This document shows positions 1 to 64,000 of a DNA stretch of 64,000 nucleotides, one piece after another. The position numbers were made by a program, and so were the translations under genes. Source of the DNA: Mobula hypostoma (taxonomy: Eukaryota). The stretch covers positions 101,992,001 through 102,056,000 of the forward strand of contig NC_086097.1 in assembly GCF_963921235.1 (NCBI RefSeq). Reading direction: 5' to 3'. Below the pieces are notes generated by a model. That model was not told where the DNA came from and did not search any database. It worked only from the letters and a program-made list of their open reading frames with translations. Every line of letters begins with the position of its first letter. Position 1 is the first letter of the stretch.

Positions 1-860
1 TAATAACTTGTCCCAAGTTTTATATTGAAATCATTCCTGTTTAATCTTAACGTTTGATTTCTCCATTTCTTAATCTGAGTAAATTCAAAGTAAACTCTCT
101 TGCAAATGGAGTATCGATAAAATGCACTTGATTTTTTTCACGTTTTTTAACTTCTAATGTTTCCTTAAATATATGACACATTAATACAGGCTTTTTATTT
201 GTCTGCTTTGGTATTCTGTAGAATTGCTGGTAGTCTTTCATTGAAATCTCTGGCAAGCACAGAAGAAACATTGACCATTAATTTATTATTGTGTTTATGA
301 TCTGACAATGTTTGATCTAATGTTTCAGTGGCTGCTTTGGGAGCCATCGTGCATTCACCTTGATGATAAGTTTTTTATGATCTATTAGAACTTCTTCCAT
401 TGCAGTCCCTTGATCAATGTTACACTTAGAGTCTCCACACTTGACAAATTTAAACAGAGTTTAAATCCCAAATATGCAGTATTTCCCCTGAACAACAGCT
501 TTGAAGTAATGCCTTAAGATGCAACAATCACACCATTCATGTTTTGTCTTCGAACTTTAGCTGAAAGTGGATTAATAAGGAAATAATTTTCCATTCCATC
601 AGGAGCAACCAAAAATATCATTGGTTGATCATCGTAAACAGCCTCTATGATAATATCAAAGGTATTTCTTTGATACTTTGCCAAACCTGTTTTTTCATCT
701 CTCAGATAATTTGTCCAGCTGGTTTGAATTATTACTAGTTTCCCACAGAACAGTCATTTTCTTTTGTGGATTACTTCAATCAAAAGTACTTAGATGAGGT
801 CCACTTTAGTACGTTCTAAATAGATTTTTCAAAAATCATCAATTTTCAATGAGTAAAATT
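1..860 (-). mobile_element. Highly degraded Helitron Pif1-helicase relic
   Basis: Minus-strand translation gives VIVAS*GITSKLLFRGNTAYLGFKL (compare AVASSGIAATLLPGGRTAHS) and IIQGECTMAPKAATETLDQTL...VLARDF (compare IWDECTM...LDRTL...LAGDF). Boundaries are approximate. Confidence 0.7.
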
Positions 861-959
861 AAAATTTGCCTCCCTTTGGGCTATAGATAACCTTTTTAAG
901 GGAAAAAAGTGTGGTGCACATTTTTATGCAAAACTTACAAGCAGAGATTGCTTTATTAC

Positions 960-2065
960 TGAGCTATGACAGTACTGAGGAGGAGGTAGCTGGGTTACAA
1001 ACAAAGGCAACATGTAGTGACTGCTAGCAAGAAGAGGTTGATGATAGAACAAAATTGTCAACAGGATGAGTTGCAATGTAAGAGGCAGATAAAATCAAAA
1101 AGGGTGAAGAATACAGGACTGACGGTGTTGTACTTGTATACACGCAGTATATGGAACTTGTAGCGCAGTTACAGATTGGGAAGCATGACATTGTGGGCAT
1201 CAGTGATTCATGGCTGAAAGAAGATTATAGCTGGGAGCTTAACGTCCAAGGATGCACATGGAAATGGCAAATGGAATATAGTTTAGGGAAGTGTATGGTC
1301 ATACACTTTGGTAGAAGGAATAACGGTATAGACTATTTTTTTAAATGGGGAGAAAATTCAAAACTCAGAAGTGGAAAGGGATTTGGGAGTCCTTGTGCAG
1401 GAATCCTTAAAGGTTAACTTGCAGACTGAATCGGTGGTAAAGAGGTAAATGCCAGGACAGCATCCATTTCAAGAGGACTGGAACATAAGACCAAGGATGT
1501 GATGCTGAGGCTTTATAAGGTATTGGTCAGACTGCACTGGAGTATTGTGAAGAGTTTTGGTCTCCTTATCTGAGAAAAGATATGCTGGCATTGGCAAGTG
1601 TTCAGGGGAAGTTCTAGGACTGCTTCAGGAATAAAAGGGTTAACAAATGAGGAGCACTGGGCCAGTATTCACTGGAGTTTAAAAGAATGAGGAGGGATCT
1701 CATTGAAACCTTTTGAATATTGAAAAGCCTAGATAGAGTGGATGTGGAGAGCTTGCTTCCACAGTGAGTGAGTCTAGGACCAGAGGGTAAGCTTCTGAAT
1801 AGAGGGATGTCCATTTAGAATAGAGATGAGGAGGAATTTCTTTAGCCAGAGGGTAGTGAATCTGTAGGATTCATTGCCACAGACAGCTGTGGAGCCCAAG
1901 TCACTGAGTATATTTAAAGAGGAGTTTGATGGGTTCTTGATCAATCTGGGCATCAGAGAAGGCAGCAGAATGGAGTTGAGAGCTATAATAAATCAGACAG
2001 GATGGAATGGCAGAGCAGACTCGATGGGCTGAGTGGCCTAACTCTGCTCCTATGATAAATCATTT
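960..2065 (+). mobile_element. Internally deleted CR1 LINE (start of endonuclease joined to RT C-terminus and 3' UTR)
   Basis: HDIVGISDSWL is joined to KWQMEYSLGKCMVIHFG, followed by a CR1-type 3' end (GATGGGCTGAGTGGCCT). Confidence 0.8.
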
Positions 2066-2845
2066 TATGGTCTAGTGAAGTCCTTGAACTCAACGACTGT
2101 CTGGTCATAATCGGCCATTGTTGGGTTACCAACATATTCTGATTTTTACTTACGTCTATAGGTCAATTTAATTCACGTCAGAAAGTACACAAAATTACTT
2201 GATACAGTAACCACACTGCCACAGTATTGTAATGATGAAGGCCTATTAACACAATCATTTATTTATGATCTTTCTCATTACAATGGTACAGAATCAGAAT
2301 TTGATGGGTTTTAAGTATCAGTGGATGAAACATTGTTTGTAGAGTATTGTTGTACCAGGTATCAATAGAAGCAATGGCATTATCAGTGTCCAAACAGGTA
2401 TGATATGGCCTCTGGTGGTGAATTTGACATTCTGTGTTCCTAAGAGGCAATAAGTCCGAATACTTGCATTGTATTTGTATTTATTTATTTCTTACATCCA
2501 AGGCAGTAAAAATCTTTACGTTGCGACTCAATTGCAATGTACAAGCAATAAGGAAGGGAAATATGGGAGAATATTGCCCAAGCACTAAGATTGTATACGT
2601 AATTGTACATGTGTACAGTCAGATACAATGTACAGTCAAAGCAACACTCACAGCACGCTGGAGGAACTCAGCAGGTCAGGCAGCATCCGTGGAAACGCAG
2701 CTGGGTTGAGTGTCAAGCTAGCCACTCAGCCTCGTAAAAAATACAAGGGACAAGTTAGGAACGTTCATAACGTGACCCGGTTAATCCTGACACCACGTGC
2801 CAGATAAGAATGGCTGAATGTCTGGTACGACATGCTTAAAAAAAA

Positions 2846-3530
2846 CTGCCGCCGTTTGGTTCCAATATAAATTTTGAAGCAGTTGTTGGTCCCTTCGGTC
2901 AATGTTTAGTTTAGTAAGAATGTGAAATAATTTTTCATGTTGCACTTTGTCGAATGTTTTAGTGAAATCAATAAAACCTAAAAAGACATTATTTTGATAT
3001 TCAATTGCCCTTTCTGAAAGCATTCGTAGTATGAAAATTGCATTCCTAGTTCCTCTATCCTCAATAAACCCATATTGCAGTTTAGAAGTTTCTGATCTCA
3101 GCTTGTTTTTAATTTGACTCAGAACAATTCTCAACAAAATCTTTATTTTGTAACTCATAAGACTGGTTTTTCTATAATTTTCGCAGTCAATAGTTCAGGA
3201 ATTTCGGCAGAGTTATAAATACTGCTTTCAAGAGATCGTCAGGCAATACACCAGTCTCATATATACCATTAAACAGTTCAAAAAGAATATCTATGCCCAG
3301 ATCTTCTAGGGCTTTTATCATTTCCACTGAAATTTCATCAGGTCCAGTGGCTTTACCGTGTTTCATGCTTTCATTGCTTTAGTTATTTCTTCTCTGGTAA
3401 TAGTTGGGCCAGAATTAGGGTGTTTACTGTCTGGGAGTTCCCCTCTATTATCTTCAAACAGCTGCTCTATATACTGAATCCACCTCTCACATGCTTTATC
3501 TGGATCTGTTAGTAGGGATCCGTCGTTACT
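2846..3530 (-). mobile_element. RTE (BovB-like) LINE reverse transcriptase fragment
   Basis: ERWIQYIEQLF...GPTITREEITKAMK and QYGFIEDRGTRNAIFILRMLSERAIEYQNNVFLGFIDFTKTFDKV, with frameshifts. Confidence 0.85.
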
Positions 3531-3559
3531 GTTACTGGTTCGAATAGGCCCAAAACCCC

Positions 3560-3671
3560 TCTCCAGCCGACATCGGGCTTGCGGAGCCCTTGAAGGGACT
3601 TGGCCCCGCCCCCCATGAGCCGCGCATGCGCGGGGCATCGGTGTGCCTAGCAACGGCAGCGGAGCCGGAGG
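3560..3671 (+). promoter_or_regulatory. DNAL1 CpG-rich promoter with GC box, NRF1-like palindrome and RFX X-box-like site
   Basis: CCCCGCCCCC at 3604-3613, CGCGCATGCGCG at 3621-3632 and GTGTGCCTAGCAAC at 3641-3654, all just upstream of the ATG. Confidence 0.75.
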
Positions 3672-3674
3672 ATG
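3672..3674 (+). CDS. DNAL1: DNAL1 coding exon 1 (ATG only)
   Basis: GAGG-ATG is followed directly by the donor GTGAGT, in a GC-rich promoter region. It splices in frame to exon 2 across an 85-nt intron (3675-3759). Confidence 0.85.
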
Positions 3675-3759
3675 GTGAGTGACTGCGATTTCGCCCTCCG
3701 CGCCTGTTGTGTCCGCCGGCTCACTCTTCGGTAATGCCGTATGTACTCTTCTTTTCTAG

Positions 3760-3798
3760 GCGAAAGCGACGACCATTAAAGAGGCTCTGGCCAAATGG
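3760..3798 (+). CDS. DNAL1: DNAL1 exon 2 (AKATTIKEALAKW)
   Basis: Acceptor TCTTCTTTTCTAG and donor GTAAGA flank 39 nt encoding AKATTIKEALAKW, which matches the N-terminus of dynein axonemal light chain 1. Confidence 0.95.
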
Positions 3799-6399
3799 GT
3801 AAGAATAGACGGATTCCCGCTCCTCCCTCAAACACTCCCGGGTCAGCCTCTGACCCCGACCCCCACCCGTTACTGATCTTCCTTCCATCCGCATCCCCTC
3901 ACCGTGCCTGACCTCCGTACCCACCACCTCTCTCCTCTAGTCCCTGACCACCGCGCTCATCACTCTTGACCCGTCATCACCCCAACCCTGCCACCCTCTC
4001 TTCCCCACCCCCGTACAAATCACTCCTATCCCACCACTCTGCACACCCACTGCGCACATTAACCTGGCCCCACCACCTGAGGTCCTTGACCACCATCCCT
4101 GTCTCCCAATGTACACCTCCCACCCTTGTCCCCTACCGAATCTGAGTGCTGCACACAGACTGCCATCCCCCTAAACTCACCTCTCGCCCTACTGCTCTTC
4201 TTTTATCCCCAGAACTTTGTCCCCTCCCCGTGAACTCCCACACTTCCATTCATCATAATATCTGCTTCTGTGATCCTGTTCCTCACCCTGTGAGCTCCAA
4301 TACACCTCATCCCTCTCTCTGTCGAGCATCTAATTCCTATGCCTTTGGAGTCCAACAACTCATCTACCCCTCACCTGTTGACCCCTCAATCTGTCACTCA
4401 CCTGTTGACCCTAGTAACCTCTGTCCCTTGTCCCATGGAGCCCAAAACCTTATCCCCTTCCCTTTCTCTGCTCCAGCACCCCATCCCTCAACCCAACCAC
4501 CCCTACAATCCCTTGTTGACCCCTACACACCCTGCCCCTCAGCCCATGGACCCCAACAACTCCTGTCCCAAATCTCATCTGTCGCTGTGCCCTCTGCCTC
4601 TTATGCAGTCCACTCGAATGCCCCCATCCATTACCTAGTCAACCGCATTATCCTCTGTCCAATGCCCTCGCCCTGAGCTCTTTGATTGTTACATCTTTCC
4701 TCTCTCTTTTTGTTCTAGTCCCTAAATCTGTTGATGAATGAGGTTAGGTTGCTGGAATTGTTGCCACTATAAGATGTTGTGGATAGGCTTACAATGGGTA
4801 GTGCTTCTGTCTTCACCACGAAATTCTCACAGTGTCATGGGAGCAGCACAGTCTCAATGGACTAATCAATGTTCTGAAATGGTGTGAGTTGGAACAAATA
4901 ATCTTAAATGAAAGAGAAAATGGAATGCTACACATAATCATCTAAATACCTGTTCCTGCCTATTTTGTTTTAAAACATTGCTGCCCTCAAAAGTATTTAC
5001 AATTACATACAGATATACACTTTTAAGTAAAGTTCAGATCACTGAGTGCTTTTTCAAAAGCTAGCTGCTTTCGTCTGCCACTCTGATCCTCAGCTTTAAT
5101 CCCTCCCAAGTTAGGAAGCTGGACACATTTCCAGCCTGTTCATCCTCCAAAACCACTGTCCTTTTGTTGGGAAATGCATTAGGCTCAGATGCGTATTCCT
5201 GACTTGAGAAGATAATTCAATGAAACTTGTAGCCCAATGTGAAATGGTAGCTGTTGTCAAAAATTAAACTTGTTCACCAGTACTGTATCCTGAGTTTATA
5301 AATACAGATCCCATGCCCAGCTATACCAGGCACCATTTCTGTATTTGGATGACAGATTTGTGTACTATAAGCATTGCATACCCTCGTGACACCTGTGCCT
5401 ACTAATATTTTACCTACGTGATGGACCTGTGGTACCCAGTAAACCTGAGCATTCCTCCCTGTCTACTGGCTCTCTCTGTCCAAGGGCACATCACTGTTAA
5501 ATTTTACCAGAACTGGGATTGAGAAGAGCACGGTAGGAAATTAGCATTTTGGATGCTTTTGGATTCATTTTTATGTTTGCTGGCAGTCTTTGTTCAATTT
5601 TTACCTAAATTAAATGTTCCTTCAATCTTCTTTATTCCAAAGAAAATAACCCCAGTCTAAAAGGCCCCTTCAGGTAACCATGATTTTCTAGGGCTGGCAG
5701 GATCCTTGCAGATCTCCTCTGTATTCCAGTGCTGTCATATTTGTTTTGTGCTGTGGTGGTAAGAACTGTGTGCAGTACTCTGACTATAGCCTGTCTTCCT
5801 TTTATACAGTTATAACATAAACCTACTCCTGAATTCTGCCAATATCTCAAATGCCTTTTTTAATTACGTTATCTTCTGGTCCCGTACTTTCAAGAATTGA
5901 TGAGCATTAAAGATTAGCTTTATTTTCGCATGTTCATTGAAACGTATTGTGAAATGCATTGTTAGTGTCAAATGAATGATGATTTATTTTGTACTCTGTT
6001 GCCATCTTTACCACCCAAGCATATTACCTTGCATTTCTCTGGAATGGATTCCATCTGTCATTTTTTTTGTATCCTCTTAATCAAGCCAGTGATAACTTTC
6101 TAAGGTGTAAAACTTTCTTCAAAGTCAAGTTTATAGTCATATTCACAAGTACATGTATGCACACGTGCAACGAAAAACATTTGTGACATTAGATAAGCAG
6201 CATTCATAAGAAAAACACAAGTTAAACATGTACACAACTTTTTAAAATCTGTTTTTTTTCTTATAAAAGTTCATTTTGGTGCAAAGTAATCAGGCTGATC
6301 AAACTCTAGTTTGAGAACCAGATGATGAAAGAGAAGTAGCTATAGTCGAGTGTGGTGGTGTGGGACTTCAGGCTTCTAGAGACCAAATGCATATTTTAG

Positions 6400-7080
6400 A
6401 TTATGAGAACATTCAGTCCTCTTTTATTGTCATTTAGAAATGCATGCATGCATTAAGAAATGATACAATGTTTCTCCGGAGTGATATCACAGAAAACAGG
6501 ACAGACCAAAGACGAACACTGACAGAACCACATAATTATAACATACAGTTACAGCAGTGCAAAGCAATACCATAATTTGTTGAACAACAGACCATGGGCA
6601 CAGTAAAAAAAAAGTCTCAAAGTCCCGAGTCAATTGACTCCCAAGTCCCCGATAGCAGGCGGCAAAAGGGAGAAACTCCCTGCCGTAAACCTCTAGGCAC
6701 CGTCAACTTGCCAATACTTTGGAAACAGCCGACACTGAGACCACAGCCGACACTGAGTCCATCCGTCCGAAAACTTCGAGCCTCTGACCAGCCTCTCCGA
6801 TACAGCCTCCCGAGCGCCATCCTCTGCCGAGGGCCTTCGACCTCTCCCCAGCCGCTGAAACACGCAAAGCCGAGGATTTCAGGGCCTTCAGCTCCGGAGA
6901 TTCCGGTTACCACACAGTAGCAGCAGCAGCAAAGCGGGCATTCCAGAAGTTTTCCGGATGTCCCTCCGTGCTCTCACGTCTGTCTCCATCAAATCAGAAT
7001 TGTGCACGGTCTCCTGCTTGACAGATAACAGATATCATCACAGAAGTGGCCGCGCGCGCTGCCATCTTCTCCCCTCTCCC
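6400..7080 (-). mobile_element. Probable non-autonomous LINE-derived element
   Basis: The minus strand begins GGAGAAGATGGCAGCGCG (YY1-like 5' end) and ends GACAATAAAAGAGGACTG, like the Rex1-type tails elsewhere in the window. No RT coding sequence. Confidence 0.45.
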
Positions 7081-7485
7081 GGGAGATAAACGTCTTAATT
7101 TTTGCCGATATGTAAATACAAATCTTTTTCCAAGATCAAATACAGATATACTTCTAGGTAATAAGGGGTGTGGGTTGAACTCTGCAATCCCACTGCGTTT
7201 TTATTTCTTGTATTTATAATGATAGAGGAGGACATTCAGCTTATCAGATCAATGACAGCTCCCAGGGAGTAAGCCCATTTTCCCCTTCCTTGTTTCTATA
7301 TAACCCTGTATCTTATTCTTGTTCATAAATGTCCATCAGAGGTTTTGGTACAAGAGGTTTTGATGGGAGGAGGCTGAGTAGAGAAGGGGAACGGGTGAGG
7401 TCAGGTAAATCATTAAAACTTTTACTATTTAGAATGAGTTAGTTGAGATGTCAAGTTAGGTCAGTGGTGAGCTCATGCAGAATGT

Positions 7486-7699
7486 AAACACGAGGAATTC
7501 TGCAGATGCTGGAAATTCAAGCAACACACATCAAATTTGCTGGTGAACGCAGCAGGCCAGGCAGCATCTCTAGGAAGAGGTACAGTCGACGTTTCGGGTT
7601 GAGACCCTTCATCAGGACTGACAAAGGGTCTCGGCCCGAAACGTCGACTGTACCTCTTCCTAGAGATGCTGCCTGGCCTGTGTTCACCAGCAAATTTCC
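7486..7699. mobile_element. Palindromic Penelope-derived insert containing hammerhead ribozyme cores
   Basis: Inverted repeat of about 80 bp per arm, with TSD TGCAGAATGT at 7476-7485 and 7700-7709. Confidence 0.8.
7583..7620 (-). ncRNA. Minimal type I hammerhead ribozyme
   Basis: The minus strand reads CAGUC CUGAUGA AGGG-UCUCAA-CCC GAAA C GUC^ GACUG. This gives helix I CAGUC/GACUG, an intact core, helix II GGG/CCC and a palindromic ACGU helix III. Confidence 0.75.
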
Positions 7700-9754
7700 T
7701 GCAGAATGTGGGAGATTGGGGAAGCTTCCAGCATCCTGAGGACTACATCTGTGGGAGGTGCACCACTGACTGCATTAAGGAACTGCAACTGAATTTGGAC
7801 ATGGATCATTCAGGATGCTGAATATGTCATAGATGAATATGGTCACACTTGGGGTGCAGGTTGTAGATAACTGGGTGACCACCTGAAGAGGCAAGGGGAA
7901 GAGATAGACACTGTAGGATCCTCTCCCCAGTAGACATTTCCCTCAATAACAGGTATACTCATTTGGAAGCTGCTGGGGTGTGGTTGGGTAAATCATATTG
8001 ACAGGCCAACCATTGTGGAATTTGTGAATGATGTCCAAGGAAGCTTTCTTAACCAATATATCGAAGGAACTTCTAGAGAGTACAATCCTGGGACTCCTCC
8101 TGGTGAATGTGCTAGGACAAGTGGATGTGTATGTCGGCGAGCACCTTGGGTCCTGTGACCATAATTCTATTAGTTTTTAAATAGTTACGAAGAAAGATAT
8201 GGCCAGTTTACAGGCAAAGGTTTTGAACTGAGGCGGAGCAGATTTTGGCGCCTTAAGTGAATCTTACAGAGGTTGATTGAGCAAGTTTGTTTTCAGGGAA
8301 AGGGGTGCCTGCCAAGTGGGCAGACTCTGAGAGTGTGATTTCAAGAGTTGAGGGCCTGCAAGTTCCTGTAAGTGTGAATGGCAAAGCTGATAGGTTTCGG
8401 GAACCCTGATTATTGAGAGAGATTGAGACTCTGGGTAAGAATAAGCGGAAGGCATTCACTACGCATAAGCAATTGGGATCTAGTGAATCCCTTGGTGACT
8501 ACAAGAATTGTAGGAGTGCACTTCAGAGAAAAATTCAGAGGATATGAGATATATCTGGCAGGCAAGGTGAAGCCGTCTGAGTGGAACCAAAGGAAATAGT
8601 TGATATTTTTATTGAATATTTCTCTTCAGTATTTACTGTGGAGAAAACTGAAAGTTAGAGAAATGAGTGGTGTTGTCTTGGACTGTATAGAATTTAGCAG
8701 GGAGGAGGTACTGGAGGCCTGAAAGTGCATGGAAGTGGACAAATCTCTAGAGATGACCTAGTGCATTTTTGGACTTGGATTTGTGAGCAGGTGGAGTTCC
8801 AGAGGACTGGAGATTATAAAGGGTAGCAGAGTGAACAAGGAAGCAACAGGCCAGAGAGTCATGGCACCAATAGTGGGTAAATTTCTAATGACAGGGTGTG
8901 AGAGGGGACAGTCAGCATGGCTTTGTATGTGAGAAGTTGTGTCTATAAATCTTTTGGAATTCTTTAAAGGTGGAACCAGAGAGCAAGTAAAGGTAGGACA
9001 GTGGATATTGTCTGTAAGGACTTTAGAAAGTCTTTTGACAAGGTCCCTCATGGAAGTCTAATCTGGAAGGTTAGATTGTATGAGATCCAGGGAGGGATAG
9101 TGGATTTGATTCATAATTGGCTTAGTGGTAGGAAGCAAAGGGTGATGGTTGAGAGTTGTTTGTCAGACTGGAGGTCTGTATCTTGTGGTGTGATACAGGG
9201 TTTGGTGCTGGGACCTTTTGTTTCTAATTTATATAAATGATTTTGATGTGAGTGTACAAGGCATGGTTATTAAGGTGCAAATGACACTAAAGTAAGTAGA
9301 CAACATAGAAGGTTATGAAAAATTACAGCAGATTTCAGTCATCTGGGTATGAGATCTGATGATTGGCAAATAGCTTTCAATCCAGATAAATGTGAGGTAT
9401 TGCATTTTGAGAGAGTAGTCCAGGGTACGATTTATTCAGTGAATAGCAGGACTCTGAGGTATGTTATGGCACAGAAAGACTTCATCAGTTAGTGCACTGA
9501 TTATGGGAGTTGGGAAGTTATGTTGCAGTTTAATAAGATGTTGGTAAGGCCCTACATGGAGTATTATGGCCAATTTTATACAGTTTCTATAAATATGTTA
9601 TTGGAAGGATGTTATTAAATCAGAAAGAGTTTACTAGCTTGTTCCCTGAACTTAGAAGCTTGAGTTAAAAGGATAGATTGTGTAGACTGGAACTTTATTC
9701 CCTGGAACATAGGAGAGGTGCTATAAACAAGAGGGTATAGATTTAATGCCGAAT

Positions 9755-10006
9755 CCAGTTAGTTTATTTATTCCTGTTCACGAGCTGCATCGCCCAGCAA
9801 TCCACCTATTTAACCCTAGCCATATCACAGGACAATTTACAATTTACTGACCGGTACTTCCTTGAAATCTGGACGGAAACCAGAGCACCCGGAGGAAACG
9901 CATGCCTCATGGGAAGGACATACAACCTTCTTCCAGATGACATCAGAATTGAACTGTGAACTCTGCCCCGTGATGTACTAATGTTGCGCTAACTGCTACG
10001 CTACTA
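9755..10006 (-). mobile_element. tRNA-derived V-SINE (HE1-like)
   Basis: The minus strand has an A box (GTAGCGTAGCAGTTAGCG), a B-box-like GTTCAATTC, and the V-domain GTTTCCTCCGGGTGCTCTGGTTTCC. Confidence 0.75.
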
Positions 10007-10019
10007 TCTTTAAACCATG

Positions 10020-10850
10020 TTATTGGGTTCACTGATGACTCAACACTATCAGCAACAATGATGAAACACCGTACAGGGAGGAGGTAGAGCAACTAGTGGA
10101 CTGGTGTAAACACAACAGCTGAGTCTCAAAGTGGACAAGACTGAAAACATGATTGTGAACTTCATGAAGGTATTGGCTGACCACTCCCTCTTGCAGATCA
10201 GTGGCTTCTCTGTGGAGAGTTAGGTGTGCATATTACTGACAGCTCACTTGGTTCCTCAATACTACTACTTAAGCCAAGAGAGCACAGCAGCACTTCCACC
10301 TCCTGAGGATACTGAGGCAAGCAAAGCCCCATCCCCTCCATTCTCTCCACATTTTACCAGAGCACCATCAAGAGCATTCTTATCAGCTGCATTACTGCCT
10401 GGTATGCAAATTGCAATGCATCAGATTGCAAGACCCTGCAATGCACAGTGAGGACTGCTGAAAACATCATTGGGGTCTCTCTCTTCCTTTCCCCCACCAC
10501 CCCATTCAGGATATACTGTATATCAGAAGCGCTGCATATGCAGTGTCTCCAGCATTGTCAAAAACACTTTTCATCTTTCCCACAGTCTCCGAGACCTCCT
10601 GCCAGTAAGCAGAAGGTATCACAGCATAAGAACCAGAACTGCCAGGCTGGGTAACAGCTTCTTCCCCCAGGCTGGTAGATTTCTTAATACCCTGCTGCCT
10701 CCCAGCACACATGTACACCCCATCTGAACCCCCCCAACTCCCTCACTCCCCTACTCACACACGCACACTCATCCTGCACTTTTCATCTTTTATTGCTGAT
10801 TTTGATGTATTTATACTGCTTGTTTTATTATCATAAATAATATTTTAAAT
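10020..10850 (+). mobile_element. Rex1/Babar-type LINE 3' fragment
   Basis: YREEVEQLVDWC...KTENMIVNF and LLPVSRRYHSIRTRTARLGNSFFPQA. Confidence 0.75.
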
Positions 10851-10851
10851 T

Positions 10852-11135
10852 TGTGTAGCATATTGGTTAGCACAACACTTTACAGTACAGACAACCCGGG
10901 TTCAATTCACACTGCTGCCTCTAATTGGTTTGTATGTTCTCCCCATGACCACGTGAGTTTCCTCCGGATGGTCCGGTTTCCTCCCACAGTCCAAAGATGT
11001 ACCAGTTGATAGGTTAATTGGTCTTTGTAACTTGTCCCGTGATTAGGCTGGCATTAAATTGGGGGGATTGCTGGGCGGCGTGGTTCAAAGGGCTGAATGG
11101 GCCCACTCCGAGCTGAATCTCAATTAAAATAATAA
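10852..11135 (+). mobile_element. tRNA-derived V-SINE (HE1-like)
   Basis: A box TAGCATATTGG, B box GGTTCAATTC, V-domain GTTTCCTCCGGATGGTCCGGTTTCCTCCCACAGTCCAAAGA, and an (AAT)n tail. Confidence 0.8.
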
Positions 11136-11289
11136 TAGTGCCAGTAATATTACACTGTCTTACATCAACATGCACTTCGTCAACCTGTCAATCTTAATGC
11201 AATGCCACTCGGACTTGTGCTAATATTATTTTGTGACTGCATCTGCTGGATTGTAACTGTATGTGCTGTGTGTGACTATCTATACTATG

Positions 11290-14200
11290 CTGAGGGAATT
11301 TGAGCAGCTAGGGACTAAATTAAAAAGCAGAACCAAAAAGGTGGTAATCCCTGGATTACTACCTGAGCCACGTGCAAATTCATGGGAAATTGGGGAAGGA
11401 GGGATCTGTACCAATGGGACAGGCTCCACCTGAACTGTGATGGGATCTGGCTCCTAGCATATCGCATAACTAGGCCGTGGATAGGCCTTTAAACTAAATT
11501 GTAGGGAGGTGGGTTCAACAGATTGGGGAAGTATGGATAAAGTCAAAAAAAAAGTGTGGATAATGATAAAGTAAAAGCAAAAGATAAAAAGAAAAGTAAG
11601 AGTGGTGAAGAAAAATCAAGTGCAAAAGAGTAAAAGATTACATGATTTTAAAAGCACAGTGAGTATAAGGCCAATTTATTTGCATGCCCATAGTATTCGA
11701 AAGAAGGTCAGTGAACTTGTGACACAAATTAGTACAAAGGGGTATGACTTAGTGGCCATTACAGAGATGTGGTTGCAGGGTGGAGAGGATTGGGAATATC
11801 CAAGGATATCAGGTAATACAGAAGGATAGGAAGGTAAGGGAGGTGACACAGCACTCTTAATTAAAGATGAGATCAGAGCGATAGTGAGAGATGATTTAAG
11901 ATCTAAAGAGCAGAATGTCGAATCCATTTGGGTAGAGATTAGGAATAGTAAAGGGAAAAAAATCACTGGTAGGAGTTGTCTATCGGCCACTGAATAATAA
12001 CATTACAGTGGCACGGGCAATAAACAGAGAAATATCTGAGGCATGTAAGAACGGAACAGCAGTTATCGTAGGGAACTTTAATTTGCACATAGATTGGGTG
12101 AATCAAGTTGGTTGAGGCAGTCTTGAGGAGGACTTCATAGAATGCATCCTTGATGGCTTTCTTGAACAGCATGTTACTGAACCTACAAGGGAACGTGCTA
12201 TCTTAGATCTGGTCCTGTGCAATGAGACAGGTGAAACTAGTGATCTTGTAGTTAAGGATCCTCTTGGAAAGAGTGATACAGTATGAATGAGTTTCTCATA
12301 CAAATGCAGGGTGCAATAGTTCGACCTGAAGCAAGTGCATTATGCCTAAACAATGGAGACTACAATGGGATGAGGGAGGATTTGGCTAATGTAGACTGGG
12401 AACACAGGCTATATGGTGGGACGATCGAGAAACACTGCAAGACTTTCGAAGGGATTTTTAACAGTGCTCAACAGAAGTGTATTCCAGTTAAAAGCAAGGA
12501 CAGTAAGGGTGGGGAGAGCCAACCTTGGATAACTAAGGAAATGAAAGAAGGCATCAAGCTAAAAGCTTGTGCATACAAAGTTGCCAAAAGTAGTGGGAAA
12601 TTGGAAGATTGGGAACATTTTAAAAAGCAACAAAGAACCACTAGGCAAGCAATAAAGAAAGGGAAGATAGATTATGAAAATAAACTAGCACAAAATATAA
12701 AAACAGATAGTAAAAATGTTTATGATTATATAAAGCAGAAAAGGATATCTAAAATGAACATGGGTCCCTTGGAGGATGAGAAGGGGGAATTGATATTGTG
12801 TAATGAGGAAATAGAGGCTTTGAATGACCATTTTGTGTCGGGTCTTCACGGTGGAGGACACATCTAACATGCCAAAGAGAGATGTTATGGATGCGATGGA
12901 AGGTGAGGACCTCAATACAGTAGCTATCACTAAAGAGGTAGTGCAAAGCAAACTTGTGGGCCTGAAGATAGATAAGTCCCGTGGTCCTGATGGAATGCGT
13001 CCCAGGGTACTGAAAGAAATGGCAGACGTTATAGTAGAGGCTTTGGTGATAATTTACCAAACTTCTCTGGATTCTGGGCAGGTCCTGGTGGATTGGAAGA
13101 TGGCAAATGTCACACCACTGTTCAAAAAAGGTTGTGGACAGAAGGCAGGTAACTATAGGCCAGTTAGTTTAACATCTCTAGATGGGAAAATGCTTGAAGC
13201 TATCATTAAAGAAGAAATAATGAGGCACCTGGAAAGAAATGGATCCATCAGGCAGATGCAGCATGGATTCAGCAAAGGCAGCTCCTGTTTGACAAGCTTA
13301 CTGGAGTTCTTTGAGGGTATAACAAGCGTAGTGGATGGAGGGGAACAGATGACAGTTATTTACTTGGGATTTCCAGAAGACATTTGATAAAAGACTTATC
13401 CATAAGGTAAGGATGTGTAGAGCTGGGGGTGATATATTAGCATGGATAGAAGATTGCTTAACGAATAGAAAGCAAAGTATCGGGATACATGGGTGTTTCT
13501 CTGGTTGGCAATCAGTGGTGAGCAGTGTGCTGCAGGGGTCGGTGCTGGGCCCGCAATCATGATATACATTAATGATCTTGAAGAGGGGACCAAGTGTCCT
13601 GTATCTAAGTTTGCTGATGATGCTAAATTGAGTGGAAGAGCAAATTGTGCAGAAGATACGGAGAGTCAGCAGAGCGATATATATAGGTTAAGTGAGTGGG
13701 CAAGAGTCTGGCACATGGAGTACAATGTTGGAAATGCGAGGTCATTTACTTTGGAAGGAAAAATGGAAGGGCAGATTTATTATTTAAATAGTAAAAAATT
13801 GCAGCATGCTGCTGTGCAGAGGGACTTGGGAGTGCTTGTGCATGAACCACAAAAGGTTAGTTTGCAGGTGTATCAGGCTATCAAGAAGGCAAATGGAAGT
13901 TTGGCCTTCATTGTTAGAAGGATTGAATTTAAGAGCAGGGTGGTTATGCTGCAACTGTACAGGGTACTGGTGTGGCTGAACCTGGAGTACTAAGTGCAGT
14001 TCTGGTCTCCTTACTTGAGGAAGGATATACTGGCTTTGGAGGCAGTACAGAGGAGGTTCACCAGGTTGATTCCAGAGATGAAGGGGTTAGACAATGAGGA
14101 GAGATTGAGTCACTTGGGACTATACTTGCTGGAATTTAGAAGAATGAGAGGAAATCTTAATAGAAACATAAAATTATGAAATGGATAGATAAGATAGAGG

Positions 14201-14540
14201 TTGGAAAATTGTTTCCACTGGTAGGTGAGACTGGAACTAGGGGACATAGCCTCAAGATTCAGGGGAGTAGATTTAGGATGGAGATGAGGAGGAACTGGAT
14301 TGCCCAGAGAGTGGTGAATCTGTGGAATTCTCTGTCCAATGAAGCAGTGGAGGCTATCTCAGTAGATATATTTAAGTCAAGGATGGACAGATTTTTGCAT
14401 AGTCGGTGAATTGAGGGCTATGGGGAAAAGGCAGGTAGGTGGAGATTAGTCCATGGCCAGATCAGCCATGATCTTATTGAATGGTGGAGCAGGCTCGATG
14501 GGCCAGATGGCCGACTGCTCCTATTTCTTATGTTCTTACG
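11290..14540 (+). mobile_element. 5'-truncated CR1 LINE with near-complete but frameshifted ORF2
   Basis: Endonuclease (YDLVAITEMWL), RT (NYRPVSLTS, QHGF, SKFADD) and a 3' tail TTCTTATGTTCTTA. Confidence 0.9.
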
Positions 14541-15614
14541 TTTTGTACCGTGGAATGATGTATCGGTTAGCTGTATACATGTGCATGGTTGAATGACAAT
14601 AAACTTGAGCTTAAGATCAGAGATGAGAGATTTAAATAGGATATTGAGGTAGCTTTTTCATGCAAAGGGTGGTGCTATATAGAATGTGCTGCCAGAAATT
14701 GTGGTTGACGTAGGTATATTAGCAACATTTAAAAGCTATCTATGGATAGGAGATGTTTAGAGGGCTGTTGGCCAAACGAAGGCAGATAGACTAGTTCACA
14801 AGACAACAGGGCATATATGAGTTTGATTGAAAGGTCTGTTTCCATGCTGGATGGCTAATTTATTCTAAGTGGTAATTTACCATGTTAATTAATCCACTTC
14901 ACATACTAAGGATGTGGGAGGAAATTGGAGAAGGCCAAGTGGTCAAGGGTCAAGAAATTTGCAAACTGTGCACATCCAAGGTTAGGATCAAACCCAAGTC
15001 CCTCAAGATGTGAAATAGTAGCAATAATTGTCATGCCATTGTGCTGCCCACGTCACTTCAGTGTATGTTGATCCTTTGCTTTCTGCAGCTGCAGGAGATG
15101 TGACAGTAAAGAAAGTGCCATTAGTATGCTCATTTCAGCGGGTCTGTTGGCAAGAACTGGACCAAGAATAGGAGCAGTTCTGATTGGCTAAGAGCTTTAC
15201 AGAAACGCGTTTGTTTGGCTACTTGTGAAATACATCAGCCAATAAAAGGCTTTAGCTGAGCTATCATTCTAAGAGTGGCCCTATGTGTGTGTGTGGTAAG
15301 TAAAGAGCCTTGGGCATGAGGAGGCCAAACAGCGGCCCAGGAAAGGTTGTTTAGATTTTCTTTACTAGTTTTATATCAGTGGCATGGTCCTCCAGGATGT
15401 GAAAGATCAGGGAGTCGTCAAGTGACCCTGAGCCCATGATATTACAGGAAAGTTATTAGCACAGACAGAAGGTTGGCCAACTAGCAGGAAGCAAAGATTG
15501 AGAATAAAGGGGGTCTTTTCTCGTTGCCTGCCGGGTGTCTAATATTGTTCCACAGGAGTCAGTGTTGGGATCACTTATAGTCATGTTATATGTCAATAAT
15601 CTGGATGACCGTAA

Positions 15615-17460
15615 GAGACCATAAGACGCTGCAGCAAAATTTGGTCTGCTCTGCCATTTGATCGTAGCTGATCCATTTCCCCCTTAACCCTATTCTGCCT
15701 TCTCCCGGAAACCTTTCATGTGCTGACTTATCAAGAATCTATCAACTTTTGCTTTAAATACCCTCAATGATCTGGCCTCCAATGAATTCCACAGATTCAA
15801 CACCCTCTGACTAAAGAAATTCCCCTCATCTCTGTTCTGAATGGACACCCCTCTATTCTGAGGTTCTGCCCTCTGGTCCTAGACTCCCCCACTACAGGAA
15901 ACATCCTCTCTACATCTACTCTATCTGTGTCCTCTGGTCCTGGACTCCCCCACTATAGGAAACATCCTCTCCACATCTACTCTATCTGTGTCCTCTGGTC
16001 CTGGACTCCCCCCACTATAGGAAACATCCTCTTCACATCCACTGTATCTAGGGTTTTCAATATTCAATAGGTTTCAATGAGTTCTTTCTCTCCCCCCCCC
16101 CCACCATTTTTCTAAATTCCAGTACAGGCCCAGAGTCATCAAAAACTCCTCGTATGATAGGCCTTTCAATCCCAGAATCATTTTTGTGAACTTCCTTTGA
16201 ATCCTCTCCTATGCCAGCACATCTTTGCTCAGTTTAGGCACCCAAAACTGTTCACAATACTCCAAGTGAGGCCTCACAGTTGCCTTATAAAGATTCAGCA
16301 TTACATCCTTATTTTTATATTCTACTCCTCTTAAAGTGCATGCTAACATTGTATTAGTCTTCCTCACCACTGACACAACCTGCAAGTTGGCCTTCAGGGA
16401 ATCCTGTACAAAAACACCCAAGTCCCTTTGCATCTCAGAGTTTTGAATTTTTTTCCCCATTTAGAAAATAGTCTACACATTTATTTCTTCTACCAAAATG
16501 CATGGCCATACACTTCCCAACACCATATTCCATCTGCTATTTCTTTGCTCATTCTCCTAATCTTCTGCAGCCTCCCTGCTTCCTCAACACATCTGCCCCT
16601 CCACCTTTCTTCATATCATCCACAAACCTGGCCTCAAAGCCATCAATTCCATCTTCCAAATCATTGACATACAACATAAAAAGAAGTGGTCCCAAAACCA
16701 ACCAATGTGGAGCACCACCAGTCACTGGCAACCAATCAGAAAAGGCTCCCTTTATTCCGATTCTTTGCTACCTGCCAATCAGCCAATGCTCTATCCATGC
16801 TAGTCTAGTATCTTTCCTCTGATACTAAGGGCTCTTATCTTCGACTCATGTGTGGCACCTTTTCAAAGAGCATTTGAAAATCCAAGTACACAACATCCAC
16901 TGATTCTCCTTTGTCTATCCTGCTTGTTATTTCCTCAAAGAATTCCAACAGATTTATCTGGCAAGATTTTCCCTTCAGGAAACCATGCTGACTTTGGCCC
17001 ATTTTATCATGTGCCCCAGAACCTCATCCTTAACGATTGACCCAAACAACTTGCTTTCTCTGCCTCCCTCTCTTTTTGAGGAGCAAAGTGACATTTGCAA
17101 TCTTCCAGTCTTTTGAAACCATGCCAGAATCTTGTGATTCCTGAAAGATTAGTACTAATACCTTCACAATCTCTTCAGCTATCTCTCTCCAAACCCTTGG
17201 CTGTAGTCCATCAGATCCAGGTGACTTGTCTATCTTCTGACCTTTCGACTTCCCAAGCACCTTCTCCCTAGTAATAGCAGCCACACTCACTTCTGCCCCC
17301 AACATTCTCAAACCTCTAGGATACTGATAATACCTTCCACAATGAAGACTGATGCAAAAAAACTTGTTCAGTTCATCTGCCATTTCCTTGTCCCCTATTT
17401 CTGCCACTCCAGTGTCATTTTCCAGTGGTCCGATATCTACTCTTGCCTCTCTTTTACTCA
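15615..17460 (-). mobile_element. CR1 LINE RT/3' fragment inserted into a + strand CR1 (about 15435-15610 and 17461-18120)
   Basis: DKSPGSDGLQPRV, LGPLLFMLYVNDLEDG and RPHLEYCEQFW. The flanking + strand CR1 reading continues across the insertion. Confidence 0.85.
15870..16048. repeat. About 61-bp tandem triplication inside CR1
   Basis: The unit CCTCTGGTCCT(A/G)GACTCCCCCACTA(C/T)AGGAAACATCCTC... starts at 15870, 15931 and 15992. Confidence 0.9.
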
Positions 17461-18589
17461 GATCAATGGAGGGGTGGGCAGCGGTGAGGAATCAGGGAGT
17501 CTGCAGGACTTGGACAGATTAGAAGAATGGACAAAGAAGTGACAGATGGTATTCAGTGTAGGAAAGTATTTGGTAATGCACTTTGGTAGAAGAAATAAAG
17601 GCATAGACTATTTTTTAAACAAGGAGCAATTCAGAAATCAGAGGTGCAAGAATTCCCTAAATATTAACTTGTAGGTTGAGTCGGTAGTGAGGGAGGCACA
17701 TGAAATGTTAGCATTCATTTTGAGAGGACTAGAATATAAAAGCAAGGATATAATACCGAAGCTTTATAAGGCATTGGTTAGGCTGCATCTGGAGCATTGT
17801 GAGCAGTTTTGGTCCCTTTTCTATCATAGAAAGTACCAGCATCAAGAGGGTTCAGAGGAAATTCATGAGAATTATCATGGGAATGAAAGGGTTAACATAT
17901 GAGGAGCATTGATGGCTCTGGGCCTGTTCTCACTGGAGTTTAGAAAAATGAGGGAGGGATCTCATTGGACACTATTGAATATTGAAAGGTCTAGGAAGAG
18001 TGGATGTTGAGAGGATGTTTTCAATAGTGGGGGAAGTCCAGGACCAGAGGGCACAGCCTTAGAATACAAGGATGAACCTTTAGAACAGAGATAAGAAGGA
18101 ATTTCTATAGCCAGAGGATTAAAGTTGGACACACTCAGCTAAATTTTATCAATGTAGTTGCACTGAAGGAACAGGCAGAAAGTAGTTGTAGAACAGAGGG
18201 TCCTTGGACTATCAAGTACATGATTCCCCTAAAGTGGATTCATAGTGCGTGGAATGCATTGCCTGAGTCAGTGGTGGAGGCAGATACACTAGTGAAGTTT
18301 AAGAGACTACTAGAAAGATATATGGAGGAATTTAAGGTGGGGGTTATATAGGAGGCAGTGTTGAGGGTCGGCACAACATTGTGGGACGAAAGGCCTGTAC
18401 TGTGCTGTACTATTCTATGTTCCATGTTCATAGGTATACGACATGGTGAGGAAGGCTTTTGGCATAAGTCATGGCATTGATTATGAAAGTAGGGAGGTCG
18501 TGATATGGTTATGTAGATGCTGGTGAGGATGCACTTGGTGTGTTTCAATCAATTTAGATCACCATACCATAGGAAAGATGCCACTGTTC

Positions 18590-21500
18590 AAAAATGGATA
18601 TAGGTAAAAGGCAGATAATTATAGGCCAGTTATTTTAACATCAGCAGTTGGGAAAATGCTTGAAGCTGTCATTAAAGAAGAAATAGCGAGGCATCTGGAA
18701 AGAAATGGAACCATCAGGCAGACGCAGCATGGATTCAGCAAGGTAGGTCCTGTTTGACAAACTTACTGGAGTTCTTTGAGGATATAACAAGCGCCGTGGA
18801 TAGAGGGTTATATACTTGGATTTCCAAAAGGCTTTCGATAAGGTGCTGCATAAAAGACTTGTCCATAAGGTAAGGGTTAATAGAGTTGGAGTGATGTATT
18901 AGCATGGATAGAGAATTGGTTCACCGGTAGAAAGCAGGGAGTTGTGATACGTGGGTGTTTCTCTGGTTGGCAATCAGTGGTGAGTGGTGTGCCATTAGGC
19001 AGAGGTTGGTGCTGGGCCCGCAACTGTTCATGATATGCATTAAGAGGGGACCGAGATAGTGTATCCGAGTTGGCTGATAACACTAAATTTAGTGGAAAAG
19101 CAAATTGTGCAGAGGATACAGAGAGTCTGCAGAGTGATTATAGATAGGTTTAGTGAGGGTCTGGCAGATGGAGTACAATGTTTGTAAATGCGTGGTCATC
19201 CACTTTGGAAGGAAAAATGAAAGATCAGATTATTATTTAAATGCTGAAAGATTGTAGCGTGCTGCTGTGCAGAGGGACTTGGGAGTGCTTGTGCATGAAT
19301 CGCAAAAGGTTGGTTTGCAGGTGCAGCAGGCTATCAAGAAGGCAAATGGAACGTTGTCCTTCATTGCTAGCAGGGAGGTTATGCTGCAACTGTACAAGCT
19401 ACGGGTGAGGCCGCATCTGGAGACTGCGTGAGTTCTGGTGGTCTTACTTGAGAAAGCTTTGGAGGCAATGCAGAAGTGGCTTACCAGGTTGATTCTAGAA
19501 ATGAAAGAGTTAGACTACGAGGAGAGATTGAATCACCTGGAATCCTTTCTTTTAGTTTTTTTTAGTTGCCTTTTGTTAGATTTTAAAAGCTTCCCAATCA
19601 TCCAATTTCCCATGCACTTTTGTGAACCTAGATGTCCTTTCCTTGGCTTTTATGTAGTCCTTAACTTCCCTTGTTAGCCATAGTTGCCTACCCCTGCCAT
19701 TTGAGAACTTCTTCCTCTGTGGAACATATCTATCCTGCACCTTGTGAACTATTCCAGAAACTTCAGCCATATCTGCTCTGCTGTCATCCCCGCCAGTATC
19801 CTCCTCCAATCTACGTGGGCAAGCTTCTCTCTCATGCCTCTGTAATTCACTTTATTACATTGCGATACTGATACATGTGACTTGTGCTTGTCTGTCTCAA
19901 TTGCAGTATGAATTCAAACATATTATGAACACTGTCTGCTTATGTTAAGCTCCCTCATAAGATTTGGCTTATTACACAACATCCAATCTAAGATGGCCTT
20001 TCCCCGAGCAGGCTCAAGTACAAGCTGCTCTAAAAAGCCATCTCGTAGACATTCAACAAATTCCCTCTCTTGCAATCCAACACCAACCTGATTTTCCCAA
20101 TCCCCTTACATATTGAAGTCCCCCATTACAATTGTGTCATTACCCTTATTACAAGCCTTTGCCAGCTCCCTTTGTAATCTCAACTTCACATCTCAGCTAC
20201 CATTTAGAGGCCTTCTCATAAGGGCTATCTTGGTCCTTGCAGTTTCTTAATTCCACCCACAAAGATTCAACATTCTCTGACCCCATGTTACCTCTTTCTA
20301 AAGGGGTAATTCCATTTTTCACCAAAAGAGCCACACCACCACCTATGCCTTCCTGCCTGTCCTTTCGATACAAAATATATCCTTTGATGATAAGTTCCAA
20401 CTGTGGCATTCTTTCACTCACAAATCTGTGATGGCCGCATCGTCATACCAGTAATCTCTAATTGCACTATGAATTCATCCACCTTATTCCGAATGCTACG
20501 CACATTTAAATACAGCACCTTTGGTCCTGTGTTCTTCGCCCTTTTGAATTTTGCCTCTGTGGTACAATTTAAGTCTTTGCTTTGTCTGCATTTGTACCCA
20601 ATCATTGGCTTGTCTTTCTTTACATTCGTGTTCAATAGGTACATTTAATGTTAGAGAAATGTATATAATATACATCCTGAAATTGTTTTCCTTCGTAAAT
20701 ATCCATGAAAGCAGAGGAGTACCCCAGAGAATGAATGACAGTTAAACATTAGAACCCCAAAGCTCTCCCCCCAGCCTCCCCCTCCCACACACAAGCAGCA
20801 TCAAGGGAACAATCCCCCCCACCAGCAAAAAAGCCACAGTGCCCTTCATCGACCACTCGTGTGCAGCAAAGCATCAATAAAGCCACAGACTTGTAGTACC
20901 CCAAAGACTACTCGTTCACCTAGTAATTCGACATAACAAGAGAATTCCTTAATAAGAGAAAAAGAGGTGTCGCTGTTTCACAGCGAGAGGGGAAGCATAA
21001 CAAATAGCACGCTGATTTATGATGTTATAAGTCTGTTGCGTCGCTTTTTCCAAGCTTTGCTCCCAGAGAATTGGCAGCAGAAAGGCTCAGGTCTCTGGAC
21101 ACACAGCTCCCGATGTTCTGTGTTCCCGCAAAGAACTGAAATTAGAGTGTAACTCCAGGTCAGGGTCTTCAAAAGATCCTTGAAAAGGAAAAAAAGAGAT
21201 ATCATATTTCATCCATTATCTACTAGTAAACCTGCTGGCTCATCCTCAGTTCTATCATGTTGGTTCCCACCCCTTGCCGTATTAGTTAAACCCAACAGAT
21301 TGATCAAACCTGCCCGCAAGAATATCAGTCCCCCTTGGATTCCAGTGCGACCTATCCCTTTTGTACAGGTCACATCTGCCCCAGAAGAAGTCCCAATTAT
21401 CCAGAAATCTGAATTCCTGATCCCTGCTCCAATTCTTCAGCCACGCATTTATCTGCCACCTCTTTCTATTCCTATCCTCACTGTTGCTCTGCACAGGGAG

Positions 21501-21730
21501 CAGTCCCAAGATTACTATCCTTGAAGTCCTGCTCTCAGGTTCCTTCCTAAATCCCTGTATTCTTTTTTCAGGACCTCCTCCCTTTTTTTAAATCTATGTT
21601 GTTGGTACCAATATATACCATGACTTCTGGCTGCTCACCCTTTCAGGATATTGTGGGTGTGTTCCAAAACATCGTGGACCCTGGCAGCTTGAGGGCAAAC
21701 TGCTATTCGTGTTTCCTTTTCGCGGCCACA
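18590..21730. mobile_element. Rearranged CR1 cluster: + strand RT (18590-19545) abutting - strand endonuclease/ORF1 (19545-21730), interrupted by another repeat near 20630-21200
   Basis: + strand NYRPV and QHGF. - strand LYLNVRSIRNKVDE, YRKDRQEGIGGGVALLVK and INAWLKNWSRDQEFRFLDNW. Confidence 0.8.
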
Positions 21731-22727
21731 GAAGTGGTAGCGATATAAGTGATAGCAATAGTGGGAGTGTGGAAGAGATTCACCAGGAATTTGCATGGGA
21801 TGGAGGGCCACAGTTGCCAGGTTTATTCTCCCGGTTATATAAAATGCTGAGGAGTGACCTCATAGAGGTTTAAAAAATTGAGGGGCATAGATAGGATATT
21901 TAGTCAGGATCATTTGAAATGTAATCACAGCTGATCCAAGATATACTTCCCTCTTGTCTGCATTAAACTTCACATGCAAGGCCATCTAGAACTAGAAGGC
22001 ATATGCCTAAGATGAGAGAGGAGAATTTCTTTTAGGAGATTTGAGGAGTAAGTTTTACACACAGGGGTAATGAATATTTGGAATAAGCTGCGAGAGGAGT
22101 TGATGAAGGCAGATACAGCTGCAGTGTTTAAAAGAGTAGGTACTTGGATAGAAAGGTGTAGAGGAATATGACTTGATATGGATAAAGAGGTTTGGTGTAG
22201 GTAGGCATCACGATTGGCATGAATGAGGTGAACTATAAGCACCCATTTCTCTGTTATACATTTCTATAATTCAAATCAAAGGTATCGTGGAAATCTGTAT
22301 AGACACAAGCTATGCCTGTCCCCTTCTGGGAAATGTGTTAAAGTCCAGTTATATTCATTGTTTGTCTTCCTCAGATTCTTTTCCTCAGCTTTTGGTTGGT
22401 GTGTTGATGTCTATAACTGCTTCCTGCCATATTGCTGAACTGGACAGGCAGTTACATGGCCTATTTTGCCATTTTCCACTCTACCCTCACTTTCTCAGTC
22501 CAGATCTAGAGACTCCTCCTTTTCTTCAACTTCTCTTTTTAGTTATTAATGTAGAGATAATTATCATTCCAAGCCCCCAGATTTCCACAGCTATATCTTC
22601 TCCATCCCACTTGACCCATTTTGCTTTGAAAGGTTTGGGCTAATTATGCACATCTCTATAGCATCATTTGGCTGGAAGGAATAATTGCTAAATTGTCTCT
22701 GTCAAAGTCAGGCTTTCTGGTGAGGTA

Positions 22728-24287
22728 CAGGTGTCCCCCGCTTTTCGAACGTTCACTTTACAAAACCTCACTGTTATGAAAGACCTATATTAGTTCCCTG
22801 TTTTCGCTAACAGAAGGTGTTTTCACTGTTACGAAAAAAGGCAGCGCATGAAAAAAAATCAGCCCGCGCCCCGAGCAGCCGCTTTCCCCCGGATTCGGAA
22901 CAGCATTCAAGCCAGCATTGCTTAAACACGTGCATGTGAGCAGCTGTTTGCAAGATGAGTTCTAAGGTATCGGAAAAGCCTGAAAGAGCTCGTAAGGGTG
23001 TTACACTTAGCGTAAAACTAGACATAATTAAGCGTTTCGATTGTGAATGAAGTAAGGACGAAGTGAGTTTGGCTTGTGGAAGTTGACGAAGATGATGTTG
23101 AAGAGGTTTTGGCATCCCATGACCAAGAACTGATAGATGAAGAGCTGATGCAATTGGAAGAGGAAAGGATAACAATCAAAACCGATAGCAGTAGCGAATG
23201 GACCAAAAGTGAAGTTGTCCAGGACCTGAATGTGAAGCAACTGTGTGAGATTTTCGCTGCAATGATAAAGTACGACTTTAATTTTGAAAGGGTACGTCGG
23301 TTTAGGGCATATTTGCAAGATGGTTTGAGTGCTTACAAAGAACTGTATGATAGAAAAATGCACGAGACTCAGCAATCAAGCATACTGTCGTTTTTTAAGC
23401 CTTCCACATCAGCCACAGCAGACGACGAACCTCGACCTTCCACATCGAGGCGGGCAGTCATAGGAGAAGATGAGCTACCTGCCCTATGGAAACAGACAAC
23501 GATGAGATGACACCCCAGTGTCCCACCACCCCAACCTCCAGGCCGCGGACAGATACCGATTCGCAGAGAATGCAGCGGTAGCCGGGAGGCACACAGCACA
23601 TCTTTAAGAAAAAAGCTGAAATAATCAAGCTAATTAATTATGTGCCAGGCTGCACCTAATTAATTAGCATGTTTATTTCAGCTTTTTTCTTAAAGATGTG
23701 CTGGATGCGTCCCGGCTACCGCTGGACCCCTGCATTCTTCGTGGATCAGTATCGGTCAGCGGCCTGGAGAATGGGGGCCACTGCACCACCCCAACCTCCG
23801 ACGACTCAGCCTAACACAGCATCATCAGTGCACTCTGCGCTGTCTTCCCGATTCCCGTAAGTGATACTACACTGTACATACATTATTTCTACTTTATATA
23901 GGCTGTGTATTTTTACATGTTATTTGGTATGATTTGGCAGCTTCATAGCTTAAAGGTTACTGGAGAGAGTGTTTTTGCCGAGAGCGCTTGCATGAGATTT
24001 TCTGCCGAAAGCGCTTGCGCCTTGTTTTTGCCGCAAGCGCCTGCGTGCGTATTTCTACTTTATACAAGCTGTGTATTTATCATATCATTCCTGCTTTTAC
24101 TATATGTCACTGTTATTTTAGGTTTTGTTTGTTATTTGGCATGATTTGGTAGTTTATTTTTGGGGCTGCGAACGCTCACAAAATTGTCCCATATAAATAA
24201 ATGGTAATTGCTTCTTCGCTTTACAACATTCCGGCTTACAAACAGTTTCATAGAAACGCTCTACCTTCGGATAGCGGGGGAAACCTG
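22728..24287 (+). mobile_element. Tigger/pogo DNA transposon, internally deleted
   Basis: TA TSDs and TIRs CAGGTGTCCCCCGCT / AGCGGGGGAAACCTG. A CENP-B-like N-terminus (MSSKVSEKPERARKGVTLSVKLDIIKRF) is joined to the acidic C-terminus (EVDEDDVEEVLASHDQEL), with no DDE core. Confidence 0.88.
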
Positions 24288-24508
24288 TAAAGGAATTCTA
24301 TTTCCGCATGAAATTGTTGGCGACCTTAGGAAAAACTAACAGCTGAAGGAGAACAGATTTCCAAGTTTTGTAGATGCTGGAGAGATAGTTGTGGGATCTG
24401 TGGCAATGCATTGGAGGGATAATAACAGAAGAAGGAATGGAGGGTGCAAATTATTTGTGTGTTAGACAGAAGTGTTTAAAAGGTTGAAAAATAATTATGA
24501 TTTTTCAG

Positions 24509-24618
24509 GAAGAAAAGTCGGGTGAGAAGGCAGCTGAAGCATTGGAGGTGAAGTTATATGGCCAGATCCCTCCCATTGAAAAGATGGATGCATCCCTTTC
24601 CACGCTTATCAACTGCGA
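24509..24618 (+). CDS. DNAL1: DNAL1 exon 3 ([36 protein letters not shown])
   Basis: Acceptor TTTTTCAG, donor GTAAGT, 110 nt. Contains the conserved [15 protein letters not shown] motif and is in phase with exon 2. Confidence 0.97.
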
Positions 24619-27600
24619 GTAAGTTTTCTTTTGGATTGAACCTTGCATACTTATTTGTGTCTTGCTACCATTGGACTGAAAAAAAGCCTGAAAACCATAA
24701 TGCTTTCAAAATTTCTCCTACCCTTGCAGCTCCTAACATGTTTAGTAATTGTTCCGCTGGTATTTTTGTATCTTGTTTAATTGGGCATTCTTTATCTTGG
24801 CCTTACGACCAGGAGTTGTGATCTGTTGATATCCGTGTCCATAGATATTTCACTGACAGTGGAACAAGGATTTTGGTCATTTCATTCACATCCCAAATCA
24901 GAAGTAACAATTGTGGAGATGAGGAAGCTGTAGAAATTAATGCTCAATCTTGCATTTGCTGGTTTGTTGCAGGCTTATAATTTTAATCTGATCTTTTTCA
25001 TAATCTCTTTTCCTTTCCTAAGTATCTTCAAATGAACATACAAATTTGGAGTGAAAGGTGGCCACATGGCCTCTCAAGATCATAGCTGTTCTGATTACAA
25101 CATCATCTCAGCATTCTTGTTTCCCTAAAGTAATCTTTCACTACTTCATTAAGAATTCCTCTATCACTTCCTTGATGCATTCTAAGACTCTGCTTCTACC
25201 CTCTTTCATAGAGAATTCAAAAGACTCTTGAACCTCGTTGGGAGGGAGATAGAAGTTGCAGTACTATGTAAAAGTCATAGGTGTTTAACATACACGTACA
25301 CACAATAGCTAAGGTGCCTTAGATTTTTGGAGAGTACTGTAGTTTTTGGTATTGCTGCTGCAAAATGAAAGTAAATTTCATGACATGCAGTGATAAACTT
25401 GATTCGGATATGGGTCTCTATTGTGGACTGAGAGTGGGAAGGGGGCAGTGAGAGTGGAATCATGGTTAGGAAAAGAGGAACGGAGGGGAAGGAGCGGGAA
25501 GCACCAGAGAGACATTCTGTAATGATCATTAAATCAATTGTTTGGAATCTTATGACTTTGCCTGGTGTCTCAAGGCTGGGTATATGTGATCCTCTCCAAT
25601 CCCCACCCCTGGCACTCCTCCTCTGCCATCTGTCCCATACCCCTCCGGCAATGCTCCACCCTCGCCATTCCCAACATCCTTTGCTCCTGCGAGATTTACA
25701 AACACGCTCTCCACTCCATGTTGACAAATATATTACTGCGCAAAAGTCTTAAATAAGTGATTCCTTGTCAGACCAAGCCCAAATGTTACCTAGATCCTTT
25801 CAGGCTAGTTCATTGGAATTGCAAATTGAATTGAGCATTGTGATCAATTGAGACTACCATTTCTGACCATATTTTATAGGAAAAGTTAATATACGAAATG
25901 TTAAAGATGACAGGAATCTCTAGTTCTAAAATATCCCATAAAAAGCAAATGCCCTCACCGTATCCACCCTCCTAAAATCCCTCAGGATCTTTAATTGTTT
26001 CAATTAAGTTGACTATCACTCATCTGAATTCCAGAGGATACCAGAGTAACCTGTCCAACCTTTCCTCACAAGGCAATCTGCCAATTCCAGATTTTACTCT
26101 AGTAATCCTTTTCTGAAATGCTTCCTATGTGTTATCACCCTCAAATAAAAATGTTAATATTGTTCATGGTACTCTGGACCTCACCATAGCCTATATAACT
26201 GAAGTGAAACCTCTGTACTAAACAATGATGTTCTGTTGAATTTACTAATTGGTTACAGTACCTGATAAAAGTTCTAGCCAATGGAATAACAGAGGAAAAT
26301 GTGAAATCTCCATTTTTGGCAGTTTTAAAGTATATTGTCTGAATGGTGAGAAGGAGGAGTGACTAAGTTGAGGAAAGGTTGGGCAAGCTTGGGTTGTGTT
26401 CACTGGAGTTTAGAAGAGTGAAGTGACTTGATTGAAAATGTAGGATCCTGAGGGGCATTCACAGGGAGTCAGTGGAGAGAATGTCTCCTTTTGAGGGAGA
26501 CTTGAGAACTAGGAGACACTACAATAGGTGGTCGATTTAAGACATTAGGAGGAGAATTTTTCTTTCAGGATCATGAGTGTTTGGAACTCTTTCTCAAAGG
26601 GCAATGGAAGCAAACTCTGATTATTTTTAAGATTGAAGGAGGTAGATTCCTGATGAGCAAGAGTTGAAAGATTATGCATGTAGGTGGAATTGTAGAGTCG
26701 AAGTTATAGTTTAATTAGCTGTGATTTTATTAAGTTCGAGCCCCAAGGCCCGACTGGCCTTTGACTGTTAATTTGTTTGTAAGCAAGCCTGCAACTAATG
26801 GATCAGATCAAAGCACTTCCAGATTTAGATTATACTGGAGATTTAAACACTAATGTTTAGAAAAAGGTCTGTGATCATCCCCCTCTTAACATACCAAAGA
26901 AATGACTGAAGCATTTGCAACAGCCAGGGGTGTCTGACATCCCCATAATCACGTTGATTCACTCTATATGGTGTCAGCAGTTAAGAATACTGTGATCTGT
27001 CAGTATCCTAGCTGTAGTGTGAAAGATTTCTACTGCGAAACCAGCCACACCTCCAACCAAACTGTTGCAGTAGACTTGTGAAACTGACATCTACTTGACA
27101 ATGTAGAAAATTTGCCCATGTTTTGTCATTATCCATCAGTTTGCTCTCTAATAAGTGTAAATTGATGGAAGATGTTGTTAATAATATTAACTAATGCTGT
27201 AATAATTATGGGGTGAACATTGTAGCTGTGGCCCGCCCTCAATATCATCTCTATGGAGTTTTCAGGTTCTTCCTATGACCACCAGCTTTTCTTTGGGTGT
27301 TCTGTTTTCTCCCTCATGCTAAAGATGTGCAAGTGATATATTAATTGGCCACTGTAAATTGCCCCTTCTATGTAGGCAGAATCTGGTGAAGTGAATATGT
27401 GGAGACTAAAATAAAATTATTGTAAATGGGCAGAGTGAAAGCCCTATTTGTGTGCTCTGTGATTGTGTTCAGGTGGGATTTTGCCAGGATCTTTGGCTGA
27501 TTACAGTATCAAGGTGAACAAGGTGAGATGAAAATCTCGGATTTTAACATCAGTGAATCTTTTGACTGAGCATGACTTCGTAGTTTTGGTAAACTAAATG

Positions 27601-28184
27601 TGAAGATGCTCCACTGGATGGAGTCATACCAAGCACATGAAGATGGTTGTGTTGTAGTTCAATAATCTCAGCTTCATGTGATTATTACAGGAGTTCCTCT
27701 GAGCTTTATGTCCTTCATGAGTGTGCAGATTGGATTGATAAGGCCTAAGTCCACTTGCATTTGAAAGAATAAGAGAGTGTTTCATTGAACCATGTACATT
27801 CAGTTGGGCCTGACAGTGGATATATCACTTGACTACTTGGGATATGAGTGTAAATGGTTTAACATGAGAATTCACAGTGTTGGTTTGCAAACTGAACTGG
27901 AGAAATTTTATCACTCAGTGTGGTGTGAATCTGGATTTCTTAAATCTCAAACAGCGGTGAAGGTCAGTTACTGAACATATTTAAGAAAAAGATTTCTACA
28001 CACACATCAAGGGATATGGGAAGAGAGTAGAAATATGGTGTTGAGATGATCTTATTGAATAGCAGGTTGAGACTAAAGAGCTGAATGGCCTATTCAAAGT
28101 GAAAATTGAGTTTATTGTCATGCGCAAATGCCATTGTGCACAGATGCAATGAAAAACTTGCAGCAGCAATACAGGCACATAGCA

Positions 28185-31100
28185 TTTCATAGAAAACCTA
28201 TAGCACAATACAGGCCCTTCAGCCCACAATGCTGTGCCGGACATGTACTTACTTTAGAAATTACCTAGGGTCACCCATTTCTCTAAGCTCCATGTACCTA
28301 TCCAAGAGTCTCTTAAAATACCCTATTGTATCCGTCCCCACCGCTGTCGCCGGCAGCCCATTCCACACACTCAGCACTCTCTGCGTTTAAAAAAAAACAA
28401 CAACAACAACTTACACCGGACATCTCCCCTGTACCTACTTCCAAGCACCTTAAAACTGTACCCTCTCGTGTTAGCCATTTCAGCCCTGGGAAAAAGCCTC
28501 TGACTATCCACACGATCAATGCCTCTCATCATCTTACACACGTCTATCAGGTCACCTCTCATCCTCCGTCGCTCCAAGGAGGAAAGGCCAAGTTCTCTCA
28601 TCCTATTCTCGTAAGGCATGCTCCCCAATCCAGGCAACATCCTTGTAAGTCTCCTCTGCACCCTTTCTATGGATTCCACATCCTTCCTGTAGTAAGGCGA
28701 CCAGAATTGAGCACGGTACTCCCAAGTGGGGTCTGACCAGGTCCTATATAGCTATAACATTACCTCTCGGCTCTTGAACTCAATCCCATGGTTGATGAAG
28801 GCCAATACACCATATGCCTTCTTAACCATACAGTGAACCTGCACAACAGCTTTGTGTGTCCTGTGGACTCGGACCCCAAGATCCCTCTGATCCGTACCCT
28901 CCAAATATCCGGACCTTCCTCTCAGTTTTTTTGCACTACCTTACTTCCCATTTTTCTATTTTCTATTTATGGTTTATAATTTAAATTTTTAATATTTACC
29001 AATTTTAACTATTTTTAATGTTTTAATATTTAATATTTGTAATCCAGGGAGTGTGAAGCACAGAATCAAATATCGCTGTGATGATTGTATGTTCTAGCAC
29101 CAATTGTTTGGCGACTATAAAGTATCCTCCACACTGCCAAGAGTCTTACCATTAATACTGTATTATACCACCATATTTGACCTACCAAAATGAACCACCT
29201 CACACTTATCTGGGTTGAACTCCATCTGCCACTTCTCAGCCCAGTTTTGCATCTTATCAATGTCCCACTGTAACCTCTGACAGCCCTCCACACTTTCCAC
29301 AACACCCCCAACCTTTGTGTCGTCAGCAAATTTACTAACCCATCCCTCCACTTCCTCATCCAGGTAATTTATAAAAATCACGAAGAGCAGGGGTCCCAGA
29401 ACAGATCCCTGAGGCACACCACTGGTCACCGACCTCCATGCAGAGTATGGCCCATCTGCAGCCACTCTTTGCCTTCTGTGAGCAAGCCAATTCTAGATCC
29501 ACAAAGCAAGGTCCCCTCAGATCCCATGCCTCCTTACTTTCTCAATAAGCCTTGCATGGGGTACCTTATCAAGTGCTTTGCTGAAATCCATATACACTAC
29601 ATCTACTGCTCTACCGTCATCAATGTGTTTAGTCACATCCTCAAAAAAGTCAATCAGGCTCGTAAGGCACGACCTGCCTTTGACAAACCCATGCTGACTT
29701 TTCCTAATCATATTATACCTCTCCAAATGTTCATAAACCCTGCATCTCAGGATCTTCTCCATCAATTTACCAACCATTGAAGTAAGACTCACTGGTCTAT
29801 AATTTCCTGGGCTATCTACTCCCTTTCTGGAATAAGGGAACAACATCTGCAACCCTCCAATCCTCAGGAACCTCTCCTGTTCCCATTGATGATGCAAAGA
29901 TCATTGCCAGAAGCTCAGCAGTCTTCTCCCTCCCCTCCCACAGTAGCCTGGGGTATGTCTCATCTGATCCCGGTGACTTATCCAACTTGATGCTTTCCAA
30001 AAGCCCCAGCACACCCTCTTTCTTAATGTCTATATGCTCAAGCTTTTCAGTCCGCTGTAACTCTACCTTGCAATCGCCAAGGTCCTTTTCCGTAGTGAAT
30101 ACTGAAGCAAAGTACTCATTAAGTACCTCTGCTACCTCCTCCAGTTCAATACACACTTTTCCACTGTCACACTCAATTGCTCCTATTCTCCCACGTCTTA
30201 TCCTCTTGCTCTTCACATACTTGTAGAATGCCTTGGGGTTTTCCGTAACTTTGCTCACCAAGGCCTTCTCACGGCCCCTTCTGGCTCTCTTAATTTCATT
30301 CTTAAGTTCCTTCCTGCTAGCCTTATAATTTTCTAGATCTCTATCATTACCAAGTGTTTTGAACTTTTCGTAAGCTTTTCTTTTCTTCTTGACTAGATGT
30401 TCTACAGCCTTTGTACACCATGTTTGCTGCACCCTACCATCCTTTCCCTGTCTCATTGGAAGGTACCTGTGCAGAACACCACACAAATATCCCCTGAACA
30501 TTTGCCACATTTCTGCCATTTATTTTCCTGAGAAAATTTGCTCCCAATTTATGCTTCCAAGTTCCTGACTGATAGCTTCATATTTCCCCTTACCCCAATT
30601 AACCGTTTTCCTGACTTGTCTGTTCCTATTCCTCTCCAGTGCTCTGGTAAAGGAGATAGAATTGTGATCACTATCTCCAAAGTGCTCTCCCACTGAGAGA
30701 CCTGATGCCTGACCAGGTTCATTTCCCAATACCAGATCAAGTACTGCCTCTCCTCGTAGGCTTATCTACATATTGTGTCAGAAAACCTTCCTGAGCACAT
30801 CTAGCAAACTCCACCCCATCTAAACCCCTTGCTGTAGGGAGATGCCTGTCAATGTTGGAGAAATTAAAATCTCCCATCACGACAACCCTGTTATTATTGC
30901 ACTGTCCGAGAATCTGTCTTCCTATCTGTTCCTTGATGTCCCTGTTACTATTGGGTGGTCTATAAAAAACACCCAGTAGAGTTATTGACCCCTCCCTGTT
31001 TCTGACTTCCACCCACAGACTCAGTAGACAATCCCTCCATGACTTCTTCCTTTTCTGCAGCTGTAACACTATCTCTGATCAGCAGTGCCACACCCCCACT

Positions 31101-31555
31101 TCTTTTGCCTCCCTCCCCATCCTTTCTGAAACATCTAGAGCCTGGAATTCAAAGTAGCCATTCTTGCCCCTAAGCCATCCAAGACTCTGTAATGGCCACA
31201 TCATCATAGCACCAGGTACTGATCCACGCTCTAATCTAAGCTTATCTGCTTTGTTCATGATACTCCTTGCAGTAAAATAGACACATCTCCAACCATCAGT
31301 TTGAGCGCATCCCTTCTCTATCACCTGCCTATCCTCCCTCCCTGCCTGTAAGCTTTCTCTATTTGTGAGCCAACCATCCCTTCCTCCATCTCTTCAGTTT
31401 GGTTCCCACCCCCCATCAATTCTAGTTTAAATTCTTCCCAATAGCCTTTACAAACCTCCTTGCCAGGATATTGGTCCCCATTGGATTCAAGTACAACTGA
31501 TCTTTATTGTTCAGGTCACACCTGCCCCAAAAGAAGTCCCAATGATCCAGAAACA
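28185..31555 (-). mobile_element. CR1 LINE (end of ORF1 plus frameshifted ORF2), with a Rex1-type 3' tail inserted near 28895-29123
   Basis: [38 protein letters not shown] and SKFADDTK. Confidence 0.9.
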
Positions 31556-32021
31556 CATCATTCACAAGAAAAACATAAACTAAATATGTTGCACAAAATT
31601 TTACAATAAAGAGCACAAATTAGAAAAATAAACTCCTGCTATGTTCTATATGTGTGTACACAAAAGAACCCAAGCACTAACCAATGAAGTGTAGGGGTGT
31701 TTTCTCAGTATTCTTGACATTTATTGCTCAGACAATAACATTAGGACACAGATTAGTCAGTTATATGTTTGACTTCCCATGTTATAACCATAACTACATG
31801 TAATAATAAAAGGCTTAATTATGTATAAAAGTACAATGTAAATGTAAATTTTTCTCCTTTTTGGTATTAACATTTTTTTCTATTTCTCCCATTAAATGCT
31901 CATTTGAGTAAGTTTGTCAATTTTGTCCTTGACTTCCTTGCAACTAAGATCTAGTCAGAATAGATGAAATCATTTTGCTTAGTTCCATGCAGCCAGCAAA
32001 GCAAGACATTTATCCTTGGAA

Positions 32022-32185
32022 CATACATCAAAGTTGCTGGTGAACGCAGCAGGCCAAGCAGCATCTATAGGAAGACGTTTCAGGCCGAGACCCTTCGTCA
32101 GGATGCTGCTTGGCCTGCTGCGTTCACCAGCAACTTTGATGTATGTTGCTTGAATTTCCAGCATCTGCAGAATTCCTGTTGTTTG
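32022..32185 (-). mobile_element. Second palindromic Penelope-derived insert with a hammerhead core
   Basis: 15-bp TSD CATTTATCCTTGGAA (32007-32021 and 32186-32200), inverted arms, and minus-strand CTGACGAAGGGTCTCGGCCTGAAACGTC in the loop. Confidence 0.8.
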
Positions 32186-32211
32186 CATTTATCCTTGGAA
32201 TTGGTTCACTA

Positions 32212-34574
32212 CTAGGCAACCGGGTGACCCATTGGAGCACCTTTTGAGAGAAAAGTAGTGCAGTGTGATGTGATGTGCTTTAGCAATTAAAGAAGAACTC
32301 AGTGTATTAAAGAAGAAAGACGCGTAGCAAGACAGATATTGCTCCTCCTCGTTTAATGAAGGACACTTTTTATGACAACATTTCTGGTTGATCTGCCACC
32401 CTTCAGGAATACTCTACCATTTTCATTTCTTTTTCCCCAGCTTAAAGCCACATACAGCTGACCAGATAAATCAACACATTCTCCATGGTTTGGCCTTGCG
32501 CCTTATGTATATATAGTCTTAGCAAAGCATGACTGTATCGGGAACTGGCTCCGCTGAAGAGGGACATCTTCCCCTTCTGATAAATTGAGAGTAATTCTTG
32601 GGATCATGACAATGTCATTTTTGAATGCACCAATGTTTATCTTTGCTACGATGAGATTGTCCTGCAGTTCTTCCACCATCATTCGCGTTCCATTGCAAAG
32701 CCTTGGTGGATCCAAGTTCCTCATTGAAATGATGGGAGATCCCCTCTTCAATTCCAGTTTACTTTACTTTATACTTATGGCCGCCAAACAATTGAAACTA
32801 GAACGTACAATCATCACAGTGATATTTGATTCTGCGCTTCCTGCTCCTTGGATTACAAATATTAAATATTAAAAATAGTAAAAATTAGTAAATATTAAAA
32901 TTTAAATTATAAATCATAAATAGAAAATAGAAAAATGGAAAGTGAGGTAGTGCAAAAAGCGAGGCAGGTCCAGATATTTGGAGGGTACGGCCCAGATCTG
33001 GGTCAGGATCCGTTCAGCAGTCTTATCACAGTTGGAAAGAAGCTGTTTCCAAATCTGGCCGTACGAGTCTTCAAGCTCCTGAGCCTTCTCCCGGAGGGAA
33101 GAGGGACGAAAAGTGTGTTGGCTGGGTAGATCGTGTCCTTGATTATCCTGGCAGCACTGCTCCGACAGCATGTGGTGTAAAGTTTATGTGGTGGCAATCC
33201 AGAGAGTTCGATGGAATCAAGGAATTCTGTAGGAAAATGAGTGGCGTTAGCTCCTTTGCTTACGGCATTGAAGGAGCAGTATTCTTTCATGATTCCAGGG
33301 AAGTGTCTAATGCATGTGAAGTTTATTTTTCGCATCATTTCATTAAGAGGAACCAAGATAGAATTCCTGGAGAAGAGTTCTGCAGGATTGTCGAATGTCG
33401 TGTAGATGAAATCAATGCATTCTTCCATTGTTGTTGCTGGCAGAATCATATCTTCAGATAATTTGATTTCATTGTTTCATTTTTCTCAATCTTGTCTTCT
33501 CCAACATCCAATAAGAACTGAGAATATCGTCCTTCTCCCTCACTCAATCGCATGTTTCCCTTCAATTGAAACTTCTCCGTAGGTATAATTTTTTGTAATG
33601 CATGAATTCTCCACATCAGCATCACTTCCATGTTTCACAACTGCTAGAAGCTGACAGAAATCGCCACAGCAAATGGTTAAAATACCCCCGAAGGCCTCAA
33701 TCTTGCCGCATACATCACGAAGAGTGCGGTCCATGGCTTCAAAGCTCTCCCTCCTAATCATGGGGCACTCATCCCAGACAATAAGCTTTGCATTTTGGAG
33801 TAAATTTGCAGTAATGGTGTTTTTATCAATGTGACAAAGGGCATCCTCATTGACTTTGAGGGGTATTTTGCATCATGAATGCGCTGTCCTACCACCAGGC
33901 ACCTCTGTCTCTCCCTCTCTCCTCCTTCTTTGCCTGTTTTTGTCATTCTGGAGACGCGCAGCCCTTTCATCCTTCGTCTCTTCATCTCTTCTACCATTTG
34001 TTCTTTCTCTCTGATCCTGGAGTTGTGCGGCCCTGGCCTCATCCGATTGTTGTTCTCTCCCTCTCCTTGCTGCTTCCCGACAACATTTGGCATCATTTCT
34101 TGACCATAATGTCCCCCATCTCTTTCCACACGGCATAATTAGCCTATCCATATATTTTTACCCTAATACCTGATAGAAGATGGGAAGCAGTAACGCCAAA
34201 GCCTCCAAGATGCTGTTGTTTCTTGATGATGTGGTTGGTGCTCTCCTAATTGGATAGCCTTGCCTTTTTGCTGCGGTTGGTGTGGCTGCTGTGAGCATCG
34301 TGAGGTGCAGCTCAGGCTGGCCGTGGGCATGCATCAGGCTGTGGCGTCCCGATTTCCATGATGGCCGATCGGGTCTCGGGTGAAAGGGAGCCTGTTGATA
34401 TTGCCGAATGAGCAATTTTGTACGAATATATAACCCTGAACTTTGCCTGCATTCTGTAAGTTAGCGCATTTTAATTTGATTTAGCCAAAAAAAGTGCCGC
34501 TGTAATGCACCATTTGCGCTAGTTGGAGGTCACAAACAGACAAACAGAGCATGAGAGTTTTAGTAGTATATAGA
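32212..34574 (-). mobile_element. Helitron deletion derivative with both termini
   Basis: 5' end A|TCTATATACTACTAAAAC and 3' end GGTG...CACC hairpin then CTAG|T. Pif1 motifs PGGRTAHS, GDFCQLL, FPTEFLDS, LCNGTR and QFPIQSCFAKTI, with frameshifts. Confidence 0.9.
32762..33180 (-). mobile_element. Rex1-type LINE 3' fragment inserted into the Helitron helicase
   Basis: TSD AGTTTA (32756-32761 and 33181-33186) and PLPSGRRLRSLKTRTARFGNSFFPTVIRLLN. Removing it restores PPHKL-ELKRGSP. Confidence 0.88.
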
Positions 34575-35252
34575 TTGACACAAGGTACAGTGTAAAGCTT
34601 GTCTTGTATACTGTTCATACAGATAATTACATCATGCATTGAGATAGTACAATGTGAAACAATAACAATGGAAGAATAAAGTGCTCAGCTACAGAAAAAA
34701 GTGCATTGTAGGTAGACAATAAGGTGCAAGACCATAACAAAGTCAAAAGTCCATCGTATCCTACTAGGGAACCATTCAATGCTCTTATAACAGCAGGGTA
34801 GAAGCTGTCCTTGAGCTTGGTGGTATGTGCTTACTGGCTTTCTACTCAATAGAGAGCCGAGAAGAGAGAATGTCTGGGGTGAGTAGAGTCTTTGATTATG
34901 CTGGTTGCTTTACTGAAGCAGCGGGAAGTGTAGACAGTCCATGGAAGGGAGGTTGGCTGCTGTGATGTGCTGAGCTGCATCCACAACTTTCTGTAGTTCC
35001 TTCCATCACAGAAAGCAGTTGCCATACCAAGCTGTGATGCATCTAGATACAATGCTTTCTATGGTGCATCAATAAAAATTAGTAAGGTCAATGAGGACAT
35101 GGTGACTCCTATGAATTTGAAGCTTTTAACCCTCTTAATCTTAGCATGGTTGATGATGAAAGGAGCCTGTGTACTGCCCAACCTCCTGAAATCAGTGATC
35201 AGCTTTTTTGTTTTGTTAACTTTGAGGGGCAAGGTTGTTGTCGTGACACCAT
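34575..35252 (-). mobile_element. Rex1-type LINE 3' part; continues at 50222 to about 50305
   Basis: SRCFSKATSIIKDSTHPRHSLFS. Split by the CR1 insertion with an apparent TSD ACCAT. Confidence 0.7.
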
Positions 35253-38177
35253 ATATAACCAGATAACAATTACAGCACGGAAACAGGCCATCTCGGCCCT
35301 TCTAGTCCATGCCGAATGCTTACTCTCACCTAGTCCCACCAACCTGCACTCAGCCCATAACCCTCCATTCCTTTCCTGTCCATATAGCTATCCAATTTTA
35401 CTTTAAATGACAATATCGAACCTGCCTCTTCCACTTCTGCTGGAAGCTCGTTCCACACAGCCTCCGCTCTCTGAGTAAAGAAGCTCCTCCTCATGTTACC
35501 CCTAAACTTTTGCCCTTTAACTCTCAACTCATGTCCTCTTGTTTGAATCTCCCCGACTCTCAATGGAAAAAGCCTATCCACATCAACTCATTATTTTAAA
35601 TACCTCTATCAAGTCCCCCCTCAACCTTCTACGCTCCAAAGAATAAAGACCCAACTTGTTCAACCTTTCTCTGTAACTTAGGTGCTGAACCCAGATAACA
35701 TTCTAGTAAATCTTCTCTGTACTCTATCTTGTTGACATCTTTCCTATAATTTGGTGACCAGAACTGTACACAATACTCCAAATTTGGCCATCCAATGCCT
35801 TGTACAATTTCAACATTACATCTCAACTCCTATACTCAATGCTCTGATTTATAAAGGCCAGCATACCAAAAACTTTCTTCACCACCCGATCTACATGAGA
35901 TTCCACCTTCAGGGAACTATGCACCATTATTCCTAGATCCCTCTGTTCTACTGCATTCTTCAATGCCCTACCATTTACCATGTATGTCCTATTTTGATTA
36001 GTCCTACCAAAATGTGGCACCTCACATTTATCAGCATTAAACTCCATCTGCTATCTTTTCGCCCACTCTTCTAACTGGCATAAATCTGTCTGCAAGCTTT
36101 GAAAACCTACTTGATTATCCACAACGCCACCTATTTTAGTATCATCTGCATACTTACTAATCCAATTTATCACCCCATCATCCAGATCATTAATGTATAT
36201 GACAAACAACATTGGACCCAGTACAGATCCCTGAGGCACGCCACTAGTCACTGGCCTCCAATCTGACAAAGTTATCTACCACCACTCTCTGGCGTCACCC
36301 ATCCAGCCACTGCTGAATCCATTTTACTATTTCAATATTAATACCTAACGATTGAACCTTCCTAACTAACCTTCCGTGTGGAACCTTGTCAAAGGCCTTA
36401 CTGAAGTCCATATAGACAACATCCACCACTTTACCCTCGTCAACTTTCCTGGTAACCACTTCAAAAAAATTCAGTAAGATTTGTCAAACATGACCTTCCA
36501 CGCACAAATCCATGTTGACTGTTCCTAATCAGACCCTGTCTATCCAGATAATTATTTATACCATCTTTAAGAATACTTTCCATCAATTTACCCACCACTG
36601 ACGTCAAACTCACAGGCCGATAATTGCTAGGTTTACTCTTAGAACCCTTTTGAAACAATAGAACAACATGAGCAATACGTCAATCCTCCGGCACCATCCC
36701 CGTTTCTAATGACATTTGAAATATTTCTGTCAGAGCCCCTGCTATTTCCACACTAATTTCCCTCAAGGTCCTAGGTAATATCCTGTCAGGACCCGGAGAC
36801 TTATCCACTTTTATATTCCTTAAGTGCCAGTACTTCCTCTTCTTTAATCATCATAGTTTCCATAACTTCCCTACCTTACACAATTCAATATCCTTCTCCT
36901 TAGTGGATACTGAAGAAAATAAATTGTTCAAAATCTCCCCTATTTCTTTTGGTTCCACACATAGCTGTCCACTCTGATTCTCTATGGGACCAATTTTATC
37001 CCTCACTATCCTTTTGCTACTAACATAACTGTAGAAACCCTTTGGATTTATTTTCACCTTACTTGCCAAAGCAACCTCATATCTTCTTTTAACTTTTCTA
37101 ATTTTTTTCTTAAGATTCTTTTTACATTCTTTATATTCCTCGAGCACCTCTTTTGCTCCATGCTGCCTATATTTATTGTAGATATCTCTCTTTTTCCGAA
37201 CCAAGTTTCCAATATCCCTTGAAAACCATGGCTCTTTCAAACTTTTAACCTTTCCTTTCAACCTAACAGGAACATAAAGATTCTGTACCCTCAAAATTTC
37301 ACCTTTAAATGACCTCCATTTCTCTATTACATCCTTCCCATAAAACAAATTGTCCCAATCCACTCCTTCCAAATCCTTTCGCATCTCCTCAAAAAGTTAG
37401 CCTTTCTCCAATCAAAAATCTCAACCCTGGGTCCAGACCTATCCTTCTCCATAATTGTATTGAAACTAATGGCATTGTGATCACTGGACCCGAAGTGCTC
37501 CCCAACACATACCTCCGTCACCTGACCCATCTCATTCCCTAACAGGAGATCCAATGCTGCCCCTTCTCTAGTTGGTACCTCTATGTATTGCTGCAAAAAA
37601 CTATCCGGCACGCATTTTACAAACTTCAAACCATCCAGCCCTTTTACAGTATGGGCTTCCCAGTCTAGGTGTGGAAAATTAAAATCTCCCACAATCACCA
37701 CCTTATGCTTACTACAGATATCTGCTATCTCCTTACAAATTTGCTCCTCCAACTCTCGCTCCCCATTAGGTGGTCTATAATATACCTCTATAAGTGTTAC
37801 TACACCTTTCCCATTCCTCTTTCTTTCTTTTTAAATCTTTTTATTGAGTAAGTATACAAAAAAGGTAAGCCATATAAACATTAATACAATGTTAAAGTAT
37901 AATAAAATTCCAAAAGATAACAATACCAAAAAGAAAATACTACAAACAATGTAATTTAAGCATAAGAAACCAAGATAACATAATAGTATACTAGATTTTA
38001 TATATATCAATGGAAAAAAAAAGAAAAAAAAACCCCAAAAAAAAACCCACCGTGCAACTAACTAAAAGCAAAGCAAAGCAATGGGCTAACTTGAAACCAA
38101 ACAGAGTTAAACTTAAAATCACGTCCTCAATCCCGACCTCCATTAAAACAGTGAAGAAAAAACAAGAAGGGTAAATA

Positions 38178-41100
38178 TTACATTAAATGAAAATATCGAA
38201 TAAAAGGTCCCCAAATCTGTTCAAATTTAAATGAAGAATCATAAAGGTTACTTCTAATTTTCTCCAGATTCAAACATAAAATCGTCTGAGAAAACCAAAA
38301 AAAGGTAGTTGGAGCATTAAGCTCTTTCCAATGTTGTAAAATACATCTTTTCGCCATTAAAGTAAGAAATGCAATCATTCTACGGGCTGAAGGGGAAAGA
38401 TTACTAGAAATTTTAGGTAGTCCAAAGATAGCAGTAATAGGGTGAGGAGAGATATCTATATTTAATACCTTAGAAATAATATTGAAAATATCTCTCCAAA
38501 AAGTTTCCAAAGTAGGGCAAGACCAAAACATATGAGTTAAAGAGGCTATCTGCCCCGAACATCTATCACAGAAAGGATTAATATGCGAGTAAAAACGCGC
38601 TAACTTATCTTTGGACATATGTGCTCTATGAACCACTTTAAATTGAATTAGGGAATGTTTAGCACAAATAGAGGAAGTATTAACTAATTGTAAAATCTGC
38701 CCCCAATCATCCACAGAAATGGTAAGCCCCAATTCCTGTTCCCAATCTACCCTAATCTTATCAAATGGAGCTTTCCTAAGTTTCATAATAATATTATAAA
38801 TCATAGCCGATGCACCTTTCTGACATGGATTAAGGTTAATTATCGAATCTAAAATATATATAGGAGGAAGCATTGGAAAGGAAGAAAGTATAGTACTTAG
38901 GAAATTTCTAACTTGTAAATATCTAAAAAAATGTATTCTTGATAAGTTATATTTATTAGATAATTGTTCAAAAGACATAAGGGAACCATCTAAAAATAAA
39001 TCCAAAAACCGTAAAATACCCTTAGTCTTCCAAGTTTGAAAAGCGCGATCCGTAAAAGAGGGAGGAAAAAATATGTTACCTAAAATAGGAATCGCTAACC
39101 CGAATTGATTAAGATCAAAAAATTTTCTGAATTGAAACCAAATGCGCAAAGCATATTTAACTATCGGGTTAGAGACCTGCTTAAGACGTTTCGAATCAAA
39201 AGGAAGAGAGGAACCTAAAATAGAACCAAGTGTATAACCCTGAACAGATTGTAATTCCAATGCTACCCATTTAGGAATAGATAGTATGTCCCGGTCAAGT
39301 AACCAAAATTTCATATGTCGAATATTAATAGCCCAATAATAAAATCTAAAGTTAGGTAATGCTAAACCTCCATCTCTCTTAGCTTTCTGTAAATGTATTT
39401 TACCCAGTCTCGGATTCTTATTCTGCCAAATAAATGAAGAAATTTTAGAGTCAACTTTATCAAAAAAAGATTTAGGAACGAAAATTGGTAATGCCTGAAA
39501 CACATATAAAAATTTTGGCAAAAAAAACATCTTAACTGCATTAATACGACCAATCAAAGTTAAATATAAGGGAAACCATTTAGATGAAAGTTGAGTAATA
39601 TGGTCTATTAATGGTAAAAAGTTAGTCTTAAATAAATCTTTATGTTTACAAGTAATTTTAATCCCAAGATATGAAAAGTAATTATTAATCAATTTAAATG
39701 GAAATTTATAATATAAGGGAAGATGTTTATTAATCGGAAAAAGTTCACTCTTACTAAGATTTAATTTATAACCTGAGAAAAGACCAAATTGTGCTAATAA
39801 CTCTAAAACAGCAGGAATGGATCTCTCAGGATTAGAAATATATAAAAGTAAATCATCAGCATAGAGTGATAATTTATGGGACTTTAATCCCCGAGTTATC
39901 CCAGTAATATTTGAAGATTCTCGAATAGCAATTGCAAGAGGTTCTAATGCAATATCAAATAATAGGGGACTAAGAGGACAGCCTTGTCGAGTACCACGAA
40001 AGAGAGGAAAAAAAGGTGAGTTTAAGGAGTTAGTACGAACCGAGGCTACAGGGGAGTGATATAACAGTTTAATCCAGGATATAAATTTCAAGCTAAAATT
40101 AAACATTTCAAGCACCTTAAATAAATAAGGCCATTCTACTCTATCAAAAGCTTTCTCGGCATCTAAAGAAATAACACACTCAGGAACATTTTGTGAGGGA
40201 GTATAAACGATATTTAACAATGTACGAATATTATAAAAAGAGTAACGACCTTTAATAAAACCCGTTTGGTCTTCCGAAATAATAGAAGGAAGTACTTTTT
40301 CTAGTCTATTTGCTAATAACTTAGAAAAAACTTTAGAATCAACATTTAATAAAGATATTGGTCTATAAGATGCACATTGAGCAGGGTCTTTATCCTTCTT
40401 TAGTATTAAAGAAATTGATGCTCTATTAAAAGATTCCGGAAGTTTACCAAGTTTCAAAGAAGCCTCAAAAACCTTATAGAGCCAAGGAATCAATAAAGAA
40501 GCAAAACATTTATAAAATTCAACGGTAAACCCATCAGGGCCAGGAGCTTTCCCCAGATTCATAGAAAAAATAACATTCTTAATCTCATCCATTGTAATGG
40601 AAGTATCTAATAAAGAAGACATATCCTGTGAAATCAGAGGGAAGTCTAACTTATCTAAAAAATCATTCATATATTTAGAATCTCGAGGAGACTCTGATTG
40701 ATATAAAGAAGAATAAAAATCACAAAAGGTTTGATTAATCCCCACATGATCCAATATCAATCGATCATTTTGGTTATAAATCTGATTGATTTGAGATTTA
40801 ACATAATTAGATTTCAATTGATTAGCCAGCAGCTTGCCAATTTTATCACTGTGAACATAAAAATCACTTCTTGTTTTCTTTAATTGGTTTACAATCGAGG
40901 ACGAGAGTAGTAAACTGTGTTCCATTTGAAGTTCAGTTCTTTGTTTGTATAGCTCCTCAGAAGGAGCCATAACATATTTCTTATCAATTTCTTTAATCTT
41001 GTCCACAATTACCATCTCCTCCTGCTTCTGTTTCTTCCTCAAAGCAACGGAATACGAAATAATCTGACCCCGAATATAGGCTTTAAAAGTGTCCCAAAGA

Positions 41101-41954
41101 GTGTTAACCGAAATATCTTCTGTATGGTTAATTGTAAAAAAAAGCTCAATCTGTTCATTCATAAAATTAACAAAGTCCGAGTCCTGAAGCAACAGCGAAT
41201 TAAAACGCCATTGTCTATTGTTTGGTATATTGGCCATAATTTTAATAGAAAGCTTAAGTGGAGCATGATCCGAAATGGTTATAGAATCATAATCACATTT
41301 AATCACTGAAGGAATGAGACGAGAATCAATGAAAAAATAATCAATTCTTGAATAGGAATGATGAACATGTGAAAAGAAGGAAAAATCTTTTTCCTGAGGA
41401 TGCAGAAAACGCCAAATGTCCGTCGACCCAGAATCAGAAAGGAAAAAATTAATCAAATTTGCAGATTTATTAGGTAAAGTCCGTAAAGGAGCCGAACGGT
41501 CCAAAGCTGGAGATAAACAGGTATTAAGATCTCCGCCCCAAATCAATGAAAACTCGTTCAAATTCGGAAACTGATCAAACAATGATTTATAAAATTCCGG
41601 ACAATCCATATTAGGAGCATAAACATTAACCAAAACTACTTTTTTATTAAATAATAAACCACTAACCAATAAAAATCTACCATTCGGATCAGAGATAATA
41701 TCCTGTTGTATAAAAGTAACTGAGGAGTCTATAAAAATAGAGACGCCTCGAATCTTAGCATTGGAGTTCGAATGAAATTGTTGTCCCTTCCAAAATTTGA
41801 AAAAACGTAGTCTGTCCCCCCTCCGTACATGGGTCTCTTGTAAAAATAAAATTTGTGCTTTAAGTCTCCGGAACACTTTAAAAACTTTTTTCCTTTTAAT
41901 AGGATGATTAAGACCATTAGTATTCCAGGAGACAAAATTAATAATAGACTCCAT
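38178..41954 (-). CDS. L1 ORF2p (APE endonuclease, reverse transcriptase, C-terminal CCHC), 1258 aa from MESIINF
   Basis: Uninterrupted frame with SWNTNGLN, LQETH, GGDLN, SRIDY, SDHAP, RGTRQGCPLSP, LYADD and CDRC...THMFWSC. Confidence 0.96.
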   Translation of the reverse strand: MESIINFVSWNTNGLNHPIKRKKVFKVFRRLKAQILFLQETHVRRGDRLRFFKFWKGQQFHSNSNAKIRGVSIFIDSSVTFIQQDIISDPNGRFLLVSGLLFNKKVVLVNVYAPNMDCPEFYKSLFDQFPNLNEFSLIWGGDLNTCLSPALDRSAPLRTLPNKSANLINFFLSDSGSTDIWRFLHPQEKDFSFFSHVHHSYSRIDYFFIDSRLIPSVIKCDYDSITISDHAPLKLSIKIMANIPNNRQWRFNSLLLQDSDFVNFMNEQIELFFTINHTEDISVNTLWDTFKAYIRGQIISYSVALRKKQKQEEMVIVDKIKEIDKKYVMAPSEELYKQRTELQMEHSLLLSSSIVNQLKKTRSDFYVHSDKIGKLLANQLKSNYVKSQINQIYNQNDRLILDHVGINQTFCDFYSSLYQSESPRDSKYMNDFLDKLDFPLISQDMSSLLDTSITMDEIKNVIFSMNLGKAPGPDGFTVEFYKCFASLLIPWLYKVFEASLKLGKLPESFNRASISLILKKDKDPAQCASYRPISLLNVDSKVFSKLLANRLEKVLPSIISEDQTGFIKGRYSFYNIRTLLNIVYTPSQNVPECVISLDAEKAFDRVEWPYLFKVLEMFNFSLKFISWIKLLYHSPVASVRTNSLNSPFFPLFRGTRQGCPLSPLLFDIALEPLAIAIRESSNITGITRGLKSHKLSLYADDLLLYISNPERSIPAVLELLAQFGLFSGYKLNLSKSELFPINKHLPLYYKFPFKLINNYFSYLGIKITCKHKDLFKTNFLPLIDHITQLSSKWFPLYLTLIGRINAVKMFFLPKFLYVFQALPIFVPKSFFDKVDSKISSFIWQNKNPRLGKIHLQKAKRDGGLALPNFRFYYWAINIRHMKFWLLDRDILSIPKWVALELQSVQGYTLGSILGSSLPFDSKRLKQVSNPIVKYALRIWFQFRKFFDLNQFGLAIPILGNIFFPPSFTDRAFQTWKTKGILRFLDLFLDGSLMSFEQLSNKYNLSRIHFFRYLQVRNFLSTILSSFPMLPPIYILDSIINLNPCQKGASAMIYNIIMKLRKAPFDKIRVDWEQELGLTISVDDWGQILQLVNTSSICAKHSLIQFKVVHRAHMSKDKLARFYSHINPFCDRCSGQIASLTHMFWSCPTLETFWRDIFNIISKVLNIDISPHPITAIFGLPKISSNLSPSARRMIAFLTLMAKRCILQHWKELNAPTTFFWFSQTILCLNLEKIRSNLYDSSFKFEQIWGPFIRYFHLM

Positions 41955-42676
41955 AAATCCTAAAGTCAACCCATAACAAGGAGGATTGACAATAGGCGCG
42001 ACCCACAAACCCGGAGAGGAAACAGAACATACAAAAGATACCGGGGAAAAGGACGCAACCAATACTTCAATAATGTATATAGCCCAAAGAGAAACAAACT
42101 AAAACGTGAAGCCCCTCCCACCGCCCCCCACCCCAGGACCCCAAGGCGAAATCTAAAGCAGACCCGCCAGAAAGAAGCAAGCGCTAAAACTACCCCCATG
42201 ACTTCCGGTATACGCTCCCTAAAAAAAAGGTATAAATATGAAAAGGATCAGCTAATTGTAAAACAGTAAAAAAAAATAAGTAAAAAAAAGTTAGCTCAAT
42301 TAAAATACACACAGAACAGAACAAAAGCCGGAAAGTATATATTAAAAAAAAACCACAATAAACCTCAAACTCATGAATAGACACAGCAACAAAAAAAATA
42401 GGATTATTAACATAAAATGATTATAAAAAGCAAAACAGAATAAAATTTAAAAAAAACTACAAAATTTAAGGCCGCACAGGAAATACGTAAGATGACAAAA
42501 GGGAAGTAACCACCCAGAATCCCCTGGGAAAAGAAAGAAATGACGCAGTTAAAAAGAAAGTTTAGCAGCCATATTAAGAAATCGAAAGTAAACTTTTCTG
42601 CCCAAATAGGGCACAGAAAAGTTAAAACCAACCAATTCACAGCCTCCGATCAACGGAGAAAATTAAAAAAAGGCAA

Positions 42677-43576
42677 TTAAGATGTTGAAGATGAAAGTTG
42701 ATCCAGATAACTCTGGGCATCCGATGGAGAATCAAAAAAACGAAGAGCTCCATCTAACATGCGAATCCTTAGACGTGCAGGGTACAGCAGCGCTGGTCTT
42801 AAATCCATCTTATAGAATTCCGACATCACGGATCTGTAACGGACCCGTTGGTCCCAAATTGGTTTACTGAAATCTTCCACGAATCGGAACTTAAGATCCG
42901 AAAAATCAATGAAACCTTTAGATCGAGCGAATCGAAACAGTCTCTCCTTGTCTTGAAAGTAATGAAAACGTAAGATAACATGCCTAGGTCTATCTGACCT
43001 AGACGAGTATGATGGGATTCTGTGAACACGATCCAGTAGCGGTGGTTGGTCAGGAAATACAGTAGGGAATGCATCTTTTAAAAGTTGGGAGAAATATTTC
43101 ATAGGGTTGTTAGCTTCCACGGCTTCCCTGACGCCAATCATTCGTAAATTCTGCCGTCGCATTCTAGATTCCAAGTCAGAGTTTTTAAAAGTCAAAAAGT
43201 CAAGTTTCTTCTTCATTACATTAATTGTTTCTTCGACTTTCCCCATCTTAAGCTCACTTTGTTGCGCGGATTTTTGAAGACCAGATATAGCCGACTGATG
43301 TTCCGCAATACATGTTTGCATCTTATCAATTAAATCGGCAATTTTCTGGAACTTAGTTGAGATTTCCATATGAATCAGGTCTTTAACAGAGCCCATAATT
43401 TCTGTACGAATCATCTCCCTAACAGAGGTTGAAATTTCCCTCTGAATTAACTCCGATATAGCTTTCAAAGTCACCGGTGATTCAGTCGGAGGGAGATCCG
43501 TAGCTTTCGGTTTAACCGGAGGTTTACCATCCTTGCCGTCTTTCCCGTTCTTAGACATAGCCGATCTCAGTATCAT
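42677..43576 (-). CDS. L1 ORF1p (coiled coil + RRM + CTD)
   Basis: 299-aa open frame with DLESRMRRQNLRMIGVRE, LDRVHR, RPRHVILRF and LLYPARLRI. The start may be the second Met. Confidence 0.92.
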   Translation of the reverse strand: MILRSAMSKNGKDGKDGKPPVKPKATDLPPTESPVTLKAISELIQREISTSVREMIRTEIMGSVKDLIHMEISTKFQKIADLIDKMQTCIAEHQSAISGLQKSAQQSELKMGKVEETINVMKKKLDFLTFKNSDLESRMRRQNLRMIGVREAVEANNPMKYFSQLLKDAFPTVFPDQPPLLDRVHRIPSYSSRSDRPRHVILRFHYFQDKERLFRFARSKGFIDFSDLKFRFVEDFSKPIWDQRVRYRSVMSEFYKMDLRPALLYPARLRIRMLDGALRFFDSPSDAQSYLDQLSSSTS

Positions 43577-44528
43577 CCAATTGTCAGAGAATTCAGTTTA
43601 ATTCAAAGTATTGTAAAAATTGATGCCTTAATAGTTAATTAAAGTATAGCTGACCATAGAGAGAAAAAACTCAGAGGTAATGGAGCGAGTCAAGAACGCG
43701 ACTTCACTCCATGAGCGCTACCGGAAGTCTCCCCCCCATTCCTCAATTCCACCCAAATAGCCTTCCTAGATGAGCCCTCTAATCCATCCTGCCAGAGCAC
43801 CTCTGTAATATTTTCTCTGACAAGCAATGCAACACCTCCCCCTCTTGTCCCTCCGATTCTATCACACCTGGAGCAACGAAATCCAGGAATATTTAGTTAC
43901 CAATCTTACCCCTCCTGCAACCATGTTTCACTAATAGCTACCACATCATACTTCCAGGTATCAATCCATGCTTTAAGCTCATCCAGCTTTCTTATAATGC
44001 ACCTAGCATTAAAATAAATGCATTTAAGAAATTTACCACCTCTTACTCTCTGTTTGTCACTAACGGTGCAAACAACTTTACTATTTTCTTTTTCTTCCTT
44101 CTCCACTACATCTGTTCCTACACTCTGGTTCCGCTCCCCCCTTGTATCTAGTTTAAATCCACTGGAGCCTCTCAAGCAAACCTACCTGCAAGAGTATCTG
44201 TCCCCCTCCAGTTCAGATGTAAACCGTCCCGCCGGAACAGGTCCCACCTTCCCTGGAAAACCTCCCAAGGTATCTATAAATCTGAAGCCCTCCCTTCTGC
44301 ACCATGTCTTCAGCCACGTGTTGATCTGCACTATCTTACTATTTCTAAACCCGCCTGCACGTGGCACTGGTAGCAATCCTGAGATTGCTATCCTGGAGGT
44401 CCTGTCCTTTAACTTGGCATCTAACTCCCTAAACTCACCTTTCAGGACCTCCTCACTCTTTCTACCCACGTCATTGGTCCCTACATGGACCACGACATCT
44501 GGCTGCTCATCCTCCCTCTTGAGAATAC

Positions 44529-45369
44529 TGTTACGTACCCCGTAACTGGGTTGCCAAACCAGCAGAAATGGATCACTCAGTTGGAGTCTGGAGTACTAGA
44601 ATTAAGAAAGTTTTATTAAAGAAACAAGCAACATAGTAATCGAAAGGGTAATAAATGCAACAGTTCAGTGATGATAAACACACATGTGCACAGCATTAAG
44701 ATAACAGCATCAATCAAGCTCTATCGTTGTCTAGGGGTTAAATGACCAAATTCAAAATGACTCAAAGTTCAGTTCGCAGTAATCGTTGCCATGGCGATGG
44801 ACAAGGTGGGGAAGAGAGACATAGAATAGGAACAACTCATCATTCAGCACAGCTTCACTCACAGACCAGCGAGATGGCTCACAAACAGCATTTGGGCGGG
44901 TCCTTGGTGATGTCACCTGAGGTCACCGACTGTGACCCCTCCTCCAGATGCGGTCGATCCTCTGCAGTGAACCCGGCACCCAGGCAAGGGCGGACACACA
45001 CCGGGTTCCCGCTGATCGTACCTTTCCACCCTGTGCGTTGTCCGGTTCTTCTCACCACTCGTGAGAAGCGCACCGCTTCCAGGGTCTCGTTACCTCGGGT
45101 GGCGTGTGTGTCTGTCTTAGCGAACCTGTCCCTTTTTATCCCCCTGCTGGGGTATCGCCTGTCCATCACTTCAAACAGTTCAGGGCTCAAAGGGGGGAGC
45201 CGCTCCAGACAGCTCTTCCTCCCACATCCCTTCATTACACATCTCCAGACGCTGCTCCATTGTTCCTTATCTCTCCTTCCCCTGAGGGCAGGTGGCAGAC
45301 CAACTGCTGATGCCACTGATGCTAGCCCAGGCCAGCAAACATCTTAATTTTATGTGTATTCTCGTAACA
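44529..45369 (-). repeat. 3' LTR of the Gmr1-type element
   Basis: Direct repeat of 48470-49310; only one mismatch was spotted by eye. Confidence 0.95.
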
Positions 45370-45538
45370 CTTCCCCCCTTTAAGGATTTTTACCGGGAGG
45401 TAAAAATTACAAACATGACTACATTATCTGATACATACACAATATACATCTTTAACAGTTATTTAGCTAATACAGAGAATTTGAAATTGTCAACACCTTG
45501 ACAGACAATCACATTTTCTGTTCCTTTTACACGTGTTA

Positions 45539-48370
45539 TTAATAATCCCTTAGACCAGGCTCCAACTCAGCAAACTTCATAGTGGCCAAAAACACTGATG
45601 AATTGCGACCAATGTAACCTCTCATTTGGTTTTGTCCCGGACCACAACAACAAGGGTCGTCCCATTCCGACTCAATTTTCCCTCGCAAGGGCTTAGTAGG
45701 AGGGGGACGGGTATTGACCGCAGAGTTATTGCAAAACTTCCTGCAGTACCCCACCATCTCCAAAAGCCTTCTGAGGGCCCTCTTGTCTGTCGGGGTTGGG
45801 AGGTCAGCGATAGCCTGCACTGTAGCTTGCATCACTGCCAGCTGCCCCTGTGTCACCACAATTCCCAGGTAAGTGACATTCGTGTGGCCGAATTCATTTT
45901 TTCCAAGGCTCACTATCACGCTGGCTTCAGACAGCCGTATTAAATTGCCAATACACACCTCTGTGTTCATCAGCCCTTTAGTCACTGAATTACTCGAAAA
46001 ATATGGGTGTTGTTTGCTTGGCTGCCCTATTGTAACAGACATAACCCAACGTCCCAGTTCTTTGCAGTTCCTCGGGACAATCAAACACATGGGTGCGAGT
46101 CGTTTAATTACTCCTTCGGGGATTAAGGGAGAGACCTTATCAGTAGACCTGGCCAAAACAATAGCCTTCTCCCATCTGACCGATCCCATCCTAATCTTTT
46201 CAAAATGGTTTTTTCCTCTTATCAAGGGGCCCCTAGCTTCATTGATTTCCACGCTAACACCGACTAGGTTTGTTAGCATATCAAAAGCCGGTGACCGTGT
46301 CAGTTCGCGTCGGTCATGATCAATAACATTTTTCCCCCTGGGCAGCCGGTAACTCTCTTTCATGATTCCACCAACTGTTTCCTCCAGCACCGCAAAATGT
46401 CCACCGGGGGGTACCTCGTGGGCCATGTTAAAAACCTCATCCCCGTAACTCTTTTGCACCACCCCCCACTCCTCATCTGCGGGTACTGTACTTGATTTCC
46501 CTTTCTTCCTTAGCACTTCCTCATCCGCACAATAGCCTACTAGTTCCCTTGTCAAGGCTGTGTCAGAGAGAGCTGTCTCGGCCAAAACCATCAGCCCCTC
46601 GTCTCGCTCCTGCGTCTGCACAAATTCTTTCCTGGCTACTGCTACGTCCGTCCCAGCTCCCTCACTACCTCTTATCTCACTACACCCTGTCTCATACAAG
46701 GTTGGCAGAAATGTTTCAGCCAAATTCACCATCGCGGGCGGGGCCTCCATGCTGGCAGGCTGACCCGTCAATCTCACGACTGGGAACACGATTCCTCCGG
46801 CGATGTCATTACCGAGCAAGACTTCCACGTCTTTCATCGGTAATTCGGACCTCACCCCGATCGTGACTAGTCCAGAGACCAGGTTGCTCTGTAAATGTAT
46901 CTGGTGCAAAGGGACTGACTCTGTCCCTTCCCCAACACCTTTGACCTCTACCTCCCCAGTCTGGGTCTCTGAGCTAAACTCTAATACACTCTTCAGTATT
47001 AGTGACTGACACGCTCCCGTGTCTCTCCAGATCCGCACTGGAACTGGTTTTAACCTCTTTTTCACTGACACCAGTCCGGCCGAGATAAACCTCTCGCGCC
47101 CTTCCTGGACTTTTTCAGACCTGTCCTTCCCTAGCGGTTCGCTTAACAGCTCGATACAGCCATTCAAAATTTCCACTTTTCCTTTCCCCGTCTCCTTCCT
47201 TGGGGCAAAGCACCTGGACGCAAAGTGTCCGGCTTTCCCACAATTATAACAGACGACCCCAGGAGACTTCCTACCAGACTGCTCCCGGTCTGCCTTATCC
47301 TTTTCACTAGTCCCCGGCTTACTTTCTGACTTTTCCGGTGGACTCTCCCCGCCGTCCTGACTACCCTTCTGGTAGCCTTTACTCGGGGCAACCTTCATTT
47401 TATGCGTCAACGCATACTCATCCGCTAACTTAGCAGTTGCGGCTAACGTGGCTGCCTCTTTCTCATCGAGGTAGGGTCTCATACCCTCAGGGACACAACC
47501 TTTAAACTGCTCAATCAGAATCAGCTGCAGCAGTCTGTCATAATCCCCCTCTACCCCTTTCGAGGCGCACCAACGCTCACAATATGTTTGCATCTCGCGA
47601 GCAAACTCCAAATACGTGCGGTCCCACCGCTTCCTCGCATTCCGGAATCTCTGCCGGTATGCCTCCGGGACCAACTCATAAGTCCTGAGGATGGCCTCCT
47701 TCACCACCTCATACTTCTGGGCATCTTCCGGGGATAAAGCGGAGTAAGCTTGTTGGGCTTTCCCTTTCAGTACACTCTGAAGTAAAACAACCCACTTATC
47801 CCTCGGCCAGTCCTGACTTATAGCTACTTTTTCGAAGTGGAGAAAGTACCGATCCACATCGGTATCGTCAAATGGGGGAACCAGCCTAACCTCCTGGGTC
47901 GCCCGGAACCCTCCACCTTGGTTCGGCACGAGCCCCTGCTCGGCCCTTATCTTTAACTTCTCCAGCTCAAATTCCCTTTCCCTCTGTTTCTCCTCTCTCT
48001 CCAACTGTCTGTCCCTCTCTCTCTCTTCTCTCTCCAACTGTCTTTCTCTCTCTTGCCTTTCTACCTCTCTCTCTTTCTCTTCGTGTTCTAACTGCCGTAC
48101 CCGGAACTCGTGCTCGAGTCTCAGTTTTTCAAGCTGTACCTGTACTGCGTCTCCAGCAGGTTTTTCAACAGACACCTCCCCCAGCTCACCTTGGGGAAAC
48201 ACACCTTTAGATACATAGTGCTCTACAATAGCTCTATGTATCTCCTCTCTCCTCATTGTCGACTTCACCTTAGAAAGATTCAACCGTTTGGCCACAGCTA
48301 ACAATTCCGATTTCCTGGCATCCTCTAATGCCTCCAAGGTCGGCGCCTTTATAAATTCCTCAACCTCCAT
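45539..48370 (-). CDS. 943-aa Gag (SCAN-like capsid, CCHC) - protease - vestigial Pol polyprotein
   Basis: YELVPEAYRQRFR...LILIEQF, CYNCGKAGHFASRC, RDTGACQS...LLGND, then only fragments of integrase and RT. Confidence 0.9.
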   Translation of the reverse strand: MEVEEFIKAPTLEALEDARKSELLAVAKRLNLSKVKSTMRREEIHRAIVEHYVSKGVFPQGELGEVSVEKPAGDAVQVQLEKLRLEHEFRVRQLEHEEKEREVERQERERQLEREERERDRQLEREEKQREREFELEKLKIRAEQGLVPNQGGGFRATQEVRLVPPFDDTDVDRYFLHFEKVAISQDWPRDKWVVLLQSVLKGKAQQAYSALSPEDAQKYEVVKEAILRTYELVPEAYRQRFRNARKRWDRTYLEFAREMQTYCERWCASKGVEGDYDRLLQLILIEQFKGCVPEGMRPYLDEKEAATLAATAKLADEYALTHKMKVAPSKGYQKGSQDGGESPPEKSESKPGTSEKDKADREQSGRKSPGVVCYNCGKAGHFASRCFAPRKETGKGKVEILNGCIELLSEPLGKDRSEKVQEGRERFISAGLVSVKKRLKPVPVRIWRDTGACQSLILKSVLEFSSETQTGEVEVKGVGEGTESVPLHQIHLQSNLVSGLVTIGVRSELPMKDVEVLLGNDIAGGIVFPVVRLTGQPASMEAPPAMVNLAETFLPTLYETGCSEIRGSEGAGTDVAVARKEFVQTQERDEGLMVLAETALSDTALTRELVGYCADEEVLRKKGKSSTVPADEEWGVVQKSYGDEVFNMAHEVPPGGHFAVLEETVGGIMKESYRLPRGKNVIDHDRRELTRSPAFDMLTNLVGVSVEINEARGPLIRGKNHFEKIRMGSVRWEKAIVLARSTDKVSPLIPEGVIKRLAPMCLIVPRNCKELGRWVMSVTIGQPSKQHPYFSSNSVTKGLMNTEVCIGNLIRLSEASVIVSLGKNEFGHTNVTYLGIVVTQGQLAVMQATVQAIADLPTPTDKRALRRLLEMVGYCRKFCNNSAVNTRPPPTKPLRGKIESEWDDPCCCGPGQNQMRGYIGRNSSVFLATMKFAELEPGLRDY

Positions 48371-48469
48371 TTCTGCTGTTTGTCTTTTCTTTCTTTCGGG
48401 AATTTTAACCCAATCAATTTACTCCGTCCCAAATTTAGCGTTCAAAATCGCGGACGAGAACCCCACTTA

Positions 48470-49310
48470 TGTTACGTACCCCGTAACTGGGTTGCCAAAC
48501 CAGCAGAAATGGATCACTCAGTTGGAGTCTGGAGTACTAGAACTAAGAAAGTTTTATTAAAGAAACAAGCAACATAGTAATCGAAAGGGTAATAAATGCA
48601 ACAGTTCAGTGATGATAAACACACATGTGCACAGCATTAAGATAACAGCATCAATCAAGCTCTATCGTTGTCTAGGGGTTAAATGACCAAATTCAAAATG
48701 ACTCAAAGTTCAGTTCGCAGTAATCGTTGCCATGGCGATGGACAAGGTGGGGAAGAGAGACATAGAATAGGAACAACTCATCATTCAGCACAGCTTCACT
48801 CACAGACCAGCGAGATGGCTCACAAACAGCATTTGGGCGGGTCCTTGGTGATGTCACCTGAGGTCACCGACTGTGACCCCTCCTCCAGATGCGGTCGATC
48901 CTCTGCAGTGAACCCGGCACCCAGGCAAGGGCGGACACACACCGGGTTCCCGCTGATCGTACCTTTCCACCCTGTGCGTTGTCCGGTTCTTCTCACCACT
49001 CGTGAGAAGCGCACCGCTTCCAGGGTCTCGTTACCTCGGGTGGCGTGTGTGTCTGTCTTAGCGAACCTGTCCCTTTTTATCCCCCTGCTGGGGTATCGCC
49101 TGTCCATCACTTCAAACAGTTCAGGGCTCAAAGGGGGGAGCCGCTCCAGACAGCTCTTCCTCCCACATCCCTTCATTACACATCTCCAGACGCTGCTCCA
49201 TTGTTCCTTATCTCTCCTTCCCCTGAGGGCAGGTGGCAGACCAACTGCTGATGCCACTGATGCTAGCCCAGGCCAGCAAACATCTTAATTTTATGTGTAT
49301 TCTCGTAACA
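48470..49310 (-). repeat. 5' LTR of the Gmr1-type element
   Basis: Followed on the minus strand by the PBS and the gag ATG. Confidence 0.95.
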
Positions 49311-50532
49311 ATACCGAGAACTCGATCCGAGATATCGCGGACCTTGGCACCAGGGAGGCAACAGACCATCCGGGATTCTCGATCTCTTCCACAGAACCTC
49401 TTATCTGTCCCCTTAACTACCGAATCCTCTATCACTACTGCTCTCCTCTTTTCCCTCCTTCCCCTCTGAGCGGAGGGTCCAGTCTTCATGCCAGAGACGC
49501 AACCACCTCAACTTGTCCCTGGTAGGTCGTCCCCATCAACAGTATCCAAAATGATATACTTATTATTGGTAGGAACAGCCACAGGGGTGCTCTGCTCATT
49601 CTGTCTATTCCCCTTCCCTCTCCTGACAGTCATCCAGCTACCTGTCTCCTGACTCTCAGGGGTGACTATCTCCCTCTAACTCCTCTCTGTTTCTGCCTCT
49701 GCCTCACGAATGATCCAAAGTTCATCCAGCTCCAGCTCCAGCTCCAGTTCCCTAACTCAGTTTGTCAGGAGCTGCAGCTGGATGTACCTTTTACAGGTGT
49801 AGTCATCAGAGACGATTGTGCTAACCCTGACTTCCCACATCCTGCAAACGGAACGCTCAACTGCCCTAACTGCTGCCTCCATTACCTACTCCTAAGGTAA
49901 TTAAATTAAAGGAACTTACCCAGCCTTACCTCACATGGAGTGAAGCTCGTTCTTCAGCCTCTGCTCGCTGAAGCCTCTCGAGCCAAAGCCTTCCTACTCT
50001 GTATCCCTCTACTCCGTCACCCGCTCCGTTAACCTGCTCACTTTTAAACTCTCCCGCTGCCTCACGGTCCGACTTTCACGCGCTCGTGCAGTTGTGCCCC
50101 GTTCAACTGCCGAAGAAATGACTGACCCTCGTCAATCTGCTCGCTTTTAAACCTTCCCGCTGCCTCACGGTCCAACTTCCACGCACTTGCACAGTCGTGC
50201 CCTGTTCAACTGCTGAAGTCAACCATGTCACTGGGCTCTCTCTCAATCCTGTACTCTGATTTTTATTTGAGATAGTTTGCTACAGTGGTATCATCTGCAA
50301 ACTGATTGTACCTTGGAAATGAAAGAACATTGTTCTAACCACCATTTCTCAGAAGTGCTAGTTTGGTCATTTTGGTGGTGTTTTGCGGACCTGAAGGCCT
50401 TGATTTCATTTTTTTTTAAAAAAATCTTTGTTTCTCAACCAGTAGTGCCGCTTTAAGTAATGAAAATCAGTGCAAAGAAGGGTATGTGCAGTGTTCTCTA
50501 AAATCTGAAATATTCCTTCCCTTGTTTTTCAG

Positions 50533-50588
50533 AAAGTTGTCCCTTTCAACTAACTGCATTGAAAAAATAGCGAATTTGAATGGACTGA
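50533..50588 (+). CDS. DNAL1: DNAL1 exon 4 (E-KLSLSTNCIEKIANLNGL, first leucine-rich repeat)
   Basis: Acceptor TTGTTTTTCAG, donor GTAAGT, 56 nt. A phase-2 join to exon 3 gives GA/A (Glu). Later exons were not found in the window. Confidence 0.97.
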
Positions 50589-52989
50589 GTAAGTGTCAGA
50601 CTTCTAGTAATGTTTTCTTTCAATTGTTTTTATTTTTACAACAAACATTTTTTTTTAAATGAAACTGTGATAATGTTTCAATTAAAGGGAACAGTGTACA
50701 TTTGGATTTTTGCTGGCGCTTGTTGCATGCCATTTTTACATGATGGTTAACAACATTTACATTGGCAAAACTGGCATCCTAAGACCTTTAAAAATCAGAG
50801 ATATACATAGAACACCAGACAGTGCAGCACAGGAGCAGGCCCTTTGCCCCATGATATGCTGAACTAATTAAATTAATGATACCTAATTACACTACTCCCT
50901 TCTGCCTGCTCATGGTCCATACCTTTACCTTCTCTGCATATTCTTTTGCCTGTCTAAGAAACTCCTCTATTGTAATTGTCTCTGCAGTACAGTCTAGGCA
51001 CCCAGCAATCTCTGTGGGGGAAAAATACTTGTCCTACAAATCTCCTTTGAACTTTCCCCTCTCACTTTAAATGCATGCCTTCTGGTAAGGCATTTCAACT
51101 CTGGGAGTAAAATACTGACTGAAAATCAATGTTCTCATAATTTTATAAACTTCTATCAAGTCTCTCTTCAACCTCTGTCACTCCAGAAAACATATCCAGA
51201 GAAATTATATCGCCAGAGATGTGTTCTGAAATACCGTGATACTATCCATTACCTTAAATGTTCACTAATGGTACAATGCAACTTTGAGTATGCAAGTTTT
51301 AGCAATAATGCTACCAGTCTTGTAATGTAGTGATCTGGAATAATAATTCAGAAGATGTGAACTCAAATCCCACTAGACAGTTTGTTATTTAGAATTCAGT
51401 TTCAAAAAGCTAGCACAAAGAACAAGCTGTTATCCCTAATCCAGCATTAGTTCCATTTCCTTAAGTTCAAGGGACACAGGTGAATGGAAATAATGGACAA
51501 TGTTTCTTATCTGTTCTTATCTACCAATAACACAAGAAACTTCAGGATCATGGATAGTTGTTGGATAAAAAGATAATTCATGGTTTCTTTTCTTCCAGCT
51601 GCAAACGCTTCTTGAGTTTCTCTTACCTGAGTTTATTACCCTTCCCACCCTAGACAAATGAGGAGGTTATGGACTTGTTACTTAGAATAAAATTGTCAGG
51701 TCTTAACTACATGTGTTAGTGCCATGAGGCAATTCTGTACTTAAACAGGAAATAGGTGCCCAGATTACCCAAAGTTTATAATGCATCGTAATCCCTTAAA
51801 GTCACAGGTAACAATTATCGAGTTCATTTAATTAGTCCTTATCATCAAGGTTCTTCTGTCCCCTGGTTCCCTGGTCTAGTGGCACTGCTAGCTTAATGTG
51901 TCAGGCATGTATCCACATTGTCTTCCCTTGGTCCTTCAAAGCAGTGTAAGTATGTAGTTAATGATACTTGAAACAGGCCTATGAACCAGGGCTCAAGACA
52001 GTTATTTCATTGGTAAGATCTCACCGGTACCCATTCTCTTGGCTGGTAGGTCTGGGAGGGGAGAGAGAAGCGCGAGGTGATAGGTGAAACCTGAAGGGGG
52101 AGGGATGAAGTAAAGAGCATGGAAGTTGGCAGTCTTGCACGTGGTGTGCTTTAGTTCATAAGGTCTTTTCAGCCTCTGACACATCATGCTGTAATTGGAC
52201 AAGTTCATCAAAACTTTTTGGAAAGTATTGGCAGCCTGGTCACACTGGAGTGCTACGTGACCATAAAGATCTGGTGTTGCTGCCTTAGCAAAGGAGTTAG
52301 CTCATTTGTTCCCTCCAGTTATTTCATTCTCCTCATTTGTATGAGCTGTGTAGTTTATAACAACACAGTAGCAGTAGGTATTTGAAAAGCAGGAAAAGAT
52401 TCATAGTTAATTCACTGTGATTTATCAGAGTTCCCAAAAAGGTGAGAAACTCGCATTGTTTCCATAATTTTTCATTGTTAAGTGTTACTCCTAAGGCATA
52501 ACGCGAGTCTTAATTATTTACAATAGCACTGGCTGCAAGGATACAGGCAAAAAGTTTGGCTGTTTGAGCAAAGTAGGAGGAAAGTTAGCTGTGCCACATC
52601 AGCTGTTATGAGATGCACACACCACATATCCACTAAAATTTTCACAAAATATTTTCCCAGTATCAGATTAGGAAGAAAAGCCATCAAAGAAAAATTACAT
52701 GCAGGCTTACATCGGGTTGCATTTTACAAAGTTCAAACTTAAAATTAAATTTGTTATCAAAGTATATATATGTCAGCATATACAATCCTGAGATTAGTTT
52801 CCTTGTGAGCATACTCAATACATCCAAGAACCATATTAGGATCAGTGGAAGACCGCACCCAGCAGGGCAGACAAATAACCAATGTGCAAAAGACAACAAA
52901 CTGATTCACCGATTGAGTAGAAAAGGCTGTGACTCACGACATTTTGGAGCTTTGAGCAGCGGCCAATCAACATTCAGGATTGATTGACG

Positions 52990-53630
52990 TCTCAGATTGA
53001 GCCCTCGGCATTCTTAAGTGGTAGGGTAAACAGCCAGAGGTCATGGTCCAATGACCCTAGGTGGGAAGCGTGACAAGGTTCTGCAAAGTGAGTTCAGGGA
53101 GTTAAGTGCTAAGTTTAAGGGCAGTACCTCAAGGGTTATGATCTCAGGATTGCTTGTGCTTGTGAGGCCAGAAATAGGAAGATTATAGTTTTACGCATGG
53201 CTAAGGAATTGGTGTCAGAGGGAGAGCATAAGATTTTGGATCGTTGGGCTCTCTTGCAGGGAAGGTGTGACCTGAACAGAAGAGACAGTTTGCCTCTGAA
53301 CTGGGAGGGAATTAATAATGCGGGGGTCGGGGAGGTTTAAACTAGAGTTGCAGGGGGATGGGATCCAGAATACCAGAACAGATAGTGAAGAGGTTGTGGT
53401 GACAGATGTTGGTAAGAACTAAGTCAAAAGTCAGGAATCAAAAGGTTGAGCATGGTGAGACGAATGTCCTGAGCTGCGTATACTTCAACGCAAGAAATTC
53501 AACGTAGGAAATGTAGATGAGTTCAGGGCTTGGATCAATGCATGAAATCATGATATTGTAGCCATTAGTGAGACTTGGTTGCAGGAGGTACAGGACTGGC
53601 AATTCAGTATTCAAGGTTCTGTTGTTTTAT
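52990..53630 (+). mobile_element. CR1 ORF1/endonuclease fragment; resumes near 63475
   Basis: Esterase relic and CVYFNAR...HDIVAISETWL. The continuation RDRVRGIKEGEVALL follows the nested insertions. Confidence 0.75.
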
Positions 53631-54026
53631 ACATCAGAATCTGGTTTATTATCACCAACATATGTCATGAAATTTGTTAACTTAGCAGCAGTAGTTCAAT
53701 GCAATACATAATATAGAAGAAAAAAAACAAAATAAAATAATAATTAAGTAAATCAATTACAGTATATGTATATTAAATAGATTAAAAATCATGCAAAAAA
53801 CCCAGAAATAATATATATTAAAAGAAGTAAGCTAGTGTCCAAGGAATCGGATGGCAGAGGGGAAGAAGCTGTTCCCGAGTTGCTGAGTGTGTGCCTTCAG
53901 GCTTCTGTACCTCCTACCTGATGGTAACAGTGAGAAAAGGGCATGCACTGGGTGCTGGAGGTCCTTAATAATGGACTGTGCCTTTCTGAGACACTGCTAC
54001 TTGAAGATGTCCTGGGTACTTTGTAG

Positions 54027-54843
54027 TGTTACGTACCCCGTAACGGGTTAAAGAACCAACAGAAATGGAAATACGCCTGGAGTCTGGTATTGCTATTTAC
54101 TAAAGCTCGTTTGTTAGTAACTACGCAATACAGTAATATAAAATCAGATAAATCAAACAGGTTAGCAATGATTATGTATATATAAGTGTGGAAATATATA
54201 AAAGTCAAGCTTCTTCAAGCTTAGGAGGTAAATGAATACAGCCTTACGATGATGGGTAAATGAAATCAGTTCAGGTTGTGGTATTGAGTTGAGTAGTGAT
54301 GGAGAGAGAGAGAGAAAGAGGGGTGTTTATTTCTCCAGGTAAGCAGATGCTGTCGATTTTCTGTTGTCCTCCGAAATCCTTTAGAAGTTACCGAATGTGA
54401 CCACAACAAGGAGACCGTCTTCTGTGGGTAAGTTATCAACCCAGGCGAGGGCTGAACACACTAATAACTTCCCACCAGTCACCCCTTGTCCACACTGTGA
54501 GAGCCACTGATTGATTCTCCTGATCGATCCTTCAAAAAAAAACACTTTTCTCTGGGCACAACAAAGCTCATCCGGTGTCCAAAACCATGTGTGTGTAACA
54601 ACCAGCTGACCTTGTATTTATCTCTGCATGCTGACCACCAGCTGTCCATCAAGTAGCTCCTCTCTTCTCTCTCTGTAGGAACTCAGAAGCTGGCAGTGTC
54701 CTTGCAGAAATCCCAAACAAACTGTGAGCAGTCCTCACCCCTTTCTCTCTCGGTACCAAGCTGTTTGTGCTATACAGCTACACACACTCTCTCTCTCTTT
54801 TTAAAGGCACAGTCCATAAGGGATAATTCAGGATCCTGTCACA
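54027..54843. mobile_element. Solo LTR related to the Gmr1-type LTRs
   Basis: TG...CA ends, TSD GTAG (54023-54026 and 54844-54847), and the same start TGTTACGTACCCCGTAAC as the LTR at 44529. Confidence 0.88.
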
Positions 54844-55702
54844 GTAGGCTAATACCCAAGATAGAGCCAACTAAATTTATAACCCTCTGCAGCTTCTTTC
54901 GGTCCTATGCAATAGCCCCCCATACCAGACAGTGGTCCAGCCTGTCAGAATGCTCTCCACGGTACACCTATAGAAGTTTTTGAGTATATTTGTTGACATA
55001 ACAAATCCCTTCAGACTCCTAATAAAGTATAGTTGCTGTCTTGCCTTCTTCATAACTGCATCGATATGTTGTGTAATGTTCCGTTATATTGGCTCGTGTA
55101 TGTCTAGGGGAAATCCAGCCCAGCATCCGCCTCCACACTCCCCACAGGGTCGGTTGCCACCCGAGTCAATCACAACATCAATCATCAGCCAGCACACCCA
55201 GTAAATTTTAACAAATACACTTTATAGATATTACTAATTCTATGACATTAATATACATTTGATACAGAGAGGAAAGTAATGAAAAAAAAAGGCGCCAACA
55301 CTTATCAAAGTCCAAGTTCTTTGCGCGCTATGTTGGAGCTCAATTCGACTTCAGACGACCACCCGAATTCCGTCGACTCACGGCTCGGGACCACCCTGAG
55401 TGATCGACCGGAGCCTCTCCACACGTCCGCGGTCTTCCTCGTCTCTCCTCCGACTCCCCGCCAAAACTCAGTCCACAGTCATATCATACAGCATGGTATC
55501 CGAAAACAAAATAATACATAACCACCCATTGGCTAATAGAACCCTGTTATCTCATTTTAAAGTAAAACAAACTGTTAGCGCAAACTCTCTTCAGCGTTAA
55601 AGCACAACAAAGCCGCGTTCCCCAAATCAACATAACAAAGTCGCCATTTTAAATGTAACAAAAGAAAGACCCCGTACACTCTCCCCCCCCCACCACAAAA
55701 AG

Positions 55703-58700
55703 TCATGCCCTCATGACGTTAACAGAGTTCACCAGTGCTCCTTGTAAAACACAAAACCCAACCCAGGTGCATAAAGCAGTGACATAACTTTGCAGGGCAG
55801 TAGAGATCACACCCTGCTCTCCCGGCGCTATATAAGTCAGTCTCTCTGGGGGATGCCTACTCCTCTGAGGCCTCTGTACTTCCTCTGCTGACTCTCCCTG
55901 TTCAGACACCCCAGTTGACCCCTCGGGCCTATCTGTCGGACCTTCCCCCTCACCGGGACCCCTCTGCCCCTGTGAGCCCTCTGGCTCAGGTTCCAGCTCC
56001 ACCCTCTCCTCCCCCAATCCCGACTGTAATACAGGCGGCTCTGCAACACCCTCCCCCAATCCCGGCTGTAATACAGGCGGCTCTGCAACACCCTCCCCCA
56101 ATCCCGGCTGTAATACAGGCGGCTCTGCAACACCCTCCCCCAATCCCGGCTGGAATACAGGCGGCTCTGCAACACCCTCCCCCAATCCCGGCTGTAATAC
56201 AGGCGGCTCTGCAACACCCTCCCCCAATCCCGGCTGGAATACAGGCGGCTCTGCAACACCCTCCCCCAATCCCGGCTGTAATACAGGCGGCTCTGCAACA
56301 CCCTCCCCCAATCCCGGCTGTAATACAGGCGGCTCTGCAACACCCTCCCTCAGTTCCCCTAACTCAGTGAGGGAAGGGCCAAGAGTCTCTTCTCCCGGCA
56401 CCGGGGAATCAGCAAACGGAAGCAGGTACCACACGTCTGACTCATCATCTTCCGATGACGTATCCCTTCTCGAGGTGGGGACTGGCCCCGTTCTCTTCGC
56501 AGCGGGCTCTCCCGCGCCCCGCGCCCTCGCAGAGTCCTCGTAATAGGAGTAAACTCCCATTCGGGCTCTGGGTCCATCTTCACCTCTCGACCCAGAGGCA
56601 ACAGGTGGTTCTGATGGAGTACCTTGACAGACCCCTGCCCACCCTCAGGTCTCACCCGGTAAACCGGGAGATTCAGCATCTGACTCTCCACCACATAGGG
56701 GGTGGCCGCCCAATGGTCCGCCAACTTGTGCTTACCAGGTAGTCCTAAATTCCGGATAAGGACTCGGTCTCCCGGCAATAGCTGGACGAACTTTACCTTC
56801 TGATCATATCTCTTCTTATTCCGCTGGTTCTGCTTGGTGGCTGCCGCCTCAGCCAACTCGTACGCCCTTTTCAACTCTCTACTCATATCAGACATATACT
56901 TCAGACATGGCTTCGAAGGTATTTCCCCCGCTTCAGTCCCAAAACGTAGATCAATGGGCAACCTCGCTTCCCATCCGAACATCAGATAATAGGGCGAGTA
57001 CCCCGTAGCATCATTGCGCGTACAATTGTAACAGTGAACCAAATGGGCGATGTGCCAACTCCACTTACTCTTCTGACCAATCTCCAAAGTGCCGAGCATG
57101 TCCAGCAGGGTCCGGTTAAACCTCTCGGGTTGAGGATCACCCTGCGGGTGATAGGGGGTGGTTCTGGATTTCTCAACTCCAAGCATACCCAGTAATTCAT
57201 GTATAAGCCTGCTCTCGAAGTCCCGTCCCTGATCACTATGGATCCGCCGGGGAAGGCCATAATGAACAAAGTACTTCTCCCATAACACCTTCACCACTGT
57301 AGTCGCTTTCTGATCCTTAGTAGGAAAAGCCTGCGCATATCTAGTGTAGTGATCCGTGAGGACCAAGACATTGGCGATGTTGCTGGTGTCTGGCTCAATA
57401 GACAGGAAATCCATACACACCAGGTCCATGGGTCCCGCACTCTGCAAGTGGGAGAACGGGGCCGCCTGCACAGGCAGGGTCTTCCTCCTGACGCAACAAC
57501 TACAGGTCTTTCTTCAACCTCCTTCCTCATCCGGGGCCAGTAAAACCGGTCCTTGACTAATCCACAGGTCTTCTCTACCCCTAAGTGCCCGGAATCATCA
57601 TGTAGAGCCTGGAGCACAGTCTTCCGATACTTCTCAGGCATGACCAGCTGCCAGCGCCGGGGGGTGGTCCGGGGGCGACGTGACCTTGTTCAGGACGTGG
57701 TTCTTCAGCTTCAACCGGGGCCACTCCTTCAGTAGTAGGGGAACGGAGGCATGTTTCACCTTCTCCACCTGCCCCATATCACCCTGGCTAACCGCGTACC
57801 AGATAGTGCCAATGCTCGGGTCATCACGCTGAGCCGCCTCCACTTCCTGGGGACTCAACTCCGGCAGCTGCCTGTTCCGCAGAGCAGTCAAATTACAGTA
57901 AACAGTGGGTAGCGCGTCATCGTCAGCCCCCAGTTGATCTACTGCCCGATCCGTTCCCATCGGGGCTCCTACTTCCCCGTCGCTCCCAACTTGACACATG
58001 TCCTTTACTCCCTGGGCGGGGACACTCTTTCACTCCTCGGCCGTGCCCGATTTGTCGTGCGCCCGACGAGACAGGGCATCTGCATCGATGTTCCGACTCC
58101 CCGGGCGGTACTTCAGGCTGAACTCATAGGCAGACAAGGCTGCTAACCACCGGTGCCCAGTAGCATCCAGCTTCGCCGAGGTCAGGATATAAGTGAGGGG
58201 GTTGTTATCAGTTCTCACCTCAAACTGGGCCCCATATAGGTAGTCACTCAACTTGTCCATCACCGCCCATTTCAACGCCAAGAACTCCAGCTTGTGAGTG
58301 GGATAGTTTCTCTCAGATGATGACAAACTCCGACTGACAAACGCTACCGGCCTCAATCCGTTGCCCTGTTCCTGGTACAGGACAGCCCCCAGACCGTCGT
58401 GACTGGCATCAGTGTGTAGAACATACGGCTTCCAGGGATCAGCAAATGCCAACACTGGGGCCTGCGTCAGCACCCTTTTTAGAGGTTGGAACACCTCCTC
58501 ACATTGAGCATCCCACCTCAATCCAAAAGGCTCTCCCGGGTTCAAGTATCCTCCTACCTCCGACCCTCAGTCTCCCTTCCTCCTCCTCCCCACAGGTGGA
58601 TAGCCACACAGCAGCTGGTTCAATGGATGACTCATTTTCGCATATCCTTTCACGAACCGCCGGTAATATCCGCAAAACCCCAAAAACGAGCGTAAGGCGC

Positions 58701-60435
58701 TCACCTTCTGAGGTCTCGGCCAGGTGGTGACTGCGGCTATTTTATCCGGATCGGTGGCCACTCCATTTCGCGAGATTATGTGCCCAACATAACTGACTGA
58801 CGTCTTGCAGAACTGACATTTATCCAGGGAAAGTTTTAACCCTTCCTCCTTCAGCCGACTCAGCACCTTCAGCAGCCGCTCCTCATGTTCCTCCAACATA
58901 GAACCAAACACTATCAGGTCGTCCAGGTACACCAACACCTCCAGCAGGTTCATATCCCCCACCGTCCTCTCCATGAGCCGCTGGAAGGTGGCTGGGGCCC
59001 CCGAGATGCCTTGGGGCATTCGTTCGAACTGGAAAAACCCCAGGGGGCAGATAAAGGCTGTCTTCTCCTTATCAGTCTCGCTCATTGGAATCTGGTAATA
59101 ACCACTCCGCAAACCCAATACACTGAACCACTGTGCACCACTCAGACAGGCCAAGGCATCTTTCACCCTCGGGACCGTATATTGGTCGGGAACAGTGCGG
59201 CGGTTCAGGGTCCTATAGTCCACGCACATGCGTACCTTCCCATTTTTCTTCCTTGCCACCACTATGGGGGACGCATAGGGGCTTCGGGACTCCGCAATAA
59301 TCCCTGCGTCTTTCAACTGCGCACATCTTCCACCTCTGCCGGGGCCAACCGCCGCGACCTCTCCCTAAACGGGGTGTCATTTGTTACCCGACTGGTGTGC
59401 CGAGTGCTCTTGGAACATCCCACATCAAACTCGTCCTGAGAAAAGACATCCCCTAACTTCAGCATCTTCTCCACCAGCCTGCTCTTATACGCCGGCGGTA
59501 CAGGGGAGTTTTCAAAATTAAAGGCCTCCTCGGTCAGCCGCCCTCCGTTTCCCTCCAGTGGGCTTCACGGGGGCGCTGGACATCACCATCACCGGGAACA
59601 AGTGCGCCAGGGGCATCCCGCGCTTAAAGGTGATCTCCCTCTCCGTTATGTTCCTTACCATCACCCCCATCTGCCGTGCCTGTACAGCTGAGGGCCTCTG
59701 CAATTCAGGTCTCACCAGCGCCCCAGCCGGGAACCAGGATTCCCTTTCCAGGTCGTCGGGGGCGTCTACTAGCAGGGCCTCGCCTGGCGGTAATCCGGGG
59801 AATCTGGGGGTCCCCATCACTAATGCCGCCTCCCCTGGCCGTATCACCTTAGGCCTCGCCTGAGTGTGCACCACACCGTCCCTCGTTTGCACTCAGGATC
59901 CAGCCCCTGGGGGTCACTCACTCCTTCGTACACCGCTTGGAACACGAGGTGTACCGAGAGGGTCTCCAAAAAGTTCTCCCCCCCCCTTCTTCTTACAGGC
60001 TCCCAAGAGCCATCGCACCAGAGGGGAGTTAGTCCCCACCAACAGGGCAGCACCACCGGTCTCCACCGGGTCCGGACAAACCAACACCAGCGTCTCAAAG
60101 GCTTCCGATACTCCCACATCTCCCTCCGAAAATTCCAATCTCACTGACAAGTATCCATCGTACGGGTAATCACCATCACTTATGCCCCAAATCTCCAATG
60201 CTTTAAACGGAGTGACTGCCAAATGTTTCAGATATTTGTTGTAGAACAACCGGTACTGTAAGGTAACCTGCGACCTGGTGTCAAGGACGGCTTTTGCAAA
60301 GATTTCCTCTATCCGTAGGGACACGCTGGAACGGGGTCCCACCAGTCCATCAGGAATTTGGGCTTGTTCTTTCTGGGGTTCCATAGCGGTTTTCTGGGAA
60401 CGTGTTCCTCTGGAGACTCCAGTCCATTCCCTCAC
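55703..60435 (-). pseudogene. Gypsy pol (protease - RT - RNase H - integrase), with multiple frameshifts
   Basis: LDTRSQVT, YLDDLIVF, LHTDASHDGLGAVL, LHDDSGHLG, IHSDQGRDFES and PERFNRTL, spread over several frames. Confidence 0.92.
56008..56349. repeat. 42-bp minisatellite, 8 copies (GVAEPPVLQPGLGE) at the pol C-terminus
   Basis: Unit CACCCTCCCCCAATCCCGGCTG(T/G)AATACAGGCGGCTCTGCAA, with near-identical copies. Confidence 0.95.
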
Positions 60436-61748
60436 TGAGCCTCTCCTAAGTTTCTCGACACCTCTCCCTTCTTAGTGGCCCAGGGGCCCTCTCCCCTCGG
60501 CGCATCTCGTCTCTCACAATCCTTCCGCAAGTGGCCAGCTTCCCCACAGCAGTAGCACGCCCCCGGCCACTCACATTCCCGGCGGAAATGCCCCTCTCTC
60601 CCACAGTTATAGCACCCACTACTCGCCGCCTCTCTCCTCCCGATACGGCCCCCTGGAGACCCTTTGGATTTCTCTGGTCTCACCCCGACTACCACCTCCT
60701 GAACCGCTGAAGACCGTCCCTGAGGGTCCGAGCCCCCTGCTCGGCCCAAAGCACACTCCTCGGCCCGTACCTCTCGGATCAGCTGTCCGAATGATGGAGG
60801 GGGGCTCTGCTTAAATGACTGCCGTACACTCCAAGCCACCCTGTCATCCTCCCGGGAACCGCTACATATCTGGCTCATCCTTAACTCCGCCACTTCGTCC
60901 TCCTTCACTACCCCTCGTCGAAGCAACCCCGTAAGCTTTCCTTCCAGCCTGAAAGCATAGTCTGAGAACTTTTCCCCTCTTCTCTGCCCCACCTGTTGAA
61001 ACTCCGCTAAATGCCGCCAGGGACCCCCTGACAGTCCAAACACTTCCTCCAAAGCGTCCAAACACTCCGATAGGGAAGCCAAGGGATGTGCCGCTCTCAG
61101 ATCACGGACCACCCAGGCCGCCCCGCCCCTTAAGCTTTCCACCAATTGCTGTCTCTTTTCCTCATCCGAAACTGGCCACACCTCTAACAATTGGGATGTA
61201 TCTTCAACCCAGGTATCATAGTCATCCTCCCCTTCTGGGGTGGGCTTGGCTCCCGAGAAAATTCTCAGCTTCGGGCGGTGCCCCTCAACCCTTCTTGCCA
61301 GGGAGGTAATGGCAGCCGTTAACTCGGCAGTCTCATCCTGCCCATGGGGGCCGGGCCTGGCCAAACCTTCCCACTCCACACCTCCACCCCTGGCTACTGG
61401 CACCTCCCTTGGGGCCTCATCTAGCTCCTCCTCCTCCGGCAGCTCCTCACTTGCGTCCTCGGGGAGGGTATGGAGACCCCACGGCCCCGCCTCCCCCGGG
61501 GCATGGACTGTCGCTGGTAGTTCCAACGTCATGACGTTGGCACTCGTCCGCACCAACATCCAGCTAGACGCCGGTTCTTTCCCACCCCTTCTAGCTACAA
61601 GTTCTACCTGCCCGATACCTTTAATCCAACTCAACCCTCGCACCAGCACCTCTGCCGGAATGCGATAATTGACCCCGCTTACCACACACGCATGATTCAC
61701 CGGTACCTCCTCCAATTCACACCAACTTACAATCTTATCTCGATCCAT
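60432..61748 (-). CDS. Intact PNMA/Ma-like Gag with two CCHC knuckles
   Basis: SWCELEEVPVNHACVVSGV, GEAGPW, KLRIFSGAKPTPEGEDDYDTW, VSDEEKRQQLVESLRGGA, CLDALEEVFG, CYNCGREGHFRREC and CYCCGEAGHLRKDC. Confidence 0.9.
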   Translation of the reverse strand: MDRDKIVSWCELEEVPVNHACVVSGVNYRIPAEVLVRGLSWIKGIGQVELVARRGGKEPASSWMLVRTSANVMTLELPATVHAPGEAGPWGLHTLPEDASEELPEEEELDEAPREVPVARGGGVEWEGLARPGPHGQDETAELTAAITSLARRVEGHRPKLRIFSGAKPTPEGEDDYDTWVEDTSQLLEVWPVSDEEKRQQLVESLRGGAAWVVRDLRAAHPLASLSECLDALEEVFGLSGGPWRHLAEFQQVGQRRGEKFSDYAFRLEGKLTGLLRRGVVKEDEVAELRMSQICSGSREDDRVAWSVRQSFKQSPPPSFGQLIREVRAEECALGRAGGSDPQGRSSAVQEVVVGVRPEKSKGSPGGRIGRREAASSGCYNCGREGHFRRECEWPGACYCCGEAGHLRKDCERRDAPRGEGPWATKKGEVSRNLGEAQ

Positions 61749-63631
61749 CTTCACACCACTTACCACAACGACAAGTACAACTTTCCCGAGAAGTCCAAAT
61801 CCAGGACGGTAGCCCCCACTTGTAACGTTCAGTTATATTGGCTCATGTATGTCTAGGGGAAATCCAGCCCAGCACATGCCTCAACACTCCCCACAGGGTC
61901 GGTTGCCGCCTGAATCAATCACAAACATCAATCATCAGCCAGCACACCCAGTAAATTTTAACAAATACACTTTATAGATATTACTAATTCTATGACATTA
62001 ATATACATTTGATACAGAGAGGAAAGTAATGAAAAAAAAGGCGCCAACACTTATCAAAGTCCAAGTTCTTTGCGCGCTATGTTGGAGCTCAATTCGACTT
62101 CAGACGACCACCCAAATTCCGTCGACTCACAGCTCGGGACCACCCTGAGTGATCGACCGGAGCCTCTCCACACGTCCGCGGTCTTCCTCGTCTCTCCTCC
62201 GACTCCCCACCAAAACTCAGTCCACAGTCATATCATACAGCATGGTATCCGAAAACAAAATGATACATAACCACCCATTCGCTAATAGAACCCTGTTATC
62301 TCATTTTAAAGTAAAACAAACTGTTAGCGCAAACTCTCTTCAGCGTTAAAGCACAACAAAGCCGCATTCCCCAGATTAACATAACAAAGTCGCCATTTTA
62401 AATGTAACAAAAGAAAGACCCCGTACAGTTGTGACCAGGTAAGATCCTCAGAGACCCTGACACACAGGAACTTGAAACTGCTCACTCTCTCCACTTCTGA
62501 TCCCTCTATGAGGATTGGTGTGTGTTCCTTCATCTTACCCTTCCTCAAGTTCACAATCAGCTCTTTCGTCTTACTGACATTGCGTGCAAGGTTGATGCTG
62601 TGACACCACTCCACTAGTTGGCATATCTCGTTCCTGTACGCCCTTTCATCTCCATCTGAGATTTTACCAACAATGGTTGTATCATCAGCAAATTTATAGA
62701 TGCTATTTGAGCTATACCTAGCCACACAGTCATGGGTATTTAGAGAGTAGAGCAATGGGCTAAGCACACACCCCTGAGGTGCACCAGTGTTGATCGCTAG
62801 CGAGGATATGTTATCACCAATCTGCACAGATTGTGATCTTCCAGTAGGAAGTTGAGGATCCAATTGCAGAGGGAGGTACAGAGGTCCAGGTTCTGTAACG
62901 TCTCAATCAGGATTGTGGGAATGTTGGTATTAAATGTTGAGCTATAGTCGATGAACATCATCCTGACATAGGTGTTTGTGTTGTCCAGGTGGTCTAAAGC
63001 CGCGTGAAGAACCATTGAGATTGCATCTGCAGTTGACCTATTGTGACAGTAGGCAAATTGCAATGGGTCCAGGTCCTGCTGAGGCAGGAGTTCAGTCTAG
63101 TCATGATCAACTTCTCAAAGCATTTCATAACTGTAGATGTGAGTGCTCGCAGGTGATAGTCATAAAGGCAGCTCACATTATTCTTCTTAGGCAGTGGTAT
63201 AATTGTTGCTTTTTTGAAGCAAATGGGAACTTCTGCTCGTAGCAGTGAGAGGTTGAAAATGTCCTTGAATGCTCCCGCCATTTAGTTGGCACAGGTTTTC
63301 AGAGCCTTACCGGGTACTCCATTGGGACCTTCTGCCTTGCAAGGGTTCACTGTCTTTAAAGACAGTCTAACATCGGCCTCTGAGACATAGATTTCAGGGT
63401 TATCAGGTGCAGCAGGGATCTTCACAGCTGAAGTTAAAAGCAGGCATAGAAGGCATTGAGTTCATCTGGTAGTTAGGGTGTTTCAGGACGTGATAGAGTG
63501 AGAGGGATTAAAGAGGGAGAGGTGGCGTTACTAATCGGGAAAATGTCTTGGCAGTGCTCCATCGGTACAGACTGGAGAACTTGTCTAGTGAGGCATTATG
63601 GATGGAACAGTAATAAGAGAGGTATTACCAC

Positions 63632-64000
63632 GTTAATGCAATTTAATGTGGATAAATGTGAAGTTATCCACTTTGGTGGTAAAAATAGGAAAACAGATTA
63701 TTATCTGAAAGGTGGCTGATTAGGAAAAGGGGAGGTGCAACGAGACCTGGATGTCATTATACACCAGTCATTGAAAGTGGGCATGCAGGTACAGCAGGCG
63801 GTGAAAAAGGCGAATGGTATGCTGGCATTTATAGCGAGAGGATTCGAGTACAGGAGCAGGGAGGTACTACTGCAGTTGTACAAGGCCTTGGTGAGACCAC
63901 ACCTGGAGTATTGTGTGCAGTTTTGGTCCCCTAATCTGAGGAAAGACATCTTTGCCTTAGAGGGAGTACAAAGAAGGTTCACCAGATTGATTCCTGGGAT
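63632..64000 (+). mobile_element. CR1 RT C-terminal fragment running off the window
   Basis: MQFNVDKCEVIHFG...LYKALVRPHLEYCVQFWSP. Confidence 0.85.

Follow-up and report, generated by a model that had tools for sequence, protein, structure and literature searches.

Structure of the element and its reading frame

The window analysed here, a stretch of 64,000 nucleotides from Mobula hypostoma contig NC_086097.1, holds an LTR element on its minus strand (Table 1), whose 841-bp LTRs run TG...CA with a single mismatch between them (44602/48543). The LTRs, target-site duplication (TSD), polypurine tract (PPT), SCAN-like Gag, CCHC motif and protease DTG reported in a first-pass annotation were all confirmed in place, and the primer binding site (PBS) that it reported is likewise present, although its sequence proved to be a variant of the tRNA-Pro complement. 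This variant occurs in 62 of 91 sampled copies of the family and the exact 18-nt complement in 16/91, and tRNA-Pro genes were confirmed in the genome. Matching 4-bp TSDs flank 74 of the 84 full-LTR copies, and 44/91 sampled copies contain an unbroken ORF of at least 900 aa. In the window element 169 nt separate the ORF stop from the 3' LTR, against 120 nt in the helper described below. The family ORF also appears in M. hypostoma RefSeq models, part of which carry host gene names. Based on its domain order, SCAN-type capsid, LTRs, PBS, PPT and TSD, we classify the family as Gmr1-like.

Table 1. Features of the element, numbered from the first letter of the window
Feature	Position	Strand	Detail
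TSD	left 44525..44528, right 49311-49314		4 bp, ATAC on the plus strand
5' LTR	48470..49310	-	841 bp; 97% identity, gaps excluded, to helper LTRs L061/L062
PBS, tRNA-Pro complement variant	48447..48465	-	preceded by a 4-nt spacer
Single ORF, Gag-PR-Pol shards	45539..48370	-	943 aa
Gag, aa 1-392	47195..48370	-	N-terminal helical domain, coiled-coil repeat, capsid, CCHC
Linker and aspartic protease	46736..47194	-	DTG at 47023-47015, D450
Integrase N-terminal shard	46307..46735	-	both His present
INT/RT linker and RT N-terminal shard	45992..46306	-	contains the codon 783 stop hotspot
RT palm/thumb shards	45650..45991	-	CIGN replaces YIDD at 45955-45944
RNase H shard	45542..45649	-	IGR in place of TDH; the last 11 codons out of frame
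Untranslated RNase H remnant and 3' UTR	45382..45538	-	beyond the ORF stop
PPT	45370..45381	-	adjoins the 3' LTR
3' LTR	44529..45369	-	AATAAA 752 nt from LTR start

Within Gag, Pfam placed a SCAN-like capsid C-domain at 47668-47399 (PF02023, aa 235-324, E 1e-12, 47.6 bits against a cut-off of 27) and a zf-CCHC at 47251-47210, both on the minus strand; aa ~86-145 form a charged coiled-coil repeat of variable length. The predicted structure has high pLDDT over Gag aa 1-60, 80-140 and 160-325, and Gag dS to the helper is 0.014. RDTGA is kept in 85/90 copies, and the best Foldseek matches of the protease model were retroviral proteases with E values between about 3e-3 and 1e-2 and none reaching 1e-3, while the whole protein model gave no Foldseek match at E ≤0.001. 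A PDB profile-search result was set aside because it reflects intact relatives within the alignment rather than the window protein.

The remaining 398 residues of the ORF matched no Pfam family. Successive blocks of this tail can be aligned with an intact relative in the Gmr1 order, bearing out the earlier reading of some 400 stop-free residues in that order. As had also been described, integrase is reduced to a His half-motif: two His are kept, and a deletion corresponding to helper aa ~723-1026 has taken the C-terminal domain along with the Cys pair and DDE core. The deletion after the RT N-terminal shard removes the RT fingers (helper aa ~1129-1256). Palm and thumb remnants were rightly recognised, but the YxDD segment is mutated rather than deleted, with YIDD changed to CIGN in 89/90 copies; YIGR stands at the RNase H site in 80/90, and alignment to the intact relative verified the RNase H remnant proposed beyond the stop. 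The window element lacks the hallmarks of autonomy, namely the integrase HHCC and DDE core, RT YxDD and RNase H catalytic residues.

Up to codon 932 the frame survives about 11 net indel events, some through compensation, in that at least two frameshift pairs, +4/-1 near aa 662-665 and +1/+2 near aa 886-891, alter residues while the frame is regained. The last deletion, of 14 nt at codon 932, does shift the frame, and the ORF terminates 11 codons on. The earlier statement that every deletion preserves frame does not hold for the single members of these pairs or for the last deletion. Young clades have lost 27, 21 and 18 nt tail states, all in frame. The deletion junctions are also bridged by contigs of organisms coded B and C.

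The family, its probable helper and a second collapsed family

A tail-specific 24-mer spanning a junction has 1,416 exact matches in the genome, of which the 92 on contig C1 form our sample, drawn with an exact-match pattern that under-samples old copies. The shared deletions, the abundance of the junction and the presence of a helper that has these LTRs too uphold the proposal of a parasitic family and show that the structure exists in many copies. The two LTRs of a copy differ by a median of 0.35%, and the ORF is intact in 43/65 young copies versus 1/19 older ones. The description of the element as very young holds for the copy, with its one LTR mismatch, but not for the lineage, whose tail branch has a dS of about 0.34. 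The literature searched, largely outside subscription journals, described neither this family nor Gypsy tails that are neutral yet open.

The annotation had suggested alignment to an autonomous relative with similar LTRs, and we found such a relative in a Gmr1-like helper subfamily with LTRs about 97% identical, which includes intact Gag-PR-INT-RT-RH copies. A helper-specific 24-mer has 10 exact matches, and every catalytic motif is present in three of the 11 helper copies checked. The ORF of helper L062 has the order PR-IN-RT/RH, with Integrase_H2C2 at 673-729, rve at 750-845, RVT_1 at 1162-1319 and RT_RNaseH at 1408-1514, and the shards in the window follow the same order. LTRs of young copies are 97-98% identical to those of L061 and L062, those of three old copies are nearer to L166, an older copy of the full-length type, and copy L118 carries a protease of the helper type. 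These sequence relationships indicate that the family's LTR and Gag follow the present helper via recombination. We infer that the non-autonomous family likely borrows integrase and RT/RNase H from this helper by complementation.

A second family in the same genome, family B, collapsed independently and has different junctions. Among the best 26, by score, of 151 listed matches, family B has no majority stop across 1,090 codons, and its Gag, PR and INT shards have neutral N/S ratios of 0.8-1.4. Its capsid has collapsed and its Gag-N is drifting (ratio 0.82), and the frame is nevertheless open; its RT and RH parts look constrained (0.45 and 0.28), and a frameshift at codon 38 is common to three copies. 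N-terminal Gag helices and the coiled coil are retained in both families.

Selection on residues and on the frame

Variants were counted in 90 of the 92 copies, excluding L111, in which one LTR was out of range, and L102, which has a 4-kb internal part; the repeat at codons 86-145 was masked, as was any codon lying 6 nt or less from an indel. For Gag and protease, N/S was 48/64 among variants in at least three copies versus 206/118 among singletons (p 1.5e-4), while the tail gave 64/33 versus 200/76 (p 0.24), and the two regions differ (p 0.0009). Branch dN/dS, estimated from two outgroups of five on a branch that also spans time as functional Pol, was 0.25-0.27 for the protease and 0.78-0.84 for the tail (90% bootstrap 0.63-1.10), with a tail branch dS of 0.34-0.36. 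Gag and protease are under purifying selection, and the tail residues drift almost neutrally.

About 11 stops would be expected on the tail branch by a rough estimate, and none is fixed. Tail indels present in at least three copies were in frame in 6/7 cases versus 13/50 singletons (p 0.004), showing that the tails are not freely frameshifted as the annotation had allowed they might be; singleton frameshifts may include assembly errors, with 5/37 in homopolymers. Near-neutral residues together with in-frame shared indels suggest that the frame, and not the residues, is selected. Of the two observations named beforehand as telling against selection on the tail, a dN/dS near 1 was found and free frameshifting was not; this ratio argues against selection on the tail protein and against a decoy or restriction role, and favours the other option raised, selection on translating the tail. 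Frameshifts are tolerated near the ORF end, where one is fixed at codon 932 and the sole shared frame-shifting tail indel lies at codon 913, 30 codons before the end; the distance from stop to LTR thereby stays at ~170 nt or less, comparable to the 120 nt of the helper.

In Gag and protease, shared stops were absent against 64 synonymous variants, compared with 14 against 118 among singletons (p 0.006). Stops confined to the tail were not depleted among shared variants (2 versus 33 synonymous; singletons 8 versus 76; p 0.72). A TAG at codon 783 occurs at 74 places in the genome and in 3/90 sampled copies, where the background CAG-to-TAG rate is 0.33%, and the two LTRs of one carrier, L158, are identical. 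Neither the tail tree, on which carriers are dispersed, nor their four local backgrounds nor a permutation test revealed a single TAG783 clade. In that test, which omitted L118, L126, L193 and three duplicate loci, a few old carriers had rare variants in common (p 0.027 for total sharing, 0.20 for pairs), so that some copying of truncated tails is possible. CpG double deamination was rejected as the origin of TAG783, with 0 TA at 105 CpG columns.

Possible reasons for the open frame

The explanation we prefer, to which we give about an even chance, is that the window holds a young copy of a family with selected Gag and protease and probably helper-borrowed integrase and RT/RNase H, whose drifting tail stays open through degradation of RNAs with early stops. 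Element RNA would be packaged together with helper RNA in mixed particles and would itself have to undergo translation; an early stop would create a long 3' UTR and expose the RNA to NMD-type surveillance, destroying it before packaging. The tail would then be a vestigial ribosome runway that can shrink solely by in-frame steps and is still shrinking. In Rous sarcoma virus (RSV), premature gag stops reduce unspliced RNA through Upf1, according to the passages cited (PMC2925335). The cited parts of a bovine study describe D-type elements, non-autonomous and ORF-less, as having copied well (PMC10924933). A stop after the protease would leave a 3' UTR of just about 2.1 kb, and this, like the bovine case, counts against the explanation. 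The 74 places with TAG783, the undepleted tail stops and the frame-shifting last deletion were counted against open-frame selection, as were the shared codon 38 shift and constrained-looking RT/RH of family B.

The main rival to NMD-type surveillance, in our judgement unlikely though by no means negligible, is co-translational cis-packaging, in which nascent Gag-PR, tied by the ribosome to its own RNA, would join helper particles with the tail as tether or timer, an idea in the spirit of that proposed for IAP 1Δ1. The IAP 1Δ1 fusion acts in cis in the text cited (PMC6466679), Gag and protease carry no shared loss-of-function although 1,400 copies might supply Gag in trans, the retained Gag helices and coiled coil of both families fit, and outright deletion of the tail has not occurred; however, the family B frame is open despite its collapsed capsid and drifting Gag-N, and young copies of the window family still shed tail length in frame, suggesting that a fixed length is not needed. 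A role for the tail peptide itself, as decoy for helper integrase or RT, particle scaffold or helper restriction, appears improbable. The INT-N and RT shards have dN/dS point estimates of 0.65-0.75, but all intervals include 1 and the branch is partly functional Pol time; the RT shard has an N/S of 18/6 among shared variants, and compensated frameshifts have rewritten residues. Predicted structure reaches pLDDT 76-81 over aa 581-630 and 64-70 over aa 851-870, values that may merely derive from intact relatives in the alignment, and falls below 50 over most of aa 635-800 and 876-943, in a tail without Pfam match.

We consider it very improbable that the frame is under no current selection, a few master copies having been open by chance in a burst too recent for decay. 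The low LTR divergence, the commonness of TAG783 and the undepleted shared tail stops in the sample agree with this, but a tail branch dS of about 0.34 without a fixed stop largely refutes it, and the frame-keeping indels, some compensated, and the same pattern at other junctions in family B also count against it. A domesticated host gene or restriction factor is hardly credible: the RefSeq models with host gene names point that way, whereas the dispersal of over 1,400 copies whose LTRs are nearly identical and whose TSDs are fresh, and a loss of intact ORFs with age that reads as neutral decay after insertion, point away from it, and the marks of domesticated gag genes (single or few fixed copies, decayed LTRs, post-insertion purifying selection) were not found.

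More broadly, we put forward, with somewhat less than even confidence, that Gmr1 elements of rays repeatedly spawned parasites whose ORF persists solely to serve as a runway for translation, the frame being the long-term selected unit despite collapse of the enzymes and, in family B, the capsid. If so, LTR-element RNAs in vertebrate germ lines would generally be licensed in cis by translation to the end, and the in-frame Gag-host-gene fusions of this genome would be explained as well. Selection on translation itself, separate from the protein product, is difficult to demonstrate; some 1,400 young insertions, together with a helper in the same genome and an independent family B, offer a natural experiment in which residues drift and the frame is held, with naturally broken copies as built-in controls at the RNA level. 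The parasite retains its own protease while LTR and Gag are repeatedly renewed from the helper. In genomes of this kind, long stop-free ORFs, some with host gene names, need not be useful protein throughout.

Gmr1-like elements, related to Ty3/mdg4, have a SCAN-type capsid and PR-IN-RT/RH order in the sections cited (bioRxiv 10.1101/2025.03.03.638093). The window family shares this capsid, CCHC, protease, integrase before RT/RH, LTRs, PBS, PPT and TSD, but is without the integrase core, the RT fingers and the Asp residues needed for catalysis by RT and RH, and is roughly a hundredfold more numerous than its intact relatives. Plant TR-GAG elements are non-autonomous LTR elements that have Gag and are not known to encode more than this; the window family likewise retains Gag and adds a selected protease and a long open tail of Pol shards. 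The ERV pairs bovine ERVK[2-1-LTR] C/D, MusD/ETn and KoRV/recKoRV also combine helper and parasite (PMC10924933, in the parts cited), with a dominant defective form that has LTR ends in common with the competent form around an older central segment; the bovine D-type elements are described there as having no intact ORF, whereas the window family keeps one long ORF open.

Closest in operation is mouse IAP 1Δ1, a non-autonomous element in which an in-frame internal deletion created a gag-pol fusion ORF, and which, in the text cited (PMC6466679), needs helper proteins in trans, out-inserts its helper and depends on translation in cis. Both have one gag-pol fusion ORF from in-frame deletion common to many copies, and in both cases the genome holds a competent helper that shares the LTRs, complementation being our reading for the ray. 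IAP 1Δ1 is, by that text, an ERV with one 1.9-kb deletion that takes out a portion of gag and pol, whereas the Gypsy-type window family retains the whole of Gag together with a selected protease, and has undergone about ten in-frame events, as well as compensated frameshifts, on a branch with a dS of about 0.34 and near-neutral residues. Its Gmr1 order and SCAN-type capsid place it outside the retroviral IAP lineage, so that by analogy it would work like IAP 1Δ1 without belonging to it, extending that case beyond one deletion in the mouse to a Gypsy-type lineage of long standing.

Structure, copies and age of family A

The near-identical LTRs, TSD, PPT and 943-aa frame that the first-pass annotation described at the element defining family A, a non-autonomous LTR retrotransposon, are all present (Table). 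Its Gag had been called SCAN-like with a CCHC motif, and Pfam detected both the SCAN domain and the CCHC knuckle in the ORF; the 398-aa tail of Pol shards, searched alone against Pfam, gave no match. A structure model (59 aligned sequences) was confident in the Gag domains and protease and mostly of low confidence in the tail, and its top predicted fold matches were retroviral proteases, none reaching an E-value of 0.001. The nearest named proteins, Mobula hypostoma gene models (~80-98% identical) and M. birostris fragments, mark the host as a mobulid ray. Four RefSeq models carrying host gene names (P0001, P0009, P0127 and P0132; MACC1, PISD, UBE2G2, PPM1Lb isoform X1) consist mostly or entirely of the family A ORF and are chimeric transcripts or misannotation.

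Features of the window, and loci of the second collapsed family
Feature	Window position	Strand	Description
Family A LTR element	44529-49310	-	Two 841-bp LTRs, one mismatch; 4-bp TSD; PPT
Family A ORF	48370 to 45539	-	Single, 943 aa
Family A PBS	48447-48465
AVTR loss at PR/INT boundary	46736 region
CR1-type LINE ORF1, presumably esterase-like	44182-44528 and 49311-49507		Family A element apparently inserted within it; LINE frame resumes on both sides of the family A TSD
LINE, taken from its motifs to be L1-type	38178-43597	-	Both ORFs open (306 and 1,306 aa, measured between stops); likely young
Another Gypsy-type element	~55700-61832	-	Broken; RT before integrase (usual order); tandem peptide repeat after integrase
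Family B loci L217, L218, L219, L222, L225, L228, L233-L252			Older non-autonomous Gmr1-derived LTR elements, ~5.4-5.5 kb

In a DNA search of the genome, 41 loci aligned over most of the 3.1-kb internal region with 94-100% identity, and of 30 of these that were retrieved, 25 had an unbroken ORF of at least 930 aa. The 24-mer spanning the integrase deletion junction had 1,416 exact matches (reversed control, 0), so family A is not single-copy. We sampled the window element and 91 other matches on contig C1; both LTRs were present in 91 of these 92 loci and full in 84, with a 4-bp TSD in 74 of the latter. Median LTR divergence was 0.35%, and 11 pairs were identical. An ORF of at least 900 aa was found in 44 of 91 copies, and intact ORFs fell from 43/65 at LTR divergence below 1% to 1/19 above it, indicating that copies start open and break after insertion. 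Contigs of two other organisms span the same deletion junctions and an M. birostris protein model carries the family A PR/INT boundary; the lineage is thus older than the present burst. Many of the TSDs of L075-L165 seem to be palindromes or to alternate purines and pyrimidines (ATAT, CATG, CTAG, GTAC). Head-to-tail arrays with common LTRs, of at most six units ~4 kb apart, occur at L010, L013, L014, L125/L126 and G000:C50:12552186-12572722.

A resident helper and the anatomy of the tail

An integrase core used as query against the genome brought up complete elements whose open frames span 1,550-1,580 codons. Among them is the autonomous relative with similar LTRs that the annotation had proposed to look for: a small subfamily, here called the helper, whose LTRs are 97-98% identical to those of young family A copies. 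Its copy L062 has one 1,535-aa ORF in the order Gag-PR-INT-RT-RH, the Gmr1 order (described in bioRxiv 10.1101/2025.03.03.638093). A helper-specific 24-mer had 10 matches in the genome, a ratio to family A that is rough as the two 24-mers are unequal in variability, and 3 of 11 helper copies checked had all catalytic motifs in one frame from the start. The helper likewise has a tandem pair (L065).

Aligned to L062, the tail retains ~390 of 990 codons. One large deletion removes integrase from the Cys pair through the C-terminus, bearing out the reported lack of that pair; others take out the RT fingers, a stretch of 18 codons following the YxDD segment, and the connection together with most of RNase H. 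Smaller deletions occur at codons 545, 559, 639 and 752. The YxDD motif is absent as claimed, YIDD having become CIGN in 89/90 copies, and the protease RDTGA is retained in 85/90. All deletions were said to preserve frame; this stands for the long blocks up to codon 930, which keep the ancestral frame, but not for the last deletion (14 nt, codon 932), which breaks it, nor for two short stretches in which frameshifts compensate each other (+4/-1 near codon 662, +1/+2 near 886). A third, more tangled stretch lies near codons 771-781. The stop lies 169 nt from the LTR in the window element versus 120 nt in the helper.

Identity between young family A copies and the helper falls from ~98% in Gag to 88-89% in protease and 78-86% across the shards, with dS of 0.014, 0.27 and 0.45 for Gag, protease and tail; three old copies have LTRs nearer those of L166, an older full-length-type copy, than the current helper's, and L118 bears a helper-type protease. 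We read this as repeated recombination of family A with the current helper, which would imply co-packaging. The PBS matches tRNA-Pro exactly in 16/91 copies and as a variant with mismatches in 62/91, as expected if the site is sometimes recopied from the tRNA primer. The AVTR motif of the helper PR/INT boundary, which we take to be the integrase N-terminal cleavage site, has been lost stepwise in family A (P0003, P0004, P0007), and the tail may thereby have been left attached to protease.

Selection on the open frame and a second collapsed family

In 90 copies, variants present in at least three copies, which have passed through replication, were compared with singletons, which are mostly post-insertion. 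Gag and protease, computed apart from the tail, are constrained (N/S 48/64 shared versus 206/118 singleton, p 1.5e-4; branch dN/dS for protease 0.25-0.27) and had no shared stop (p 0.006). The tail had N/S of 64/33 versus 200/76 (p 0.24) and a branch dN/dS of 0.78-0.84 with two outgroups (90% bootstrap limits 0.63-1.10; dS 0.34-0.36). The proposed selection on the tail therefore fails for its residues, which are near-neutral, but its frame is held. By rough estimate, ~11 stops were expected on the tail branch at the singleton stop rate and 0 were fixed. Nor were tails freely frameshifted: 6/7 shared tail indels were in frame versus 13/50 singletons (p 0.004), the sole exception lying at codon 913. 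Further in-frame pieces still present in old copies are lost in young clades. The tail changes its residues and shortens without giving up its reading frame.

Shared tail stops were not depleted in the 90-copy sample (p 0.72). TAG at codon 783 had 74 exact matches, far above the 0.33% background for the same change, a frequency for which CpG double hits do not account. Behind it the frame is open to the usual end in 21/30 carriers, and carriers are dispersed over the tree on four local backgrounds, consistent with a hotspot whose products are dead ends. Some old carriers have rare variants in common and one carrier has identical LTRs, so limited copying of truncated tails is possible.

A second, independently collapsed family in the same genome, family B, was located through a stingray protein tail. 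In its best copies, in-frame Gag, PR, INT, RT and RH shards make up a single open frame 1,065-1,110 codons long, with junctions unlike those of family A and without capsid core, CCHC or DTG. Across the 26 best-scoring of 151 matches listed, no codon had a majority stop. Shared N/S ratios of 0.8-1.4 mark the Gag, PR and INT shards as neutral; those of RT and RH are lower (0.45 and 0.28). Of 11 shared indels, 8 keep the frame and two more restore it jointly; the remaining one, at codon 38 in 3 copies, is uncompensated. The stingray proteins P0015, P0020 and P0044 join Gag-PR to an in-frame, family-B-type collapsed Gag/PR tail in a long open fusion.

Why the tail stays open, and known systems

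For family A the data establish that it is non-autonomous, that it shares the genome with a helper with which it exchanges sequence, that its Gag and protease are selected, and that its tail drifts yet stays open. The element would need its own RNA to be translated nearly to the end. As the cause we favour RNA surveillance, with about even confidence, because breaks near the end are tolerated, family B stays open without a capsid, and premature gag stops reduce unspliced RSV RNA via Upf1 (PMC2925335, PMC5031192). Packaging in cis by the nascent protein is a more tentative candidate, consistent with there being no shared null variants in Gag/PR and, by analogy, with IAP 1Δ1 (PMC6466679); surveillance and cis-packaging could act together. 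Three other explanations fit less well than either: a tail protein with a function of its own is improbable, a tail open by chance rather more so, and domestication very improbable.

In the mostly open-access literature searched, there was no account of family A or of a neutral-but-open tail. Judged by domain order and capsid, family A is a Gmr1-like element, a group frequent in frogs (PMC4131045). It differs from the bovine D-type ERVK parasite, which is ORF-less (PMC10924933), and works like IAP 1Δ1, although it lies outside the IAP 1Δ1 family.
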